Part shown: one piece after another, positions 1 through 64,000 of the stretch
How the letters are laid out: each line of letters starts with the position of its first letter
How positions within the stretch are numbered: position 1 is the stretch's first letter
Assembly: GCA_963842395.1 (NCBI GenBank)
Contig: CAWJGJ010000002.1
Location: 1,397,720 to 1,461,719, forward strand
Direction of reading: 5' to 3'
Source: an uncultured Acidimicrobiales bacterium
Lineage (GTDB): Bacteria; Actinomycetota; Acidimicrobiia; Acidimicrobiales; VFJN01
Length of the DNA stretch: 64,000 bases
Program-made: the position numbers and the translations under genes
Notes under the pieces: generated by a model
Database searches by the model: none
Told to the model about the DNA's origin: nothing
Seen by the model: the letters and a program-made list of their open reading frames with translations, nothing else

Positions 1-93
1 GGTCACGATCTCGCAGTCAAGCCAAATCGCAACCACGCCACCGTAAGGTCTTCGGCCCATCACCGGGCCTTCAAGCGGGATCGGAGGGCAGGG

Positions 94-858
94 ATGGCGA
101 TCACGGACTCCTCGCAGGCGGCGACCTCACCGAACCGTGTGGCGGCGGCCACGGTCGACGCAGTCAAGGTGTATGGCAGCGGCTCGACGGAGGTTCGTGC
201 CCTCGATGGTGTGACGGTCGCGTTCGATACCGCACGGTTCAGCGCGATCATGGGGCCGTCCGGCTCGGGCAAGTCGACGCTGTTGCATTGCATCGCGGGA
301 CTCGACTCGCTGACCTCCGGCATCGCGCTCATCGGTGATACGGACCTCAGCGAGCTCGACGACAACCATCTGACGGTCCTGCGCCGCGACCGTGTTGGCT
401 TCATTTTCCAGGCCTTCAACCTGATCCCGACCCTGACCGCGTACGAGAACATCACACTTCCGCTGACGCTCGCGGGACGCAAAGGTGACCGCGGCTGGAT
501 CGACGGTGTGATCGACACTGTTGGGCTCGGTGACCGGCTCGACCATCGTCCGAGCGAGCTGTCCGGCGGGCAGCAGCAACGGGTCGCAGTCGCCCGAGCG
601 TTGGCGAGCAGACCGCAGATCATCTTCGCCGATGAGCCGACGGGCAACCTCGACTCACACGCGGGCGCCGAGGTGCTCTCGTTCGTGCGCCGGGCGGTGG
701 ACGAGATGGGCCAGACGATCGTGATGGTGACACACGATTCGGTCGCGGCCAGCTATGCGGACCGGATCGTCTTCCTGGCCGACGGCCGCGTCGTGGACGA
801 GATGCAGGAGCCGACCGCGGAGCGGGTCCTCGACCGGATCAAGCGGCTCGGAGAGTGA
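94..858 (+). CDS. ABC transporter ATP-binding protein (MacB/LolD type)
   Basis: 254-aa ORF with Walker A GPSGSGKST, ABC signature LSGGQQQRVAVARAL and Walker B IIFADEPT. GGAGGG SD lies upstream. A 3-nt gap separates it from the permease gene. Confidence 0.9.
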   Translation: MAITDSSQAATSPNRVAAATVDAVKVYGSGSTEVRALDGVTVAFDTARFSAIMGPSGSGKSTLLHCIAGLDSLTSGIALIGDTDLSELDDNHLTVLRRDRVGFIFQAFNLIPTLTAYENITLPLTLAGRKGDRGWIDGVIDTVGLGDRLDHRPSELSGGQQQRVAVARALASRPQIIFADEPTGNLDSHAGAEVLSFVRRAVDEMGQTIVMVTHDSVAASYADRIVFLADGRVVDEMQEPTAERVLDRIKRLGE

Positions 859-861
859 CCC

Positions 862-3408
862 GTGCTGCGCACGACGTTCAAGAGCCTCGCAGCCCACAAG
901 TTTCGTCTCTTCGCGACCTCCCTTGCGGTCACGCTGGGCGTGGCGTTCATGGCAGGGACGCTCGTCCTGACCGACACCATCCAAAAGACGTTCGACGACC
1001 TGTTCTCGGACATCTATGACGACACCGACGCCGTCGTGCGGGCCGAGGGCGCATTCGACTCGGCAGGCATCGAGCAACGCGGGCGGCTCGACGCCTCGCT
1101 CCTCGAGACCGTCTCGGACGTCGACGGGGTGGATGTCGCGCAGCCCGACATCCGCGGCTACGCGCAGCTCGTCGACAAGGACGGCGACGCCGTCGGCGAC
1201 CCGGAGAACGGGCCACCCACGCTGGGCGGAAACTGGATCGACTCCGAGGAGCTGAACGGCTTCGAGATCTCGGATGGCAGCCCACCGAGTACCGACGACG
1301 AGGTGGTCATCGACAAGAAGAGCGCGGACGACACGGGTTACCGGGTCGGTGACACGGCGCAGGTGCTGGTGAAGGGCGGGCCACAGGACGTGACCATCAC
1401 CGGCATCGCGCAGTTCGGTGATGCCGACTCGCCTGGTGGTGCGTCGTTCGTGCTGTTCACCCTGGACGCTGCGCAGCGGCTGATCGCCGAGGAGGACAAG
1501 TTCGACAGCATCTTGGTGGTCGCCGACGACGGGATCTCGCCGACCGAGATCGTGCAGCGCATCGCGCCCGAGTTGCCCACTGGCACCGAAGCAGTCACGA
1601 GTGACGAGGTCACCCAGGAGAGCCAAGACGAGATCAAGGAGGGCCTCAGCTTCTTCAACACCTTCATGTTCGTGTTCGCCGCCATCGCTCTGCTCGTCGG
1701 TGGCTTCATCATCTTCAACACGTTCTTCATCACGGTCGCGCAACGCACACGGGAGAACGCGCTGCTGCGTGCGCTCGGTGCCAAGAGGCGACAAGTACTC
1801 ATGGCTGTGCTCGTGGAGGCGCTCGCCGTCGGCCTGATCGCGTCCGCGGTCGGAATCGGTCTGGGCATCCTCGTGGCGGCAGCTCTCAAGTCGCTCCTCG
1901 CTGCGCTCGGCTTCGAGCTGCCTGGTGGGGGGATCGTCCTCACCTCCACCACCGTCATCGTCTCGCTGGTCGCGGGTGTCGGCGTCACACTCGTCGCTGC
2001 GATCTCCCCGGCCCGGCGGGCCGGCAGGGTGCCACCCGTCGCCGCGATGCGCGAGGTCGCCGTGGGCAGCACCGGGTACGGCTCGAAGCAGCGCATCGTC
2101 GTGGGCTGCATGCTCCTCGCAGCCGGCGGCGCAGCGCTCGGCTACGGACTGTTCGGCTCGCCCGGCAGCCCGATCCTGATGGTCGGCGCGGGCGTACTTC
2201 TGGTGTTCTTCGGCGTCGCGGCACTGGGCCGAACCGTGGCCTTGCCTCTGAGTCGGTTCATTGGCTGGCCCCTGCCGCGCCTGTTCGGGATCAGGGGGCA
2301 GCTCGCCCGCGAGAACGCGATGCGCAATCCGAGGCGCACGGCGGCGACGGCGTCGGCGGTGATGATCGGTGTCGGGCTCGTCGCGTTCATCTCGATCTTC
2401 GCGGCATCGGCCAAGGCGTCCTTCGGCACCGTCATCGACCGGGCCTTCACCGGAGACTTCGTCATCACGTCGCCGGCCGGCCTAGCAGGCGGCGGCCTGG
2501 ACCCGAGACTCGCGGCCTCGTTGAACGAGCTGCCCGAGGTCGACGCGGCCGGCGCGATCCGCGCCGGTGTGGCCGAGATCGACGGCAGCGCCACGCAGTT
2601 GCTGGCCGCGAGCGACGAGGCGTTCGACGTCGTGGACGTCGACCCTGTGGCCGGTTCGCCCGCCGACCTCGGCGCCGACACCATTGCGGTGTTCGAGGAC
2701 GTCGCCAAGGACAAGAATCTGTCGATCGGCGACACCGTGTCGGTCGTGTTCAAGGACACGGGTGCTCAGGAGCTGACGGTCGCACTGATCTACGGCGAGT
2801 CGCAGCCGGCCGGCGACTGGCTGCTCGGCACCGAGACGTTCGAGGCCAACGTCGACGACCAATACGACTACCAGGTGTTCGTGAGGAAAGCGGACGGCGT
2901 CGACACTCCGACCGCGCGCGCCGCGATCGAGCAGGTAGCCGACGGGTACCCGGGAGCGAAGGTCCTCGACCAGTCGGGCTACGAGGCCGACCAGACGATG
3001 TTCATCGACCAGCTGCTCGGGCTCATCTACGTCATGTTGTTGCTCGCGATCTTCATCGCCCTGCTCGGCATCGCCAACACGCTCGCCCTGTCGATCATCG
3101 AACGCACGCGGGAGCTCGGCATGATGCGCGCCGTCGGCATGACGCGCGGTCAACTCCGGTCGATGATCCGCTGGGAGTCGGTGATCATCGCGATCCAGGG
3201 CACGTTGCTCGGCATCGTCGTCGGCGTGTTCTTCGGTTGGGCGCTCGTCACCGCGCTGGCAGACGAGGGAATCGAGACGTTCCGGCTTCCCGTCGCCACC
3301 CTGTTGGTCATCGTCGTGCTCGCGGCGGTGGCCGGCGTGCTCGCGGCCGTGTGGCCTGCTCGTCGGGCCGCGAAGTTGGACGTGCTCCGCGCCGTCGTGA
3401 CGGAGTAG
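862..3408 (+). CDS. ABC transporter permease, FtsX/MacB-like with duplicated 4-TM modules
   Basis: 848-aa intact ORF with GTG start. It has two FtsX-type TM bundles separated by large extracytoplasmic domains, and is directly coupled to the ATPase gene. Confidence 0.85.
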   Translation: MLRTTFKSLAAHKFRLFATSLAVTLGVAFMAGTLVLTDTIQKTFDDLFSDIYDDTDAVVRAEGAFDSAGIEQRGRLDASLLETVSDVDGVDVAQPDIRGYAQLVDKDGDAVGDPENGPPTLGGNWIDSEELNGFEISDGSPPSTDDEVVIDKKSADDTGYRVGDTAQVLVKGGPQDVTITGIAQFGDADSPGGASFVLFTLDAAQRLIAEEDKFDSILVVADDGISPTEIVQRIAPELPTGTEAVTSDEVTQESQDEIKEGLSFFNTFMFVFAAIALLVGGFIIFNTFFITVAQRTRENALLRALGAKRRQVLMAVLVEALAVGLIASAVGIGLGILVAAALKSLLAALGFELPGGGIVLTSTTVIVSLVAGVGVTLVAAISPARRAGRVPPVAAMREVAVGSTGYGSKQRIVVGCMLLAAGGAALGYGLFGSPGSPILMVGAGVLLVFFGVAALGRTVALPLSRFIGWPLPRLFGIRGQLARENAMRNPRRTAATASAVMIGVGLVAFISIFAASAKASFGTVIDRAFTGDFVITSPAGLAGGGLDPRLAASLNELPEVDAAGAIRAGVAEIDGSATQLLAASDEAFDVVDVDPVAGSPADLGADTIAVFEDVAKDKNLSIGDTVSVVFKDTGAQELTVALIYGESQPAGDWLLGTETFEANVDDQYDYQVFVRKADGVDTPTARAAIEQVADGYPGAKVLDQSGYEADQTMFIDQLLGLIYVMLLLAIFIALLGIANTLALSIIERTRELGMMRAVGMTRGQLRSMIRWESVIIAIQGTLLGIVVGVFFGWALVTALADEGIETFRLPVATLLVIVVLAAVAGVLAAVWPARRAAKLDVLRAVVTE

Positions 3409-3490
3409 GTCGCCCTGAGGCGCGAGCGCAGATCCGCCGAGGCGTGCCCGAGCATCCGCGGGCACTGCCTCTGCGTTCGCCCGCGTCTAA

Positions 3491-4081
3491 GTGAGATCGA
3501 AGTCGCCGGTGGCACCATGCGCGGATGGCGTGGCAGGACTGGTCGTGAAGGGCCGCGGGCGGCTCGGCGCAGTCGTCGCCGCGGTGGCGGCGCTCGCCAT
3601 CGCCGGACCGGCGGTGGCGGCGCTGTCGGGCGGTGGGGGCGGACCAGGCGACGACGCCACCGGGAGCAAGCCGACGACCGAGACCACCGAATCGGACAAG
3701 CCCGCGCCCGTAGTGACCGAGCCCGAACCCGACCCGCTGTGCGTCGCCCACCAGGCGCGGGTGGCATCGATCACGGCCCTGGGGGCTGTGGACAGCCCCA
3801 CCGACCGTCAGGCCTTCGTCCTCGCCGAGCTGACCTTCTACTCGGCCACCGCGGCGCAGGAACCCGAGCCCGACGCCACCGCCTTCCGGATGTTCGCCCA
3901 GTACTTCGAGGCGCTGCGGGTCTTCTACGAACCCCGCGGCTGGGAGAATGCCGACCTGAGCGAGATCGCCGAGGTGCCCCGGCCGCCGGCCGGCGACTCG
4001 GGGACCAGGACCAACGAGGTCCTCGCCGAACGGTGCGGAGTCGCTGCTCCGACCGACACACCCGTGGAGGTGACGCCATGA
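3491..4081 (+). CDS. hypothetical membrane-anchored or secreted protein
   Basis: 196-aa ORF with GTG start. N-terminal hydrophobic segment LGAVVAAVAALAIAGPAVAAL is followed by a Pro/Thr/Glu-rich linker. Its stop overlaps the next start (ATGA at 4078-4081). Confidence 0.5.
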   Translation: MRSKSPVAPCADGVAGLVVKGRGRLGAVVAAVAALAIAGPAVAALSGGGGGPGDDATGSKPTTETTESDKPAPVVTEPEPDPLCVAHQARVASITALGAVDSPTDRQAFVLAELTFYSATAAQEPEPDATAFRMFAQYFEALRVFYEPRGWENADLSEIAEVPRPPAGDSGTRTNEVLAERCGVAAPTDTPVEVTP

Positions 4082-4905
4082 CGATCGATGTCGAGGCCTT
4101 CGTGAAGTTCGAGGCCGCAGGGTTCTCATCCAAGGCGGCGGCGTACCAGCGACACTTCGGCGATCTCACGGGACAGTTCGCCGAGCCGCTCCTGGACGCG
4201 GCCGGCGTGAGCAAGGGCTCCAGGGTCCTGGACGTGGCCTGCGGCCCCGGCCAGGTCGCCGCGCAGGCGGCGGCGCGGGGAGCGTCGGTCGTCGGGGTCG
4301 ACGTCTCGGCCGGCATGGTCGAGCTGGCGCAGCGGCTGCACCCGGACGTCGAGTTCCGCGTCGGCGACGCGCATCGGCTCGCCGACCGGGACCGGTCGTA
4401 CGACGCGGTGGTGGCCAACCTCGTGGTGCCCCACCTCGCCGACCATGCCCGGGGCGTGGCCGAGATGAGCCGCGTCCTCGTCGACGGCGGCCGCCTGGCC
4501 CTGTCGACCTGGGACGCGCCCGACCGGTCGCCGTTCCCCGGCGTGATGTTCCTGGCCGTGCAGGAGGCCGCAGCTCCTCCGGTCGCAGGTCTACCGGCAG
4601 GTCCGTCCTTCTACGGCTACGCCGACGACGGCACCTTCGCCGCCCTGCTCGCCGACGCCGGGCTGGTCGACGTCGAGGTCCGCGACGCGGCCTTCACGTG
4701 CACGGCGCCGTCGGTCGACGCGGTCTGGGAGTCGTTGCTCGAAGGCACCGTCCGGGCGGCGGCCCTCGTCGAGGGCCAGAGCGCCGCGGTTCGGGGCGAG
4801 ATCCGCGGCGCCTTCGACCGTCTCGTCGCCGCCTACGCCACCGACGACGGGCTGGAGCTCCCGATCGTCGTCAAGATCGCCTCCGGTCGCCGCCCCTCTG
4901 GCTGA
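4078..4905 (+). CDS. class I SAM-dependent methyltransferase
   Basis: Motif I VLDVACGPGQVA and post-I VVGVDVSAGMVELA are present, with good GC3 from ATG 4078. The longer ORF-track start at 3517 is an Arg-rich wrong-frame extension. Confidence 0.85.
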   Translation: MTIDVEAFVKFEAAGFSSKAAAYQRHFGDLTGQFAEPLLDAAGVSKGSRVLDVACGPGQVAAQAAARGASVVGVDVSAGMVELAQRLHPDVEFRVGDAHRLADRDRSYDAVVANLVVPHLADHARGVAEMSRVLVDGGRLALSTWDAPDRSPFPGVMFLAVQEAAAPPVAGLPAGPSFYGYADDGTFAALLADAGLVDVEVRDAAFTCTAPSVDAVWESLLEGTVRAAALVEGQSAAVRGEIRGAFDRLVAAYATDDGLELPIVVKIASGRRPSG

Positions 4906-4969
4906 CGGGTCGCACCGCCGACGGACAGCCCGGCTGACTTTCGCCTTCCGGTAGCGCCAATCTGGAGGC

Positions 4970-7876
4970 ATGGGCGCAACCAGGCGGGTGCTCGAACACA
5001 AGGTCACGGTGCCGCCGACCGCGGGCGCCATCGCCCGGCCCGAGCTGGTGGCTCGCTCGCTCGCATGCCAGGTCGCGTTGCTCACGGCGCCCGCCGGGCA
5101 CGGCAAGACCTACCTGGCGGCCCAGATCGCCGCCGCGAGCGGCGGCCCGACCGCGTGGTTCAGCGCCGACGACCTCGACCAGGACACCCTCGGGGTGGTC
5201 GAGCACATGCTCGCGGCACTGGCGCGCGCCTGGCCCGACGCCGCCAGCCCCTCCGCGACGCTGACCGACGACGCTGCCGCGCTCCCCGTGCTGGCCGCGA
5301 CGATCGAAACTCTGGCCGGGCCGGGTTGCCTGGTGCTCGACAACGCCCACCTCGTCGGCCGGGCCCTGCTCGACGCCGTCGTCGGTGCGGTGCTCGCGGC
5401 CCTGCCCTCCCCCTGCCACCTGGTCGTGTGCACGCGCGACGCCGTGACGCCCGCGCTCCTCGAAGCCGAGGGAGCCCGCCGGGCGGTGATCGTCGGAGCC
5501 GGCGAGCTGGCCTTCACCGTCGACGAGTGCGCAACGATCCGCGGCGTCGATGCCGGCGAGGCGCGCGAGCGGCATCGCCGCACGGGCGGGTGGCCGCTGG
5601 CGGTGGCGCTGGCGAGCGGGACCTCCGGCGCGGACGGCGGCCGCCTCGACACCCTGACCGAGCTGGCGCTCGCCGACCTGCCGGGAGCCGTCAGGCCCCG
5701 CCTGACAGCGATGGCCCGTCTGCCCGATGTCCCGGCCGGCATTCTCGTCGGCTCGGGCGTCACCGCCGTCGACGAGTTCGCCAGCGCCCATCCCGCGCTG
5801 ATCGAACGGCTCGGCGACGACCGCTATGCCGTGCGCGGCTGGCTCCGCCACTCGCTCGGCACCGAGGCCGTCGACGCCTCCGTGGTCACCGAGCTCGCCA
5901 CGCAGCTGCAGCGGTGCGGCGAGGGCGAGATGGCCGCCCATCTCCTGCTGGCCTGCGACCGCACCGGCGACGCCGTGCCTCTCATCGCCGAGCTGGCCAG
6001 GGGCGCAGCACGGGAGGGACGTTGGGAGCGGGTGAGCACGCTGGTCACCCGGATACCGGGACCAACGAGGACGATCGAGCTCGAGATCCTCGCCACACGC
6101 GCGGCCGGCGTGCTCGGCGCCCCGGACGAGCCGGCCCTCGTCGACCTCGTGAACAGGACCGAGGGCGCCGAGCCGAGCCTCTCCCTGCGGGCCCGGGAAG
6201 CCCTCGCCGACCACTACCGGATGACAGGCGACCTGCGATTCCTCGAGGTGTGCGAGGCCGCCCTCGGCGACGTCCTCACTGCTCCCGAGCCCGAGGCGCG
6301 GCTCCTGGACAGGTGGCCCCACACCGACCTCTCCTCCGACGATGCCGCCCTGGCCGGGGAGATGTTGCGCTTCTACGGCCACGGGCTGATCTTCGCCGCC
6401 GACCGCGAGGCCATCGAGCGCGGCCGACGGCTCGTCGTGGCCTCGTTCGCCGTGGCCCGGAGGGTCGGCCGCAGCGTGGTGTCCCCACAAGCCTGGTTCC
6501 TCTACGTCGAGGCGCTGCTCTATCTGCGGCCCCCTGCCGAGGTCGTCCCCCGGATCGCCGCCGTGACCCGATGGCTGCAGGACCGCGGGCACGGCGACGC
6601 CGCCCTTCGCTTGGCCGAGCTGGCCGTCCTCGAGTACGTCATGGGCGACTTCCCCGCGGCGAGCCGCACCGTGGAGATCGGCCTGGAGTGGGCAGATCTC
6701 ACCGGCTACTCGATCGCACGGCCACCGCTGCATGCCGTCGCCGCCGCCGTCGACGTCGTCCGGGGCGGTCACACCCACGATCGCGCCGCCCGGTTCGACG
6801 ACGCGCTGGTCGAGATGGCGTCGGAGCCCCGCCTGGCGTTCTACGTGCCGGCGTACGCGGCCGAGTTCGGGATCCTGCTCGTGGCACAGGGTGCGGTGGA
6901 TGCGGCGCAGCGCTACCTCACGCAGGCGGAGGAGCCGGCGCCGGCCCTCGTCAGCCACCTGTGGACCCTGCGCAGCCGCCGCCTGCGCGGCCTGCTGGAT
7001 CTGTCGGGCCACCGCGCTGCCGAGGGTCGCGCCGTCCTGGAGGCGCTGCGTGAAGAAGCCGCCGCGCACGGACGGATCGCACTCGTCGAGTTGCTCGACG
7101 CCGACTTGTCCCCGGCACCGCAACCGCCAGCCACGCCGGCGACGGCGGATGCGCAGCCACTCGTGACCGTCCGGGTCCTCGGGCCCGAGCTGATCGCCAC
7201 CGTCGAGGGTGAGCCCGTCACCGGCCTGCGGGGGTACCCGGCGAAGCTGCTCGCACTGCTCGTGGCGTCGGGGGGCGTGATGACCGTGGACGCCGCGATC
7301 GAGGGGCTGTGGCCCGACGCCGATCTCGTGATCGGGCGCAACCGCCTGCACGGCATCCTCCTGCGGCTCCGGCGCACCCTCGGCCTCCCCGCCAGCGGTC
7401 CCATCACCTGCGCCGACGACCTGGTCCGGCTCAGCAGGGACGGCCCGCTCGTCGTCGACAGCTGGGCGTTCGAGCGGGCCGGCACCGCGGGCAGCCGCCT
7501 GGCGGACTGGCAGGCCGTCGCGCGCTACGGCGATGGGGTGCTCACCCACCAGTTCGCCTATGACGACGCCATCGAGGCCTACCGCCGGTCGACACGGACC
7601 GCGTTCCTACACACAGCGTCCGAGCTGCTGGCCGACCCGGCGACCGCGCCCGAGCCCGAGGCCGCCGTCGCCCTGGCCTGCGAGGTCGGGCGCCTCGCAC
7701 CCGACAACGAGTCGCTGTGCCTCCTGGCGGTCGACGTGTTGGTCCGCAACGGCCACACCGCCGAGGCGGGCGAGCTCGTCCGTCGCATCGCACATGCGCT
7801 CCACAGCCTCGGGATCGACCCGGCCGGCTTCGCCGCGGCCGCCCGCCGACTCACGGCCGATCGGCCGATGCCCTAG
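4970..7876 (+). CDS. STAND/MalT-like P-loop ATPase regulator with C-terminal SARP-type winged helix plus BTAD
   Basis: 968-aa intact ORF. N-terminal segment ARPELV...LLTAPAGHGKTYLAAQ...WFSADDLDQD resembles the MalT N-terminus, followed by a helical repeat middle. The C-terminal segment VRVLGPELIATVEGEPVTGLRGYPAKLLALLV...GLWPD is OmpR/SARP-like and is followed by a BTAD-like helical region. Confidence 0.7.
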   Translation: MGATRRVLEHKVTVPPTAGAIARPELVARSLACQVALLTAPAGHGKTYLAAQIAAASGGPTAWFSADDLDQDTLGVVEHMLAALARAWPDAASPSATLTDDAAALPVLAATIETLAGPGCLVLDNAHLVGRALLDAVVGAVLAALPSPCHLVVCTRDAVTPALLEAEGARRAVIVGAGELAFTVDECATIRGVDAGEARERHRRTGGWPLAVALASGTSGADGGRLDTLTELALADLPGAVRPRLTAMARLPDVPAGILVGSGVTAVDEFASAHPALIERLGDDRYAVRGWLRHSLGTEAVDASVVTELATQLQRCGEGEMAAHLLLACDRTGDAVPLIAELARGAAREGRWERVSTLVTRIPGPTRTIELEILATRAAGVLGAPDEPALVDLVNRTEGAEPSLSLRAREALADHYRMTGDLRFLEVCEAALGDVLTAPEPEARLLDRWPHTDLSSDDAALAGEMLRFYGHGLIFAADREAIERGRRLVVASFAVARRVGRSVVSPQAWFLYVEALLYLRPPAEVVPRIAAVTRWLQDRGHGDAALRLAELAVLEYVMGDFPAASRTVEIGLEWADLTGYSIARPPLHAVAAAVDVVRGGHTHDRAARFDDALVEMASEPRLAFYVPAYAAEFGILLVAQGAVDAAQRYLTQAEEPAPALVSHLWTLRSRRLRGLLDLSGHRAAEGRAVLEALREEAAAHGRIALVELLDADLSPAPQPPATPATADAQPLVTVRVLGPELIATVEGEPVTGLRGYPAKLLALLVASGGVMTVDAAIEGLWPDADLVIGRNRLHGILLRLRRTLGLPASGPITCADDLVRLSRDGPLVVDSWAFERAGTAGSRLADWQAVARYGDGVLTHQFAYDDAIEAYRRSTRTAFLHTASELLADPATAPEPEAAVALACEVGRLAPDNESLCLLAVDVLVRNGHTAEAGELVRRIAHALHSLGIDPAGFAAAARRLTADRPMP

Positions 7877-7933
7877 TGCCGCGATCGGCATTTTCTTGGT
7901 TCTTCGTTCCGTCCCAGATCCGAGCGCCCCGCC

Positions 7934-8070
7934 CCGTCGGACATCGTCGGAGAGGACGGGTCAGGCGAGCTGGCCGAGACCAAGGAGGTCGTCGGCGGCT
8001 ACACGATGATCACCGCCGAGGACTACGACGAGGTCGCCGAGCTGTGCCGCCGCATCGCCGAGTGCTTGTG
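7934..8070 (+). pseudogene. remnant of a YCII/DGPF-domain protein (C-terminal part only)
   Basis: By hand translation the frame is open from 7877 and reads ...PSDIVGEDGSGELAETKEVVGGYTMITAEDYDEVAELCRRIAECL*. This resembles the DGPF..E.KE..GGF.li.a.d.deA core. There is no usable start codon, and a low-GC patch lies upstream. Confidence 0.3.
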
Positions 8071-8198
8071 AGCGTGCCCGGGTGGCAGGGCCGTGCGCGC
8101 CCCTTGACGTACCCTGACGACCCGGATGCACAAGCCAGCACACGGCGCGCCGATTCATGAGGGCGTGCCCCGGGCCGGGCGTGCGAGGGGGTGAACTG

Positions 8199-8768
8199 AT
8201 GGCTGAGCCTGAAGCAGGCGACAGCGCGACGAGGTTCCGCGGCATGCCGCCGCCACCGCCGCCGATCGTGCCGGTGCCGAGCGTGGAGGCCGCTCAGGGG
8301 CGCGCCGCCGAGGCCACGGGTGGCCTCGAGGCGACGATGCTCCGCGCGACGTCGTTCTGCGACGAGGAGCGCCACCGCAGCGTCAACGACGAGTGGTCCA
8401 CGGTCGACTCGCTGAGGCACGTCGTGCTCATCGTCGATCTGTGGCTGTCGAAGATCATCCTCGGTGAGCAGGATCCGTTCCACCCGATGGCACTCCCACC
8501 CACGTTCATGCCGCCCAAGCTGCCCGGCTCGTCCATCGACCCCGACGCACGGCCCACATTCGACGAGGCGTGCGACGTGGTGGGGAGCCGGCTCGCCACC
8601 GTCCGCACGTACATCGACACGCTCACGCCCGCCGACCTCGAGCGGCCCGTCAACGCGCACGCCAAGACCGTCGGCGGCGCGCTGGATGTGCTCCTCGGCG
8701 AGATGACGGCGCACAACCACTTCATCAACCGCGACCTCGACATCATCGAGGCATCTCAGTCGAGCTAG
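8199..8768 (+). CDS. DinB-family (DinB_2 / mycothiol-maleylpyruvate-isomerase N-terminal-like) protein
   Basis: Segment EWSTVDSLRHVVLIVDLW plus C-terminal HNHFINRDLD are typical of DinB four-helix-bundle proteins. ATG 8199 is preceded by GAGGGGG 7 nt upstream. The ORF-track start at 8157 is an alternative. Confidence 0.65.
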   Translation: MAEPEAGDSATRFRGMPPPPPPIVPVPSVEAAQGRAAEATGGLEATMLRATSFCDEERHRSVNDEWSTVDSLRHVVLIVDLWLSKIILGEQDPFHPMALPPTFMPPKLPGSSIDPDARPTFDEACDVVGSRLATVRTYIDTLTPADLERPVNAHAKTVGGALDVLLGEMTAHNHFINRDLDIIEASQSS

Positions 8769-8838
8769 TGCCGCGTGAGGCAATGGTCGCCCTGTCCAAC
8801 GGGACTTGCGGCGCACCCCTCTGCCAGGCGAGCAGAGC

Positions 8839-8862
8839 GCCGGTCAGGTGCTCCTGACCGGC
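8839..8862. terminator. bidirectional stem-loop between convergent genes
   Basis: Perfect 10-bp stem GCCGGTCAGG/CCTGACCGGC with loop TGCT, located between the DinB-family gene (+) and pafA (-). Confidence 0.5.
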
Positions 8863-8897
8863 GAGATCAGCGTTGTCATCTGGCGTGGGAAGCCGGG

Positions 8898-10256
8898 CTA
8901 GAGGCTGGCGATCAGGCGGTCGACCCGCTCGTCGTGCGAGCGGAGGGGGTCGTTGCAGAGGACCGTGCGCTGCGCTTGGTCGTTGAGCTTCAGGTGGACC
9001 CAGTCGACGGTGTAGTCGCGCTTGCGTTCCTTGGCCCGACGGATGAATTCGCCCCGGAGGCGGGCCCGGGTGGTCTGGGGTGGGACCTCGACGGCCTCGT
9101 CGATCGCCTCGTCGCTGGCCACCCGCTCGACCAGCCCGCGCTCCTGCATCTTGTAGAAGAGGCCCCGGCGTCGGTCGATGTCGTGGTACTGCAGGTCGAT
9201 CAGCGCCACCCGTGGGTCCGACAGCGGCAGCTCGTGCCGGGCGCTGTACGACTCGATCAGCTTGTGTTTGATCACCCAGTCGACCTCACGGTCGAGCGAC
9301 AGCGGGTCGTCGGCGAGACGGGTGAGGCAGTGCTCCCACATCTGCAGCGCCTGGGCCTCCAGCGGCGAGAGGTCGCGGGTCTCGGCGTAGCGCTGCGCTC
9401 GCTCCAGGTACTCGGACTGGATATCGAGCGCGGAGGCCTCCCGCCCGTTCGCCAGTCGGACCAGGCGCTTCATCGTCGGATCGTGGCTGATCTCGCGGAT
9501 GGCCCGAATCGGGTTCTCGAGGGTCATGTCCCGCAGCACGAACGTCGGGTCCTCGAGCATGCGCAGCAGGATCGACGTCGCCCCCACCTTGAGGAACGTC
9601 GCGTACTCGCTCATGTTCGAGTCGCCCACGATGACGTGCAGCCGGCGGTAGCGCTCGGCATCGGAGAGGGGCTCGTCGCGGGTGTTGATGATCGGCCGGC
9701 TGCGGGTCGTCGCCGAGGACACGCCCTCCCAGATGTGCTCGGCCCGCTGGGCGATGCAGAACATCGCACCCCGGGCCGTCTGCAGCACCTTGCCCGCCCC
9801 GGCGTAGATCTGCCGCGAGACGAAGAAGGGGATCAGAACCTCGGCGTAGTGGCCGAAGTCGTCTCGCCGCGAGGTCAGGTAGTTCTCGTGGCAGCCGTAG
9901 GAGTTCCCGGCCGAGTCCGTGTTGTTCTTGAACAGGTAGACGCTGCCCCGGATGCCCTCGTCGCGCAGCTGCTGCGACGCCGAGACCAGGAGCTGCTCGA
10001 GTATCCGCTCGCCAGCCTTGTCGTGGGTGACCAGGTCGAGGATCGAGTCGCACTCGGGCGTGGCGTACTCGGGGTGACTGCCCACGTCGAGGTACAGGCG
10101 AGCCCCGTTGGCCAGGAACACGTTGCTCGACCGGCCCCACGACACCACCCGGCGGAACACGTCGCGCGCCACCTCGTCGGGGCTGAGGCGCCGCTGCCCC
10201 CGCAGGGTGAACGTGATCCCGTACTCGTTCTCGAGCCCAAAGATCCGCCGCTCCAT
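8898..10256 (-). CDS. pafA: Pup--protein ligase PafA
   Basis: 452-aa ORF. It is colinear with my recollection of mycobacterial PafA: GLENEYG..., [115 protein letters not shown]. Confidence 0.93.
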
Positions 10257-10382
10257 GACGGCAACCTACCGCCGCCCACGGCGCTCCCTCGGGCCAGGCA
10301 AAGTCCGGTGTCCCAACGGGCGCCGCCACGGTCTCGGCCGAGCTCCGGCCATCAGACACGATGGAACAGGCGGGCGGCCAGC

Positions 10383-10823
10383 CTACGGCGGTGAATCCCC
10401 CTGGGTTGGTTCGAGGCTCGCGCGTGTCGGCACCTGGCCGGCAGTTGTGTCGTGCGGTGGCGACACGGCGCAGCGCACGCAGCATGTGGTTCCTGGCAGG
10501 GCCTGTAGGCGCGGCCAACCGATCGGCTGCCCGCATCGTCGGCAGGCGCCGTAGCCCTCGTCGTCGATCTCGGTGAGGGCCCGGTCGAGCTGGGTCAGCC
10601 GGGCCTGAGCCTCCGCCGCCAGCGAGGCGACCTGCGCGCGCTCGTAGGCCGTCGTCCCCTCAGGGTCGTGCTCGTCGTCTGGCGGCTCGAGGTCGGCAGC
10701 ATCGACCATCTCGTCGAACGTGCGCTCCAGCGACGACAGCCGCTGCTGCGCCCGAGCCCGCTCGACCACCACTAGCTCACGCAGCGCCGCACGTTCGATC
10801 TCGGTCAGGGGCGCGCCAGACAC
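10383..10823 (-). CDS. TraR/DksA-family C4 zinc-finger protein
   Basis: 146-aa ORF with an N-terminal coiled-coil-like region and the motif CRRCGQPIGWPRLQALPGTTCCVRC. Confidence 0.7.
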   Translation of the reverse strand: MSGAPLTEIERAALRELVVVERARAQQRLSSLERTFDEMVDAADLEPPDDEHDPEGTTAYERAQVASLAAEAQARLTQLDRALTEIDDEGYGACRRCGQPIGWPRLQALPGTTCCVRCAVSPPHDTTAGQVPTRASLEPTQGDSPP

Positions 10824-10983
10824 CCCTGCTGTCTACCGCCGGATCCGGGCGCCGCCCCGGAGCTCCTACGAGGGCAGCGTCGCCCCCCAGTCCTCCGGAG
10901 CGATGTCGGCAACTGACTGGGTGAACGACCAGCGGTGTCCGGCAAGGTCCTCGGCAACCGCAACAGTGCGGCAAAGGAATCCC

Positions 10984-11121
10984 ATCCAGCAAGATGGCGC
11001 GAGCACTGTGGTGCCGGGCCTCTACTTCGTTGGGACGCACTTCTTGCGGAAGCGGAAGTCCTCCACGCTGTTCGGCATGGGGAGGACGCTGAGATCGTCG
11101 CGGCGCGCGATCGCTGAGTGA
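10984..11121 (+). pseudogene. remnant of the C-terminus of a flavin-dependent oxidoreductase or monooxygenase
   Basis: Reads ...IQQDGASTVVPGLYFVGTHFLRKRKSSTLFGMG, and the expected continuation EDAEIVAARI appears in another frame (10935..11117). Only about 45 codons are present with no N-terminal part, in a lower-GC patch. Confidence 0.3.
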
Positions 11122-11225
11122 ATGCGGTACAGGCACTTGGAGGGCGGGGCGCGTGGTGCCAACGACCATGGGCGCACAGAATGACGGTTCGACGGTGTCG
11201 CCGAACGCCGGCCGAGGGGCGGCGC

Positions 11226-11684
11226 CTACGCCGTACGCGCGAGTCGCTGTCGCAGGGTGGCGGCAAGAGCGTTCATTTCTTCCTCCGGCACGCGGTCCTG
11301 TTCCGGAACGCCGAGGAACTGGAACACCCCGGGTCCTCGCTCGTCCTCGGCCATCGCGCTGCTGCGCGGAATGACATGCACGTGGACATGGCGGTGTTGA
11401 GGATGCTCCGCGAACTGCACGACGTAGGTCTTCTCACAGCCGACGAGCTCGTGGAGGCTCCGCGACACGTCACGGAGCAGAGGGCCGAGCGAGGACGCTT
11501 CCTCGTCATCGAGATCCGCAACTGCTGCGACGTGACGACGGGCGACCAAGACGATCCAGCCCTTCAAGCTCGTGCTGTCGCAGTGCACGACGTCCCAGTT
11601 CGCTGTTCGCACGATCGCGTCCCACAGCGGCGCGTCGCCGGCATCGCGTCGTGCAAGCAGATCACAGGTACGGCAGCCGTCCAT
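11226..11684 (-). CDS. HIT-family hydrolase
   Basis: Histidine-triad motif HRHVHVHVIPR. ATG at 11684 (MDGCRTCDLL...) fits a HIT-size protein. The upstream part of the ORF-track ORF has poor coding character. Confidence 0.8.
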   Translation of the reverse strand: MDGCRTCDLLARRDAGDAPLWDAIVRTANWDVVHCDSTSLKGWIVLVARRHVAAVADLDDEEASSLGPLLRDVSRSLHELVGCEKTYVVQFAEHPQHRHVHVHVIPRSSAMAEDERGPGVFQFLGVPEQDRVPEEEMNALAATLRQRLARTA

Positions 11685-11864
11685 CGCCGGAGTCAAACAC
11701 GGTTGTGGCGGCGGTGATCCCGATCGCCGGCTCGGACCCAGGCCACGAACGACGCAACACTTGCCACGCGGCACCAGGGCAGATCCGATCCACGGCGGAA
11801 GGTTGGACACGTCGAGCGTCAGCCGCGACAACACAGCCCGCCGGTCGGGGTCGTTCTCACGGGA

Positions 11865-12677
11865 TCAGTCGGCGCGCCGGCCGGCCCGGAGGACGGTCAG
11901 ATAGCGGCGGGATGCCCTGTCGCCCATTCGCGTGCGGATGCGCTCGGCGATGGCGTCGAGCAGCGGTTCGCGCACGTCGGGACCGAGCCTCCGGTACAGC
12001 GACGTCGAGCGGAGGAGGTCGGCGAAGCCCTCGCCGTCGAACCACTGCACCGTCGGATACCACCGAACGGTGGTGGGGCCGAACAGGGCGCCCGGGTCGC
12101 TGACCAGGCCCCAGCCCTCGTTCGTGGCGCGCACCTCCTCCTCGAGGGGCGGATCGCCCCAGTCGGGGTTGCCGGGCGAGAAGCGCTCGTGGAGATCGGC
12201 GGTCTCGGCGTAGACCTCGGGCTCGCCGGGCCGGCGGACGACGACGTTGCCGAGCAGTGCCATCCAGCCACCGGCGTGGAGCACCTCGTGCGCTCGCCGC
12301 CAACCGACCGACGGGTCGACCCAGTGCCACGACGAGGCCGCGACCAGGACGTGGAAGCGCCGACCCCGGTCGTCCCACGTCTCGAACGACGACGTCTCGA
12401 TCTCGACGTTCGTGGCGGTCGAGAGCCGTTGGCGAGCGAGCGCGGCCATGGCCGTGCCGGCCTCGACCGCGGTGACCGAGCAGCCGAGCCCGGCCAGGGA
12501 AAGCGTGGCCTGCCCGGTGCCGCAGCCGACCTCGAGCACACTCGATCGCTCGTCCATGCCGGTGATGGCGACGAGATCCGAGAACAGCTCGTCCGGGTAG
12601 GTCGGTCGCACCCGGTCGTAGAGCTCGGGCACCTCGTCGAACACCCGGCCGAGGTGACGCCGATCTGTGTCGTCCAT
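11865..12677 (-). CDS. class I SAM-dependent methyltransferase
   Basis: Motif I VLEVGCGTGQATLSLA. The start is taken at the internal ATG (MDDTDRRHLGRVFDEV), which leaves a divergent intergenic region toward 12802. The ORF-track maximum is 12773. Confidence 0.8.
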   Translation of the reverse strand: MDDTDRRHLGRVFDEVPELYDRVRPTYPDELFSDLVAITGMDERSSVLEVGCGTGQATLSLAGLGCSVTAVEAGTAMAALARQRLSTATNVEIETSSFETWDDRGRRFHVLVAASSWHWVDPSVGWRRAHEVLHAGGWMALLGNVVVRRPGEPEVYAETADLHERFSPGNPDWGDPPLEEEVRATNEGWGLVSDPGALFGPTTVRWYPTVQWFDGEGFADLLRSTSLYRRLGPDVREPLLDAIAERIRTRMGDRASRRYLTVLRAGRRAD

Positions 12678-12801
12678 CCCGCGATCCTGCCGTCTCCGTC
12701 CACTTCCCAGCGACCGGCCGGGGCCTCTCCGATCCGGTGACCTCAGGGGTCGCCAGGATCGCGCCGCGTCCATGCCGCGGAGCCCCTACCGTTGTCGGGG
12801 C

Positions 12802-13116
12802 ATGGACATCGAGTTGCTGACGGTTCAGCGGTGTCCCCACCGTGCCGAGGCGCTGGCCCGGCTGGAGGCAGCGTTTGCCAGGGCATTGCCCACCGCCCCG
12901 GTCGTGACCGAGCACGTGATCACGAACGCGGCCGACGCCGCGGCGACCGGCATGCGCGGCTCGCCCACGATCCTCATCGACGGCCGGGACCCGTTCGGAG
13001 CGGATTCTGCGGAGCCGACGATGTCGTGCCGGCTGTACGCCACCGAGGCCGGCGTGGACGGCGCGCCGAGCGTCGACATGTTGGTCGCCGCATTGACCAG
13101 CGAGGAAGCGGGGTGA
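12802..13116 (+). CDS. small thioredoxin-fold protein (single CPH motif)
   Basis: 104 aa: MDIELLTVQRCPH...GSPTILIDGRDPF...SCRLY. The pattern resembles glutaredoxin/thioredoxin-like small proteins. ATG confirmed at 12802. Confidence 0.55.
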   Translation: MDIELLTVQRCPHRAEALARLEAAFARALPTAPVVTEHVITNAADAAATGMRGSPTILIDGRDPFGADSAEPTMSCRLYATEAGVDGAPSVDMLVAALTSEEAG

Positions 13117-13293
13117 CGGGATGGACGATGCGGACGGGATGGACGACGCGTGCGGTGAGGACGTGCACCTCGGCTCTCGGATCATGCGCGGCCGCGCGGG
13201 CCGGTCGGTGACGGTCGCCGGCGCTGCGGCGATCGACCTTGCCAGGTGGCGCGACGTGCCCAGGGTGCTGGGCGCTCGAGAGGGGGATCGGTC

Positions 13294-14571
13294 ATGACGA
13301 GCGACACCGTGACTGGCGAGACGACGACCGGGCAGGCGGGGACGTCGGCGTGTTCGTGCTGTGGCGAGGAGCGCCGCGAATCGGAGCTGGCGAGGCTGGG
13401 GTGCCACAGCGAGGTCGCGCTGTGTGACGGCTGCCTCGACTGGCTCCGCGACCAGCGATCGGCGGCCGGCGGGAGCCAGGTGCGTCGAGCGGTGCCGATC
13501 CTGGCCACCTCGGACGTGACCCGGGCGCTGGAGCACTACGCCGCCCTCGGGTTCGAGACCGAGGCGTGGGGAGGGGGCGGGTACGGGTTCCTGACCCGTG
13601 ACGGGGTCGAGCTCCATCTCGGCTCGGTCGAGGGTCACGATCCGACGACCAACACCGTGAGCTGCTACCTGTTCGTCGGCGACGCGGACGCGCTGCACGC
13701 CGAGTGGGCGGCGGCGGGGGTGGGGGGCCAGTTGGAGGCCCCCACCGACACCGACTACGGGCTGCGCGAGGGTCGTCACGTCGACCCCGACGGCAACGAC
13801 ATCCGCTTCGGCTCGCCGTTGCCCGACGGCCCGACCGACGACGGCTCGGTGCTCCTGGCCGCCGACGATCCGCTGGCGGTCGCCGCCACGGAGGCGGTCC
13901 AGGCCGGCGACCTCGACACGGTCACCCGGCTGCTGGCCGACCACCCCGAGCTGGCGACCGCCCGGATCGGGGACGCGACGACGTCCCGCACGATGGTGCA
14001 CGTCGCGACGGACTGGCCGGGCCACTTCGCCAACGGCGGCCGGATCATCGCGGCGCTCGCCGGGGCGGGCGCCGACGTCAACGCGCCGTTCGCCGGCAGC
14101 CACGCCGAGACACCGCTGCACTGGGCCGCCAGCAGCGACGACGTCGAGGCCCTCGACGCCCTGATCGACGCGGGCGCGGACATCGAGGCGCCCGGGGCGG
14201 TGCTCGGCGGAGGCACCCCCCTCGCCGATGCCGTCGGGTTCGGGCAGTGGCAGGCCGCCCGGCGCCTCGTCGAGCGCGGCGCCGCCACCCGGCTGAAGGA
14301 CGCCGCCGCGCTCGGGATGATGGACCGCATCGGGGCCGGCTTCTCCGGCGACCAGGCACCGCCTCCGGACCACGTCACCGACGCGTTCTGGGCGGCGTGT
14401 CAGGCGGGGCAGCGGGAGGCCGCCGAGTACCTGCTCGACCGTGGCGCAGACCTCAACTGGGTCGGCTGGGACGACCTCACCCCCCTGGACGTGGCCCTCC
14501 GGAGCGACGCCCCCGACCTCGCCGAGTGGCTGCGCGGCAGGGGCGCCAAACCCGCAGCCGAGCTCAGCTGA
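13294..14571 (+). CDS. Cys-rich N-terminus + VOC (glyoxalase/bleomycin-resistance) domain + ankyrin-repeat fusion protein
   Basis: GGGGGA SD precedes ATG 13294. N-terminal CSCCGEE...CHSEVALCDGC, then a VOC-like segment VPILATSDVTRALEHYAALGFE...VDPDGNDIRFG. Ankyrin-type repeats follow (TPLHWAASSDDVEALDALIDAGADIEA, LTPLDVALRSDAPDLAEWLRGRGA). Confidence 0.75.
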   Translation: MTSDTVTGETTTGQAGTSACSCCGEERRESELARLGCHSEVALCDGCLDWLRDQRSAAGGSQVRRAVPILATSDVTRALEHYAALGFETEAWGGGGYGFLTRDGVELHLGSVEGHDPTTNTVSCYLFVGDADALHAEWAAAGVGGQLEAPTDTDYGLREGRHVDPDGNDIRFGSPLPDGPTDDGSVLLAADDPLAVAATEAVQAGDLDTVTRLLADHPELATARIGDATTSRTMVHVATDWPGHFANGGRIIAALAGAGADVNAPFAGSHAETPLHWAASSDDVEALDALIDAGADIEAPGAVLGGGTPLADAVGFGQWQAARRLVERGAATRLKDAAALGMMDRIGAGFSGDQAPPPDHVTDAFWAACQAGQREAAEYLLDRGADLNWVGWDDLTPLDVALRSDAPDLAEWLRGRGAKPAAELS

Positions 14572-14596
14572 CCGTCGACCCCCCGGGCGACGGCGT

Positions 14597-14640
14597 GTCA
14601 GCCTAGGTTGACACACCGGCGACGTCAGCCTAGGTTGACA
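14597..14640 (+). promoter_or_regulatory. duplicated near-palindromic operator overlapping a leaderless-type promoter
   Basis: GTCAGCCTAGGTTGACA occurs twice (14597-14613 and 14624-14640, 27-nt period). TTGACA (14608-14613), a 17-nt spacer and TAGGTT (14631-14636, TANNNT) place a transcription start at about the ATG at 14645. Confidence 0.5.
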
Positions 14641-14644
14641 AGCC

Positions 14645-14872
14645 ATGGAAGAGATGGCCGCGCTCGCCGATGCGGTGGACAGCCGAGACCCCGCGGTGGG
14701 CCTGGCCGCGGTGGCCACGCTGAGGACCCTCGTCGACGAGCTCGAAGTGCTCCACGTCGACAACGCCCGGGCGCGCGGCTGGTCGTGGCAGGCGATCGCC
14801 GAGCGACTGGGTGTCACCCGCCAGTCCGTCCACAAGAAGCACCGTCGAAGCCGGCCACGCGGGAAGGCATGA
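14645..14872 (+). CDS. small helix-turn-helix DNA-binding protein
   Basis: 75 aa with a C-terminal HTH, GWSWQAIAERLGVTRQSVHKKH. Its stop overlaps the next start (ATGA at 14869-14872). Confidence 0.7.
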   Translation: MEEMAALADAVDSRDPAVGLAAVATLRTLVDELEVLHVDNARARGWSWQAIAERLGVTRQSVHKKHRRSRPRGKA

Positions 14873-15495
14873 CCGGCGTGTTCGAGCACCTCGACCCCGA
14901 CGCGCGCCGGACCTTCGCCCTCGCCCAGCACGAGGCCCATGCCCTCGACCACAACTACGTCGGCACCGAGCACCTGCTGGCCGCCCTCGCAGGCCTGGCA
15001 AGCCCGCCGGCCGCACTGCTCGCCGAGCGGGGCTGCGGTCCCGAGGCGATACGCGGCGAGATCGCCGCGATCGTCGGTCGCGGCCATCCCGCTCGGCGCG
15101 ACCCCGACGCCCTCCTGGCGACCCTCGGCATCGACCTCGAGGCGGTCAGGCGACGCGTCGAGTCGACCTTCGGTGCCGCCGCCGTGGTGACCGCGGCCCA
15201 GCGGGCGCGGCCGCGACGCCGGCGCCGTTGGCCCGGCGCGCGGATGTGGCCCGGATGCGATCAGGCACGACCCTGTGAGAGTGCGCTCCTCGGCGACGGC
15301 CGGTTCGGTTTCGCACCACGGGTGAAGCGCGTCGCCGAGATGGCCGTCGCCGCCGCGGCACCGTCGCCCGCGACACCGCTGCATCTGCTGCTCGCCACCC
15401 TCGGCGAGGGCAAGGGCCTCGCCTGCCAGATCCTCGCCCGGCGACACGTCGACCTGCCGGGACTGGCGACCGCGGCACGGGCGAAGCTCACGTAG
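14869..15495 (+). CDS. Clp R (Clp N-terminal repeat) domain protein without an ATPase module
   Basis: FALAQHEAHALDHNYVGTEHLLAAL and a second repeat ATPLHLLLATLGEGKGLACQIL are typical of the ClpA/B/C N-domain double repeat. There is no AAA+ domain. Confidence 0.75.
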   Translation: MTGVFEHLDPDARRTFALAQHEAHALDHNYVGTEHLLAALAGLASPPAALLAERGCGPEAIRGEIAAIVGRGHPARRDPDALLATLGIDLEAVRRRVESTFGAAAVVTAAQRARPRRRRRWPGARMWPGCDQARPCESALLGDGRFGFAPRVKRVAEMAVAAAAPSPATPLHLLLATLGEGKGLACQILARRHVDLPGLATAARAKLT

Positions 15496-15510
15496 CCGTT
15501 CTCCCGATCG

Positions 15511-16528
15511 TCAGGGGCGGTAGGCGTCGGCGACCCCGAAGCGGGCGAGGACGCCCAGCTGGTTGAGCCGGTACATCCAGATGTGCCGCTGGGCCAGGTC
15601 GAGGGCGGACGATCCGGGGACGGTGTTGTCGCCCGAGCCCTCGGCCACCCAGGCGCGGTCGAAGGGTCGCCACCCCTCGGGGAGGTCGTCGACATAGGTG
15701 GCACCGTCCTCGTACCAGTCGACGAGGCCCTGTCGCCACGACGGCGTGATGGCGTCGCGCAGGTACAGCGTCGACCACTGGTGGCGGTCCCGGCCGCCCC
15801 AGCTGGCGTGGTACAGCAGCGGGTCGAAGGCGATGACGTCGCCCGGCTCGGTGGGCAGCACCTGGCCGGGCACGTCGGGCACCTGGACGTCGAGCGAGTA
15901 GAGGTGGCCGAGCGCCGCATTGGCGTCGGGCAGCCGGTGGCTCCCGGGCAGCACCCGCAGCGCACCGTTGTCGGCCTGCAACGGCTCGAGGTAGGCGACG
16001 AACTTGACGGCGCGCACGGCGATGCCGGTGTCGTTGTGCCAGCCGGGGTGGTCGAAGTAGAGGATGCCCTGGGTGTCGCACGGCGAGGGCAGGACACCGC
16101 CGCCCACGAGCCGCTCGGCCAGGCCGACCAGCCGGCGACTGTCGACGAGCTCGACGGTGCGGGGCGCCCAGGGGCCCAGCAGGCAGGTGTAGTGGCCGGC
16201 CATGCCGCTCATGGCCGGGCGCTCGTGATACCGGTCGCCGTGGACGGCCAGCATCGTGCGGACGATCTCGTCGCGCAGCTCCTCGACCAGCGCCGGTTCG
16301 AAGAACCGCGGCAGGACCAGATAGCCGAAGCTGCGGAACCAGTCGACCTGGGCGTCGCCGGTGAAGCCGTCGAACGGGTCGGGGGTCTCGTGCTCCCGAT
16401 CGGCACGGGCGGAGAGCTCGGCGGCGAGCCCAGGATGCGACTGGCCCAGGGCGCCGGCCGCCCGGTCCAGCAGCCGCGCCAGATCGCGGTCGGGCGTGCG
16501 GCTGCATGGTCTCGATGGTCTGTGACAT
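15511..16528 (-). pseudogene. phytanoyl-CoA dioxygenase (PhyH) family protein, one apparent frameshift near the 5' end
   Basis: AGGAGG (16538-16543) lies 9 nt before ATG 16528 (MSQTIETMQPH...). After about 10 codons, coding character and PhyH-like sequence (FGYLVLPRFF, HNDTG, LRVLPGSHR) continue in the +1 frame. The gene length is 3n+1. Confidence 0.7.
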
Positions 16529-16743
16529 GGATGATGGCCTCCTGCGATCAGCGATGCGTTCCTTCCGGGGCACATCAGGTCGCAGGAGGCCCACGGGCGC
16601 TGGTCGAGCGCCCGGCCGTGGCCCATCAACATCGACGCATGGGCCGATGCTAGGCCCGCCAGGGCGGCCGGTGCCGGCGTCGCACCGGCGATGGCGAGGC
16701 CACGTCGGTGTCCCGGGGCGCGGATCGTCCTAAGGTCGGAGCG

Positions 16744-17218
16744 ATGATGAAGCCTGGCGACCTCGTATCCGACTTCGAGCTGCCCGACCAGGACGGCGCG
16801 GCGCGCACGCTGAGCGAGCTCCTGGGCACGGGCTCGGTGGTGCTGTTCTTCTATCCGGCCGCCATGACGCCCGGGTGCACCCGGGAGAGCTGCCACTTCC
16901 GCGACCTGGCGACCGAGTTCGCCGACGCCGGCGCCCAGCGGGTCGGGCATCAGCGCGGACACGGTCGACAAGCAGCGGGAGTTCGCCGACAAGCACGCGT
17001 TCGACTACCCGCTCCTCTCGGACCGGGAGGGAACCGTGGCCAAGGAGTTCGGCGTGAGCCGCTCCATGCCGCTGCTGCCGAACAAGCGGGCCACGTTCGT
17101 GATCGGCAACGACCGCAGGGTCGTCGAGGTCATCACCAGCGAGATCAACATGTCGAAGCACGCGGACCTCGCGCTCGAGGCGCTCCGAGGACAGGCCGCC
17201 ACCGGCGGACAGAGCTGA
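16744..17218 (+). pseudogene. bcp: peroxiredoxin Bcp, one apparent frameshift
   Basis: N-terminal part MMKPGDLVSDFELPDQDG...VVLFFYPAAMTPGCTRESC is in one frame. ISADTVDKQREFADKHAFDYPLLSD...KRATFVIG continues in the next frame, and the break is at about 16948 (gggCatc). Confidence 0.8.
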
Positions 17219-17229
17219 CCGCGAATCCC

Positions 17230-18887
17230 ATGAGCTCGACAGACTCGGGGGGCGACCCAAGCCCGGCCGCGGCGGCGGCGGGGACCGTGCTCGTCACGCT
17301 GGCCGCCGGGCCAGTTCCTGATGACGCTCGACAGCTCGGTGATGAACGTGTCGATCGCGACCGTCGCCAAGGACGTCGGCACGACCGTGACCGGGATCCA
17401 GACCGCGATCACGCTCTACACGCTGGTGATGGCGTCGCTGATGATCACCGGCGGCAAGATCGGCCAGATCCTCGGCCGCAAGCGGGCGTTCGCGATCGGC
17501 TGCGTGATCTACGGCTGCGGGTCGTTCATCACCGCGATCGCACCGAACCTCGGCGTGCTGATCATGGGCTGGTCGGTCCTGGAGGGCATCGGCGCGGCGC
17601 TGATCATGCCCGCCATCGTCGCGCTCGTCGCCTCCAACTTCGCCCGCGCCGAGCGGCCGCGCGCCTACGGGCTGGTGGCGTCGGCCGGCGCGATCGCGGT
17701 CGCCGCCGGCCCGCTCATCGGCGGCCTGTTCACGACCTACCTGTCGTGGCGCTGGTGTTCGCCGGCGAGGTCCTCGTGGTCGTCGGCGATCCTCGCCTCG
17801 CCCGCCGCATGGCCGACGCCGAGCCCGAGGACACGAGTGCGGCTCGACCTCGTCGGGACCGCGCTGTCGGCGCTCGGCCTCGGCCTGATCGTGTTCGGGA
17901 TCCTGCGCTCGGGCGAGTGGGGGTTCATCCAGCCCAAGCCGTCCGCCCCCGAGTGGCTCGGGCTGTCGCCGTCGATCTGGCTGATGCTCGGCGGCGGGTG
18001 TCGTGCTGTGGCTCTTCATGGGCTGGGAGAACCGGCAGCTCGACCGGGGCGCCGAGCCCCTCGTCGACCCGGCGATCCTCAGGAACCCGGTGCTGCGCGG
18101 CGGCCTCACGTCGTTCTTCTTCCAGTACCTGCTGCAGGCCGGGCTGTTCTTCGCCGTGCCGCTGTTCCTGTCGGTGGCCCTCGGGCTGTCGGCGATCGCG
18201 ACCGGCGTGCGGCTCCTGCCGCTGTCGATCACGCTGCTGCTGGCCGCCGCCGGGATCCCCAAGGTCTTCCCCCACGCGTCGCCCCGGCGGGTCGTGCAGC
18301 TCGGCTCCTGGCGCTGTTCGCCGGCATCGTCGTGATGGTCGCCGCGCTCGACGCCGGCGCCGGGCCCGAGATCGTGACCTGGCCGATGCTGCTCGCCGGC
18401 CTCGGCGTCGGCGCGCTGGCGTCCCAGCTCGGGAGCGTCACCGTGTCGTCGGTTCCCGACGAGCAGAGCGGCGAGGTCGGCGGCCTCCAGAACACGGTCA
18501 CCAACCTCGGCGCCTCGATCGGCACGGCCTTGGCCGGCGCCGTGCTCATCTCCACCCTGACCACGTCGTTCCTGACCGGCATCGAGCAGAACCCGGACGT
18601 GCCCGGACGAGGTCACCGCCAGCGCCACCGTCGAGCTGGCCGAGCGGCATCCCGTTCGTCTCCGACGCCGACCTGGAGACGGCGCTCGACGAGGCGGGCG
18701 TGCCCGCCGACCACCGCCGACGCCATCGTCGACGAGAACGCCACGGCGCGCCTCGACGGGCTGCGCGCGTCGCTGTCGGTCCTCGCGCTCATCGCCGTGC
18801 ATCGCCCTGTTCTTCACCCGCAAGCTCCCGACCGAGCAGCCCGCGTCGACCCCGGCACCCGAACCTGCGCAGCCGGTCGGTGCGTAG
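17230..18887 (+). pseudogene. MFS transporter, DHA2/EmrB-QacA type (14-TM), about 9 apparent frameshifts
   Basis: MFS-like TM segments hop between all three frames. Approximate breaks are at 17309, 17754, 17838, 17999, 18305, 18606, 18645, 18711 and 18800. The reconstructed product ends ...LFFTRKLPTEQPASTPAPEPAQPVGA* at 18887. Confidence 0.75.
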
Positions 18888-18941
18888 GTCGGCGGTCGAG
18901 TCGCCGCTGGAGCTCTGCTCGCCCGGACGGCGCCTCGGTCG

Positions 18942-19821
18942 TCAGAGGGACTTGCCGAACCAGCGCTGCGCGTACGGGTTGTCGTCGTTGTAGCGCTCGA
19001 TCGCGCGGTACCCGGCCCGCTCGTACAACGTGATCGCCTCGGACAGCACCTCGTTCGTGTCGAGCACGACCCGCCCGCACCCGAGCGCCCGCCCGCCCGC
19101 CTCGAGCCGGGCCAGCAGGCGGCGGCCCAGCCCGAGGCCCCGCCAGTCGGGATCGATCCACATCCGCTTGATCTCGGCGACGCCGTCGTCGAGCCGCCGC
19201 ACCCCGCCGCACCCGGCCGCGGCACCGTCGCTGCGCACCACCAGGAACGAGCCGCGAGGCGCGGCGCATCGCCGCGTCCCCGGCGGCACCACCCTCGTCC
19301 GGGTCGAAGCCCGCCGGGAACCGTTGCTGCAGCTCCTCGAAGTACCGGGCGACGGCCGAACGGGCGGCGAGCGACCGGGGATCGACGACGTCGAAGGCGA
19401 CGGTCGCGGCGCGCAGCAGCCGCTCAGCGGTGGCCAGGGCCGAGGCCAGCTCGGTGCGCTGGCGGTCGGACAGCGGCTCCACCAGGTCCTGTGCCAACCG
19501 CTCGGCCTGCGTGTCGACCCGCCGCAGCTCGCGCCGACCGTCGGCCGACAACCGGACAACCCGCTGGCGCCCGTCGGCGGGATCCCGTTCGACCGTCACC
19601 AGGCCCTCCTGCTCCAGCTGGCGCAGCAGCCGGCTCAGATAGCCGGAGTCGAGGCCGAGCCGGCGCCGGAGCTCGGCGACCCGCGACCCGTCGGCGCCCA
19701 CCTCGAACAGCACCCGCGACGCCCCCAGCGGACGGCCGGTGTCCAGATAGGACTCGCCGAGCACGCCGATGCGCTGGGTGTAGGACCGGTTGAACCTCCG
19801 CAGCACCGGGACGGCATCCAT
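18942..19821 (-). pseudogene. MarR-family HTH + GNAT acetyltransferase fusion, one apparent frameshift
   Basis: The N-terminal MarR-like wHTH (LGLDSGYLSRLLRQLEQEGLVTVERDPADGRQRVVRLS) is in one frame. The GNAT core (EIKRMWIDPDWRGLGLGRRLLARLE) is in another, with the break at about 19260. Confidence 0.75.
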
Positions 19822-19825
19822 AATT

Positions 19826-19841
19826 GCTGACTTTAGTCAGC
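19826..19841 (-). promoter_or_regulatory. 7-bp perfect inverted repeat (candidate MarR operator) overlapping a TANNNT -10
   Basis: The minus strand reads GCTGACTAAAGTCAGC-AATT-ATG. TAAAGT lies 8 nt before the MarR-GNAT ATG (19821), which implies a leaderless mRNA. A local low-GC patch is present. Confidence 0.45.
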
Positions 19842-20600
19842 GATGTGGCGCAAAGGAAGGCCCCGGCGGCGCCGGGAGCGTCCAGCGGACGTCGTGGAGG
19901 CGTTCGTACATCGGCAGGCACTCCTCGGCCACCGCGGCCGCCGGGCCATCCAGCTGCGGACTCGCGGGGCCGGTACTCGGCGAACCCGGTCGACCTCCAC
20001 ACGGCGTCGTACCAGTACCGGCCCCACACACCGTCGGAGTCCCGAGGACCAGGCGGCCAGGCCAGCATCGCGGCGGCGAAGTCCACGCCCGACGTGGCGG
20101 CACAGGGCGCGGAGGTAGGACTCGGGCTGGAGGAGGAAGTCGCGGCGCGTCGATCACGGGCGGCGGCGTTCCGGCCGCCACCAGCTCGTCGTACAGCTGG
20201 ATCTGCTGGGGAAGGCCGATGTCGTCGGCGGTGACGTCGGCCCGGGAGCGGACGTAGGAGGCCACCACCTCGCGGGGGTCGCGGATCAGCATCACGTTCG
20301 TGAGACCGGCGATCCAGGTCCGCTCGATGCCGGGCAGCAGGTGATGGGCCATGTGCTTCTGGTAGAAGACGCCTGATCCCGTCGGGAACCGGACCGAGCA
20401 GCGCGGCCACGACCTTGCGCCAGTCGGTCTCGCCGGCGCGCGATCACCTCGTCCCGGCCTGGATGGTCCAGCCCGGTGACGTCGAGGTAGTGGGCATACA
20501 GCGGCTCGTCGATCACCATCGTGTCGTGGCGGTTCTCCCACGACCGCATCAGCGCGGTCGAGATGTTGCGCGGGCCCGACCACACCGCCAGCCGGACCAC
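19837..20600 (-). pseudogene. sulfotransferase-like P-loop protein, about 5 apparent frameshifts
   Basis: N-terminal part is MVRLAVWSGPRNISTALMRSWENRHDTMVIDEPLYAHYL. Later segments (VFYQKHMAHHLLPG, LIRDPREVVASY, GVDFAAAMLAWPPGPRDSDGVWGRYWYDAVWRSTGF) are spread over three frames. Breaks are at about 20435, 20380, 20145, 20088 and 19955. Confidence 0.6.
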
Positions 20601-20645
20601 GGGCAGCCGGTCGCCACCGTCAGCGTCGGGCCGCCTCGGCCGACG

Positions 20646-21564
20646 TCACGCTCGACGGCGCGCCTGGTAGAGCGTCCGCAGGCGGTCATGACCGGCCGGC
20701 CGCCTGCACCGTCGCCGATCGTGCGTCCGTCGACCTCGCGGACCGGCACGATGCCGGCGAAGGTGCCGGTGACGAACGCCTCGTCGGCGCCGTACACGTC
20801 GGTCAGGCTGAAGTCGCGCTCGTAGGTCGGGATGCCGGCGTCGCGCGCCACCCGCAGCACCGTTGCCCGCGTGATGCCACCGAGGCAGAAGGCCCCCGAC
20901 GACGTCCACAGCTCGCCTCGCCGGACGACGAAGAAGTGGGTGGAGTTGCACGTGGCGACGAAGCCGTGCGGGTCGAGCATCAACGCCTCGTCGGCGCCCG
21001 CCGAGTAGGCCTGGATGCAGGCGGTGATGTCGTTGAGCTTGCTGTGGGTGTTCAGCTTGGGGTCGAGCACGTCCGGATAGGGGCGCCGCACGTGCACGGT
21101 GAACAGGCGGATCCCGGTGTCGAGCACGGCCTGACTCGGCTGCTTGTACTCGGGGATGATCACGATCGTCGCCGGCCCGACGCGTCATCCGAGGATCCTG
21201 GTACGGCGTCCGCTTCACGCCGCGGGTGACCATGAGGCGCACATGCACGCCGTCGGTCATCCCGTTGGCGCGCAGCGTCTCGTAGATCGCGTCTCGCAGG
21301 TCGTGCCGGCTGAGCCCGATGTCGAGCGCGATGGCCTTCGCGCCCTCGTAGAGGCGGTCGAGGTGCTCGTCGAGGAACACCGGGTGGCCGCCGTGGACCC
21401 GCAGCCCCTCCCACACGCCATCGCCGAGCACGAACCCCGAGTCGAAGACCGAGACCACCGCCTCGGCCCGGTGCTTGAGCTCGCCGTTCACGTAGATCGA
21501 GCACGTCCTCGTTGCGCGGATCGTCGTCGTACTCGTGCACCCCGTGGACCACCGGATCGGTCAC
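20646..21564 (-). pseudogene. class IV (branched-chain/D-amino-acid type) aminotransferase, about 3 apparent frameshifts
   Basis: GAGGAGG lies 6 nt before GTG 21564 (MTDPVVHGVHEYDDDPRNEDVL). The sequence then runs IYVNGELKHRAEAVVSVFDSGFVLGDGVWEGLRV, ...IIPEYKQP...HSKLNDITACIQA...AFCLGGITR, and ends ...RLRTLYQARRRA*. Breaks are at about 21495, 21183 and 20695. Confidence 0.75.
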
Positions 21565-21774
21565 GCCGAACCTCCTCGCCGCCGCGGGGCGACCGCGTCG
21601 CCCGGACGATTCTGCCAAGGACCGGGCGGCGCCGGCGCCCCCGCCCCGCCCGCCGTGCCGGACTGTCACACCCGCGCCGTAGCTTCCTCTGGGGGGACAC
21701 GGCGGTGGACGCGGCGGTGCGCCCACGCATCTCACGACGAGCGGGCGCACCGCGATCTGTCCGGCGGTGGGGGG

Positions 21775-21978
21775 CTACTCGCCGTCGTCGTTCGTGCCCT
21801 CGTCCTGGGCGTCGACCTCTTCCTGGACCTCGTCGCCGACGCTGTCGACGGTGTCCTCGCCCTCCTGGATCTCCTCATCGGTGGTGCCACCGTCGCCGTC
21901 CTCGTCGTCGCCACACGCGGCGACCCCTCCCAGGGCCAGGAGCGCGCTCAGCGACAGCACCGCGGCTCGTCGGATCAT
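21775..21978 (-). CDS. small acidic lipoprotein
   Basis: MIRRAAVLSLSALLALGGVAAC|GDDEDGDGG... has a lipobox-like VAAC followed by an Asp/Glu-rich tail of about 45 aa. Confidence 0.5.
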   Translation of the reverse strand: MIRRAAVLSLSALLALGGVAACGDDEDGDGGTTDEEIQEGEDTVDSVGDEVQEEVDAQDEGTNDDGE

Positions 21979-22247
21979 CGGTGGTTCCTTCCAGCTCGTC
22001 GCCCGCGCCATGACCCACTGGGCGTACCCACCCGCCACTGCGGCATACGACCCGGCGCCCGCATCCCGACCGGTGGGGGCGCCGGTAACGGGATGGCGGG
22101 CGGGCGAGAGGTTCGCCGGCGCGTGGGGTGGTCACGCGCCGGCGCCACCGCCAGGGGCCGGGTGGGCGGCCCACTCGGGGCCGGTCCGACGCGGGTGGGG
22201 CCGCGTCGCACCGGCCGCTGGGCGGTGGGGACTGGCGATCGCGGGCG

Positions 22248-23990
22248 TCAGCCGGTGCCGGTGCACGTGGCCGGCAGCGGCTGGCCGGCGAACCGGGCGG
22301 CGAGGAAGTCGCCGCCGTCGGCCGTGCCGGCGGTGATGCCGCCCAGGTGGTCGACCGGGTAGCTCCGGAACACCACCCGGGCGCCCCGGCCACACCACGC
22401 GCTCGTCAGGGCGGTGGTCTGGGCGAACGGGATCACCTGGTCGTTGGCGCCGTGGTAGGCGAACACGGGCACGGCGGGCGCCCGGGTGCCGATGCGCTGC
22501 TGGTCGATGCGGGCCCGCCAGGCGGGCGTGGCGAGCGGGTCGGAGGTCGTGAGCTCGGCGATGTGCCGCCCCGCCCCCAGCGCCAGCCCGTCGCCGAGGC
22601 AGACGCCGTCGCCGGTGGTGGCCTGGGCGAACAGCGCCTGGCCCTCCGCGTTGAGATAGCTCGACAGGTTCAGCTCGTCGTAGGCCGTGTCGAGGCCGAG
22701 GGCGGCGAACGCCAGGAACGTGAAGTACTGGTTGCCGGGCCCGTCGAGGTGGGCGCTGACGGCGCTCAGCTCGGACGGCGCCGCGCCCGCCACCACGCCC
22801 CGGAGGTCGAGCTCGGGGGCGTAGGTGGCCTCGACCTCGGCCGCTGCCGCGGTGGCCTGGCCGCCCTGGGAGTAGCCGAACAGCCCGACCGGGCTGGCGG
22901 TCGACACCCCCGATCCGGGGATGCGCTGGGCGGCCCGCACCATGTCGAGCAGTGCGTGGGCCTCGGCGTCCTTGACGATGTAGGTGGGGTTGCCGGGCGT
23001 GCCCATGCCCTCGTAGTCGGTCACCGCCACGGCCCAGCCGCGGTCGAGCAGGGCGTTGACGGTGGTCAGCTCGTAGTTGGTGCCCGCCGGCAACGTCTGG
23101 GAGGGCGCGCACGGGTCGCCGGTTCCCTGGGTGCCGGGCGCGAAGCCGACGACGGGCCGGCTGCCGCCCCCCGTCCACGGCGCGGTCGGGACGTAGAGGG
23201 TGCCCGACACGGCGTTGGCGCCGCCGGTGGCGGTGGTCGAGCGGTAGAGCACGGCCGTGCCGGTGGCGTCGCTGCGGCCGCCGAGCGGCACCCCGAGCGT
23301 GCGGATCACGTCGCCGGCCCGGGCCGGCAGCTGGGCGGGCGGCGCGTAGAAGTCCGGGCCCGGTGCGTTCGCGGGCGTGCCCGAGGCCGCCAGGTCGGCG
23401 GTGAGGCTGTTGTTGGCGCCGACGGTGAACAGGTTGACGAAGCCCTCGAAGGCGCCGCAGCCCGCGAAGTTGCCGATGGCGTAGCCGCCGGTCAGGGTGG
23501 CCGCCCCCAGCGACGGGTCGAGCTCGCCGGCCAGGCCGGCCGTGGTGGGCTCGATGGTGCGGCACTCCGTCGCGGCGTCGAGTACCGGTATCCCGAAGAG
23601 GGTGAAGTTGGTGACCACGATGTCGAAGGACAGGTCGGCGGTCACCGACAGGTCGGTGAGGTCGATGGCGCCCGTGACGGGGCCCTCGGGCACGACCTTG
23701 ATCTCCACGGTGACCGGGATGAGGAAGAAGGCGTTGAAGGTCAGGGTGCCCGCGGGGAGGTCGATGTCGCCCTCCAGGGCGCCGGTGCCGAGGTCGACCT
23801 CGCCGCGGAAGGTGCCCTGGGGGAAGGCGACGGTCTGGTTGATCAACCCGCCGACCTGGCTGTCGACGTCGGCCGTCCAGTCGAGCTCGATCGGCGCCGC
23901 CGACGCCGGGGGCGCCGGTCCGACCAGGCCGATGCCGGTGACGGCCAACAACGTGGCCGCGACGGCGCGCGCGGGTCTCCGCAGTCGCAT
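22248..23990 (-). CDS. secreted lipase (LIP/secretory-lipase family) with an N-terminal extra domain
   Basis: 580-aa intact ORF with signal peptide ...GPAPPASA|AP. The nucleophile elbow is GYSQGG and the C-terminal region resembles the secretory-lipase family. A domain of about 190 aa without recognisable family precedes it. Confidence 0.8.
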   Translation of the reverse strand: MRLRRPARAVAATLLAVTGIGLVGPAPPASAAPIELDWTADVDSQVGGLINQTVAFPQGTFRGEVDLGTGALEGDIDLPAGTLTFNAFFLIPVTVEIKVVPEGPVTGAIDLTDLSVTADLSFDIVVTNFTLFGIPVLDAATECRTIEPTTAGLAGELDPSLGAATLTGGYAIGNFAGCGAFEGFVNLFTVGANNSLTADLAASGTPANAPGPDFYAPPAQLPARAGDVIRTLGVPLGGRSDATGTAVLYRSTTATGGANAVSGTLYVPTAPWTGGGSRPVVGFAPGTQGTGDPCAPSQTLPAGTNYELTTVNALLDRGWAVAVTDYEGMGTPGNPTYIVKDAEAHALLDMVRAAQRIPGSGVSTASPVGLFGYSQGGQATAAAAEVEATYAPELDLRGVVAGAAPSELSAVSAHLDGPGNQYFTFLAFAALGLDTAYDELNLSSYLNAEGQALFAQATTGDGVCLGDGLALGAGRHIAELTTSDPLATPAWRARIDQQRIGTRAPAVPVFAYHGANDQVIPFAQTTALTSAWCGRGARVVFRSYPVDHLGGITAGTADGGDFLAARFAGQPLPATCTGTG

Positions 23991-24041
23991 GTGCTTCCCC
24001 TCCCGGACATGCAGACGGGCGCGCAGCGCGCCCTCGTGACC

Positions 24042-24070
24042 ACCCTAGCCACTATTGTGCAACGGGTCAA
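24042..24070 (-). promoter_or_regulatory. candidate sigma-70-type promoter of the lipase gene
   Basis: The minus strand has TTGACC (24070-24065), a 17-nt spacer and TAGGGT (24047-24042), in a low-GC island about 50 nt upstream of the start at 23990. A second ATTGAC copy lies further upstream. Confidence 0.35.
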
Positions 24071-24167
24071 TAATTCCGTGCCGTGCAGATCACCCGTCAA
24101 TAGCCTTGTTGAACGGCGGGGGAACGGGCCGAGGCCGGCGGGTCGGTGCCGCGACCCGCGCGGCCGA

Positions 24168-25270
24168 TCAGGGCCCGGGCAGTGGCGGCAGGTGCGCCAT
24201 CAGCGCCTGCAGGAGCAGCGTCTCGTTGGGGTAGCGCTGCAGCGACACGGCGGCGGCGTCGATGCGGGTCGCCGCCTCGACGAACGAGCGCCGGGCGCCC
24301 CGCTCGACGAGGGCGTCGCGGTAGGCCGCCGCCAGCGTGGCCAGGCCGAAGCGCAGCTCGGCGGTGCGGAACCGGCGCACCTCGCGCTTGTGGCGGGCCT
24401 CGAGGTCCTTCTTGCCCGACCCCCGCAGCCCGTACTGCTCGATCTGCTCGTCGAGCTCGGCGACCTCGGCCGCCTGGACCTGCTGCAGCGGCCCCAACGC
24501 CTCGGCGATCATGGCCTGCAGCTCGGCCACCACGGCGGCCGCCCGATGGCCCGTGCCGTCGAGCCGGCCGGGCGCCTCGCGCCAGGCCTGGTGGCGCAGG
24601 GCCAGGCGATCGTCGCTGGCCAGGGTGCGGGCGCGGTCGAGGTCCCCGCCCGCGGCCGCAGCCGCGGCGGAGGCCCGCTCGGCGTCGACGCCCTCGGCCA
24701 CGAGGCGCTCGGCCACCACCTCGGCCGGCAACGCCTGCAGCTCGATCCGCACGCACCGGCTGGCGATCGTGACCAGCTCCGGTACGACCTCGGTCGCCGA
24801 CAGCACGAAGACGGTCGACGCCGGCGGCTCCTCCACGGTCTTGAGGAGGTAGCCCGCCGCCTCGTCCTCCATGTCCTCGCAACCGTCCGCCACGACCACC
24901 TTGCGGGTGCCCTCGACCGGAGCCAGCGTGGCGTGGCGCACCACCCGCTCGGCGTCGCCCTTGCGGAAGGTGTTGCCCTCGGGCTCGACCACCCGCAGGT
25001 CCGGGTGCTGCTCGGCCAGGGCCAGGCGCAGGTGGCGGCGCCGCTCGTCGTCGTCTCGGCCCCGGCGGCCAGCAGCAGGGCGGCGAAGCCCCGGGCCACC
25101 GCCCGGGCGCCCGACCCCGCCGGCCCCACCAGCAGGTAGGCGTGCACCGGCCCGCGCGCCGCCGCCGTGAGCTGGCGGATCGCCCCGGCCTGGCCCACGA
25201 CCTGGTGCCACGGATCGTCGGGGTCGACGCCCGGGTGGTGGTCGACGGTGGCGGGCCCGGTCGGTGTCAC
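24168..25270 (-). pseudogene. holB: DNA polymerase III subunit delta-prime, one apparent frameshift
   Basis: The N-terminal part (HAYLLVGPAGSGARAVARGFAALLLA) is in one frame. The rest (...KVVVADGCEDMEDEAAGYLLKTVEEPPASTVFVLSA...ASRCVRIEL) is in another, with the break in a C4/G4 run at about 25060. It sits in the conserved topA-tmk-holB order. Confidence 0.8.
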
Positions 25271-25297
25271 GGCGCCAGTCTCGCGTCGCCGCAGGGC

Positions 25298-25978
25298 CTA
25301 CGGGTTCGGCGTGTCGCCGTTGGCGCCGTTGGTCTCGTGACGGGATGGAACGGCCGAGCCGGGCTCCGGCGGTGCCGCCAGGTCCGGGAGGCGGGTGGTG
25401 ACCGCGGACCAGACGGCCGCCTCGACCTCCTCGGGCGGGGCCGAGCCGTCGACGGTCACCCACCGGTTGGCGTCCGCGCTGGCCAGCGCCCGGTAGCCGC
25501 GCGCCACCCGGTCGTGGAAGCGGTCGCCCGCCGCCTCCATGCGGTCGAGCTTCCCGCCCGCGCGGGCCGCCGACACCTCGCGGGGCACGTCCAGCAGCAC
25601 GACGAGGTCGGGCCACAGCCCGCCGGCCGCCCAGTCCGACAGGCGACGCAGCTCCGCGACCGGCAGGCCCCGCCCGTGACCCTGGTAGGCGAGCGAGGAG
25701 CCGATGTAGCGGTCGGACACGACGTGGCGCCCCGCCGCCAGCGCGGGGCGAACCACCTCGGCGACGTGTTGCGCCCGGTCCGCGGCCATGAGCAGTGCCT
25801 CGGCCCGGTCGTCGAGGCCGGTCGTCCGGGCGTCGAGCAGCAGGCCGCGCAGGGCGGTCCCGACGGTCGTGCCCCCTGGCTCCCGCGTGTGGAGCGCGCC
25901 GAGGCGGCGCGCCAGCCGGGCCGACTGCGTGGACTTGCCGCTGGCGTCGCCGCCCTCGAACACGATGAACCGGGCCAC
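25298..25978 (-). CDS. tmk: dTMP (thymidylate) kinase
   Basis: GTG start at 25978. Motifs FIVFEGGDASGKSTQ P-loop, TREPGGT and DRY are present. 226 aa. The ORF-track ORF extends far upstream as a wrong-frame overlap of topA. Confidence 0.9.
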   Translation of the reverse strand: MARFIVFEGGDASGKSTQSARLARRLGALHTREPGGTTVGTALRGLLLDARTTGLDDRAEALLMAADRAQHVAEVVRPALAAGRHVVSDRYIGSSLAYQGHGRGLPVAELRRLSDWAAGGLWPDLVVLLDVPREVSAARAGGKLDRMEAAGDRFHDRVARGYRALASADANRWVTVDGSAPPEEVEAAVWSAVTTRLPDLAAPPEPGSAVPSRHETNGANGDTPNP

Positions 25979-26094
25979 GCGCGCCAGTCTCGCGTGCACC
26001 GCCGGCCCCTCCGGTCGACCCCGCCCGACGAGGCGAGCGGTCGGTCCGACGGCGGCGCGCCCCCGGGCGTCGTCGTGGCCGGGCGCGGGCGAGC

Positions 26095-28878
<2,784 letters not shown>

Positions 28879-29033
28879 CGGCGACAGTTGAAGTGCATCG
28901 CGCCTTCACTGTCAAACACCTGCATGCACGGGCAGTCCCGCCGACCGGCCCGCAGCGCTCATCCGGGCGAGGGGCAGGGCCCGGCGACGGGCACCCTCCC
29001 CACGCGGTGCCGGCGGGCGTTCAGGGATGTGTT

Positions 29034-29075
29034 GGGGTGATCCCCGATGCCCCGACGGGGGGTCAGCCGTAGCCT
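29034..29075 (+). promoter_or_regulatory. GATCCCC-box promoter, copy 1
   Basis: GGGGTGATCCCCGATG (29034-29049), 20 nt, then TAGCCT (29070-29075, TANNNT), upstream of the first IniB-like gene. Confidence 0.55.
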
Positions 29076-29121
29076 GACAAGGTCCCCGGATCGCCGCCGG
29101 GGCGTCAACTCAGGAGGACAG

Positions 29122-29913
29122 ATGGACGGCATGTCACTTCTCGACGTGCTGCGGGGCGTCATGCTCGACCCGGCCGAACAGGCCGCGTACAACGCCAACC
29201 CCGGCGCGTACCTGGAGCACTACGGCTACGACGACGTCGACTCCGCCGACCTGTCCGAAGCCTTCGGCCTCGTGGCCGACACGCTGCCCCCCGAGGTGGC
29301 CCAGACCGCGTGGCAGGCCTCGGCCGACCACGGGGACGAGGCCTTCGGTGGGGTGACCACCGAGTTCGACACCCAGGCCGGCGTCGACGCCGAGCCCGAG
29401 CCACCGCCCGGGGCCGATGCGCCCGGGGCGGCCGACGACGCCGACCCCGCGCTGTCGTTCGGCTACGGCGAGGCCGACGATCAGGACCTCGACGGCGACG
29501 CGTCGGGCGCGGGCCTGCTCGCGGCGGACGCGTCGACCACCAACGGCAGCCACGACGGCGGCGCCTTCGGGGACGCGGCCGTCGACGACCTCGCGGATCC
29601 CGACGACGCCGGAACGTTCGGCGACCTCAGCACCGGAGACGAGAGCGGCACCGGCGACGTCAGCGGCGAGGACGGCGACGACGCCGGCGACGACGCCGGC
29701 CCGGACGGGCCCGCCGCGGACGACGACGGTGCCGGGCCCGGCGACGGCTGGGACGACCTCGGCGACGGCCAGCTCGACGGCGGGCTGGAGGGCGACGACG
29801 GCGGCCTGGGGATCGGCGAGCTCGGCGACGACTCGGCCGAGATCGACGGCCTGAACGACCTCGCCGGCCTCCCGGACGACTCGTCCGACGGCACCGACAT
29901 CGGCTCGTTCTGA
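29122..29913 (+). CDS. IniB N-terminal domain protein with Asp/Gly-rich acidic tail (paralog 1)
   Basis: (MDG)MSLLDVLRGVMLDPAEQAAYNANPGAYLEHYG resembles the IniB N-terminus (SLIDYILSLFRSEDAARSFVAAPG in M. tuberculosis, from memory). AGGAGG at 29112-29117. The alternative start at 29131 (MSLL) aligns better with the paralogs. The tail has one Arg and no Lys. Confidence 0.75.
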   Translation: MDGMSLLDVLRGVMLDPAEQAAYNANPGAYLEHYGYDDVDSADLSEAFGLVADTLPPEVAQTAWQASADHGDEAFGGVTTEFDTQAGVDAEPEPPPGADAPGAADDADPALSFGYGEADDQDLDGDASGAGLLAADASTTNGSHDGGAFGDAAVDDLADPDDAGTFGDLSTGDESGTGDVSGEDGDDAGDDAGPDGPAADDDGAGPGDGWDDLGDGQLDGGLEGDDGGLGIGELGDDSAEIDGLNDLAGLPDDSSDGTDIGSF

Positions 29914-30027
29914 CCCTGCTCTCGGAGCGCGCACGGGCCCACGTCGAGCGTCGCGAACCGTTCGGGCCGCGACGCCGTATCCCGCTCCGTGACAGCACGC
30001 AGGACAGCGCTCTCGCCGCTCTCGATC

Positions 30028-30053
30028 GTGGCCCGGGTACTCACCCGGGCCAC
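30028..30053 (+). terminator. stem-loop downstream of IniB-like gene 1
   Basis: Perfect 11-bp stem GTGGCCCGGGT/ACCCGGGCCAC with loop ACTC. There is no U tract. Confidence 0.4.
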
Positions 30054-30123
30054 CGTCGCGCCCGGCCCCGGCGCACTCCCCGGGACCCCGTCGCGATCCC
30101 CTAAGGGATCCACCGGCCGGCAG

Positions 30124-30165
30124 GGGGCGATCCCCGATGGCCAGCTGACGCCGGAGTCGTAGCGT
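30124..30165 (+). promoter_or_regulatory. GATCCCC-box promoter, copy 2
   Basis: GGGGCGATCCCCGATG (30124-30139), 20 nt, then TAGCGT (30160-30165). Extra half-sites CGATCCCC-TAA-GGGATC lie at 30094-30110. Confidence 0.55.
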
Positions 30166-30224
30166 GCTCCACACGCAAGGTCGCTCGAGAGGCGGGTGGC
30201 CCCAAAACCAGGAGCAACTAAGCG

Positions 30225-31382
30225 ATGTCACTCATCGACACCCTCTTCAACATCTTCAACGACAACGACACCCAGAACGCCTTCCAGAACAACCCTGAGG
30301 GCTTCCTGAACCAGAACGGGCTCGGCAACATCAGCAGCATCGAGGTGCAGGAAGCGATCCCGCACGTCCTGACGGCCCTCCAGGGCAACTCGGGCGGCGC
30401 CACCCAGGGCGGCGCGGCGTCCTTCGCCAGCAGCGGCAACGTCACCCTGCCCCCGCCGCCCCCCGGCGGCGGCGGCGACGACGGCGGCCTGTCGGGCGCC
30501 ATCGAGTCGATCAACCACTACACCAGCGTCCTGAACGAGACGAACCAGACGTTCGAGGACAACGACACCACCAACATCGACGACTCGGACACCCAGGTCG
30601 ACCAGTCGGTCAACCAGGACATCACCGCCTTCGGCGATGTCACCCAGGACTTCGACAACGACGTCGTGTCCGGTGACGGCAACGCCCTGGCCGGCGACAA
30701 CTCGCAGGTCAACAGCGGTGCCGGGGCCGTGCAGGCCGGCGACGACATCGAGGACTCCAACGTCGTCACCGGTGTCGTCAACGACTCGGTCCTGGCCGAC
30801 GACATCGAGGACTCGGTCGTCGGCGACAACAACGAGGCCATCATCGACTCCGAGGTCGGCGCGGCCGCCTTCGGTGACGGCGACGCCACCAACGTCACGG
30901 CCCAGAACGCCAACGTCGGCGACGGCACCCAGATCGTGGGCGGCAACGGCGACGTCAACGCCAACGTGGGCGACGGCGACTTCACCCAGATCGACGACTC
31001 CAACCTGAGCGAGTCGGTCGTGGGCGGCGGCACCGTGCAGTCCAACGACGTCAACATCGAGGCCGACGACGGCGCCGCAGTGGCGTTCGGCGAGGGCTCC
31101 GAGGCCGAGGGCTCGAACGTCGACATCGACGATGTCAGCGGCAACGTCCAGGTGGCCGGCGACGACTCGACCCAGGTCGTGGACCAGTCGACCGACAACT
31201 CGGTCAACGACAGCTTCAACGCCACCGACAGCTTCAACGCCACCGACAACTCGGTGAACGACAGCTACAACATCGAGGACAGCTTCGACACCGAGGTCGA
31301 CGCCAGCGACAACAGCGTCAACATCGATGAGAGCGACAACTCGATCGACGCCAGCGACGACGACGTCGTCGACATCGCCTGA
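30225..31382 (+). CDS. IniB N-terminal domain protein with Asp/Asn/Ser/Val-rich repeat tail (paralog 2)
   Basis: 385-aa intact ORF with AGGAGC 9 nt before the ATG. The N-terminus is MSLIDTLFNIFNDNDTQNAFQNNPEGFLNQNG, followed by a poly-Pro/Gly hinge and about 290 aa of quasi-repetitive acidic sequence. No Lys or Arg anywhere in the protein. Confidence 0.8.
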   Translation: MSLIDTLFNIFNDNDTQNAFQNNPEGFLNQNGLGNISSIEVQEAIPHVLTALQGNSGGATQGGAASFASSGNVTLPPPPPGGGGDDGGLSGAIESINHYTSVLNETNQTFEDNDTTNIDDSDTQVDQSVNQDITAFGDVTQDFDNDVVSGDGNALAGDNSQVNSGAGAVQAGDDIEDSNVVTGVVNDSVLADDIEDSVVGDNNEAIIDSEVGAAAFGDGDATNVTAQNANVGDGTQIVGGNGDVNANVGDGDFTQIDDSNLSESVVGGGTVQSNDVNIEADDGAAVAFGEGSEAEGSNVDIDDVSGNVQVAGDDSTQVVDQSTDNSVNDSFNATDSFNATDNSVNDSYNIEDSFDTEVDASDNSVNIDESDNSIDASDDDVVDIA

Positions 31383-31418
31383 GCCTCCGGCAACGGCACC
31401 AGCAATCCCAGGCATCAT

Positions 31419-31450
31419 CCAGGGCCCCGGCAGCGTTGCCGGGGCCCTGG
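31419..31450 (+). terminator. stem-loop downstream of IniB-like gene 2
   Basis: Perfect 14-bp stem CCAGGGCCCCGGCA/TGCCGGGGCCCTGG with loop GCGT. Confidence 0.5.
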
Positions 31451-31460
31451 CGCGCCCTGG

Positions 31461-31500
31461 CGGGTCGGGGTCGGCCCGGGCGGGTCGGGGTCGGCCCGGG
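31461..31500. repeat. perfect 20-nt tandem duplication
   Basis: CGGGTCGGGGTCGGCCCGGG occurs twice in tandem, directly after the terminator hairpin. Confidence 0.8.
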
Positions 31501-31558
31501 CGGCGGCGATGATCCCCGTCCCGGCGAGCCATCCCCCACGCCACCCTCCATTCACCGC

Positions 31559-31600
31559 GGGGCGATCCCCGATGCCCTCCCCGTCACCTGGGCGTACGTT
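31559..31600 (+). promoter_or_regulatory. GATCCCC-box promoter, copy 3
   Basis: GGGGCGATCCCCGATG (31559-31574), 20 nt, then TACGTT (31595-31600). An additional GATCCCC lies at 31511-31517. Confidence 0.55.
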
Positions 31601-31656
31601 GTCGCCATGGCCTCCCGGATGCGGGTGGAGGTCCCGAGCACCAGGAGTGCCCCGAA

Positions 31657-32878
31657 ATGAGCGTCATCGACTTCCTTCTCGACTACTTCCGCAGCGACGA
31701 GCAACAAGACGAGTTCGCGAACGATCCTGCGGCCTTCCTCGACGCCAACGCCCCCGACGGGCTGACCGCCGAGGCCATCCTCGCCGCCATGCCCGGCGTG
31801 TGCGCCGAGCTGCCCGCCGAGCAGGCCGACTCGCTGCGGACGGCCTACGGGCTGGACGGCTCGTCGGGCGACGGCGGCACCGGCGGCGGCGGTGGCAGTG
31901 GTGGCGGCGGTGGCGGGCGACATCGATCCCGGCTCACAACCCGCTTCCCCCGCCCCCCACCCCGGACCCGGGCGGCGACCCCCTCGAGAACCTGATCGAG
32001 CAGATCAACTACTACACGACCGTCACGAACGTCACGAACCAGACGTTCGAGGACAACGACGTCACGAACATCGACGACAGGGACACGCAGGTCGACCAGT
32101 CGGTCAACCAGGACATCACCGCCTTCGGCGATGTCACCCAGGACTTCGACAACGACGTCGTGTCCGGTGACGGCAACGCCCTGGCCGGCGACAACTCGCA
32201 GGTCAACAGCGGTGCCGGGGCCGTGCAGGCCGGTGGCGACATCGAGGACTCCAACGTCGTGACCGGCGCCGTCACCGACTCGGTCCTGGCCGACGACATC
32301 GAGGACTCGGTGGTCGGCGACGGCAACCAGGCCATCATCGACTCGTCGGTGGGCGCCGCCAGCTTCGGCGACGGCGACGCCACCAACGTCGACGCCCAGA
32401 ACGCCAACGTCGGCGACGGCACCCAGATCGTGGGCGGCAACGGCGACGTCAACGCCAACGTGGGCGACGGCGACTTCACCCAGATCGACGACTCCAACCT
32501 GAGCGAGTCGGTCGTGGGCGGCGGCACCGTGCAGTCCAACGACGTCGACATCACGGCCGACGACGGCGCCGCAGTGGGCTTCGGCGCCGGCTCCTCGGCC
32601 GAGGGCTCGAACGTCGACGTCGACGATGTCAGCGGCAACGTCCAGGTGGCCGGCGACGACTCGACCCAGGTCGTGGACCAGTCGACCGACAACTCGGTCA
32701 ACGACAGCTTCAACGCCACCGACAGCTTCAACGCCACCGACAACTCGGTGAACGAGTCAGCTACAACATCGAGGACAGCTTCGACACCGAGGTCGACGCC
32801 AGCGACAACTCGATCGACGTCGACGCCAGCGACAACTCCGTCGACGTCAGCGACGACGACGGTATCGACGTCGCCTGA
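31657..32878 (+). pseudogene. IniB N-terminal domain protein with Asp/Asn-rich repeat tail (paralog 3), two apparent frameshifts
   Basis: The N-terminus is MSVIDFLLDYFRSDEQQDEFANDPAAFLDANA. The frame breaks in the Gly-codon run at about 31915 and again at about 32757 (aacgagtcagctac versus aacgacagctac in paralog 2). The reconstructed end is ...SDDDGIDVA* with TGA at 32876-32878. Confidence 0.7.
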
Positions 32879-32994
32879 TCGCACTCATTGACGCACCGGC
32901 AACGGGGCCCCGGTTCACTGCTGGGGTCCCGTGCCGCGTGTACTGACACCCACTCGATCCGCGTTAGCGTTGCCGGGTACAAGGAGCTGCGCAC

Positions 32995-34901
32995 ATGGCG
33001 GGGAACCCCAACGCCGGCCAGAGGTCGGCGACCGTCCAACAGGCACTGTCCGTAGTCGACCTCGGGCGACAGGCGAGCACGGCGTACGACCGTCCCGACC
33101 TGGCCAGCCGGCTCGCGTTCACGCGCAAGCGCCTCGCCGACCCCGCCTTCCACGTGTTCGTCATCGGCGAGTTCAAGCAGGGCAAGTCGTCGCTGGTCAA
33201 CGCCCTGCTCAACGCACCCGTGTGCCCCGTCGACGACGACATCGCCACGTCGGTGCCCACCGCCATCCGCTACGGCGACCCGCCCGCCGCGGCCGTCCTG
33301 TTCGACCCGGGTGGCGACCTGTCCGATCCCACCCGCGAGCCGATCCGCGAGACCATCCCGGTCGACCAGGTCGCCCGCTACGTCACCGAGACGGCCGAGG
33401 TCGCCGGCGAGCGCCGGGTCAGCTCGGTCGAGGTGTCCCTGCCCCGCAAGCTGCTCAGCGACGGGCTCGTGATCGTCGACACCCCCGGCGTCGGGGGACT
33501 GGGCTCGGCCCACAGCGCCGCCACCATCGGGGCGCTGCCCCTGGCGGACGCCGTGGTGTTCGTCTCCGACGCCAGCCAGGAGTTCACCGGTCCCGAGCTG
33601 GATTTCCTGCAGACCGCCCGCCGCATGTGCCCCAACGTGGTGTGCGTGCTCACCAAGACCGACTTCTACCCGTCGTGGCGCAAGATCCGCGACCTCAACG
33701 TCGACCACCTGGCCCGCCAGGGGGTCCCGGCCGAGATCCTGTGCGTGTCGTCCTCGCTGCGGGTGCACGCCCTGCGGGCCAACGACCGCGAGCTCAACCG
33801 CGAGTCGGGCTTCCCCGAGCTGGCGGGGTACCTCCAGAACAAGATCGCCGGCAACGCCGAGAAGCTGAGCGTGCGGTCGGCCGTGAACGACGTCGTCGCC
33901 GTCGCCTCTCTGCTCGAGAGCCAGTTCCGCAGCGAGCGCGATGCCCTCGACAACCCCGAGGAAGCCCAGCGGGTGGTCGACAACCTCACCGAGCTCAAGG
34001 CCAAGGCCGAGCGGCTGAAGAGCGGCGTGTCGAAGTGGCAGCAGACGCTCACCGACGGCGTGGTCGACCTGCAGGCCGACGTCGACCACGACCTGCGGGC
34101 CCGGGTCCGGCAGGTGTCCCGCATGTCCGACGAAGCGATCGAGGCCAGCGACCCGGCGGAGACCTGGGAGGAGTTCGAGCCGTGGCTCACCCGGCGGGTC
34201 ACCGAGGAGGTCGTCCACAACTACACCTTCCTCCACGCCGCGCGCCGACGGCCTGATCGAGCGCGTGAGCGAGCACTTCGGCGAGGACGGCGCGGACATC
34301 GTCATCGACCTCGACGTCGCCAACCCCAGGGAGGTGCTGGGGACGGTCGACGCCAACACCGACGTCGAGCTCAGGAAGATGGGCGTCGGTGGGCAGAGCC
34401 TGACCATGCTGAAGGGCAGCTACGGCGGCATCATCATGTTCAGCGTGCTGGGGAGCATGGCCGGCCTGGCGGTCGGCGCGGTCGGCGGTCCCGCCGCGAT
34501 GATGGTCGGCCTCCTCATGGGCCGCTCGGCGCTGAAGGGCGAGAAGCAGCGCCAGCTCGCGAATCGCCGCGCCCAGGCCCGGCAGGCCGTACGTAAGTAC
34601 ACCGACGAGGTGAGCTTCGTCGTGGGCAAGGACTCCCGCGACACGCTGCGCCGCACCCAACGCCGCATGCGCGACTTCTTCGCGGCCCGAGCCGAGGAGC
34701 TGCACCGGTCGACCACGAGCGCGCTCGCCGCCGCCCAGCAGGCGGTGAAGTCCGACGCCTCCAGCCGCCAGAAGCGGCTGCGCGACGTCGACGCCGAGCT
34801 GAAGCGCATCGCGGTGCTGCGCGACCGGGCCTACGCGCTCGGCGCCCGAGCTCAAGGCCGGCGACAAGGCGGCCGGCGCCGCCGGGGGTGGCTCGTCGTG
34901 A
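32995..34901 (+). pseudogene. IniA-like bacterial dynamin-like GTPase, two apparent frameshifts
   Basis: AAGGAG SD. G1 motif VIGEFKQGKSSLVNAL and G3 motif VDTPGVGG are present. A hydrophobic paddle GGIIMFSVLGSMAGLAVGAVGGPAAMMVGLLMG follows. Breaks are at about 34245 and 34846. The reconstructed tail is ...APELKAGDKAAGAAGGGSS*, about 634 aa (M. tuberculosis IniA is about 640 aa, from memory). Confidence 0.75.
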
Positions 34902-36382
34902 ACGCTCGCACCAGCTCGACGCTGCTGGCCAGCGTGCGGCACCTGCTGGAGCAGGGCACGCAGTCTTACGCGCACGTGCCCGAGGCCCGGCAGCGCCTCC
35001 AGGCAGTGCTCGACCGGCTCGACGAGCCGCTGCGGGTCGCCATCGCCGGCAAGGTCAAGGCCGGCAAGTCCACGCTGCTCAACGCCCTGGTGGGCGAGGA
35101 GCTGGCACCCACCGACGCCGGCGAGTGCACCCGCATCGTCACCTGGTACCGCGACGGCATCACCTACCGGGCCACGCTCGAGCCCAAGCAGGGCGAGGCC
35201 CGCCAGGTGCCCTTCGCCCGCGACGGCGGGGCCATCAGCATCGATCTGGGCGGCACCGACCCCGAGGACGTGAACCGCCTGGTCATCGAGTGGCCGTCGT
35301 CGTCGCTGCGGCAGATGACGCTCATCGACACCCCGGGCATCGCCTCGCTGTCGACCGACGTGTCGGCCCGCACCATCGCCTTCCTCACCCCGGGCGAGGA
35401 CCAGGTGACCCCGGCCGACGCGGTGCTGTACCTGATGCGGCACCTGCACGCGTCCGACATCAACTTCCTCGAGGCGTTCCACGACGAGGAGTTCTCGCAG
35501 GCCACGCCGGTCAACGCCGTGGCCGTGCTGTCCCGGGCCGACGAGGTGGGCGTGGGGCGCATCGACTCGATGGCGTCGGCCCAGCGCATCGCCGCCCGCT
35601 ACCGCCACGACCCCAAGGTGCGGCGCCTGGCCCAGACCGTGGTCCCGGTCGCCGGCCTGCTGGCCCAGTCGGGGGCCACGCTGCGCGAGGCCGAGTACAA
35701 GGGCCTCGACGCCATCGCCAACGCACCCCGCGACGACGCCGAGGCGTTGTTCCTGTCGGCCGACCGGTTCGTGCAGGCCGAGACGCCCATCCCTCTCACC
35801 TCGATGGAGCGCGAGCACCTGCTCGACCGCTTCGGCCTGTTCGGCGTGCGGCTGGCCGTGGCGCTCATCCGCCAGGGCGCCGCCTCGACGGCCACCGCCC
35901 TGTCGACCGAGCTGGTGCGGCGCAGCGGCCTGGTCGAGCTGCGCGACGTGCTGCTCAGCCAGTTCGCGCAGCGGCGCGACGTGCTCAAGGCCCGGTCGGC
36001 CCTGCTGGCCCTCGAGTCGGTGTTGCACGAGTTCCCGGTGGCCGACGGCGAGGTCCTGGCCTCCGAGCTCGAGCGCATCACCTCGGCGGCCCACGAGTTC
36101 GCGGAGATCCGCCTGCTGAACGCCCTGCGGGCCAGCGGCATCAAGATCAAGCCGGCCGAGGCCGCCGAGATGGAGCGGGTGCTGGGGGCCGAGGGCAGCA
36201 GCATCCACACCCGCCTCGGCCTCAGCCCCGAAGCCGACGTGTCCGAGGTGCGGCGGGCATTGGGCAACGCCATCGGGCGGTGGCAGCGTCGGGCCGAGAG
36301 CCCTATGTCGTCGCGCGAGGTCGCGGACGCGGCCCGCGTGGTCATCCGATCCTGCGAAGGTCTGCTGGTCTCGCTGGGCTGA
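34898..36382 (+). CDS. IniC-like bacterial dynamin-like GTPase
   Basis: The GTG start overlaps the upstream stop (GTGA at 34898-34901). G1 motif IAGKVKAGKSTLLNALVG and G3 motif IDTPGIASL are present. 494 aa and intact (M. tuberculosis IniC is about 493 aa, from memory). Confidence 0.8.
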   Translation: MNARTSSTLLASVRHLLEQGTQSYAHVPEARQRLQAVLDRLDEPLRVAIAGKVKAGKSTLLNALVGEELAPTDAGECTRIVTWYRDGITYRATLEPKQGEARQVPFARDGGAISIDLGGTDPEDVNRLVIEWPSSSLRQMTLIDTPGIASLSTDVSARTIAFLTPGEDQVTPADAVLYLMRHLHASDINFLEAFHDEEFSQATPVNAVAVLSRADEVGVGRIDSMASAQRIAARYRHDPKVRRLAQTVVPVAGLLAQSGATLREAEYKGLDAIANAPRDDAEALFLSADRFVQAETPIPLTSMEREHLLDRFGLFGVRLAVALIRQGAASTATALSTELVRRSGLVELRDVLLSQFAQRRDVLKARSALLALESVLHEFPVADGEVLASELERITSAAHEFAEIRLLNALRASGIKIKPAEAAEMERVLGAEGSSIHTRLGLSPEADVSEVRRALGNAIGRWQRRAESPMSSREVADAARVVIRSCEGLLVSLG

Positions 36383-36409
36383 GCCTCGCGCTTTTCTGCT
36401 TCCTCGCTG

Positions 36410-38102
36410 GTGGAGATATCTGGGGGACACATCGACATGCCGAGCATGCGTGATGCCGACCGGGACGAGTCGTTGGCCGCCCTCACCGAACGCGACGAGC
36501 CGGCGCCGGGTTCGGCCGACTTCTGGTGGTCGGCGTCGCCGGGGGGCGCCATAGCTCCCCCGCCGCGATCCCCCGCCCCGGCCCCGGGCTCGCCCCTCCC
36601 CGGGACGCCCGTGCCCGACGCCGGCGACCCGGTCCCCGACGCACCCGTGACCGGCGACCCGGTGCCCGGCGCACCGGCCACCGCCACATCGGGCGCCCGC
36701 GCGCCGGACACCGACGAACCTGTCCCCGGCGACCCGGCCTCCTGGGGGCCCGGCGCCGACGATGCCGTCCCGCCGGCGTGGCGGGGGCCGGGGTACGTCC
36801 CGCCCCCGTCACCCGCGTACTCGCCCCCGGTGGTCCCGCCCGTGGCGCCGGTGCGCCCGCCCAGCCCCTACCGCGCGCCCGGTGCCGGAGCCCGAGCACG
36901 AGCCGCTGTCACAGGCCCAGCGGTCACGGCGAGCGGGCGGCCGCCTCCTCGTGGCCGGGGTGTCGCTCGTGGCCATCGCCGCGGGCGTCGTCGTGATCCA
37001 GGGGAGCGGCGGCGGCACCGACGACCCCGATCGCTACGTGTTCGGTCAGGTGGCCGCCACCTCGCCGGGGGTGACCATCCGTGCCGGCGCCGGCGAGGGC
37101 GACGAGCGCCCGCTGGCTCCCGGCGACGACGTCGAGGCCGGATCGGTGCTCGAGACCACCGCCGGCGCCTCGGCGTCCGTGGACCTCGCGCAGGGCGGGG
37201 CGCTACGGGTCGAGGGCGGGGCCCGTCTGGTGTTCGTCGACCTGGCCGCCGACCCCCAGACCGGCGCCGCCGCGGCGCGGGGCAAGCCGGCCATCCAGGT
37301 CGAGGGCGGGCGGGTGTGGCTCAACCCGCAGGGCCGGGAGCCATTCGAGGTGCAGGTGGTGGGGGGAACGGTCGGCACCACCGGCCACCCGGTGGCGATC
37401 GACTGCGACCCCGTGTGCGCGGTCGAGGCCCCCGCCGGCGGCGTGACCGTCACCACCCGGGCGGACGGCCGGTCGACCCCCGCCCCGGGCGAGCTCGTGA
37501 CCATCACCTCCGGAAACAGCTTCGAGGTCGAGCTCGCGGGCGAGCCGTCGGCCTGGGCCACCGAGAACCTGGCCGCCGACGGCGAGGCGGGCATCCCCGA
37601 GGACCCCGACGCCGGCGAGCCCGGCATCAGGGAGTCGGCGCTGTTCGGCGGCAGCTACTCCCTCGACCTCGAGGTGGTCGGGAGCCCCACCGGCGACGCC
37701 ATCCCCGAGCCGCTGCGCTACCCCCAGGGCAGCACCTACAACGTCACGGTGCTGGCCGACGGCACCACCTGTGACGCCCTGCCGTGCGCCGTGCCGGTCA
37801 GCGGCCTCGACGGCGGTGCGGGCTCGGCCGAGCTGGCCGACGCCACCGTCGCCCTCACGCTCGGCCAGACCATCGACTGTTTCGACGAGACCGACACGGC
37901 GGTGGTGGTGCCCGGCATCGGCACCACCACAGTCGACGTCACGCTCACGGTCGACGATGTCGCTTACGAGGGCGGCCGCTGGGTGGTCACGTCGCTCTCC
38001 GGCACGGGCGAGGTGTCGGCGCAGCTCACCAAGGTGTGCAACCCCACCGACGTCCTGGGCACCAGCACGTCGGCCGTGGAGGCGACGGGCGCGGCCAACT
38101 GA
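36410..38102 (+). pseudogene. Pro-rich cytoplasmic segment + single TM + FecR-like extracytoplasmic domain protein, one apparent frameshift
   Basis: High-GC3 Pro-rich coding runs in the first frame to about 36880. It then continues in the next frame with ...RRAGGRLLVAGVSLVAIAAGVVVI (TM) and a FecR-like segment, VTIRAGAGEGDERPLAPGDDVEAGSVLETTAGASASVDLAQGGALRVEGGARLVF. The start is uncertain (36410 GTG, 36437 ATG or 36446 ATG). Confidence 0.6.
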
Positions 38103-38127
38103 CCTCGGCCGGGCGACCCGGCCGAGG
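38103..38127. terminator. bidirectional stem-loop between convergent genes
   Basis: Perfect 11-bp stem CCTCGGCCGGG/CCCGGCCGAGG with loop CGA, starting right after the stop at 38102. Confidence 0.5.
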
Positions 38128-38160
38128 CGCCCGCCCGGAGCCGGTGGGTCGGCGGACGCG

Positions 38161-38210
38161 GACCAGGTGGTCAGCAGACCAGGTGGATCAGCAGACCAGG
38201 TGGATCAGGC
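38161..38210. repeat. 16-17-nt tandem repeat, 3 copies, overlapping the thiolase stop codon
   Basis: The three copies read GACCAGGTGGTCAGCA, GACCAGGTGGATCAGCA and GACCAGGTGGATCAG. The last copy contains the TGA (minus strand) of the thiolase gene. Confidence 0.75.
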
Positions 38211-39392
38211 CGAGAGCAGGATGGCGTCGCCCTGCCCGCCGCCGCCGCACAAGGCGGCGGCACCGGTGCCCCCACCCCGCCGCTTGAGCTCGTGCAGCAG
38301 CGTGAGCGCCACGCGGGTGCCCGACATGCCCACGGGGTGGCCGAGGGCGATGGCGCCGCCGTTGACGTTGACCACGTCGTCGGTGATGCCGAGGTCGGCC
38401 ATCGACGCCAGCCCGACGGCGGCGAACGCCTCGTTCAGCTCGAACAGGTCGATGTCACCCACGGACTTGCCGGAGGACTCGAGCGCGGCGTTGATGGCCC
38501 GCGACGGCTGGGTGAGCAGCGACGGGTCGGGGCCGGCCACCTGGCCGTAGCCGATGACCTCGCCGAGCGGCTCGACGCCGAGGCGCTCGGCCACCGCCTT
38601 CGACACCACCACCACGGCGGCGCCGCCGTCGGAGATCTGCGAGGCGTTGCCGGCGGTGATGTTGCCGGCCTTGTCGAACGCGGGGCGCAGGCCGGACAGC
38701 GACTCGACCGTGGTGCCCGGGCGGACGCCCTCGTCGGTGTCGACCACGACCGGGTCGCCCCGGCGCTGGGGCACCTCGACGGGCACGATCTCGTCGGCGA
38801 AGCGGCCCTCCTTGATGGCCGCGGCTGCCCGCTCGTGCGACTTGGCGGCCAGGTCGTCCTGGGGGGCCCGCTCGAGACCGGCGGAGGCGGCGTACTTCTC
38901 GGTGCCGGCGCCCATGGCCACCTGGTCGAAGGCGCAGAACAGGCCGTCGTACATCATCGAGTCGACCACGGACTTGTCGCCCAGCCGGTAGCCCTCGCGG
39001 GCCCCGGGCAGCAGGTAGGGCGCCTGGGTCATCGACTCCATGCCCCCGGCCACCACGATCTCCGCCGCACCCGCCTGGATGAGCAGGTCGGCGAGGAAGA
39101 TGGCGTTGAGGCCCGACAGGCACACCTTGTTGATGGTGGTGGCGGGCACGGTCATGGGGATGCCGGCGTTGGCGGCGGCCTGGCGGGCCGTGATCTGCCC
39201 GCCGCCGGCCTGGAGCACCTGACCCATGAACACGTAGTCGACCTGGTCGGGGGCGACGCCGGCGCGGTCCAGCGCGGCCTTGATGGCGAAGCCGCCCAGG
39301 TCGGTAGCGGCGAACCCGCCGAGCGCCCCGGAGAGCTTGCCGATCGGCGTACGGGCACCTGCCAGGATCACGGAACCAGCCATGGCGGCCAT
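38205..39392 (-). CDS. acetyl-CoA C-acetyltransferase (thiolase II)
   Basis: 395-aa intact ORF. It has the catalytic Cys region INKVCLSGLNAI, the NEAFAAV motif and C-terminal GGGQGDAILL. Confidence 0.9.
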   Translation of the reverse strand: MAAMAGSVILAGARTPIGKLSGALGGFAATDLGGFAIKAALDRAGVAPDQVDYVFMGQVLQAGGGQITARQAAANAGIPMTVPATTINKVCLSGLNAIFLADLLIQAGAAEIVVAGGMESMTQAPYLLPGAREGYRLGDKSVVDSMMYDGLFCAFDQVAMGAGTEKYAASAGLERAPQDDLAAKSHERAAAAIKEGRFADEIVPVEVPQRRGDPVVVDTDEGVRPGTTVESLSGLRPAFDKAGNITAGNASQISDGGAAVVVVSKAVAERLGVEPLGEVIGYGQVAGPDPSLLTQPSRAINAALESSGKSVGDIDLFELNEAFAAVGLASMADLGITDDVVNVNGGAIALGHPVGMSGTRVALTLLHELKRRGGGTGAAALCGGGGQGDAILLSA

Positions 39393-39498
39393 CCCCCATC
39401 GTTGTGGAACGTCACGAGCGACGCCGAGCCTACCCAGCGGTAGTGAGACCGCCTAAGTCGAGTCCGCGGCAGGGGCCGTCGGCTGAACGCCGTCGCCT

Positions 39499-42060
39499 CT
39501 AGGTCGAGACGGTCGCCGCGGGCGAGGCGTCGGCTGCGGGCGACGCCGTCGGCGTCTCCTCCTCCAGCGGCCGAGCCAGCCGGCGGAGGGTGAGCAGCGC
39601 CACCAGGTACACGATCGTGGCCAGGCCAAGCACCGCGTTGAAGCCGGCGACCATGGCGATGAGCGTGGTGAGCACCGAGCCGATGACCGAGGCGAAGCCG
39701 TTGACAGCCCAGCCCCAGGCGACGTACTCCTCGCCGTGGTCGGTGAGGCCGGACACCGCACCGAGGCCCAGCGGCATGAACATGCCGAGCAGGACGCCGA
39801 GCGGCGCCAGCACCACGAAGGCGACCACGACCCGGAGGGCGAGCGGCGAGGCCAGCAGGGCGTCGGTGAGCACGGGCAGGGCGAAGAGGTACGCCAGGCC
39901 CAGCACCACGACCAGCGGCACCAGCACCTTGACCGCCTGGTCGATGCGGCCCTTGAACCGGGGGCTGAGGAGCGCGCCGACCCCGGTGAAGATGAGCAAC
40001 GAGGCCAGGGTGACGGTCAGCGAGTACGTGGGATAGCCGAGGAAGAGGATGAGCCGCTGGATGAGGGCGATCTCGAAGAACAGGAACCCCAGCCCCAACG
40101 CCGTGAAGTAGAGCGCGGACGTGGCCTTGCGGGGCAGCGAGGTCCACACCTGCCGCATGGTCACGAACGGCAGCAGCAGGAAGATCGCCGCCATCAGGGT
40201 GGCCAGCACGAGCAGCAGCAGGATCACCCGCTCGCCGATGGCGTCCTCGGGGTCGAACCGGTCGATGGGATCGTTGAAGTTCTTGATCACCGAGCCGAAG
40301 CGGGCGAAGTGCCAGAAGAAGGGCCCGTCGTCGCTGATCGAGTCGACGTCGAAGGCGTACGAGTCGAGGTAGGCCGCCTGCTCGTCGGCGGGCAGGGTGA
40401 GCACCTGGGTGACCGAGTTGTCCTGTGCCGGCTCGCCCGGGGCGAACTGGATCTCGTTGCCCTCGACCGCCGCGTCCTGGCCCACGAACTCGTCGATCTC
40501 GTCCTGGGTGAACGGCGTGCGCTTGATGAGCACGGTCGACAGCGAGGTGGTACCGCCGCTGGGCGAGGTCGACACCAGCACGTGCTGGGCGGGGTCCTCG
40601 ACACCGAACTCCTCGAGCGCGGCCCGCACCGTGGCGACGTAGCGGGTGGTGCGGTTGGGCTTGACGTCGAAGTTGATCTCGCCGAACTGCGTAGCGATCA
40701 TCCCGTCGTCGCTGAGGTGGTCGAGGCTCTCCTCGATCGCCTCCCGGGTGTAGAGGTAGCTCTCGGACAGCACGAAGGCCCCGGCGGTCGCCGCGTTGGT
40801 GGCCGAGTAGCTGTCGGGCGCCGGGTACCAGATGAGGTTGAACTCGTCGTCGCTGCGGGCCAGGAACGACCGGCCGTCGCCGTTGACGTAGTTGACGCCC
40901 GGCTGGTCGGCCACGTGGCCGCCGTAGTCGGCGAACCGGTCGGTCACCAGGTCGTACGTCAGCGGGTTGAGCTCGATGGCGTCGATGTTCTCGGCCTCGT
41001 AGTACAGCGAGGCCAGGATCTCGTGGCCACCCGCGGCCCCGATGATCATCACGTTCTCGGGCGCCTCGCTCAGCACGTCGAACGGGAACGAGCGGGGGTC
41101 GTGGTCGAAGTTGAAGCTCTCGCCACCCAGGCTGTCGATGTCACCGTCCCACTTCTTGATGACGGAGCCGAGCTGGCCGTCGTGGTTGAGCAGCAGACCG
41201 GTGCCGAGATCGACGGCGTCGACGCGGAAGATGGGGCTCCACTCCGACGCCACGGCGCCGGTCAGGTCGCCCTTGTCGTCGTCGTGGCGCACGTCGGGCA
41301 GCACGCCCGCGCCCAGGACGCACACCGCCAGCAGGGCGACCAGCACGCCGCCCACGGGCACCAGCCGCGACTTCAGCCGTACGGCCACCAGCACCCCGAC
41401 GCCGGCCAGGATCGCAGCCGACAGCGCGACGATGCGCGGCGGGCCGATGGCCGAGATGAGGAAGACCACCACCGCGCAGGCCAGGCCGGCGCCCAGCAGG
41501 TCGGCGAAGTAGAGCTTGCCGATGCCCTCGGTCTTGCGCCCGAACAGCGTCGACACCATGACGCCGATCCACACGAACGAGGCGAACAGCGCCAGGCAGA
41601 TGATGACGAGCTTGACCAGGTTCGAGAACGAGTCCCCCGTGCCGTAGTCCCACACCGCCAGCGAGGCAATGGGGATGCGGGCGACCACGAGGTAGCCGAT
41701 GATGATGCTGACGGCGCCGAGCAGGCTGCCGGTCATCATGACCGTGTCGGTCTTGGCCCGCTTGAGCCGGGGCGAGATGGCCGTGAAGACGCTGCCGCAG
41801 CCGATGCCCAGCAGTGCCAGGCCGATGACCAGGTACGTGTAGTAGTAGAAGAGCTTGAACGAGACGATGCGCGTGTAGCTGATCTCGAGCAGCAGCGACG
41901 CGAAGCAGATGAGGAAGATCTCGAGGTGGTAGCCGCGCTCGGCGCCGGGGGCGGGCCTTTCGGCCTCCTCGGGCCCCGTGCCGTCGGTCGCCTCGGTGTC
42001 GGTGGCGCCGGCCTCGGGCTGAGAGCTCTCGTCGAGCTGGCCCGACGTGGAAATGGCCAT
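39499..42060 (-). CDS. fused polytopic membrane domain / spermidine-synthase-like aminopropyltransferase
   Basis: ATG 42060 is preceded by GGGGGAAG. 853 aa. About 7 N-terminal TMs are followed by a central SpeE-like Rossmann segment (VMIIGAAGGHEILASL...IDAIELNP...GDGRSFL) and a C-terminal TM bundle. The upstream 160 codons of the ORF-track ORF are non-coding in character. Confidence 0.8.
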   Translation of the reverse strand: MAISTSGQLDESSQPEAGATDTEATDGTGPEEAERPAPGAERGYHLEIFLICFASLLLEISYTRIVSFKLFYYYTYLVIGLALLGIGCGSVFTAISPRLKRAKTDTVMMTGSLLGAVSIIIGYLVVARIPIASLAVWDYGTGDSFSNLVKLVIICLALFASFVWIGVMVSTLFGRKTEGIGKLYFADLLGAGLACAVVVFLISAIGPPRIVALSAAILAGVGVLVAVRLKSRLVPVGGVLVALLAVCVLGAGVLPDVRHDDDKGDLTGAVASEWSPIFRVDAVDLGTGLLLNHDGQLGSVIKKWDGDIDSLGGESFNFDHDPRSFPFDVLSEAPENVMIIGAAGGHEILASLYYEAENIDAIELNPLTYDLVTDRFADYGGHVADQPGVNYVNGDGRSFLARSDDEFNLIWYPAPDSYSATNAATAGAFVLSESYLYTREAIEESLDHLSDDGMIATQFGEINFDVKPNRTTRYVATVRAALEEFGVEDPAQHVLVSTSPSGGTTSLSTVLIKRTPFTQDEIDEFVGQDAAVEGNEIQFAPGEPAQDNSVTQVLTLPADEQAAYLDSYAFDVDSISDDGPFFWHFARFGSVIKNFNDPIDRFDPEDAIGERVILLLLVLATLMAAIFLLLPFVTMRQVWTSLPRKATSALYFTALGLGFLFFEIALIQRLILFLGYPTYSLTVTLASLLIFTGVGALLSPRFKGRIDQAVKVLVPLVVVLGLAYLFALPVLTDALLASPLALRVVVAFVVLAPLGVLLGMFMPLGLGAVSGLTDHGEEYVAWGWAVNGFASVIGSVLTTLIAMVAGFNAVLGLATIVYLVALLTLRRLARPLEEETPTASPAADASPAATVST

Positions 42061-42378
42061 CAATCGCTTCCCCCGTTGACTGTGCCGAATCCTGTCATCT
42101 GCCGTCTGCGCTCCCTTGCCGTGCCGGCGATGCATGCGACACGAACGCTCGGCCGTCGTGACTGCTGGGAGGACACCTCTCGTAGCAGGCCCCCAGCCCG
42201 AGCGGCGAGCATAGCGAGCATGCCCCCACCCCGCCCAGTGCTGTACCGGTGGGTAGCTTGACACCCCGTGTGGTCGGGGGTCGCCGGGCCGGGGCGCGAT
42301 CGTGACGGCGGGACCGGTGCCCGGATCGGGTCGACCCGATCTTGGGCCGCCTCGCGAGGCCGGATAGGTTGCGCAGCC

Positions 42379-43728
42379 ATGCAGGAGATCCTCGAGGCCA
42401 TCGAGGGGGGCGCCTCGGGCGACGAGATCGCCGCGCTCCCCATCCCCGAGAGCTACCGGGCCGCACACGTGCTGCGCGCCGAGCAGGAGATGTGGGAGGG
42501 GGTCGCCTCCGAGGAGAAGGACCCGCGCAAGTCGCTGCACATCGGCGACGTGGCCACGCCCGAGCTGGCGCCCGACGAGGTCTACCTGGCCGTGATGGCC
42601 AGCTCGATCAACTTCAACACGGTGTGGACGTCGATCTTCGAGCCGCTCCCCACGTTCGGGTTCCTCGACCGCCTCGCCCGGGAGTCATCGTGGGCGGCCC
42701 GGCACAAGCAGGACTACCACGTCGTCGGGTCCGACGCCTCCGGGGTGGTGCTGCAGGTCGGCTCCGCGGTGCGCAACTGGAAGCCGGGCGACCGGGTGGT
42801 CGTGCACTGCAACTTCGTCGACGACCAGGACCCCTCCGCGCACGACGACTCGATGCTGGCCGCCAACCAGCGCATCTGGGGCTTCGAGTCCAACTTCGGC
42901 GGCCTGGCCGATCTCTCGATCGTCAAGGCCAACCAGCTCATGCCCAAGCCCTCCCACCTCACCTGGGAGGAGTCGGCGGTGAGCGGGCTGTGCGCCTCGA
43001 CCAGCTACCGCATGCTGGTCGGGCGCCACGCCGCCCGCATGAAGCAGGGCGACAACGTGTTCATCTGGGGTGCGACGGGCGGCATCGGCGCGTATGCCAC
43101 CCAGCTCGTGCTCAACGGCGGCGGCACCCCCATCGGGGTCGTGTCCAAGGACGAGCGGGCCAAGCTGCTGCGGGGCATGGGCTGCGAGAACGTCATCGAC
43201 CGGGCGGCCGAGGGCTATCGGTTCTGGTCCGATGAGCACAACCAGGACGAGGGCGAGTGGCGCCGCCTGGGCAAGAAGGTCCGCTCGCTGGTGGGCGAGG
43301 ATCCCGACATCGTGTTCGAGCACCCCGGGCGCCAGACCATGGGCGCCTCCGTGTTCATCGCCAAGCGCGGCGGCACGATCGTCACCTGCGCCGCCACCAG
43401 CGGCTTCATGATCGAGTACGACAACCGCCACCTGTGGATGAAGCTGAAGCGCATCGTCTCCAGCCACTTCGCCAACTACCTGGAGGCGTGGGAGATGAAC
43501 CGGCTCATCGACCGGGGCGCCATCCAGCCGGTGATGTCGGCCGTCTACCCGCTCGACCAGGTGGGCGAGGCCGCTCGCACGGTGCACCGCAACGAGGCCG
43601 AGGGCAAGCTCGCCGTCCTGTGCCTCGCCCCCGAGGCCGGCGGCGGCATCTCCGACGCCGCCAAGCGCGAGGCCGTCGGCGAGGACCGCATCACCCTCTT
43701 CCAGCGCCACGCCCGCGGCGAGCTCTGA
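42379..43728 (+). CDS. ccr: crotonyl-CoA carboxylase/reductase
   Basis: 449 aa. Typical Ccr sequence is present (SSINFNTVWTSIFEPLPTFGFL, HVVGSDASGVV, WGFESNFGGLA, IWGATGGIGAYATQ, EAEGKLAVLCLAPE). Confidence 0.88.
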   Translation: MQEILEAIEGGASGDEIAALPIPESYRAAHVLRAEQEMWEGVASEEKDPRKSLHIGDVATPELAPDEVYLAVMASSINFNTVWTSIFEPLPTFGFLDRLARESSWAARHKQDYHVVGSDASGVVLQVGSAVRNWKPGDRVVVHCNFVDDQDPSAHDDSMLAANQRIWGFESNFGGLADLSIVKANQLMPKPSHLTWEESAVSGLCASTSYRMLVGRHAARMKQGDNVFIWGATGGIGAYATQLVLNGGGTPIGVVSKDERAKLLRGMGCENVIDRAAEGYRFWSDEHNQDEGEWRRLGKKVRSLVGEDPDIVFEHPGRQTMGASVFIAKRGGTIVTCAATSGFMIEYDNRHLWMKLKRIVSSHFANYLEAWEMNRLIDRGAIQPVMSAVYPLDQVGEAARTVHRNEAEGKLAVLCLAPEAGGGISDAAKREAVGEDRITLFQRHARGEL

Positions 43729-43749
43729 GCGCCACGGCCAGGCGCCGGC

Positions 43750-43860
43750 CCAACCGGCGTTCGCACGTCGCGGTATCCGGCACAGACGAACGCCGGTTCC
43801 GGACGGTCCCCCAACCGGCGTTCGAACGTCGCGGAATCCGGCACGAACGAACGCCGGTTC
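43750..43860. repeat. two tandem copies (61-nt period) of a 50-nt element, each forming a 12-bp-stem hairpin
   Basis: Stems are AACCGGCGTTCG (43752-43763) with CGAACGCCGGTT (43787-43798), and again 43813-43824 with 43848-43859. Loops are about 23 nt. The element lies between convergent ccr (+) and a DUF4235 gene (-). Confidence 0.8.
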
Positions 43861-43872
43861 GAGACGGACCGG

Positions 43873-44157
43873 CTACGGGCGGGTGGAGGCCAGGGCCTCC
43901 GGGTAGTTGCCGGTGGCCTTCTGCCAGACGCCGGCGGCCAGGCGCTGGGCGACGAGGCGCGCGACGCCCACCAGGGCGCCGGTGATCACCGCCCACATCA
44001 GGGCGTCGCGCCAGGCCACGTCCTGGTGGGCCGGGTTGCCGGGCGGCTCCGACCGGAAGGTGACCCGCCACGCCCGCTCGATGAGCGGCCTGGTCGCCAT
44101 CGTCGCCCCGACCGCGGCGCCGCTCGCCACGCCGTTCCACATCTTTTCCTCGATCAC
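43873..44157 (-). CDS. DUF4235-like small membrane-associated protein
   Basis: 94 aa. The pattern WNGVASGAAVGATMATRPLIERAWR...AWRDALMWAVITGALVGVARLVAQRLAAGVWQKATG resembles the DUF4235 family. Confidence 0.6.
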   Translation of the reverse strand: MIEEKMWNGVASGAAVGATMATRPLIERAWRVTFRSEPPGNPAHQDVAWRDALMWAVITGALVGVARLVAQRLAAGVWQKATGNYPEALASTRP

Positions 44158-44356
44158 GGGACCTCCCTGGGCCAGCCGACCTCAGGCCTACCCGGTTTCG
44201 ACCGTCAGGTTCCCTCGGGGACGACCGGCGGGTCGCGCCCCGGGCTCGACCGTGCCTCATCGGGTCGGGCGCCGGCCGGACAGCTCTGCCGTTCCCGTCG
44301 GCGCTGCCGGGTGGTCGCCGCGGCGAGCGGGCTCGGTCGCGTTCTAGCATCCGGGG

Positions 44357-44731
44357 ATGGCCCATCCACGGATGTACCAGGAGGACGACCCCTACCTCGC
44401 CGACGTCCGCAAGGTGTTCCTCGACTTCCCCGAGGCGGTCGAGATCGAGGCCTGGGGCAGACCGACGTTCCGCGCCGGCAAGAAGATCTTCGGCGTGTTC
44501 GCCGGGACCGACGAGCATCCGTGGGGCGTGATCTTCAAGCCCGACGCCGAGGAGCGGGTGGCGCTGCTCGACGACGAGCGGTTCTATTCGCCGCCGTACT
44601 TCGGCCCGGGAGGGTGGCTGGCCCTCGACCTCGAGGCCGCTCCCGTCGACTGGGCGGAGGTGCGCGAGCTGGCCGACGCCTCGTACCGCCAGGTCGCCCT
44701 CAAGCGCATGCTCAGAGCCCTGGACGGGTGA
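44357..44731 (+). CDS. MmcQ/YjbR-family protein
   Basis: 124 aa with FPEAVEIEAWGRPTFRAGKKIFGVF...PPYFGPGGWLALDL, typical of the YjbR fold family. Confidence 0.7.
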   Translation: MAHPRMYQEDDPYLADVRKVFLDFPEAVEIEAWGRPTFRAGKKIFGVFAGTDEHPWGVIFKPDAEERVALLDDERFYSPPYFGPGGWLALDLEAAPVDWAEVRELADASYRQVALKRMLRALDG

Positions 44732-45776
44732 GCGGCGGCGCGCCGACCTGAACGACCGCACCGCCGGCGGCCGCCGAGGCGTAGATGGCGTCGACCACCC
44801 GATGGGCGGGCAGCGCCTCCGCCAGCCCCGGCGACGCGACACCGCCGTCGCGCACCGCGGTGAGGAAGGCCGTCGCCGAGTTGACGGTCGCCGTGTCGCC
44901 CGCCCCGGCGACCGCAGCAGCCAGCGCCCCGCCGGCCAGCACCCGCTCGTCGTCCCCCGTGAACTGCCAGCGGACCGGCCCGGTGAAGTCGCCCTCCAGC
45001 GCGACGAACAGTCCCTCGCACAGCACCTCGACCCGGCGCAGGCTCGGCCGCTCCAGCACGTCGTGCCACACGGAGGTGAGGGTCGCGGCCGCGCCGCGGG
45101 CGAAGTCGAGGCGGGCCACCGCCACGTCGTCGATGCCCGGATGGCCGTGCACCTCCCGGACCGAGCCGCTGACCGCGGCGACGGGCCCCAGGAGCCACTG
45201 CAGGATGTCGACGTCGTGGATGGAGTGCTCGAGCAGCGTGCCCCGCCCGGCCCGCGCCGCGTCGGTCCGCCAGGTCGAGCCGTAGATGCCCTGGTCGGGG
45301 ATGTACTGGTCGTCGCGGAACACGACGGCCAGCACCCGCCCGGCCCGGTCGTCGCCGACCAGGTGCCGCACCCACCGGAACGAGGGCAGGAACCGCAGCA
45401 CCAGGCCCACCTGGTTGACCACGCCCGCGGCCTCGACGGCCGCCACCATGCGCTCGGCGGTGGACGCGTCGACGGCCACGGGCTTCTCACAGAACACGGC
45501 GACGCCGGCCGCGGCCGCCCGCCCGACGAGGCGGGGGTGCTCGGAGGTCCACGTCGTCACGTACACCGCGTCGACCAGACCGGGCAGCTCGTCCTCACCC
45601 ACGACGACAGCACCGTGCTCGGCGGCGAACGCCGTCGCGCGCGCCTCGTCGGGGTCGTGGACCGCGACGATGGCGTGGTCGATGCGGCTCGCGGCCAGCG
45701 AAGCAGCGTGGAACCTGCTGATGAACCCGGCGCCGTAGAAGCCGACGCGCACTCCGGACCCCATGGGCTTCGACAT
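44712..45776 (-). CDS. Gfo/Idh/MocA-family oxidoreductase
   Basis: Rossmann start VRVGFYGAGFISRFH and the EKP motif (VFCEKPVA). The start is taken at ATG 45776 (MSKPMGSG). Its 3' end overlaps the convergent neighbour by 20 nt. Confidence 0.8.
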   Translation of the reverse strand: MSKPMGSGVRVGFYGAGFISRFHAASLAASRIDHAIVAVHDPDEARATAFAAEHGAVVVGEDELPGLVDAVYVTTWTSEHPRLVGRAAAAGVAVFCEKPVAVDASTAERMVAAVEAAGVVNQVGLVLRFLPSFRWVRHLVGDDRAGRVLAVVFRDDQYIPDQGIYGSTWRTDAARAGRGTLLEHSIHDVDILQWLLGPVAAVSGSVREVHGHPGIDDVAVARLDFARGAAATLTSVWHDVLERPSLRRVEVLCEGLFVALEGDFTGPVRWQFTGDDERVLAGGALAAAVAGAGDTATVNSATAFLTAVRDGGVASPGLAEALPAHRVVDAIYASAAAGGAVVQVGAPPLTRPGL

Positions 45777-45800
45777 GGGCCCGAACGCTAGGTTCGGGGC

Positions 45801-46202
45801 GTGCTGCTGACCGAGATCGACCATGTGGCCATCGCCGTGCGCGACCTCGAGGCGGCCATCGACTACTACCGCCAGACCTTCGGCGCCGAGGTCGACCACC
45901 GCGAGGTGGTCGAGTCCGACGGCGTGGAGGAGGCGCTGCTCAAGGTGGCCGACAGCTACGTGCAACTGCTCACGCCCACCCGTGACGACTCACCGGTCGC
46001 CAAGTACCTCGAGCGCCGGGGCGAGGGCCTGCACCACGTGGGCTACCGGGTCGACGATTGCGCCGCCGCTCTCGACGCGGTCAAGGCCCAGGGCGGGCAG
46101 GTCATCGACCAGGCCCCCCGGCCCGGCAGCCGCGGCACCACCGTGGCCTTCGTCCACCCCAAGGGCGCGTTCGGCACGTTGATCGAGCTCGTCCAGGAGT
46201 AA
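45801..46202 (+). CDS. mce: methylmalonyl-CoA epimerase (VOC family)
   Basis: 133 aa with GTG start. It carries IDHVAIAVRDLEAAIDYY...GLHHVGYRVDD...VAFVHPKGAFGTLIELVQ. Confidence 0.85.
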   Translation: MLLTEIDHVAIAVRDLEAAIDYYRQTFGAEVDHREVVESDGVEEALLKVADSYVQLLTPTRDDSPVAKYLERRGEGLHHVGYRVDDCAAALDAVKAQGGQVIDQAPRPGSRGTTVAFVHPKGAFGTLIELVQE

Positions 46203-46289
46203 CGCCGCAGTAACCACACCGCAAAGTGCCCCGGCAGTACCGTCCTCGCACCCGAGCGTTCACACGCTCACGAGGACAGGAGGAAAGCG

Positions 46290-46898
46290 GTGGACTCATC
46301 CGTCGCTCCTACGCCGGGATACCCGGCCACGTTCGCGGTGGATCACCCCGAACGCATCACCAACTGGAAGCCGCTCGTGCAGTGGCTGCTGGCCCTTCCC
46401 CACTACTTCGTGCTGTACGCGCTCGCGCTGGTGGCGGATGTGGTGGCATTCATCGCCTGGTTCGTCATCGTCTTCACCGGCCGCATGCCGGAGGGCCTGG
46501 CGGGGCTGCTGAACCTGTACGTCCGCTACACGAACCGGGTGTTCGCCTACACGGTGTTCCTCCGGGAGGAGTACCCGCCGTTCAGCTTCGAGACCACGGC
46601 CGCCGACCCGGGTGACTACCCCGCCGTGCGGACCGATCTCGCGCCGCAGCTCGACGACCGCAACCGGCTCACCGTGGCGTTCCGCTTCATCCTGGTGATC
46701 CCGCAGTTCATCGTGCTGGGCATCGTGGCGCTCGTCGCCTACTTCTGCGTGCTCATCGCCGCGATCATCGTGCTGTTCACCGGCCACTGGTCGGACGGCC
46801 TGCGCGAGTTCGTGGTGGGGGTCACCCGGTGGGGCACGCGGGTGAACGCCTACGCCCTGTTGCTGGTGGACGAGTACCCGCCCTTCTCGCTCGACTAG
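46290..46898 (+). CDS. DUF4389-like membrane protein (duplicated module)
   Basis: AGGAGG SD and GTG start. There are two repeats of the ...IPHYFVL...FTGR.P.GL..F..GV.R....V.AY..L...EYPPFS pattern. Confidence 0.65.
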   Translation: MDSSVAPTPGYPATFAVDHPERITNWKPLVQWLLALPHYFVLYALALVADVVAFIAWFVIVFTGRMPEGLAGLLNLYVRYTNRVFAYTVFLREEYPPFSFETTAADPGDYPAVRTDLAPQLDDRNRLTVAFRFILVIPQFIVLGIVALVAYFCVLIAAIIVLFTGHWSDGLREFVVGVTRWGTRVNAYALLLVDEYPPFSLD

Positions 46899-46989
46899 CG
46901 CGACCGGGGCGGACCGCGGGGACGCGGTGGTAGCCGGGTCCTGTTCACCCGGCTACCACCCTCCCCATGGGGACCTGTCGCGACGAGGC

Positions 46990-47673
46990 TCAGCCGGCGG
47001 GCGGCAGCATCACGGCGTCGATGAGGTGGACCGTGGCGTTGGCCGTCTGGATGTCGGGCACCACGACCTCGGCCTGACCGCCGACGGTGATCGTCTCCCC
47101 GTCGACGGCGATGGGCAGGGTCGCCCCGCTGAAGGTCATGACCTCGGTCTTGCCCGCCAGGGCGGCGGCGTCGAGCTGCTCGCCGGCAACGACGTGGAAG
47201 CCGAGCACCGAGGTGAGCAGGCCCGTCGGATCGGCGAGGGCCGCGTCGAGGGTGGCCGGGTCGAGCGCCGCGAAGGCGCAGTCGGTCGGGGCGAACACCG
47301 TGAGGTCCTGAGCCGAGTTGAGCGTGTCGACCAGGCCGGCCTCGCCGACCGCGGTGACGAGCGTGGTCAGCACGGGGTTGCTCGACGCGGCGGTGGCCAC
47401 CGGGTCGTCGGTCATGCCGGCGAGGGTGCCCTCCTCGGGCCCGCCCTCCACGGCGGCGACCAGGCCGTCGGTGTCGCAGATGGTGGCGGGGTCGGCCGGG
47501 GCCGGGGTCTCCGGCGCGGGCGACTCCTCGGCGGGCGCCTCGGCCTGCTCGGTGTCGTCGGCGGCGGCGTCGTCGCCACCGTCGTCGCCGCCGCACGCGG
47601 CGACGAGCATCGTCACGGAGAAGAGCACGGCGATGCCGCGCAGGGTCCTGGAGCTACGCATGATGGGTCTCAT
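46990..47673 (-). CDS. fasciclin (FAS1) domain lipoprotein
   Basis: Lipoprotein signal ...VTMLVAAC|GGDD, an acidic linker, then a FAS1 segment ([14 protein letters not shown]...VLGFHVVAG...[15 protein letters not shown]). Confidence 0.85.
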
Positions 47674-47709
47674 CCTTGTGTCGGTTGCTTGCGGTCCCGG
47701 TGAGCGGGG

Positions 47710-49479
47710 TCATGCCGCGGCCTCGCCGTCGGTGACGGTGACGAACAGCGACATCCAGCCGCTGGTGCCGTCGGGCACGACCTCGGCCCGCTCCTCGGTC
47801 TGGGTCACGCCCGTGCCGTCGACAGCCCGCACGACGAGGTCGTGCCGGCCTGGCGTGGCGTCCCACTCGTAGCGCCACTGGCGCCACGACTCGACGGTCA
47901 GCTCGTCCGCGAGCTGGACCGGTTCGAACTCGCCGTCGTCGATCTTGATCTCGACGGCCTCGATGCCCCGGGTCTGGGCCCAGGCGACCCCGCCGATCAC
48001 GACCCGGCCCGCGGGGACGACCTCGAGCGGGCGGGGGGTGTCGATGCGGGCCATGGTCTTGATGGGCGCCTCGGCCGCGTAGCCGCGGGGCACCCAGTAC
48101 TGGTCGAAGGCGTCGAACGTGGTGACCTCGATCTCGGTCAGCCACTTGGTGGCGCCCACGTAGCCGTAGATCCCGGGGGTCACCAGCCGGGCCGGGAACC
48201 CGTGGCGCAGCGGCAGGGGCTCGCCGTTCATGCCGATGGCCACCAGGCACGAGCGGTCGTATGCCGCCGCCAGCGGGAAGCCGCAGGTGTAGCCGTCGAC
48301 CGAGCGGCCCACGATCTGGTCGGCGCCCCGGCGCACGCCCGCCCGGTCCAGCAGGTCGCGGGTCAGGACGCCCAGCCAGCGGGCGTGCCCGACGAGCTCG
48401 CCGCCCACCGGGTTGGACACGCAGGTCATGGTGATGTCGGCCTCGACGACGTCGAGTTCGGCCAGCTCGGCGTAGGTGAGCTCGAAGGGCGCGTCGACCA
48501 TGCCCCCGACGCGGAGCGTCCAGTCCTCGGCCCGCACCTGGGGGACGATCAGCGCGGTGTCGATGCGGTAGAAGTCGCGGTTGGCGGTGACGAACGGGGC
48601 GATGCCGTCGACGCCGGCCTCGACGCCCGCGGGCACCGGCGGCAGCGGGTCGGCCGGCCGCGGCAGGGTGACGTTGGCCCGGGACTCCGCCGCGCTGAAC
48701 CGGCCCCGCAGCGCCCGCCCACTGGCCGCCATGACGGCCGCGCCGGCCGCCACGCCGGCGGTGACCCCGAGGAACGCCCGCCGCGACCCCATGCCACCCC
48801 GGGTCAGGGGGCTCGGGGGAAGGGCTACCGGCGGGCCCGGCGCGTCGGCCCGGGGGACGAGGAGGCGGAGGGCGACGGCGCCGGCCACGCCCGCGGCGAT
48901 GCTGGGGAGCGCCGCCAGGGCGTCGGCGCCGGGGCGGCCCACGGAGGCGGCCACGCCGAGGAGGGCGAAGGCGCCGAAGCCGAGCATCCCGACCCGCGGC
49001 CGGCGCCGGGCCAGCACGCCGAACACCACGCCGAGCACGGCGGTGAGGCTGAGCGTGCCGACGACGAGGGCGAACTTGTCGTTCGTGCCGAAGGTCTCGA
49101 TGGCGAAGCGCTCGACCGACCGCGGTGCACGGTTGATGACCTCGGTGGCCACGGCCTCGACGGGCGAGCTGAAGCCGGACCGCAGCCCGGCCACCAGCTC
49201 GCCCGCTGCGAGGGCCACGGCGGCGCTGACGAGGCCCGCCAACCCGGCGGCCGCGGCACCCACCCGCCCGGCACCCGCGCGCCCGGAGCCCGACGAGCCG
49301 AAGCCCCGACCGCGGCGGCGGCCGGCGCCGTTGCCGGCCTCGCCGCCCGTGCCGTCCGGGCTGTCGTCCTTGGCGCCGTCGCCGACGGCGGGCTGCACGA
49401 CGTCACGGCCCCGCCGGCCGGTGGCGGGCGGTGGGCCGGCCGGGCGGGCCGGCGGTGGGGTGCCGTTGATCTTCGTCAT
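47710..49479 (-). CDS. molybdopterin-dependent oxidoreductase (sulfite-oxidase family) with N-terminal membrane domain
   Basis: 589 aa with a disordered Gly/Arg-rich N-terminus and several TMs. The Mo-binding core has the conserved Cys (ITMTCVSNPVGG), GFPARLVTPGIYGYVGATKW and an Ig-like dimerisation domain. Confidence 0.8.
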   Translation of the reverse strand: MTKINGTPPPARPAGPPPATGRRGRDVVQPAVGDGAKDDSPDGTGGEAGNGAGRRRGRGFGSSGSGRAGAGRVGAAAAGLAGLVSAAVALAAGELVAGLRSGFSSPVEAVATEVINRAPRSVERFAIETFGTNDKFALVVGTLSLTAVLGVVFGVLARRRPRVGMLGFGAFALLGVAASVGRPGADALAALPSIAAGVAGAVALRLLVPRADAPGPPVALPPSPLTRGGMGSRRAFLGVTAGVAAGAAVMAASGRALRGRFSAAESRANVTLPRPADPLPPVPAGVEAGVDGIAPFVTANRDFYRIDTALIVPQVRAEDWTLRVGGMVDAPFELTYAELAELDVVEADITMTCVSNPVGGELVGHARWLGVLTRDLLDRAGVRRGADQIVGRSVDGYTCGFPLAAAYDRSCLVAIGMNGEPLPLRHGFPARLVTPGIYGYVGATKWLTEIEVTTFDAFDQYWVPRGYAAEAPIKTMARIDTPRPLEVVPAGRVVIGGVAWAQTRGIEAVEIKIDDGEFEPVQLADELTVESWRQWRYEWDATPGRHDLVVRAVDGTGVTQTEERAEVVPDGTSGWMSLFVTVTDGEAAA

Positions 49480-49842
49480 GCAGCGGGGTATTCGGCACCA
49501 CCCGCCGCGCGGATGCGGCGCACCGCCTCCGGTGGGCGCGACCCACGTCTGCGCAGGTCACCGGATACGGACGCCGCCGGATCGGCGGGACGCGTGGCCC
49601 CGCCGGGCCCGACGCGGCGTGGCGGTCCCGTGCCGCTTCCGCGCCGGATGCGCCGCCTGCGTGCCGGCCGCCTGCGGGAACGCCAGCGCGGCCCCGCCTG
49701 GTCACGACCGGCGTAACGCGGCGGCGCCCCGCCGGGTGGGCCAGGCGCCGAGTGCCGGCTCACCCCGGCGGAGACGCCGGGCCGACCCGCCCGGAGGGAG
49801 GGGCCGGTCGGCGATCGATGCGGAGGTGGGCGTGGGCCCGCC

Positions 49843-50610
49843 TCAGGCGGGAACGGCGACCTCGCCCTGGCCGACGACCAGGGTGGGCGCCGGCGAGCCC
49901 CCGGCGGGCTCGTTGCTGATCGCGACCTGGGTCGTGCCCTCCGGCAGGGAGACCGCGACCTCGCGGTCACCGCCGGTGCCCAGGAGACCCAGCGACACGG
50001 GCTCGTCGCCGTCGGTCGACCAGAGCTGGTAGGTGCGGTCGGCGGGCAGGGCGGCCGCGTCGGTGAACTCGACCTGGGTGCCGTCCTCGCCCTGGGTCAC
50101 CACCGCGATCTCGCTGCCGGCGTCGGACTCGATGGTCCCGATCGCCACCTCGGGCGCCGGGTCGTCGCCCCCGCCCATCTCGCCCACGACGGCGACGCCG
50201 AGGCCGGCCACGACCACCACCGCGGCCGCGGCGGCCAGCACCCGGGCGAAGCGCCGGGGCGGGCGGGCCTGCCGACCGTCGCGGCGGTGCCGGGCCGACT
50301 CGAGGTCGGACAGGGGCGCCGCGCCGGCGTGCGGGGACGGCTCGTGATCGGGGGACGGCGCCGGCGTACGCGGCGCGGCCTCGGGCCGCGTCTCCTGCAC
50401 GATCCGGTCCCACACGGCCGCCGGCGGGCGCTCGTCGACGATCATCCGGGACAGGACCTCCTCGTGAGTGGCCAGCTCGCGGCGGCACGAGAGGCAGGTC
50501 GCCAGGTGCGACTCGATCGCCCGGCGCTCACTGCCGTCGACGGCGTCGAGGGCGTAGGCCGCCAGGGCGTCGCGGGGGTGGTCGCCGCCGGTGGGGTTCA
50601 CATAGCTCAT
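49843..50610 (-). CDS. rskA: anti-sigma-K factor RskA-like (zinc-binding N-domain, TM, RskA C-domain)
   Basis: The ATG overlaps the sigma-gene stop (ATGA at 50607-50610). It has an HLATCLSCRREL zinc motif, a central TM (VLAAAAAVVVVAGLGVAVV) and a C-terminal YQLWSTDG...SLGLL motif. Confidence 0.7.
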   Translation of the reverse strand: MSYVNPTGGDHPRDALAAYALDAVDGSERRAIESHLATCLSCRRELATHEEVLSRMIVDERPPAAVWDRIVQETRPEAAPRTPAPSPDHEPSPHAGAAPLSDLESARHRRDGRQARPPRRFARVLAAAAAVVVVAGLGVAVVGEMGGGDDPAPEVAIGTIESDAGSEIAVVTQGEDGTQVEFTDAAALPADRTYQLWSTDGDEPVSLGLLGTGGDREVAVSLPEGTTQVAISNEPAGGSPAPTLVVGQGEVAVPA

Positions 50611-51254
50611 GGCGTCAGCCCCTGTGCTTCGAGGGCGCGTCGCAGCCCGGCCAGACCCCGGCGTATGCGCGACTTGATCGTGCCCTCCGGGGCGCCGAGC
50701 AGCGCGGCGGTCTCGCGGTAGCTGTGGCCGCCGAAGTAGGCGAGGACGATCGCGTCGCGTTCGTCGGAGGCGAGGGTGTTGACGGCGCGGCGGACGTCGT
50801 CGGACAGCTGCGCGAGGTGCGCGGCGGCCTCGACGTCGGGCGACGGCGGGGGCGCGTAGTGGGCCTCGCGCTCCTGCCGGCGCTGGCGGGCCGTCTCGGA
50901 CCGCACCAGGTCGACGGCACGGGCATGCGCCTGCGCCACGAGCCAGGGCCGCAGCGCGCCGCGCGAGGGGTCGAACCGCTGGGGACGGCGCCACAGGTCG
51001 ACGAACACGGTCTGGGTGACGTCCTCGGCCATGGCGCGGTCGTTGCAGACGCGGCGGGCCACGCCCCAGACCGCACCCCCGTAGCGGCGGTACAGCTCGG
51101 CCAGCGCGTCGTGGTCGCCCGCCACGAGAGCGGCGACGAGCTCCTCATCCACCGGACCGGCCTGCCCGTCGGGCAGCCGCGCCACATCGACGCGTCGCGT
51201 GGGCAGCGCCGCGACCCCGACGTCGTCGGGGCTCTCGGCCGTGGTCACGAGCAT
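50607..51254 (-). CDS. sigK: ECF sigma factor (SigK-like)
   Basis: Region 2 is AELYRRYGGAVWGVARRV...AEDVTQTVFVDLWRRPQRFDP and region 4 is SYRETAALLGAPEGTIKSRIRRGL. The start is uncertain (51254 ATG preferred, ORF-track maximum 51341). Confidence 0.7.
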   Translation of the reverse strand: MLVTTAESPDDVGVAALPTRRVDVARLPDGQAGPVDEELVAALVAGDHDALAELYRRYGGAVWGVARRVCNDRAMAEDVTQTVFVDLWRRPQRFDPSRGALRPWLVAQAHARAVDLVRSETARQRRQEREAHYAPPPSPDVEAAAHLAQLSDDVRRAVNTLASDERDAIVLAYFGGHSYRETAALLGAPEGTIKSRIRRGLAGLRRALEAQGLTP

Positions 51255-51392
51255 GACCCTGGCCACATGCTGCTTGGGGACTGCCGTCGGACGCGGAACA
51301 TCTCGACGGGCATTCGGCGCCACCTGCGAACCGGATGACAAAAGCGGAACGCATGGTGGGACAGCCCACCGATCCTGCCACCATGGTCGACC

Positions 51393-53006
51393 ATGTTGTC
51401 AGTACGTGGGCTCACGGTCGAGATCGGGGGCACCCTCCTGGTCGAGGGTGCCGGTTTCACCGTGCGCGCCGGCGATCGGGTCGGCCTGGTCGGCCGCAAC
51501 GGCGCAGGGAAGACATCGCTGCTCCGGGTCCTCGGCGGCATGTCGGCACCCAAGGCGGGCGTGATCCAGCGCCCGCAGGCGTTCGGGTACCTGCCCCAGG
51601 ACCCGCGTCTCGACAACATGTCGCCGACGGTCTCGGCGCTCACCCACGTGCTGGGCGGCCGGGGGCTCGACGAGCTGGCCGCCCGCATGGAGGAGCTGCG
51701 CCGCAAGATGGAGGCCCAGCCCGGCGACGAGCGCCTGGTGACCAAGTGGAGCCGCGCCCACGACGCCTTCGAGCACGCCGGCGGCTACGCGGCCGAGTCC
51801 GAGGCCAAGCGCCTGCTGGCCGGTCTCGGCCTGCGCTGCGACCGGGCCGAGCGGCCCATCGCCGTGCTGTCGGGCGGCGAGCGCCGCCGGGTCGAGCTCG
51901 CCCGCATCCTGTTCGGCGGCAACGACCTCCTGCTGCTCGACGAGCCCACGAACCACCTCGACAACGACGCCCGCGAGTGGCTGCTCGACTACCTCCGGGC
52001 TTACCGGGGCGCCCTGGTGGTGGTGAGCCACGACCTCGAGCTGCTCGACGAGTCCATCACCCGCGTCCTCCACCTCGACCGCCCGGGCGAGGCCGACGTG
52101 GGCGAGGTCACCGAGTACAAGGGCACCTACTCGCAGTACAAGGCGGCCCGCGAGCGGGACGAGCTGCGGCTGGCGCGCATCGCCGCCCGCCAGCAGACCG
52201 AGATCGCCCGGCTGCAGACGTTGGTCGACCGGTGGGGTGCCAAGGCCAGCAAGGCCGCGTTCGCCCGGTCGCTGGAGACCCGCATCGACCGCATCCGCCG
52301 GGACGGGGTCGAGGCGCCGACCGCCCGCCGGGGCCTGCGGCTGCGCCTGCCCGAACCCCCGCCGTCGGGCCGGACGTCGGTGAACGTCCGCGGCCTGGCC
52401 AAGAGCTACGGCGACGGTCCCCCGGTGTTCCAGGACCTGGACTTCGAGATCGGCCGGGGCGAGCGCCTGCTGGTTCTGGGCCTCAACGGCGCCGGCAAGA
52501 CCAGCCTGCTGCGCATCCTGGCCGGCAGCACCGATGCCGACGAGGGCTCGGTCGACTGGGGCCACCAGGTCACCGTCGGCTACTACGCGCAGGAGCACGA
52601 GGGCATCCGCGCCGGGGCGTCGCTGCTCGACCACATGGCCGAGGCCTCGCCGGGCCAGGGCGACCAGCTGCGGCGGCGGCTGCTCGGCATGTTCGGCCTC
52701 AGCGGCGACAAGGTGCACCAGGACGCCGCCACCCTCTCCGGCGGCGAGAAGACCAAGCTGGCGCTGTCCCTCCTGGTCGCCGGACGCCACAACCTGCTGC
52801 TGCTCGACGAGCCGACCAACAACCTCGACCCGCCGTCGCGGGAGGCCGTGGCCGCGGCACTGGCCAGCTGGGGCGGCACGATGGTGATCGTCAGCCACGA
52901 CGTCGGCTTCGTGCGGGACCTCGCCCCCGACCGGGCGCTGCTCATGCCCGAGGGCGAGGGCGACCACTGGTCGGACGACCTCCTCGACCTCGTCGACCTG
53001 GCCTGA
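51393..53006 (+). CDS. ABC-F family ATPase (two ABC domains, no TM)
   Basis: 537-aa intact ORF. It has two Walker A motifs (GRNGAGKTS, GLNGAGKTS), two LSGGE signatures and a charged linker between the domains. Confidence 0.9.
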   Translation: MLSVRGLTVEIGGTLLVEGAGFTVRAGDRVGLVGRNGAGKTSLLRVLGGMSAPKAGVIQRPQAFGYLPQDPRLDNMSPTVSALTHVLGGRGLDELAARMEELRRKMEAQPGDERLVTKWSRAHDAFEHAGGYAAESEAKRLLAGLGLRCDRAERPIAVLSGGERRRVELARILFGGNDLLLLDEPTNHLDNDAREWLLDYLRAYRGALVVVSHDLELLDESITRVLHLDRPGEADVGEVTEYKGTYSQYKAARERDELRLARIAARQQTEIARLQTLVDRWGAKASKAAFARSLETRIDRIRRDGVEAPTARRGLRLRLPEPPPSGRTSVNVRGLAKSYGDGPPVFQDLDFEIGRGERLLVLGLNGAGKTSLLRILAGSTDADEGSVDWGHQVTVGYYAQEHEGIRAGASLLDHMAEASPGQGDQLRRRLLGMFGLSGDKVHQDAATLSGGEKTKLALSLLVAGRHNLLLLDEPTNNLDPPSREAVAAALASWGGTMVIVSHDVGFVRDLAPDRALLMPEGEGDHWSDDLLDLVDLA

Positions 53007-53037
53007 GAGGGTCTGAGGAGAGGTACGCCGCTGCGGA

Positions 53038-53058
53038 TTCGGCGGCTTCGCCGCCGAA
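53038..53058 (+). terminator. stem-loop downstream of the ABC-F gene
   Basis: 9-bp stem TTCGGCGGC/GCCGCCGAA with loop TTC. Confidence 0.35.
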
Positions 53059-53167
53059 GGTCGAACGACGCTGTATCTCCGCTCCTGGCGCCTGCGGCGC
53101 CGGGCCGCTGGGCCCCGGCTGGACGACGGCTCGACGGTCGCCGGGCGGCGGCTACGGTCGGCGGCGC

Positions 53168-54034
53168 ATGGATGTGCACCTGGTCGACGGCACCTACGAG
53201 CTGTTCCGCTACCACTTCGCCCCCAACAACCGCGATCCCGACCGGGGGGCCACGACAGGCGTGCTGGCCACGCTGCTCCAGCTGGTGGCCGACGGCGCCA
53301 CCCACGTCGGGGTGGCCACCGACCACGTCATCGAGTCGTTCCGCAACGACCTGTGGCCGGGCTACAAGTCGTCGGCCGGCATGCCCCGCGAGCTGCTGGC
53401 CCAGTTCCCGCTCGTGGAGGCCGCCATGGAGGTGGCCGGGTTCGTGGTGTGGCCCCAGGTCACCCACGAGGCCGACGACGGCATGGCCGCGGCGGCGGTG
53501 ATGGCGGCCGCCGACGAGCGGGTCGAGCGGGTGGTGATCTGCACGCCGGACAAGGACCTCGGCCAGTGCGTCGGCGGCAAGGTGGTCCAGCTCGACCGGC
53601 GCAAGGGCCAGTTCTTCGACGCCGCCGGGGTCGAGGAGCGGCTGGGCGTACAGCCTGCGTCGATCCCCGACCTGCTGTCACTGGTGGGCGACTCGGCCGA
53701 CGGCTTTCCCGGCCTGCCCGGCTGGGGCGCCAAGTCGGCGGCCTCGGTCCTGCGCCGCTGGGGCCACCTCGAGGACATCCCGGCCGACCCCACGACCTGG
53801 GACGCGGGCGTGCGCGGCGCCGCCAAGCTCAACGCCGTGCTGCGCGACCAGTTCGAGCTGGCCCTGCTGTTCCGCCGCATCGCCACCGTCGAGACCGACG
53901 CGCCGGTCAGCGCCACGGTCGACGAGCTGCGCTGGACCGGCCCGCCCGACCCGGAGGGCTTCGCCGCCCTGTGCGACAAGCTCGGCGCCCCCCACCTGGT
54001 CCCCCGCGCCGCCTCTCTCGCCGCCGGGACGTGA
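53168..54034 (+). CDS. 5'-3' exonuclease / flap endonuclease (Pol I N-terminal-domain-like)
   Basis: 288 aa with LVDGTYELFRY, EADDGMAAAA, TPDKDLGQCV and a helix-hairpin-helix segment LSLVGDSADGFPGLPGWGAKSAASVL. Confidence 0.85.
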   Translation: MDVHLVDGTYELFRYHFAPNNRDPDRGATTGVLATLLQLVADGATHVGVATDHVIESFRNDLWPGYKSSAGMPRELLAQFPLVEAAMEVAGFVVWPQVTHEADDGMAAAAVMAAADERVERVVICTPDKDLGQCVGGKVVQLDRRKGQFFDAAGVEERLGVQPASIPDLLSLVGDSADGFPGLPGWGAKSAASVLRRWGHLEDIPADPTTWDAGVRGAAKLNAVLRDQFELALLFRRIATVETDAPVSATVDELRWTGPPDPEGFAALCDKLGAPHLVPRAASLAAGT

Positions 54035-54077
54035 GGTAGGCGAGGACCTCGACGACGCGCTGCCGGCCGACCTGTTC

Positions 54078-54281
54078 GTGCGGGCACCTCTGCCGTGGGC
54101 GGCGGCGTTCCTCGCCGGCAAGTGCTTCCTCGACTACCGCCGCCGCGGCGGCACCCGGCGGTCGCCACTGCCCGACCTCTTCATCGGCGCGCATGCCGCC
54201 GTGCACGGGCTGCGGCTCGTCACCCGCGACGCGGCCCGCTACCGCACCTACTTCCCGCGGGTCGAGGTCGTGGCTCCGTGA
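54078..54281 (+). pseudogene. 5'-truncated VapC (PIN-domain) toxin remnant
   Basis: Only the C-terminal part is present (...AGKCFLDYRRRGGTRRSPLPDLFIGAHAAVHGLRLVTRDAARYRTYFPRVEVVAP). The N-terminal half with the first catalytic Asp is missing, and the upstream frame runs into the exonuclease gene. No antitoxin gene is seen. Confidence 0.6.
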
Positions 54282-54300
54282 CCGATGCGGATCGTCACGC

Positions 54301-55194
54301 TCAGGCGAGCGGGCCGGTGATCCGGAGCGCCGCGAGCTTGTCGGGGTTGACGACGGTGTAGACCTCGCGCACCTTGCCGCCCTCGACGGCGGTCGCCATG
54401 GCCAGGACCGGGCGGTCGTCGGCCAGGACCAGCAGGCCGGGCAGGCCGTTGAGCTCGACGCGCCGGAACGTGACGGCCTCGCGGAACCCCCGCTTGGTCA
54501 GGTTGATCATCAGCCGGCTCACGCGATCCGAGCCGACGACCGGCCGGCGCGCGGCGTGGGTCGTGGGACCGCCGTCGCTCACGAGCACGACATCGGGGGC
54601 GAGCAGCGAGATGACCCGGTCGGTCTGGCCGCCGGCCAGGGCGACGACCAGCTCCTCGGCCACCCGGTCGGCATCGGGCGGCGACCGGTGCCGCGTCGCG
54701 CCCGCCCGCACCCGGCGGCGGGCCCGGGTGGCGATCTGGCGGCACACGTCCGGCGTCTTGTCGACGATGCCGGCGATCTCGGGGAAGGGCACGGCGAACA
54801 CCTCGGCGAGCACGAACACGGCCCGCTCGACCGGCGTGAGCGCCTCGAGCACCCGCAGGAAGCCGAACGTGAGGGACTCCGCGAGCTCGGTCATCTCCGC
54901 CGGGTCCTCGGCGGCGTCGGTGACGACCGGCTCCGGCAGCCACGGGCCCACGTAGGTCTCGCGCCGGCGCTGCGCCGAGCGGAGGTGATCGAGCGCCAGG
55001 CGGGACACCACGGTCGTCAGCCACGCCGCCGGTCGCTCGATCGTCCCGGGATCGACCCGGCGGGCGCGTTCCCAGGCATCCTGCACGACGTCCTCGGCGT
55101 CGACGCGGGAGCCGGTGATCCGGTAGGCCAGGCCCACCAGCCGCGGCCGCTCGGCGGCGAGGGCGTCGACGACGGCGCCCGACCCGTCACCCAT
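54301..55194 (-). CDS. ECF sigma factor with C-terminal SnoaL-like extension (SigJ/ECF41 type)
   Basis: Region 2 is LVGLAYRITGSRVDAEDVVQDAWER and region 4 is PFPEIAGIVDKTPDVCRQIATRARRRV. An extension of about 110 aa ends ...VVNPDKL. ATG 55194 overlaps the upstream gene by 8 nt. Confidence 0.8.
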   Translation of the reverse strand: MGDGSGAVVDALAAERPRLVGLAYRITGSRVDAEDVVQDAWERARRVDPGTIERPAAWLTTVVSRLALDHLRSAQRRRETYVGPWLPEPVVTDAAEDPAEMTELAESLTFGFLRVLEALTPVERAVFVLAEVFAVPFPEIAGIVDKTPDVCRQIATRARRRVRAGATRHRSPPDADRVAEELVVALAGGQTDRVISLLAPDVVLVSDGGPTTHAARRPVVGSDRVSRLMINLTKRGFREAVTFRRVELNGLPGLLVLADDRPVLAMATAVEGGKVREVYTVVNPDKLAALRITGPLA

Positions 55195-56545
55195 GGGCCG
55201 CCAGCCCGGTGCCGAGGTCCGGACCGCCGGAGCCGGCACCGTTGCCGGCACCCGCGCCGCCCCCGGTCGTCGCCGCCGCGGCCCGGTCGGCGGCGAGCCG
55301 CCCCGCGGCCTCGCCCGACACCAGCGCGGCGTCGGCCAGGTGCCCGGTGGGACCCACCCAGTCGCCGGCGGCGAAGACGCCGTCGAGGCCGGTGTCGACC
55401 ACGCCGGGGCGGCCGGCCATCCCGCCGGTCTCCGGCGTCGGCAGCGCGCCGCAGGCCACCATGCGGTGCAGGTAGCGGACGCGCTCGGCCTCGTCGGGCT
55501 CGATGCCGGCCAGCCGTGCGTGCCCCTCGAGCTCGCCGCGCAGCTCGGCGGCGGAGGTGGTCTCGTCCGCGTGCAGGTAGCGCAGGGCGTGGACGACCGC
55601 GGCGCCGGGGGGCGCCAGCTCGGCGGGCGGCCCGTGGGGGATCAGGTAGAGCGGCCGGTCGAGGCCCAGCAGCGCACCCGTGGGCGGGCGGGAGGCCAGT
55701 CCCATGTCGAGGCACGCGGCCCGCACGGGCGGGGCGAGCGCCTGCCAGGCCGGCGGCGACGTCGGGAGGACGGCGGCGCACGCCTCCGGGGTGCCGGCGG
55801 CCACGACCGCCGCGGCCGCGACGATCACGCGCTCGGCCCCACCGTCGTCCACGGTGACCCGCACGCGACCGCCGTCCGGCACCACCGACCGGGCCGGCGC
55901 CGCCGACGCCTCGACGCCGTGGCGACGGCCGGCACCCGCCAGCCCGTCCACCAGCGTCACCCAGCCCCCGTGCAGGTAGTCCACGTTGCCCACCACCGCC
56001 AGGTGCACCTGCACGGCGACCAGGTCGGCCGACACGCGGTCGAGGTCGGCGACGTAGGCCGCGGTGCGGGAGAGCATCTCGACCACCTCGCGGGCGCCAC
56101 CGTCCAGGCCCAGCTCGTCGAACCAGGCCGCCGCCGTCCGGTCGGCCAGGCCCCGGGGGCGGAGCCGGGGGAGCAGCGCCGCCACCCGGGCCAGGCGTGC
56201 CAGGTCGTGGCGCGACACCAGCGGGGTGCGGACCGCCGACAACGGGCCCAGCGGCAACGGGGCCACCACGTCGCCGCGCCGGCCGCGGGCGTGCAGCAGC
56301 GGCGGCCGCTTGCCCGTCACCCGCACGCCCAGCCGGCCGAGCACCGCCCGGCCCGCGCCCCGCCGGTACAGCGCGTGGGCGCCGCGGTTGAAGCGGAACC
56401 GGCCCACCTGGTCGGTGCCCGCCCGGTTGGCCCCGGGGTGGCCGTCGAGCACCAGCACCGAGCGGCCGGCCGACGCGGCGGTCGCGGCCGCCGTCAGCCC
56501 GGCCAGGCCGCCACCGACCACCACGACATCAAGCTGCTCGTCCAT
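55187..56545 (-). CDS. FAD-dependent oxidoreductase (phytoene-desaturase / amine-oxidase-like)
   Basis: 452 aa with dinucleotide-binding start LDVVVVGGGLAGLTAAATAASAGRSVLVLD. It is co-oriented with and overlaps the ECF41 gene. Confidence 0.75.
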   Translation of the reverse strand: MDEQLDVVVVGGGLAGLTAAATAASAGRSVLVLDGHPGANRAGTDQVGRFRFNRGAHALYRRGAGRAVLGRLGVRVTGKRPPLLHARGRRGDVVAPLPLGPLSAVRTPLVSRHDLARLARVAALLPRLRPRGLADRTAAAWFDELGLDGGAREVVEMLSRTAAYVADLDRVSADLVAVQVHLAVVGNVDYLHGGWVTLVDGLAGAGRRHGVEASAAPARSVVPDGGRVRVTVDDGGAERVIVAAAAVVAAGTPEACAAVLPTSPPAWQALAPPVRAACLDMGLASRPPTGALLGLDRPLYLIPHGPPAELAPPGAAVVHALRYLHADETTSAAELRGELEGHARLAGIEPDEAERVRYLHRMVACGALPTPETGGMAGRPGVVDTGLDGVFAAGDWVGPTGHLADAALVSGEAAGRLAADRAAAATTGGGAGAGNGAGSGGPDLGTGLAAHG

Positions 56546-56602
56546 GTCGTCTCCTCCTCGTCACCTACCTGACGCCGGAGGGACCGCGACTGTGACCGCC
56601 GG

Positions 56603-57922
56603 TCAGCCGTTCTTGGGCAGGTCCTTGAACGGCGTGCCCTTCTCGAAGCCGGGCTCCTTGGGCAGGCCCAGCACCCGCTCGCCGATGATGTTGCGCTGCA
56701 CCTGGTCGGTGCCGCCGTAGATGGGCGGGCCCTGGGCGAACAGCGCCATCTCGGTGATGCCCGACAGGAACGGCTGCCCGGTGGCGCGGTCGAGCGCCTT
56801 GCGATCCTCGGGGTCGTAGGCGTGCAGGGTGCCGTAGCCGCCGGCGATGGCGAGGCCCACGTCGCGCGACAGGCGCACGGTGTTGCTCATCAGCAGCTTC
56901 GAGATGTTGGGCAGGCCGGGGATGTCCTGGCCCGCCTGCATCGCCGCCTTGAGGCGCAGGTTGTTGAAGCGGGCCACCTCGCCGATGGTGTGGAGCTTCA
57001 TGAGGTCCTGGCGGATGGCGGGGTTGTCGATCGTGCCGTTGCCCTTGGCCAGCTGGATCAGTCCCTTGGACGAGGCGCCGAACAGGGTGCCGCCCCCGCC
57101 GCCGCGCCGCCCGCCGCTGGTGACGAAGTCGCCGGCCCGCTTGTCGAGGTCGCCGGCGATCTGCCCCGGGCTGGCCAGCGAGGCCGCCGCCGAGCCCCCG
57201 CCCGCGCCCAGGCTGGACCGCTCGAACATGAGGGTGGTGTTGGCCACGCGCCAGCCGTTGTTGAACCCACCGATCATCGAGTCGTCCCGCACGCGGGCGT
57301 CGGTCAGGAAGACCTCGTTGAACAGGGCCCGGCCGGTCATCTCGCGCAGGGGGACGACCTGGACGCCCGGCTGGGCCATCTCGCACACGAAGTAGGTGAT
57401 GCCGGCGTGCTTGGGCTGGTCGGGGTCGGTGCGGGCGATGAGCATGCCCAGGTCGGCCACGTGGCCACCGGAGGTCCACACCTTCTGGCCGTTGACGACC
57501 CACTCCTCGCCGTCCTTCACGGCCCGGGCGTTGAGCCCCGCCAGGTCGGAGCCGGCGCCGGGCTCGCTGAAGAGCTGGCACCAGGCCCGCTGGCCGGTGA
57601 CGATGTCCCGGAGGTAGCGGGTCTTCTGCTCGTCGTCGCCGTGCACGGCGATGGTGGGGCCGGCCAGCATGAGGCCGAGGCCGCCGGGCGCGGGCAGGGC
57701 GCCGAACTCGGTGACGGCCTGCTGGACGCGCACACCCTCGGCCCGGCTCAGGTCCCTGCCGAACCACGCCGACGGCCACGTGGGCACGGCCCAGCCCGAG
57801 GTGCCGAGGCGCTCCCACCAGTCGGCCACCGTGAGGTCGGGATCCCAGTTCTCGGCCAGCCAGTCCTTCACCTCGGCGACGGGGTCGCCGCTGGTGGTGG
57901 TGCGATCGACGGTGTCGGTCAT
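56603..57922 (-). CDS. acyl-CoA dehydrogenase family protein
   Basis: Start at ATG 57922 (MTDTVDR). It carries CQLFSEPGAGSDLAGL, WVVNGQKVWTSGG and a C-terminal IYGGTDQVQRNIIGERVLGLP. Confidence 0.85.
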   Translation of the reverse strand: MTDTVDRTTTSGDPVAEVKDWLAENWDPDLTVADWWERLGTSGWAVPTWPSAWFGRDLSRAEGVRVQQAVTEFGALPAPGGLGLMLAGPTIAVHGDDEQKTRYLRDIVTGQRAWCQLFSEPGAGSDLAGLNARAVKDGEEWVVNGQKVWTSGGHVADLGMLIARTDPDQPKHAGITYFVCEMAQPGVQVVPLREMTGRALFNEVFLTDARVRDDSMIGGFNNGWRVANTTLMFERSSLGAGGGSAAASLASPGQIAGDLDKRAGDFVTSGGRRGGGGGTLFGASSKGLIQLAKGNGTIDNPAIRQDLMKLHTIGEVARFNNLRLKAAMQAGQDIPGLPNISKLLMSNTVRLSRDVGLAIAGGYGTLHAYDPEDRKALDRATGQPFLSGITEMALFAQGPPIYGGTDQVQRNIIGERVLGLPKEPGFEKGTPFKDLPKNG

Positions 57923-58044
57923 CGGTACCTCTCGTGCGTGGTCGTAAGGACGGGGCGCAGCACCCAGGCCCCACCAGCGGACCACGTCTTGACCCGCGGG
58001 TCAAGCTGGGTTCGGAGGGGCCGAAGAGCCTCGGCCGGGTCGGC

Positions 58045-59127
58045 TCACGGCTCCGGGATGCCGAAGATGCTCGACAGCTCGGCGGGGGCGACGGCCTCGA
58101 GCTGGTCGTAGGTGCACTCGGCCGGCAGCTTGTCGTCCCGCCAGCGCAGCAGGCGCGACGCATGGCGGAAGCGCCCGCCCATCACGTGCTCGTAGCGCAC
58201 CTCCGCCACCCGCTCGGGTCGCAGCGGCTCCCAGGTCAGGTCCTTGGTCGCGTTCCAGCGACTGGGCGCGCCCGGCATCAGGCGCCCGCTCTCGTGGGCC
58301 TGGGCCTCGGCCCACGCCCGCCACGGGTGCCCCACCAGCGCGTCCTCGCGCAGCGGGGCCACCTCGTCGACCAGCTCGCGCCGCCGGACGGCCGTGAACG
58401 ACGTGGCGACGCCGACGTTGTGCAGGTCGCCGTCGTCGTCGTACAGCCCGAGCAGCAACGACCCGATGCCCTCGCCGTCCTTGTGCCAGCGGAACCCCGC
58501 CACCACCGCGTCGGCCGTCCGCTGGTGCTTGACCTTGAGCATGGTGCGCTTGTCCTGCTCGTAGGGCCCGCCCGACGGCTTGGCCATCACCCCGTCGAAG
58601 CCGGCGCCCTCGAAGCGGTGGAACCAGTCCTCGGCCACGTCGGGGTCGTCGGTCACCGGGGTGACCCGCACGTCCGGCCGCTGCTCGCCCGGCACCGCCG
58701 ACTCCAGCAGCGCCCGGCGCTCGGCGAAGGACAGGGGGCAGAGGTCGCGGTCGTCGAGCGCCAGCAGGTCGAACGCCACGAACGACGCGGGCGTCTCCGC
58801 GGCCAGCCGGTTGATGCGCGAGCTGGCCGGGTGGATGCGCTGCTGCAGCGCCTCGAAGTCGAGGCCGTCGGCGGTGACGACGACGATCTCGCCGTCGACG
58901 ACGCAGCGCGGCGGCAGCACGGCCAGCAGCGCGTCGACCAGCTCGGGGAAGTAGCGGGTGAGCGGGCGGTCGTTGCGGCTGCCGAGCTCGACCTCGTCGC
59001 CGTCACGGAACACGACGCAGCGGAAGCCGTCCCACTTGGGCTCGAACATCAGCCCCGGTTGCCGGGGCACCTCGTAGATCGCCTTGGCGAGCATGGGCTT
59101 CACGGGCGGGGAGACAGGCAGGTGCAC
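58045..59127 (-). CDS. ATP-dependent DNA ligase (LigC-like, ligase-only)
   Basis: GTG 59127 (VHLPVSPPVKPMLAK). The adenylation motif I is EPKWDGFRC, with further motifs GEIVV and MLKVKHQRTAD and an OB-fold tail RFRHASRLLRWRDDK. 360 aa. Confidence 0.85.
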   Translation of the reverse strand: MHLPVSPPVKPMLAKAIYEVPRQPGLMFEPKWDGFRCVVFRDGDEVELGSRNDRPLTRYFPELVDALLAVLPPRCVVDGEIVVVTADGLDFEALQQRIHPASSRINRLAAETPASFVAFDLLALDDRDLCPLSFAERRALLESAVPGEQRPDVRVTPVTDDPDVAEDWFHRFEGAGFDGVMAKPSGGPYEQDKRTMLKVKHQRTADAVVAGFRWHKDGEGIGSLLLGLYDDDGDLHNVGVATSFTAVRRRELVDEVAPLREDALVGHPWRAWAEAQAHESGRLMPGAPSRWNATKDLTWEPLRPERVAEVRYEHVMGGRFRHASRLLRWRDDKLPAECTYDQLEAVAPAELSSIFGIPEP

Positions 59128-59145
59128 GAGCGCGGAGCGTAGGAG

Positions 59146-59730
59146 TTGCGCGCGCAGCCCGCACGTGCTGGCGTTTCGCGCCGCGGTGGTGTTGACTTCC
59201 CGCCGAGGCGAGCTGGGGACGGAAGGCGAGCGGCTGTCGCAGCCCTGGCATGCGTCGTGGCGTCCGCCGTGATGAGCACGGCCCCGGTGGGCGCCACCGA
59301 CGAGCCGCCGCCCCTCACGGTCACGCCCACGAGCGGCCCCGCCGGCACGGTGGTCACGGTCAGCGGCGACGACTGCGCGTTCAACAGCATCAGCATCTTC
59401 CTGGTGAAGCTGCCGTCCGCCGTCGTCGCCCAGTCCGGTACGGAATCGAACGACGACGGGTCCTGGTCGGGCACCGTCACCGTGCCCCAGGGCGCCGATC
59501 CCGCTGCCGACTACGTCGTCACCGCGCGGTGCTTCATCAGCGCCGGCGAGCAGAGCCAGGTCAAGCACGACTACGAGCAGGTGCCGTTCGACGTGACCGG
59601 CGGGCCCACGCCTACGCCGACCACGACGCCCCCGTCGGAGCCGACCGCCCCGCCGGTCATCGAGCCCGAGGCCGTGCCCGTCGCCCCGGTGGCGGTGGCG
59701 GTGGTCGCCGACCCGGACTTCGCCGGCTGA
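59146..59730 (+). CDS. secreted Ig-like (IPT/TIG-like) domain protein ending in DPDFAG (paralog 1)
   Basis: Signal-like RRAAVAALACVVASAVMSTAPVGA|TDE, a domain LTVTPTSGPAGTVVTVSGDDC...VVTARC, a Pro/Thr linker and C-terminus ...VAVVADPDFAG*. The start is uncertain. TTG 59146 is the only upstream candidate and the first codons have poor GC3. Confidence 0.55.
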   Translation: MRAQPARAGVSRRGGVDFPPRRAGDGRRAAVAALACVVASAVMSTAPVGATDEPPPLTVTPTSGPAGTVVTVSGDDCAFNSISIFLVKLPSAVVAQSGTESNDDGSWSGTVTVPQGADPAADYVVTARCFISAGEQSQVKHDYEQVPFDVTGGPTPTPTTTPPSEPTAPPVIEPEAVPVAPVAVAVVADPDFAG

Positions 59731-59789
59731 GGCTGCGGCCGTCGCCCTCACGTCACCTCCGGCTGAGGCTGCGCGGCCGTCGCCCTGAT

Positions 59790-59824
59790 GTCACCCCCCG
59801 GCCGGTGCTCGGCCGGGGGGTGAC
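59790..59824 (+). terminator. rho-independent-type terminator
   Basis: Perfect 15-bp stem GTCACCCCCCGGCCG/CGGCCGGGGGGTGAC with loop GTGCT, followed by GTCTTTCC. Confidence 0.7.
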
Positions 59825-59996
59825 GTCTTTCCCGGGGACCGGGCCACTACGGTCAGCGTCGATAGTCGGCGGAACAGTTGGGGACAGCCGCGCTGGGGAT
59901 GTGCGACGGGTGCATAGGACCCGTCAGCCCGCGTCTCGACCCGCCTGGGCGCCGGCCGTCGCACCAACCGGCGGGCACCATCTCCGAGGAGCACAG

Positions 59997-60527
59997 ATGA
60001 AGTTCAGACTGGCTGCCGCCACGGCAGCCACCGGCATCGCCGCCGCATCAACGCTGCTGTGGGTCGTCCCTGCTGCTGCGCAGGAGGAGCCGCCGGCGGA
60101 GACGGGCCCCCTGCCCCTCACCGTCGACCCCGCGTCCGGCAGCGATGCGTTGTTCACCGTGTCGGGCACCGGGTGCGTGGGCCCGCAGGGCCCCGGCACC
60201 TTCGACGTGTTCGTCGACGGGTCGCCGCTCACCAACGACGATCCCAACAACCCCGACCTCGCCGACGCCGAGGGCAACTGGTCGATCGACATCAGCCCTG
60301 CCGATCCCAGCGTCCCGCTCAGCCCGGGCGTGCTCGAGATCACGGCCACCTGCTCGGTGAACGACGCCAGCGGCACCGAGATCGTCGAGTACCTCCCGGC
60401 CAGCTACGAGATCACGGCAGCGCCGGCGCCGCCGACCACGGCTCCGCCGACCGGCGTGCCGGCTCCGCCGGTCGTCGTGGCCCCGGCCGCGGTCCCCGTC
60501 GTGGGCGACCCCGACTTCGCCGGCTGA
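59997..60527 (+). CDS. secreted Ig-like domain protein ending in DPDFAG (paralog 2)
   Basis: GAGGAG lies 6 nt before ATG 59997. The signal is MKFRLAAATAATGIAAASTLLWVVPAAAQ, the domain LTVDPASGSDALFTVSGTGC...ITATC, then a Pro-rich linker and C-terminus ...VPVVGDPDFAG*. Confidence 0.75.
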   Translation: MKFRLAAATAATGIAAASTLLWVVPAAAQEEPPAETGPLPLTVDPASGSDALFTVSGTGCVGPQGPGTFDVFVDGSPLTNDDPNNPDLADAEGNWSIDISPADPSVPLSPGVLEITATCSVNDASGTEIVEYLPASYEITAAPAPPTTAPPTGVPAPPVVVAPAAVPVVGDPDFAG

Positions 60528-60549
60528 CGCCCCCGACCGCCACGAGCGA

Positions 60550-60582
60550 ACGGCCCCGCCTCCGATCGGGAGGCGGGGCCGT
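60550..60582. terminator. bidirectional stem-loop between convergent genes
   Basis: Perfect 14-bp stem ACGGCCCCGCCTCC/GGAGGCGGGGCCGT with loop GATC. It is followed by a 17-nt tandem repeat GTTGCGCGTGCGGGGGC, 2 copies plus a partial third (60581-60630). Confidence 0.55.
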
Positions 60583-60637
60583 TGCGCGTGCGGGGGCGTT
60601 GCGCGTGCGGGGGCGTTGCCCGTATGCGCCTGGGGGG

Positions 60638-61411
60638 TCAGGCCGTGATGTGCACCGGGGTGCCGAGGGGCAGGATGCCGGCCAGCTCGGTGATGGCCTC
60701 GTTCGACATGCGGATGCAGCCGTGGCTCACGTCGGTGCCGATGGCCTCGGGCTCGTTGGTGCCGTGGATGCCGATGACGCCGGTGCCGCCGTTGAACTCC
60801 TCGAGCACGTTGGAGTACCCGGACAGCCCGTACGCGTAGGGCCCGTAGGCGCCGTTCGGATCGGGGGGCTGCAACAGCTCCTTCAGGTAGTACCTCCCGC
60901 CCGGGGTGGGCGTCGACGCCGTGCCCACGCCGATGGCCTCGTCCGCGATCACCTCGTCGCCCTTGGTCACCACCAACCGGTGCTCCGACAGGGCGACGTC
61001 GATGCTGTAGGGGTTCTCGGCCACGGTCACGTCGGCGGCCCGGATGAACCCCGTCGAGCCGTTGGGGCGGACCGGCAGCAACACCTTCAGCCACTCGCCC
61101 TGGTCCTCGTCGACCAGGAACACCAGGGGTGCGCCGTTCTCGTTGGGGTTCTCGAGGGTGGCCAGGAGCTGGTCCTCGCCGGCGGTGCCGAACACCTGCA
61201 CCTGGTCGGGCACGGCCTGGGCCACGAGCGCGCCCTGCGGCTCAGCCGGCTCGGACTCGCCGAAGGCGCCCGCGGCGGCCTCGGTGGTGGCGGTGGTGTC
61301 CGCCTGGTCGGCGTCGTCGGCGGTGCTGTCGTCCGATCCGCCGCCGCAGGCCGCCAGGGCGAGGAGCGAGGCGGCCAGCCCCATCGGGATCGCGTGTCGT
61401 CGATGAATCAC
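60638..61411 (-). CDS. L,D-transpeptidase (YkuD domain) lipoprotein
   Basis: GTG 61411 gives the signal VIHRRHAIPMGLAASLLALAAC|GGG. The YkuD catalytic motif is IGIHGTNEPEAIGTDVSHGCIRM. The rest of the 804-aa ORF-track ORF is antisense to pccB. Confidence 0.8.
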   Translation of the reverse strand: MIHRRHAIPMGLAASLLALAACGGGSDDSTADDADQADTTATTEAAAGAFGESEPAEPQGALVAQAVPDQVQVFGTAGEDQLLATLENPNENGAPLVFLVDEDQGEWLKVLLPVRPNGSTGFIRAADVTVAENPYSIDVALSEHRLVVTKGDEVIADEAIGVGTASTPTPGGRYYLKELLQPPDPNGAYGPYAYGLSGYSNVLEEFNGGTGVIGIHGTNEPEAIGTDVSHGCIRMSNEAITELAGILPLGTPVHITA

Positions 61412-61480
61412 GGCGGCGAAGGTAGCCGCCCCGGCCGGTGGTTTAGGGGCGCGGAACGGGCCCCAGGTACCGTGGCAGGC

Positions 61481-63034
61481 ATGGTCGACCATCCGATGAG
61501 CGAGCGGCTCGCTGACCTGGCCAAGCGCAAGGAAGAGGCGCTCGCTCCCGGCACCGACAGTGCGCGCGAGCGCCAGCACAACCGCGGCAAGCTCCTGGCC
61601 CGCGAGCGCATCGAGCTGCTGGTCGACCCCGGCACGTTCCAGGAGCTCGACCTGCTGGCCCGGCGCCCGGCCGAGACCGCGTTCGACGAGCGGCCCTACA
61701 CCGACGGCGTGATCTGCGGCTGGGGCATGGTCGAGGGCCGCAAGGTGTTCGTGTTCTCGCAGGACTTCACGGTGTTCGGCGGTGCGCTCGGCGAGGTCTT
61801 CGCCGACAAGATCCACAAGCTCATGGACCTGGCGCTCAAGGTCGGCGCGCCCGTGGTCGGCATCAACGACGGCGCCGGCGCCCGCATCCAGGAGGGCGTG
61901 GTCAGCCTCGACAGCTACGGCGGCATCTTCTACCGCAACGTGCAGTCCTCGGGCGTGGTGCCCCAGATCAGCGTGATCATGGGCCCCTGCGCCGGGGGCG
62001 CCGTCTACTCCCCCGCGATGACCGACTTCGTGTTCATGGTCGAGGACACCTCGTACATGTTCATCACGGGCCCCGACGTGGTGAAGACCGTCACCGGCGA
62101 GGAGGTCACCCAGCAGGAGCTGGGCGGCGCCATCGCCCACGCCTCCAAGTCGGGCGTGTGCCACTTCACCTCGGCCGACGACGCCGCCTGCCTCGAGGAC
62201 GTCCGCTACCTGCTCGGCTTCCTGCCCGCCAACAACCTGGAGGAGCCGCCGGTCGTCGCCACGGACGACGACCCCGCCCGGCCGTGCCCCGAGCTGCGCG
62301 ACCTCATCCCCGCGTCGTCGAACCAGCCCTACGACATGGTCAAGGTCATCGAGGCGGTCGTCGACGACGGCGACTACTTCGAGTACGCCCGCCGCTGGGC
62401 GCCCAACATCGTGTGCGCCTACGCCCGGCTCGGCGGCCACGTGGTGGGCATCGTCGGCAACCAGCCCATGCACCTGGCCGGCGTGCTCGACATCGAGTCG
62501 TCCGAGAAGGCGGCCCGCTTCGTGCGCACCTGCGACGCATTCAACATCCCGCTCGTCACCTTCGTCGACGTGCCGGGCTTCCTGCCCGGCGTCGACCAGG
62601 AGCACGGCGGCATCATCCGCCACGGGGCCAAGCTGCTGTACGCGTTCTGCGAGTCGACCGTGCCCCGCATCCAGATCGTCACCCGCAAGGCGTACGGCGG
62701 CGCCTACGTGGTGATGAACTCCAAGTCGATCGGCGCCGACCTCGCCTTCGCCTGGCCCTCGGGCGAGCTGGCGGTGATGGGCCCCCAGGGCGCGGTCGAG
62801 ATCGCCTACCGGCGCGAGATCCTGGCCTCGTCCGACCCCGTGGCCCGCAAGGCCGAGCTGGTCGAGGAGTACACCGACCGGTTCGCCAACCCCTACCAGG
62901 CGGCCGATCGGGGTTACGTCGACGACGTCATCGACCCCGCCGACACCCGGATGAAGCTCATCGCCGGGCTCGACATGCTGCGGTCCAAGCGCGAGGAACT
63001 GCCCAAGCGCAAGCACGGCAACGTGCCGCTGTAG
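61481..63034 (+). CDS. pccB: acyl-CoA (propionyl-CoA) carboxylase carboxyltransferase beta subunit
   Basis: 517 aa with GKLLARERIELLVDPGTFQELD, VFSQDFTVFGGALGE, MGPCAGGAVYSPAMTDF and AYGGAYVVMNSK. Substrate specificity is not decidable from sequence alone. Confidence 0.88.
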   Translation: MVDHPMSERLADLAKRKEEALAPGTDSARERQHNRGKLLARERIELLVDPGTFQELDLLARRPAETAFDERPYTDGVICGWGMVEGRKVFVFSQDFTVFGGALGEVFADKIHKLMDLALKVGAPVVGINDGAGARIQEGVVSLDSYGGIFYRNVQSSGVVPQISVIMGPCAGGAVYSPAMTDFVFMVEDTSYMFITGPDVVKTVTGEEVTQQELGGAIAHASKSGVCHFTSADDAACLEDVRYLLGFLPANNLEEPPVVATDDDPARPCPELRDLIPASSNQPYDMVKVIEAVVDDGDYFEYARRWAPNIVCAYARLGGHVVGIVGNQPMHLAGVLDIESSEKAARFVRTCDAFNIPLVTFVDVPGFLPGVDQEHGGIIRHGAKLLYAFCESTVPRIQIVTRKAYGGAYVVMNSKSIGADLAFAWPSGELAVMGPQGAVEIAYRREILASSDPVARKAELVEEYTDRFANPYQAADRGYVDDVIDPADTRMKLIAGLDMLRSKREELPKRKHGNVPL

Positions 63035-63042
63035 GGCGACCC

Positions 63043-63216
63043 GTGGACGCACCCGCCGAGCTCAGCGACGAGGAGGTGGCGGCCATCGTCGCGGCCGTCG
63101 AGATGGTCTGGCCCCGGCCGGCCGTCCCCGGTGACGACGGCGCGCCGCCCCGCTGGCGGTTCTCGGGCCGGTGGTGGACCAAGCCGGTCCCGCTGCGCCG
63201 CAACCGCCCCTGGTGA
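63043..63216 (+). CDS. acyl-CoA carboxylase epsilon subunit
   Basis: 57 aa with GTG start 8 nt after pccB. The sequence ...LSDEEVAAIVAAVEMVW...RWRFSGRWWTKPVPLRRNRPW fits the pattern of small epsilon subunits. Confidence 0.65.
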   Translation: MDAPAELSDEEVAAIVAAVEMVWPRPAVPGDDGAPPRWRFSGRWWTKPVPLRRNRPW

Positions 63217-63248
63217 GTGCCTGCGGCCCCGGGGCGTAGCCTGCCGTC

Positions 63249-64000
63249 GTGGACCTCACGACCGTGGCCGACGACGAGGTGGTGCTGCACGACGGGACGG
63301 CGGTCCACCGCCACGACGGGTTGGCGCCCGGCACGGTGTACGAGCTCGAGGGGCACCGGCTGCGCACGCTCGACCGCCCGCCGGGCGAGCGCCTCGCCAC
63401 GGTGTGCACGGTCAACGACGTGCACTTCGGCGAGGTCGAGTGCGGCATCCTCAACGGCATCGACGACCACCCCGTCTACACGACGGCGCCCGGCGACGAG
63501 CCCTACCCCGACCTGATGAACCGGTGCGCCATCGCCGACATCCGCGGGGCCGACCCCGACGTGGTGGTGGTGAAGGGCGACCTGACCTCCATGGGCACCC
63601 GGGCCGAGTACCAGGCCTTCCTCAATGCCTATGGCCCCGCGTTCGGCGACAAGCTGGTCCACGTCCGCGGCAACCACGACGCCTACCACGGCGAGGTCTT
63701 CGCCGACCACGCCTGCCAGTCGGTGACGCTGCCCGGCGTCGTCCTGGCCGTGATCGACACCTCCGTACCCGGCAAGGCCTCCGGCGGCGTGGCGGCCGAC
63801 ACGCTCGAGTGGCTCGACCAGCTCGCGGCCGACGCCGACCGCCCGGTGCTGGTGTTCGGCCACCACCACGCCTGGAACCCCGACTCCGGCGAGCGGCCCG
63901 AGGCCTACTTCGGCATCAACCCCGACGACTCCGACCGGCTGGTCGACGCGGTGGCCCGCCGGCCCCGCATCGTCGGCTACTTCGCCGGCCACACCCACCG
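63249..64000 (+). CDS. metallophosphoesterase (calcineurin-like), 3'-partial at the window edge
   Basis: By hand translation from GTG 63249 it reads VDLTTVADDEVVLHDG...TVNDVHFGE...VVVKGDLTSMG...VRGNHD...VFGHHHAW...FAGHTH, matching phosphoesterase motifs I-V. It is not in the ORF track because there is no stop inside the window. Confidence 0.75.
   Translation, partial: MDLTTVADDEVVLHDGTAVHRHDGLAPGTVYELEGHRLRTLDRPPGERLATVCTVNDVHFGEVECGILNGIDDHPVYTTAPGDEPYPDLMNRCAIADIRGADPDVVVVKGDLTSMGTRAEYQAFLNAYGPAFGDKLVHVRGNHDAYHGEVFADHACQSVTLPGVVLAVIDTSVPGKASGGVAADTLEWLDQLAADADRPVLVFGHHHAWNPDSGERPEAYFGINPDDSDRLVDAVARRPRIVGYFAGHTH

Follow-up and report, generated by a model that had tools for sequence, protein, structure and literature searches.

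For 25 years IniB has lacked an explanation within iniBAC, an operon induced by isoniazid; the protein has a conserved N-terminus and a tail that differs from species to species. IniA and IniC remodel membranes and drive vesicle release, and IniB itself has been detected in vesicles (PMC6715688, PMC10240201). The function of IniB is stated to be unknown (PMC10240201, PMC5760070), which agrees with a preliminary description, made from the letters alone, in which the gene studied here was called functionally unexplained.

In a window of 64,000 nucleotides (the whole stretch of DNA that was analysed) from an uncultured Acidimicrobiales bacterium we delimited an iniBAC-like locus made of three tandem IniB-like genes, an IniA homologue and a second dynamin-like GTPase (Table 1). 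The second of the three genes, paralog 2, is the target of this work. Its pairing with membrane-remodelling GTPases had been recognized before, and two Dynamin_N GTPases are indeed encoded 3' of it. What the preliminary description overlooked was the IniB N-terminal domain and the iniBAC-type locus, which assign the gene to a family with a name but an obscure function.

Table 1. Features of the iniBAC-like locus, in positions of the window.
Feature	Position	Strand	Evidence
Paralog 1 copy of the upstream motif	29034-29049		
Paralog 1, IniB_N-like head and unrelated Asp/Gly/Ala-rich acidic tail, 260 aa	29131..29913	+	IniB_NTERM below cutoff
16-nt motif GGGGCGATCCCCGATG, then TAGCGT (-10-like) hexamer	30124..30139	+	101 nt before target start
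Target gene (paralog 2), IniB-family, 385 aa	30225..31382	+	translation, composition, GC3, IniB_NTERM match
IniB N-terminal domain, residues 2-49, four short helices	30228..30371	+	NF038175 match, AF2
Gly/Ser/Ala-rich segment and PPPPPGGGG hinge, residues 56-88	30390..30488	+	sequence; AF2 pLDDT <50
Conserved short helix SGAIESINHYTSV ahead of the acidic core, residues 89-101	30489..30527	+	AF2 pLDDT ~77
Acidic tail core, non-repetitive, weak quasi-period of ~8-8.5 residues, residues 96-325	30510..31199	+	alignment conservation
Variable C-terminal low-complexity end, terminating DDDVVDIA, residues 326-385	31200..31379	+	conservation 0.37-0.58, gaps up to 29%
GC-rich hairpin, terminator-like, no T-run	31419..31450	+	14-bp perfect stem, 37 nt past target stop
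Paralog 3 copy of the upstream motif	31559-31574		
Paralog 3, divergent IniB_N head (MSVIDFLLDYFRSD...) and target-like tail	31657..32878	+	DNA alignment; two frameshifts
IniA-like dynamin-like GTPase with membrane hairpin	32995..34901	+	Dynamin_N 7.9e-22; at least 2 frameshifts in assembly
Second dynamin-like GTPase, IniC-like position and size, ~494 aa	34898..36382	+	Dynamin_N; BDLP 2J68 4.8e-8

The NCBIfam model NF038175 (IniB_NTERM), which has 49 positions, covers the N-terminal domain only and carries a curated cutoff of 40 bits, matched the target over model positions 1-48, scoring 42.9 bits with the full protein and 47.2 bits with only the head; NF038176 (Rv0340_fam) gave a weak match. 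One homologue (P0098) bears the source name 'IniB N-terminal domain-containing protein'. As in mycobacterial IniB/Rv0340 (iniBAC, Rv0340-Rv0343), an N-terminal domain above the NF038175 cutoff is followed by a long, compositionally biased C-terminal region without enzymatic domains, the gene lies directly 5' of an IniA homologue and a second dynamin-like protein (DLP), and more than one IniB_N paralogue stands in tandem. Unlike mycobacterial iniBAC, the locus belongs to an Acidimicrobiales host and contains three paralogues, each with a promoter-like motif. The tails differ as well: that of M. tuberculosis IniB is glycine-rich and resembles cell wall proteins (PMC6715688), whereas that of the target is Asp/Asn-rich, free of Lys and Arg, and forms a conserved, non-repetitive domain of narrow distribution. 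A Gly/Ala-rich tail of the M. tuberculosis kind was not found in the target protein, where Gly amounts to 11%, Ala to 9% and Asp plus Asn to 27.5% of the residues. Since the NCBIfam model covers the N-terminal domain only, a different tail leaves membership in the IniB domain family intact. We consider it very probable that the target is an IniB-family member associated with the dynamin pair.

The product of the IniA-like gene matched the structure of IniA from M. smegmatis, a species without iniB (PDB 6J72, E 5.2e-81); its frameshifts were judged against an intact 626-aa homologue. The second DLP is 92% identical to a 495-aa homologue and its GTG start overlaps the preceding stop (GTGA). The order of paralogs 1, 2 and 3 and the two DLP genes is kept in all the related Acidimicrobiales loci with enough sequence (~17), and in two distant relatives, an Actinomycetota MAG and Natronosporangium, an IniB-like, tail-bearing gene lies directly before two DLPs. 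Pseudogenisation of paralog 3 and iniA was rejected: assembly errors are likelier because the essential holB is also frameshifted and at least five indels fall within ~10 kb. A link with Streptomyces DynA/DynB, prompted by the high GC content, was abandoned when the relatives proved to be Acidimicrobiales MAGs; the Streptomyces DynAB preprint makes no mention of IniB. We also discarded a DNA mimic acting on the divergent topA, as in two distant loci (L020 and L021) the topA adjacency is gone and the dynamin adjacency is kept.

The target ORF is a real gene, with a GC3 of 0.97 in a window of 72% GC. Its ATG lies 10 nt past an AGGAG motif and its stop codon occupies 31380-31382; the region 31383-31470, which spans the hairpin downstream, folds at -52.2 kcal/mol. 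Translation and composition agree with the 385 residues without Lys or Arg previously reported; Cys and Trp are likewise absent, and there are 60 Asp, 46 Asn, 44 Gly, 41 Val, 39 Ser and 34 Ala. When 16 further genes in the window serve as background (K 2.0%, R 7.8%, N 1.7%), Asn is 7-fold enriched and the chance of finding no Lys or Arg in 385 residues is P ~5e-18. The protein is the polyanion that had been described, with a computed pI of ~4.05 and a net charge of ~-78. Having no Lys, it would not be pupylatable in this organism, which encodes a Pup ligase whose gene lies within the window. No signal-peptide-like or TM-like stretch was found along the protein (maximum 19-residue Kyte-Doolittle mean, 0.61), in keeping with the earlier reading of no signal peptide, and from this absence of export signals a cytoplasmic location may be inferred. 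We retrieved 270 homologues, the best at 67% identity over the full length. Lys is missing from 110 of 120 homologues and reaches up to 16 residues in distant ones; judging from this survey the strict absence of Lys and Arg is clade-specific and, because distant homologues have so many Lys, not essential to the core function of the family.

The head was modelled by AF2 as a helical domain with a pLDDT of ~85 (helices 3-12, 14-22, 24-30 and 38-52). Neither hallmark of type VII, WXG100-like, proteins was found: the four short helices do not form a long hairpin, and a WxG motif is impossible in a protein without Trp. ESX genes are absent from the conserved locus. A profile of three heads retrieved one 70-aa match from the protein database. 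The closest structural likeness is to SonA, a split-borosin RiPP precursor (7LTC/7LTR/9CH7) that was crystallised in a heteromeric complex with SonM and that likewise begins with a small helical domain, LigA-like in its case, ahead of a flexible Gly-rich stretch. Both heads fit the pattern h-x-x-F/L-x-x-L-x-x-D-x5-F/Y-x-x-(N/D)P-x-x-h-L-x-x-x-G-h-x-x-x-(D/E)-h. The similarity is weak and below database significance (PDB profile E 0.14-0.36; pairwise hhalign 73%), and a Foldseek search with the full model gave 7ltr_I as the top match at E 4.5 and a TMt of 0.62. Pfam LigA was matched at E 0.069 by the head of a distant member (an approximate query, with the match in the genuine residues 10-40). 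Unlike SonA, the target has no methyltransferase or other RiPP enzyme in its locus, and its tail, at 290 residues, greatly exceeds a RiPP core in length. We take the likeness to SonA as a lead on a possible docking-handle head, not as membership.

The head leads into the Pro/Gly hinge, which had been noticed before and is present at residues 75-84; P77-P79 are almost invariant among the homologues. The short helix that follows also appears in the tail-only AF2 model (as its residues 5-12), and its I-x-x-Y-T-x-V-x-N pattern was found again in distant homologues.

Next, we studied the conservation of the tail in an alignment of 82 sequences at 51-71% identity. The core showed majority-residue frequencies of 0.66-0.92, a gap fraction of ~0 and 28 invariant columns, and it was more conserved than the head. 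The invariant positions are Asp, Asn, Gln, Ser, Thr, Gly and Phe, and include N104, D112, D114, T116, D120, D122, D126, S128, Q131, F136, G137, Q141, F143 and D144. A DDRDT-x-VD-x-S-x-NQ-x-I-x-x-GDV-x-Q-x-FD motif is discernible in distant homologues. The distribution of the tail is narrow: a search of 1.84e9 representatives gave only 133 clusters at E<=1e-3. A tail-only protein (P0165) adjoins Dynamin_N fragments; further tail-only proteins (P0150 and P0176) lie on short contigs. The preliminary description had reasoned that a tail with no periodic fold, and with homologues poorly conserved in composition, would be a low-complexity linker. Poor conservation is clearly not what we found, with a core that outscores the head and Lys as rare among homologues as given above. 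A mere linker is rejected because the tail core of the homologues is well conserved, above the head and with invariant columns, nearly without indels. Linker-like behaviour, that is, weak positional conservation and indels, is limited to residues 326-385. As judged from the alignment, the tail is under sequence-specific constraint.

The same tail has little detectable regularity. Neither autocorrelation nor spectral analysis gave a signal at the 10-12-residue spacing that had been proposed. We detected instead a weak period of ~8-8.5 residues in hydrophobicity and Gly, which scored z 4.3 on the profile of the family and averaged z 0.7-1.0 over 52 distant homologues, together with Gly spectral power at 16-18 residues. 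Only in the last ~60-70 residues do repeats significantly exceed what composition predicts (TDNSVNDSFNATDSFN x2, z 5), short true tandem repeats of TDNSVNDSFNATDSFN and similar units being confined to the C-terminal end; those of the core are not significant (z 1-2), and hhalign returned a single weak internal duplication (residues 192-220 against 259-292, 86% probability). Two AF2 runs, on the full protein and on the tail alone, gave no beta-strands, solenoid or regular secondary structure in the core; pLDDT was ~50 in the full model and averaged 64.6 in the tail-only model built on a deeper alignment, with conserved blocks reaching 82. Foldseek against the PDB found no match for the tail model and only insignificant ones for the full model. 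These results lend no support to the beta-solenoid suggested earlier, and with the repeat tests they yield no predicted periodic fold. Neither the tail nor paralog 1 nor the rebuilt paralog 3 had a Pfam match at E<=10, and regular expressions for RTX, EF-hand-like, DxDxDG, curli-like and pentapeptide motifs had 0 matches each in the target. N-x-S/T sequons are mildly enriched (10 against 5.8 expected), GDG/GNG turns more so (5 against 0.8), and in the Uversky plot the tail, which carries -0.22 charge per residue, falls on the disordered side.

To compare the three paralogues, we corrected the frameshifts of paralog 3, whose orthologues are intact in relatives. The reconstructed protein has 403 aa and a tail 91% identical to that of the target, and its head scored 34.1 bits with IniB_NTERM, under the cutoff of 40. 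Paralog 1 scored 29.6 and 33.3 bits, also under the cutoff, and matched Rv0340_fam weakly. That paralog 1 has one Arg and no Lys, as had been claimed, is true if it starts at the Met of MSLLDVL (29131). Paralog 3 went unmentioned in the preliminary description. In three lineages the tails of the two adjacent paralogues are 91-98% identical within one genome, against 65-74% between genomes, and their differences form a conversion-like mosaic of identical tracts. Because the heads of these same pairs are only ~30% identical, the pattern indicates gene conversion between the tails; gene conversion in tandem genes can happen without selection for identical tails. The combination of two heads with one near-identical tail per genome is new here, as is a conserved upstream motif for each paralogue.

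This 16-nt motif occurs at 3 sites in 64 kb, ~100 nt 5' of each paralogue, a count reached in none of 100 shuffles, and at an identical offset in 17 related loci. We regard the GGGGYGATCCCCGATG element as a putative, promoter-like element or operator, and its sharing would suggest co-regulation of the paralogues. A sigma-70 consensus scan found no promoter and Rfam gave nothing credible over 28800-33100. In an exact-match scan of metagenome contigs 1 of 81 sites had an IniB_N ORF downstream; the scan is uninformative on a regulon because the matches are mostly chance. In the distant locus L021 a large regulator of the LuxR type is encoded upstream.

Blending identity and mechanism, we propose that the target is a modular accessory protein of an IniA/IniC-type dynamin system, a statement to which we give an even chance. 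The more specific mechanism, a docking head with a cation-responsive tail, is put forward tentatively, as possible and not as probable. The head would be a docking handle for the dynamin-like proteins or a common partner, for which the confidently modelled helical domain and the weak SonA likeness argue. The tail would be the effector: a cytoplasmic polyanion, extended or unfolded when alone and repelled by the anionic membrane, which divalent cations would order, or bridge to lipid phosphates or to sister tails, through contacts with its invariant Asp, Asn, Gln, Ser, Thr and Gly. Leaving out Lys and Arg altogether would maximise its charge density, and its response to cations could tune the time and place of membrane remodelling or repair by the dynamin pair. 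Disorder without cations, together with some partial order, is consistent with the Uversky placement, with the pLDDT of the conserved blocks and with a period near the 9-residue RTX unit. Against this mechanism weigh the zero counts of canonical Ca-binding motifs (RTX, EF-hand and DxDxDG), the failure of AF2 and Foldseek to give the tail a fold or a match, and the insignificance of the SonA likeness. Calsequestrin and annexin-type, Ca-bridged membrane binding offer acidic precedents with many oxygen donors. With these the target shares high acidity and, as a pure functional analogy, the proposed cation-dependent ordering or bridging in membrane repair; it has no sequence or fold relationship to them. 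That one tail mechanism serves the whole IniB family is unlikely.

A different role, which we judge rather unlikely, is that of cargo exported by a non-Sec route, through dynamin-dependent vesicles or an unlinked ABC exporter, with the tail folding outside the cell, where divalent cations abound, in the manner of RTX proteins. M. tuberculosis IniB is reported to be vesicle cargo and IniA/IniC are required for vesicle release (PMC10240201), and 'interaction or secretion' has been suggested as the role of the conserved IniB N-terminus (PMC5760070). The tail recalls type 1 secretion system (T1SS) substrates, and the RTX beta-roll (GGxGxDxUx) in particular, in being acidic (pI ~4), Cys-free and Gly/Asp-rich, in its short units of ~8-9 residues with one inward hydrophobic residue and in the disorder expected without cations; the C-terminus is acidic and then hydrophobic, as in such substrates, and a protein free of Lys and Arg would presumably resist trypsin-like extracellular proteases. 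Against this stand the missing signal peptide and TM segment, the lack of transporter and secretion-system genes, T1SS genes included, in the conserved locus of this actinobacterium, and an extreme C-terminus that is less conserved than any other part of the protein. Moreover, the target has no RTX nonapeptide (GG.G.D and its loose variant each had 0 matches), no Pfam match and no AF2 beta-roll, and without Trp it has no WxG.

The tail could also be a purely physical polyanionic brush, a disordered chain on the dynamin coat that exerts steric and electrostatic pressure with neither fold nor ligand and thereby acts on membrane bending, spacing or anti-aggregation. Its disordered placement and charge per residue, the lack of secondary structure in either AF2 run and of any fold or family match fit this picture, and the last 60 residues, variable and repeat-bearing, fit such a region well. 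A brush does not predict ~230 near-indel-free residues with invariant positions, two Phe among them, conserved above the head, nor would a constraint on composition only predict a motif recognisable in distant homologues; we hold it to be unlikely.

As for the fold that cations might induce, we consider it quite improbable that the tail is a hitherto undescribed, cation-switched domain, a degenerate beta-roll (~8.5 residues per half-turn) whose IniB head recruits IniA/IniC to a membrane lesion. Such a tail would stay unfolded and repelled by the membrane in the resting cytoplasm, and entry of divalent cations at the lesion would make it fold, bridge to lipid phosphates or co-assemble with the matching tail of the sister paralogue. 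If true, bacteria would have a counterpart of the calcium-triggered, annexin-type repair of membranes.

Co-assembly is taken further in a model in which the paralogue tails polymerise or build a beta-roll-like filament, which would serve as a scaffold and have its nucleation site at the dynamin complex; different heads would then need matching tails because the tails co-assemble. The near-identity of tails within genomes in three lineages is as expected, and so are the weak period with Gly power at 16-18 residues, as for a roll with two units per turn, the excess of GDG/GNG turns and an AF2 confidence of ~80 in conserved blocks. However, neither strands nor a solenoid are predicted by AF2, a net charge of -78 works against self-association unless counter-ions are present, gene conversion is explicable by the tandem position alone, and bactofilin, curli, beta-helix and all other Pfam families went unmatched by the tail at E<=10, which leaves a filament very improbable. 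A RiPP precursor is dismissed, with no modifying enzyme or peptidase-transporter nearby and a tail of 290 residues.

Returning to the modular accessory protein that we favor, in this locus the tail is a conserved, chemically extreme domain instead of a variable low-complexity region, and a separable head and tail offer a cleaner handle on the contribution of IniB-type proteins to bacterial dynamin function. Even if the cation or assembly reading fails, the tail constitutes a well-delimited new domain family for annotation. If it is a cation-dependent membrane or assembly module, bacterial dynamins would be tied to an ion-triggered repair logic known to date from eukaryotes.

The target gene, in which the ATG start lies 10 nt 3' of an AGGAG and a TGA stop closes the frame, encodes a product of 385 aa; we regard it as a real gene because its GC at third positions is 0.97 in a window of ~72% GC. 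The composition count (D60, N46, G44, V41, S39, A34, T24, I21, Q20, E18) bore out the preliminary description of a protein with no Lys or Arg: K, R, C and W are all zero and Met occurs only as the initiator. That description had also asked for the pI and net charge, which we computed from the sequence as ~4.05 and ~−78. Against 16 other genes of the window (K 2.0%, R 7.8%, N 1.7%), the composition-based probability of zero K+R is ~5e-18, and N is 7-fold enriched, contrary to the GC bias. No hydrophobic stretch was found in the protein, the highest 19-residue Kyte-Doolittle mean being 0.61. Elsewhere in the window, one gene product falls in the Pup-ligase family (Pfam Pup_ligase, E 1e-163), a match that indicates that the organism possesses pupylation machinery. 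Pupylation targets Lys, so the Lys-free IniB-like proteins could not be pupylated; such immunity leaves the missing Arg unexplained.

While a Pfam search of the target protein gave no match, the NCBIfam model NF038175 ('IniB N-terminal domain-containing protein', cutoff 40 bits) matched its residues 2-49, the head, with 42.9 bits in the full protein and 47.2 bits with the head alone. Paralogs 1 and 3 scored 33-34 bits against this model, and two of the three paralogues also touched NF038176. Downstream of the target lie two Dynamin_N GTPases, of which the first (DLP1) matched the solved M. smegmatis IniA structure 6J72 with an E of 5.2e-81 and the second (DLP2) resembles BDLP and is close to IniC in size and position. 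Because genes with the IniB_N domain are followed by IniA- and IniC-like GTPases, this is an iniBAC-type locus with the order (IniB-like x3)-iniA-iniC, in which the target can be recognised as belonging to the family with the IniB N-terminal domain. The arrangement parallels Rv0340-iniB-iniA-iniC, which we take to be the mycobacterial gene order, a likeness supported by the name of NF038176 ('Rv0340 family IniB-related protein'). The GTG start of DLP2 overlaps the DLP1 stop (GTGA), as it does in a related locus (L001), suggesting translational coupling of both GTPases.

Homologues of the target are ≤67% identical and come from uncultured Acidimicrobiales/Acidimicrobiia MAGs; topA and the thiolase of the window are 88-94% identical to their counterparts in one of these MAGs. 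These matches place the window in the Acidimicrobiales and not in Streptomyces. The genetic coupling to the IniA/IniC-like pair is consistent: the order topA(-)/par1/par2/par3/DLP1/DLP2/TM protein is kept in all related loci with enough sequence (~17), and in two distant relatives, one Actinomycetota MAG and one Natronosporangium, an IniB-like gene that encodes a still recognisable form of the tail sits directly 5' of two DLPs. In the Natronosporangium locus (L021) the gene ahead of this trio (5146-7491) has a 781-aa product, with an HTH of LuxR type at its C-terminus, that recalls the mycobacterial regulator IniR, and the gene behind it (12671-14869) encodes an Hsp70-like product that carries a long extension. 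The TM protein, for which no Pfam family was found, has one predicted TM-like segment near its N-terminus and may be part of the same system.

Coordinates of the features discussed, in the window
Feature	Position	Strand	Remarks
Pup-ligase family protein	8898-10256	-	
Frameshift in holB	~25034-25085		
Motif GGGGYGATCCCCGATG	29034-29049, 30124-30139, 31559-31574		each 97-101 nt 5' of an IniB-like start codon
Paralog 1	29131-29913	+	true start 29131
Target (paralog 2)	30225-31382	+	
Near-identical tails of paralogs 2 and 3	30510-31199 vs 32004-32693		also the homologous proteins P0007/P0078, P0009/P0080, P0045/P0113
Hairpin	31419-31450		
Paralog 3	31657-32878	+	split over three frames: ORFs 31657-31995, 31509-32891, frame 2 from ~32762
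DLP1	32995-34901		
Frameshifts in the IniA-like gene	~34237-34244, ~34835-34850		
GTGA overlap	34898-34901		
DLP2	34898-36382		
TM protein gene	36762-38102	+	immediately 3' of both DLPs in every related locus, 37-50% identity

Next to the Pro/Gly hinge (residues 75-84), the protein has a modular build of a head and an acidic tail (~89-385). AlphaFold2 predicted residues 1-52 as four short helices (pLDDT ~85). A profile search of PDB sequences with the head returned weak matches to SonA alone (E 0.14-0.36, spanning the whole head), and SonA was again the top Foldseek match of the target model (7ltr_I, TMt 0.62), at an insignificant E of 4.5; pairwise hhalign of head and SonA gave a probability of 73%. 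SonA, a RiPP precursor of the 'LigA domain-containing' kind, was crystallised as a complex with SonM, its own methyltransferase, and Pfam LigA matched a distant head of the family with an E of 0.069, within the genuine residues of a partly retyped query. We treat the head as a small partner-binding handle as a lead, not as a family assignment.

The tail is under clear constraint. In an alignment of 82 sequences, 51-71% identical to the query, residues ~100-320 are essentially gap-free with majority-residue frequencies of 0.66-0.92, compared with 0.57-0.61 in the head, which argues against the loose, poorly conserved low-complexity linker that had been considered at first. Invariant tail positions are nearly all D/N/Q/S/T/G, plus F136 and F143, and variation and abundant gaps are confined to residues 326-385. 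Lys is missing in 110 of 120 homologues, where K+R is usually 1-3. With a tail profile, 1.84 billion representatives yielded just 133 clusters at E<=1e-3; most of these combine an IniB-like head with a tail that begins near residue 100, and a few have the tail only. Since distant members retain DDRDT-x-VD-x-S-x-NQ-x-I-x-x-GDV-x-Q-x-FD-...-SGDGAVAAGD yet have up to 16 Lys, strict K/R exclusion is clade-specific and acidity family-wide. Proteins of 180-240 aa made up of the acidic tail domain without the IniB head (P0149, P0150, P0165, P0176 and P0180) show that the tail has evolved as a module in its own right. One of these tail-only homologues (locus L024, 8001-8651) adjoins Dynamin_N fragments, and an Hsp70-family fragment lies near it. 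The C-terminal domain of the target is undescribed, rare, conserved and chemically extreme.

The periodicity of 10-12 residues proposed in the preliminary description did not hold: residue autocorrelation had no peak at these lags, and spectral z at 10-12 residues was negative in 52 distant homologues. A weak signal lies instead at ~8-8.5 residues, with a peak at period 8.0 (z 4.3) in the family hydrophobicity profile and a mean z of 0.7-1.0 in the distant homologues (17-21% above z 2). Internal local alignment against shuffles was not significant in the tail core (z 1-2) and reached z 5 in the last 70 residues, where TDNSVNDSFNATDSFN is duplicated; hhalign of sub-alignments gave a single weak duplication (residues 192-220 vs 259-292, 86%). 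GDG/GNG turns numbered 5 (0.8 expected), and canonical RTX, EF-hand, DxDxDG, curli and pentapeptide motifs were each 0. The suggested beta-solenoid, which may still apply, found no support either: in the full-protein AF2 model the tail had a pLDDT of ~50 without secondary structure, a run on the tail alone, with the alignment deepened to 103 sequences, rose to a mean of 64.6 (blocks to 82) with zero DSSP elements, and Foldseek of the tail model against the PDB gave no match. The tail falls on the disordered side of the charge-hydropathy plot. Overall it is sequence-specific, weakly quasi-periodic at ~8.5 residues and without a predicted fold, properties compatible with a domain ordered by ions or partners, short of proof. 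The preliminary observation was largely right on the target apart from the period, and it overlooked the family identity, the third paralogue and the concerted evolution.

This third IniB-like paralogue is hidden in a listed ORF, with its head (MSVIDFLLDYFRSD...) in one frame, its tail in a second and its C-terminus in a third; the frame is broken by an indel near 31915 and by an insertion of 2 bp (GT) near 32760. The IniA-like gene adds at least two frameshifts and holB, an essential gene, one more, so that ~10 kb contain at least five departures from the frame of intact homologues. We considered pseudogene decay of paralog 3 and the IniA-like gene and rejected it: because relatives have intact versions and the essential holB is also frameshifted, the breaks are most likely indel errors in the assembly. 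Residue-level details of the window need care for this reason.

The tail is shared between paralogs. In three independent genomes, that of the window included, the tails of paralogs 2 and 3 are 91-98% identical and their heads 29-36% (in the window, 91% for tail protein, 93.6% for tail DNA and ~31% for the heads), compared with 65-74% for orthologous tails between genomes, a case of concerted evolution. In the window the differences fall in patches between fully identical tracts of ~50 codons, a mosaic that reads as the signature of repeated gene conversion ending at the hinge. This sharing has two conceivable causes: the tandem position by itself, or a requirement of both heads for one and the same tail, be it to co-assemble or to bind a ligand in common.

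The upstream element is shared as well. The 16-nt motif occurs in exactly three copies in 64 kb, each with a TANNNT-like hexamer ~20 nt 3' of it, and 17 related loci have it at an unchanged offset; the paralogues probably share it as a promoter or operator. Between paralogs 2 and 3, 37 nt past the target stop, lies a GC-rich hairpin with a perfect 14-bp stem and no T-run, which probably marks the end of a transcript or acts on RNA stability. With a motif copy of its own for each paralogue and this hairpin, the paralogues look like separately initiated yet co-regulated units.

IniA carries out membrane fission (PMC6715688), vesicle release requires IniA/IniC, and IniB, whose role is stated as unknown, was detected in vesicles (PMC10240201); for the conserved N-terminus of IniB, a role in 'interaction or secretion' has been suggested (PMC5760070). 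We propose that the head would dock onto the two dynamin-like GTPases or onto a partner in common and that the tail would be a cytoplasmic polyanionic effector, which may order, bridge to anionic lipid or co-assemble via divalent cations. A rival reading is that the tails form a co-assembling scaffold. The positional conservation of the tail speaks against a charged brush that acts by purely physical means. Export as vesicle or non-Sec cargo is also disfavoured, as neither a signal nor a transporter was found and no secretion-system genes lie at the conserved locus or nearby. Nothing in our analysis demonstrates a new mechanism, but the target variant makes the function of IniB-type proteins more testable.

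Follow-up and report, generated by a model that had tools for sequence, protein, structure and literature searches.

We lean towards reading the DPDFAG ending shared by two adjacent secreted paralogs as one case of a phylum-wide sorting signal of Actinomycetota, for which a subfamily of lipoprotein YkuD-type L,D-transpeptidases may be the cognate enzyme that links the tagged protein to peptidoglycan. Both paralogs are encoded in the window, by which we mean the whole 64,000-nt stretch of DNA from an uncultured Acidimicrobiales bacterium that was analyzed. The sequence-only reading of this DNA had raised the idea of a terminal peptide that acts as an anchoring signal without a transmembrane (TM) helix, with the neighboring L,D-transpeptidase as the enzyme. 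Conservation of the tail, its tie to the stop codon and a two-way genomic linkage to the enzyme support that idea, and the chemistry is what we infer from them.

Two adjacent exported paralogs and their 3' ends

Paralog 1 (59146..59730, + strand) was taken from the ORF list and its relatives as a CDS of 194 codons from TTG 59146. This start is uncertain and is the sole canonical in-frame start 5' of the hydrophobic segment. A signal-peptide-like segment at approximately 59224-59295, with predicted cleavage between ...APVGA and TDEPP, is followed by an Ig-like domain with a Cys pair, a Pro/Thr-rich linker and the end VVADPDFAG-stop. The C-terminal tag, AVAVVADPDFAG plus the TGA stop codon (59698..59730, + strand), was located by exact pattern match and is kept in relatives. 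Paralog 2 (59997..60527, + strand) is a CDS of 176 aa with an ATG start, assigned from the ORF with its translation and from 21 homologues in which the tail is conserved. It comprises a signal peptide (59997-60080; MKFRL...VPAAA, cleaved before QEE), an Ig-like beta-sandwich (approximately 60108-60416), a Pro-rich linker (approximately 60417-60494) and the tag VPVVGDPDFAG plus TGA (60495..60527, + strand), the last placed by pattern match and homologue alignment. The description of these genes as two adjacent secreted paralogs with one ending, each with a signal peptide and a Pro-rich spacer, was borne out, as both ORFs are present, both end in DPDFAG-TGA, and both elements were recovered in each, the signal peptide of paralog 1 as a signal-peptide-like segment.

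The paralogs are 29% identical over 166 residues, and the Cys pair noticed in both (C60 and C119 in paralog 2 numbering) is invariant among 21 relatives. In the AlphaFold model of paralog 2, residues ~40-140 form seven strands with pLDDT >90 and the linker and tail are unstructured. The best Foldseek matches of this model are Ig-like domains (KIR, LILR), weak at E ~1e-3. The domain had been described as Ig/IPT-like; the Ig-like part stands, given the beta-sandwich and these weak matches, and the IPT part does not, since neither paralog matched IPT or any other Pfam family at E <= 1. Comparison with NCBIfam gave sub-threshold matches only, with no CTERM or anchor model. We also considered, and set aside, a tail that completes the Ig fold by pilus-like strand exchange or packs back against the domain; the modeled sandwich is already complete, and linker and tail have no secondary structure. 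Among close relatives a syntenic block is kept, consisting of an acyl-CoA dehydrogenase, a ligase, the paralogs, the L,D-transpeptidase and a carboxyltransferase.

At the DNA level, the degenerate pattern GAYCCNGAYTTYGCNGGNTGA has exactly two matches in the window, at 59710-59730 and 60507-60527, where 0.02 would be expected, and no further ORF of the 64 kb has a similar ending. The terminal ~20 nt had been called nearly identical and the rest diverged; this is accurate, with 20/21 positions identical over the last 21 nt and divergence immediately 5' of the tail codons. Amino acid conservation together with GC3 codon bias accounts for this near-identity and nothing special is needed. Gene conversion was rejected as its source because the identity ends right upstream of the tail codons. 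Tandem Repeats Finder also recovered the duplication that had been noted at the 3' end of paralog 1 (59723..59795, + strand; 38-nt period, two copies, 89% matches), through which the stop codon and the first part of the 3' UTR occur twice.

Folding places a hairpin 3' of each paralog, at 59787..59827 (+ strand; 18-bp stem, -42.4 kcal/mol, z = -7.95) and at 60546..60587 (+ strand; -41.5 kcal/mol, z = -7.92). The hairpin behind paralog 1 is probably a terminator without a U-tract. A scan of 59000-61600 for consensus promoters and terminators returned nothing, and the terminator scan is blank at the paralog 1 hairpin because no T-run follows it. The absence of a TM segment after the ending was confirmed, with no hydrophobic segment 3' of either stop codon in any frame. 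Read-through, frameshifting or TGA recoding into a hidden TM segment was rejected given the lack of a hydrophobic frame, the strong hairpins and the mixed stops, as tails across loci end at TGA, TAG and TAA alike. A hydrophobic 17-mer downstream of the tail is uninformative across loci, because it is often the signal peptide of the next gene, the enzyme.

Spread of the tail and its linkage to an L,D-transpeptidase subfamily

Orthologues and distant relatives of the paralogs all end in [DEQN]P-x-[FY]-[TA]-G-stop. The tail lies at the extreme C-terminus in 29/29 full-length relatives, while the linker preceding it varies in length and sequence. All nine relatives of paralog 1 end in ..P-x-F-T-G, and the tail is likewise conserved in the 21 homologues of paralog 2. 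The Ala at position -2 of the window tails is a minority variant of the usual Thr; both window paralogs show this T-to-A change, and both copies have T in the nearest relative.

Scanning species genomes for the pattern yielded at least 119 loci; in the loci listed, tail ORFs of 70-1000 aa fall by single-linkage grouping into some 94 unrelated exported-protein families. The hosts are almost all Actinomycetota, mostly Acidimicrobiia, with several actinobacterial classes represented. Domains found on the tail proteins include PhoD, GH5, GH30, 5'-nucleotidase, PI-PLC, DUF11, BON and choice-of-anchor Q (five members), and a crude test detected a signal peptide in 67 of the scan ORFs. Positions -10 (Pro) and -12 (Ala), which the scan pattern did not force, are also conserved. 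The conserved stretch comes to ~12 residues. Of 52 occurrences of [AP]x[FYM]TG, 31 have a stop codon as the very next codon, against a background of 1.4% (p = 4e-44). Overall, the tail reads A-x-[PA]-[VA]-x-x-x-[AP]-x-[F/Y/M]-[T>A]-G-COOH and comes after a low-complexity stalk rich in Pro, Thr, Ser and Gly, on proteins exported by Sec or Tat.

Among 100 tail proteins, neither Pfam nor NCBIfam offered a recurrent model for the tail, and no description of the motif or of an L,D-transpeptidase with a protein donor was found in the literature covered, which lies largely outside subscription journals. The tag (aromatic or Met, then Thr-Gly-stop) is widespread on actinobacterial exported proteins and apparently undescribed so far. 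The search for further proteins with the motif that the sequence-only reading had proposed was therefore productive, and the two outcomes that would have spoken against a function, a motif found nowhere else or one that orthologues do not conserve, are contradicted by the family count and by the 29 relatives. The motif itself was given there as [DE]P[DE]F[AT]G. Its general form is instead [AP]-x-[FYM]-T-G.

Convergent to the paralogs lies a gene for a lipoprotein YkuD L,D-transpeptidase (60638..61411, - strand; 257 aa from GTG 61411). Its annotation from the sequence proved correct, with a match to PF03734 (E = 3.5e-22; 80 bits, gathering score 23.4), the lipobox LALAAC with Cys22, and an intact catalytic motif, HGT...SHGCIRM, containing His216 and Cys232 (codon 60716-60718). 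Residues ~61-125 form an SH3-like beta domain, conserved in the enzyme subfamily, on the N-terminal side of the YkuD catalytic domain. Residues H216/H230/C232/R234 in full-length window numbering (H156/H170/C172/R174 in the subfamily alignment) are invariant or nearly so. The ~12-residue insertion GLSGYSNVLEEFNGGTGV, found ahead of the HGT motif, is specific to the subfamily and forms a flexible loop N-terminal to the catalytic His. In the PDB, B. subtilis YkuD comes closest, and the insertion shows as a gap in that alignment. By AlphaFold and Foldseek the fold matches B. subtilis YkuD as well (1y7m; E = 1e-10, 33% identity), with the carboxypeptidases Bd1075 and Pgp2 also among the structural matches. 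At E <= 1e-20 the window enzyme has matches in more than 4000 database clusters (90% identity), which go under the generic label 'ErfK/SrfK'. Its homologues at 70-75% identity carry Acidimicrobiales names, and these names together with the taxa of the related loci are the basis for placing the window in Acidimicrobiales.

Genes neighboring the tail genes were called as stop-to-stop ORFs in DNA of 72% GC and compared by all-against-all BLASTP; antisense 'shadow' ORFs of the L,D-transpeptidase gave extra neighbor clusters, which were discounted. The largest cross-locus cluster consists of homologues of the window L,D-transpeptidase, present in 30 of the 119 loci listed at 42-72% identity and next to 19 different tail families. 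Its placement relative to the tail gene is mixed (11 downstream, 8 upstream, 7 convergent, 4 divergent), and the hosts include Actinoallomurus, Nonomuraea, Nocardiopsis, Kineosporia, Ornithinimicrobium and Acidimicrobiia. Besides the L,D-transpeptidase, neither a sortase nor any other recurrent enzyme emerged from the neighbor clustering of these 119 loci.

For the reverse test, 62 metagenomic loci centered on the enzyme were examined, with no tail pattern imposed. An adjacent ORF ends in [FYWM][TA]G-stop in 27 of the 62 loci. Such ORFs make up 28 of 508 near the enzyme and 6 of 4188 elsewhere (0.14%), an odds ratio of 41 (p = 3e-22), and 26/30 of those in the enzyme-centered set have signal peptides. 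No tail neighbor of this kind was found for divergent outgroup L,D-transpeptidase clades (0/20), and the tail variants MTG, AxFTG and PxYTG track enzyme clades. The co-occurrence with a specific enzyme family that had been proposed as a check was thus seen at the level of neighboring genes, in both directions, with a single L,D-transpeptidase subfamily co-localizing with the tail. Roughly 56% of the enzyme loci have no adjacent tail gene and roughly 75% of tail genes are not beside the enzyme; incomplete adjacency is expected for a dispersed set of substrates, yet is also compatible with a looser relationship. Many of the enzyme-adjacent tail proteins are tiny, with 45-80 mature residues that consist of low-complexity sequence and the tail only.

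A candidate anchoring pathway and its alternatives

The donor of L,D-transpeptidases has to be a tetrapeptide whose terminal carboxylate is free; they cleave its bond between the L-center and D-Ala, and they also swap D-Ala4 for Gly. Gly, as the only achiral proteinogenic residue, could take the place of D-Ala. We propose, with the chances about evenly balanced, a sortase-independent route of wall anchoring in Actinomycetota in which a dedicated lipoprotein L,D-transpeptidase would use the protein as acyl donor through its [AP]x[F/Y/M]-T-G-COOH end, Gly would be expelled as a D-Ala mimic, and the Thr carbonyl would become amide-linked to peptidoglycan. The range claimed for this pathway, Acidimicrobiia above all but also Streptosporangiales, Micrococcales, Kineosporiales and others, is offered with the same reserve. 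The exported ...L-Thr-Gly-COOH would fill the donor site normally occupied by the ...mDAP(L-center)-D-Ala-COOH of a tetrapeptide stem. The catalytic Cys would then attack the Thr (or Ala) carbonyl, with loss of Gly and formation of a protein-thioester intermediate. A peptidoglycan stem would resolve the thioester with its mDAP, Lys or Orn side-chain amine, which would leave the protein amide-linked to the wall via its Pro-rich stalk. From such a mechanism it would follow that the signal has to be at the very C-terminus and can do without a TM helix or basic tail.

That the enzyme acts on the tail, together with the scissile bond and the acceptor named here, is what we infer from the genomic data. 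The tail cannot itself be the acceptor, since it has no conserved amine and the Ala at -2 in the window excludes a hydroxyl nucleophile. Several points weigh against the pathway. No L,D-transpeptidase is known to use a protein as acyl donor; in all known cases (Lpp and the alphaproteobacterial outer-membrane proteins), the amine comes from the protein. The tail residues at -2 and -3 (Thr, Phe) are unlike mDAP or D-iso-Glu, a substrate that has no membrane tether might diffuse away before its capture, the YkuD family also holds pure L,D-carboxypeptidases, and the incomplete adjacency of tail and enzyme genes leaves room for a looser tie.

The two-way linkage demonstrates a functional relationship and not catalysis, and the tail might instead be a non-covalent docking peptide whose free carboxylate binds the SH3-like domain of the enzyme, or some other wall or membrane receptor, with no cleavage. 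On this view, the enzyme would be encoded nearby because it remodels peptidoglycan around the tail proteins or serves as their receptor. Conservation of the extra beta domain fits docking, as does a conserved stretch of ~12 residues, longer than a minimal scissile site requires. We nevertheless judge docking, and such a role for the enzyme, to be unlikely. An invariant terminal Gly after a small L-residue is exactly what a D-Ala-releasing site would demand and meets no obvious need of docking, the catalytic Cys/His motif is invariant across the subfamily, and a motif of ~10 residues would give weak affinity for retention. The order of domain, Pro-rich wall-spanning stalk and signal is moreover the architecture of covalently anchored sortase substrates, and homologous domains carry covalent anchors elsewhere (choice-of-anchor Q; an LPXTG 5'-nucleotidase). 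Slightly less probable still is a YkuD-family enzyme that acts as a hydrolase trimming the terminal Gly in a maturation step like that of L,D-carboxypeptidases, or as a protein-protein ligase that joins the tail protein to an amine of another protein and so makes polymers or fibers, with no wall anchoring. YkuD-fold L,D-carboxypeptidases do appear among the structural matches, and the tiny low-complexity substrates are not obvious wall-anchored cargo. However, the Ig-like family has no conserved Lys or other amine apart from its N-terminus, it is hard to see why dozens of unrelated enzymes should each lose one Gly, and the stalk architecture and the cargo (PhoD, glycosidases, nucleotidases) suit surface display.

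The final TG of the tail is also the scissile pair of LPXTG and LAXTG, the stalk architecture is the same, and some of the cargo families are known sortase substrates elsewhere, all of which would fit a degenerate or minimal signal for an actinobacterial sortase (class E or F) in place of the L,D-transpeptidase. This is very improbable, as neither a hydrophobic segment nor a basic tail comes after the motif, the Pro, where Ala does not stand in its place, is at -5 counted from Gly and not at -3, the gene that recurs among the neighbors at the 119 loci listed encodes the L,D-transpeptidase and no sortase-like gene recurs there, and neither the LPXTG model nor any other NCBIfam anchor model is matched. 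Finally, two adjacent paralogs with near-identical final codons, in a gene block that is syntenic around them and the L,D-transpeptidase in close relatives, could suggest that the shared ending is a functionless by-product of recent duplication or gene conversion, with the enzyme adjacent by chance or synteny. There is next to no likelihood of this, and we regard it as refuted by the family spread and the two-way enzyme linkage. The low overall identity of the paralogs and the divergence of their 3' ends right upstream of the tail argue against it, the tail occurs in unrelated families of several actinobacterial classes, and the linkage holds in unrelated contexts and all orientations and survives the reverse test with its internal controls.

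If the anchoring reading holds, the tail would be a new class of bacterial protein-sorting signal, and the pathway would join sortases and exosortase-like enzymes as a third principle by which proteins are displayed covalently on the surface. Its enzyme would be the first L,D-transpeptidase to act on a protein C-terminus as donor, a new activity for the YkuD family that would give a role to a large subfamily now known by its generic label. Thousands of 'hypothetical' or 'secreted' proteins would have to be annotated anew as wall-anchored, among them phosphatases, glycosidases and nucleotidases of abundant soil, marine and wastewater Acidimicrobiia, e.g., Microthrixaceae, and the attribution of exoenzyme activity to cells would change. 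Carbapenems, which inactivate L,D-transpeptidases, would be predicted to strip surface proteins from these bacteria, and a three-residue tag with a one-residue leaving group could serve as a protein-ligation tool. The tail-enzyme system occurs in culturable Nocardiopsis, Nonomuraea, Actinoallomurus, Kineosporia and Aquihabitans, and these ideas are therefore directly testable.

Comparison with known sorting and anchoring systems

A close parallel is the sortase system of Gram-positives (LPXTG/LAXTG, including class E of Actinobacteria). Both systems place a C-terminal signal after a Pro/Thr-rich wall-spanning stalk on exported enzymes and adhesins, with Thr-Gly as the putative scissile pair and a membrane-anchored Cys/His transpeptidase. 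In both, some substrate genes lie beside the enzyme gene and many are dispersed, and the product, here a proposed one, is a protein amide-linked to a side-chain amine of peptidoglycan. In contrast to sortases, the tail-linked enzyme has the YkuD fold and belongs to that family, and [AP]x[FYM]TG is terminal and would release one Gly, where the sortase signal loses a TM helix and basic tail of ~30 residues. The tail system would therefore lack a membrane-retention step. The LPXTG-like pentapeptide (L/N/I-P/A-X-T-G/N/A) differs from the tail, [AP]-x-[FYM]-[TA]-G, in which Pro or Ala is at -5 and not -4, and a stop codon stands directly after Gly where a hydrophobic segment and positive tail define sortase substrates.

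Exosortase/PEP-CTERM, archaeosortase/PGF-CTERM, rhombosortase/GlyGly-CTERM and myxosortase/MYXO-CTERM also pair a short C-terminal motif on unrelated exported proteins of one genome with a dedicated enzyme, and 'choice-of-anchor' domains occur both with exosortase-type signals and with the tail. Those signals combine the motif with a TM helix and an Arg-rich cluster and are served by polytopic membrane enzymes, whereas the tail has neither helix nor basic cluster and its partner is a lipoprotein with a soluble domain. No CTERM model matched either window protein or did so recurrently among the 100 tail proteins.

Lpp attachment in E. coli by LdtA/B/C (ErfK/YcfS/YbiS) likewise relies on a YkuD-family enzyme and on recognition of an extreme C-terminus (...YRK in Lpp), and YkuD-family enzymes also join proteins to peptidoglycan in the tethering of outer-membrane proteins in Alphaproteobacteria, Coxiella and Legionella. 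A dedicated YkuD-family enzyme is present here as well (PF03734; a subfamily linked to tail genes both ways). In Lpp-type systems, however, the acyl group comes from peptidoglycan and the amine (the Lys58 epsilon-amine or an N-terminal one) from the protein. The tail has no amine, and the polarity would therefore be reversed, with the protein as donor. Neither the tail nor the mature Ig-like family has a conserved Lys to act as an Lpp-type acceptor; an N-terminal amine could in principle do so. The hosts of the tail are also mostly monoderm Actinomycetota with many unrelated exoproteins as cargo, in place of one structural lipoprotein. A further parallel is the exchange reaction of L,D-transpeptidases, in which D-Ala4 gives way to Gly or non-canonical D-amino acids. 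While this exchange is known for peptidoglycan stem peptides only and not for protein C-termini, its pocket accepts Gly, and ...X(L)-Gly-COOH is a competent donor.

Two secreted paralogs with a common terminus

The window, with a G+C content of 72.5%, encodes two adjacent secreted proteins on the plus strand, paralog 1 (59146-59730) and paralog 2 (59997-60527), which share one architecture. A hydrophobic signal segment at the N-terminus precedes a ~100-residue domain containing two invariant cysteines; a linker rich in Pro and Thr then leads to the ending (A/G)DPDFAG, with TGA as the next codon. Identity between the two proteins is only 29%. A degenerate DNA pattern for DPDFAG-stop matched exactly twice in the 64 kb (0.02 expected), no other ORF in the window has a similar ending, and no hydrophobic segment lies 3' of either stop in any frame. 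These ORFs, pattern matches and frame check agree with the sequence-only reading of adjacent secreted paralogs with an identical DPDFAG end and no transmembrane segment after it. Its assignment of an Ig/IPT-like domain stood in part: residues ~40-140 of paralog 2 were confidently modeled by AlphaFold as a seven-stranded beta-sandwich, with linker and tail unstructured, and Foldseek gave weak Ig-like matches to this model, but Pfam and NCBIfam searches of both paralogs returned no family.

TTG at 59146 is the sole canonical start before the hydrophobic segment of paralog 1. A minus-strand ORF encoding an ATP-dependent DNA ligase (58048-59751; identified by Pfam families in orthologous loci) is open across the whole of paralog 1, including 59146-59300 on the plus strand, and this overlap leaves the true start uncertain. 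Long overlapping ORFs are typical of 72% GC DNA. Downstream of each paralog gene lies a hairpin with a folding energy of ~-42 kcal/mol (z ~-8). The tandem duplication reported earlier at the 3' end of paralog 1 is real: it has a 38-nt unit, spans 59723-59795 and repeats the final codons and the stop of the gene together with the beginning of the 3' UTR, and its second copy lies just before a terminator-like hairpin (59787-59827), overlapping the first bases of that hairpin. The duplication resembles a scar left by replication slippage, without effect on the coding sequence. A 17-nt unit, GCGGGGGCGTTGCGCGT, occurs in three tandem copies (94% matches) at 60573-60623, between the paralog 2 hairpin, whose 3' arm it overlaps, and the stop codon of the neighboring L,D-transpeptidase gene. 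Paralog 1 is absent from the related locus L005 (3200-3620; also L006 and L007), where the spacer from the DNA ligase gene to the paralog 2 orthologue holds a tandem repeat reading RRRRPPSSPNPTLVVRRRP three times in one frame; the gene call there, P0015 (225 aa), probably starts too far upstream.

Homologues were found for paralog 2 (n = 21, all metagenomic) and paralog 1 (n = 9). All full-length relatives end in P-V-V-x-[EQDN]-P-[TDSPK]-[FY]-[TA]-G, and a two-domain relative in locus L001 ends in ...NPSYTG, while the Pro-rich linker differs in length and sequence. Since the tail is kept in every full-length relative despite the variable linker, selection acts on this C-terminal end in its own right. 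In the nearest relative, locus L208, whose proteins are 88-90% identical to those of the window, both paralogs end in DPDFTG (5754-6278 and 6547-7074), while both window paralogs end in FAG (alanine codons 59719-59721 and 60516-60518), the same ACC to GCC change having affected both genes. There is no extended identity upstream of this change, where the two genes diverge immediately, and Ala at -2, counted back from the terminal Gly at -1, is rare elsewhere (1 of 28 tails recovered without an imposed pattern). The shared change could represent two parallel substitutions or a micro-conversion; either origin is compatible with a single partner for both tails. Between the window and L208, the partner enzymes differ at 12% of positions, including three in a subfamily-specific loop region.

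Distribution of the tail

A scan in which each GTDB species was represented by a single genome, using a restrictive, codon-biased pattern for V-x-x-[DEQNHK]-P-x-[FY]-[TA]-G-TGA, recovered at least 119 loci. All but ~6 of those listed belong to Actinomycetota, mostly Acidimicrobiia (Iamiaceae, Microthrixaceae, Ilumatobacteraceae, Aquihabitans), with other listed hosts being Nocardiopsis, Nonomuraea, Actinoallomurus, Kineosporia, Frankia, Jiangellaceae, Ornithinimicrobium, Phycicoccus, Actinotalea, Haloechinothrix, Nitriliruptoraceae and Solirubrobacterales. Matches outside this phylum were few and evidently due to chance, falling for instance within rpoC or an aldo-keto reductase. The search for further bearers of the terminal motif, suggested by the sequence-only reading, thus yielded ORFs of ~70 to 1000 residues in ~94 single-linkage families among the matches listed. 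Nearly all listed ORFs carry a low-complexity Pro/Thr/Ser/Gly-rich stretch before the tail, and positions outside the scan pattern are also conserved (Pro at -10, Ala at -12). A signal peptide was recognizable in at least 67 of them by a crude heuristic, with others cut by the locus edge.

Batch Pfam and NCBIfam scans of the tail proteins identified PhoD, GH5, GH30, PI-PLC, a 5'-nucleotidase related to an LPXTG-anchored one, ice-binding-like, neocarzinostatin-family, DUF11 and BON domains, and five choice-of-anchor Q proteins, with no model matching the tail itself. Judged by these assignments, the domains are typical of exo- and surface enzymes. Several genomes hold two or three loci among the matches listed, including Aquihabitans sp. 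G128 (at least two: L021, L101) and the Iamiaceae MAG CAZVFF01 (at least three: L012, L057, L095). Locus L113 encodes a PhoD-family phosphatase (2598-4361, minus strand) with a twin-arginine-type signal (MNRRAFLALLGAGGAAAA...) and the tail ...PGDPTYTG, so the tag is not limited to Sec substrates.

Linkage to an L,D-transpeptidase subfamily

The gene convergent with paralog 2 (60638-61411, minus strand) encodes, as previously noted, an L,D-transpeptidase lipoprotein, with a YkuD domain (PF03734, E = 3.5e-22), a lipobox and an intact catalytic motif. Its subfamily (mean column identity 54%) has an invariant HGT...SHGC[IV]R motif preceded by an SH3-like beta domain, usually a lipobox, and appears catalytically competent. 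The nearest solved structure by both sequence and fold is B. subtilis YkuD, followed by LdtMt1/2/3/5, Ldtfm and the carboxypeptidases Bd1075 and Pgp2. Compared with YkuD, the subfamily carries a conserved insertion of ~12 residues, GLSG[YF]SxxLxxFxGGxG, just before the catalytic His; this is presumably a flexible loop, modeled by AlphaFold with low confidence. At E <= 1e-20 the window enzyme has matches in over 4000 database clusters, with source names that are only generic ('L,D-transpeptidase' or 'lipoprotein-anchoring transpeptidase ErfK/SrfK'), and it falls under no NCBIfam equivalog.

Six-frame ORFs from the 119 listed eight-kb blocks and the window region were compared by all-against-all BLASTP. 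The largest cross-locus cluster comprised homologues of the window L,D-transpeptidase, which aligned to its residues ~60-257 at 42-72% identity and were present in 30 of the 119 listed loci, each immediately next to the gene that carries the tail: 11 lie downstream on its strand and 8 upstream, and the others are convergent (7) or divergent (4). Among the matches listed, 19 different tail-protein families adjoin the enzyme, including the window Ig-like family, 75-aa Nonomuraea mini-proteins, a 180-aa Actinoallomurus family, 725-aa beta-helix proteins, and proteins of 580 and 900 aa. Apart from this cluster, recurrence was confined to antisense shadows of the enzyme gene, generic families of paralogs, the tail proteins and, in some Streptosporangiales loci, a two-component system; neighbor clustering of the 119 listed loci gave no sortase-like recurrent neighbor.

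In seven loci of Nonomuraea, Nocardiopsis and Actinoallomurus (L039, L050, L051, L056, L073, L102, L109), the L,D-transpeptidase/mini-protein pair has a sensor histidine kinase and an OmpR-type response regulator as recurrent neighbors, which hints at envelope-stress regulation of the system. The Nonomuraea mini-proteins (73-86 aa; L064, L073, L096, L102) are Pro/Ala-rich and end in ...KPAYTG.

For the reverse test, metagenomes were scanned with the enzyme alignment and no tail pattern was imposed; the best 80 loci of 551 relatives were used, 62 of which had at least 700 nt upstream and were counted. An ORF ending in [FYWM][TA]G-stop lay directly beside the enzyme gene in 27 of the 62, in 26 cases upstream on the same strand, with its stop 100-520 nt before the conserved enzyme region, and in one case convergently. 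Within the same loci this ending was found on 28 of 508 nearby ORFs versus 6 of 4188 elsewhere (odds ratio 41, Fisher p = 3e-22), and 26 of 30 such ORFs carried a signal peptide by heuristic call. The link to a specific enzyme family that the sequence-only reading had proposed to look for is therefore present as genomic adjacency in both directions.

The unbiased tails have A at -12, P/A at -10, V/A at -9, G at -7, A/P at -5, F (22), M (5) or Y (1) at -3, T (27) or A (1) at -2, and G (28) at -1. The form [AP]x[FYM]TG occurred 52 times in the 479-kb six-frame translation, 31 of them directly before a stop (background 1.4%, p = 4e-44), and all three stop codons follow tails. In a neighbor-joining tree, tail-bearing neighbors were absent (0/20) from the L,D-transpeptidase clades that diverge most (36-44% identity), and the tail variants of the core subfamily, MTG, AxFTG and PxYTG, follow its enzyme clades.

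Locus L189 (1-5600) has a run of three genes just upstream of an L,D-transpeptidase, with stops at 1113, 3813 and 4744 and products of ~136, 852 and 268 residues; all end in ...AAAFTG or ...AATFTG, and they form a putative small substrate cluster. Mini-proteins of 68-80 aa immediately upstream of the L,D-transpeptidase match in L133, L135 and L153 contain nothing beyond a signal peptide, a low-complexity stretch rich in Met, Ala, Lys and Gly, and the ending ...A(A/S)(H/S)MTG, and are comparable to the Nonomuraea mini-proteins; if wall-linked, each would be a peptide of ~45 residues.

A possible donor role for the tail

A strictly terminal conserved motif is common to many unrelated exported proteins of one phylum and is specifically linked in the genome, from tail to enzyme and from enzyme to tail, with a single L,D-transpeptidase subfamily. 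L,D-transpeptidases require a donor with a free terminal carboxylate and cut the bond from an L-centre (mDAP or Lys) to the terminal D-Ala via a Cys thioester; they also swap D-Ala4 for Gly. To our knowledge, Gly is the only proteinogenic residue fitting the D-Ala site. By analogy, a protein ending in L-Thr-Gly-COOH could act as a stereochemical mimic of the donor. The tail has no conserved amine and so cannot be an acceptor as Lpp is, and Ala at -2 in the window tails excludes a hydroxyl nucleophile. Given this chemistry and a donor-like tail lacking an amine, we propose that the enzyme would form a protein-thioester with the tail protein, release Gly from its end and transfer the protein to a peptidoglycan amine; beyond linkage to the enzyme, we infer each of these steps by analogy. 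Alternatively, the tail may serve as a non-covalent docking peptide, or the enzyme may trim the terminal Gly or ligate protein to protein. The donor-mimic proposal would account both for a signal that is strictly terminal and for one that needs no transmembrane helix.

Neither a Pfam or NCBIfam model nor a paper in the literature searchable here was found for the motif or for a protein-donor L,D-transpeptidase. Among systems that pair a dedicated Cys transpeptidase with a sorting signal at the C-terminus, this one would bring an enzyme family new to that role and a new signal architecture. The proposed reaction would be functionally like that of sortase, including the T-G scissile pair, while its polarity would be the reverse of Lpp-type attachment, with the protein as donor here and Lpp as acceptor there.
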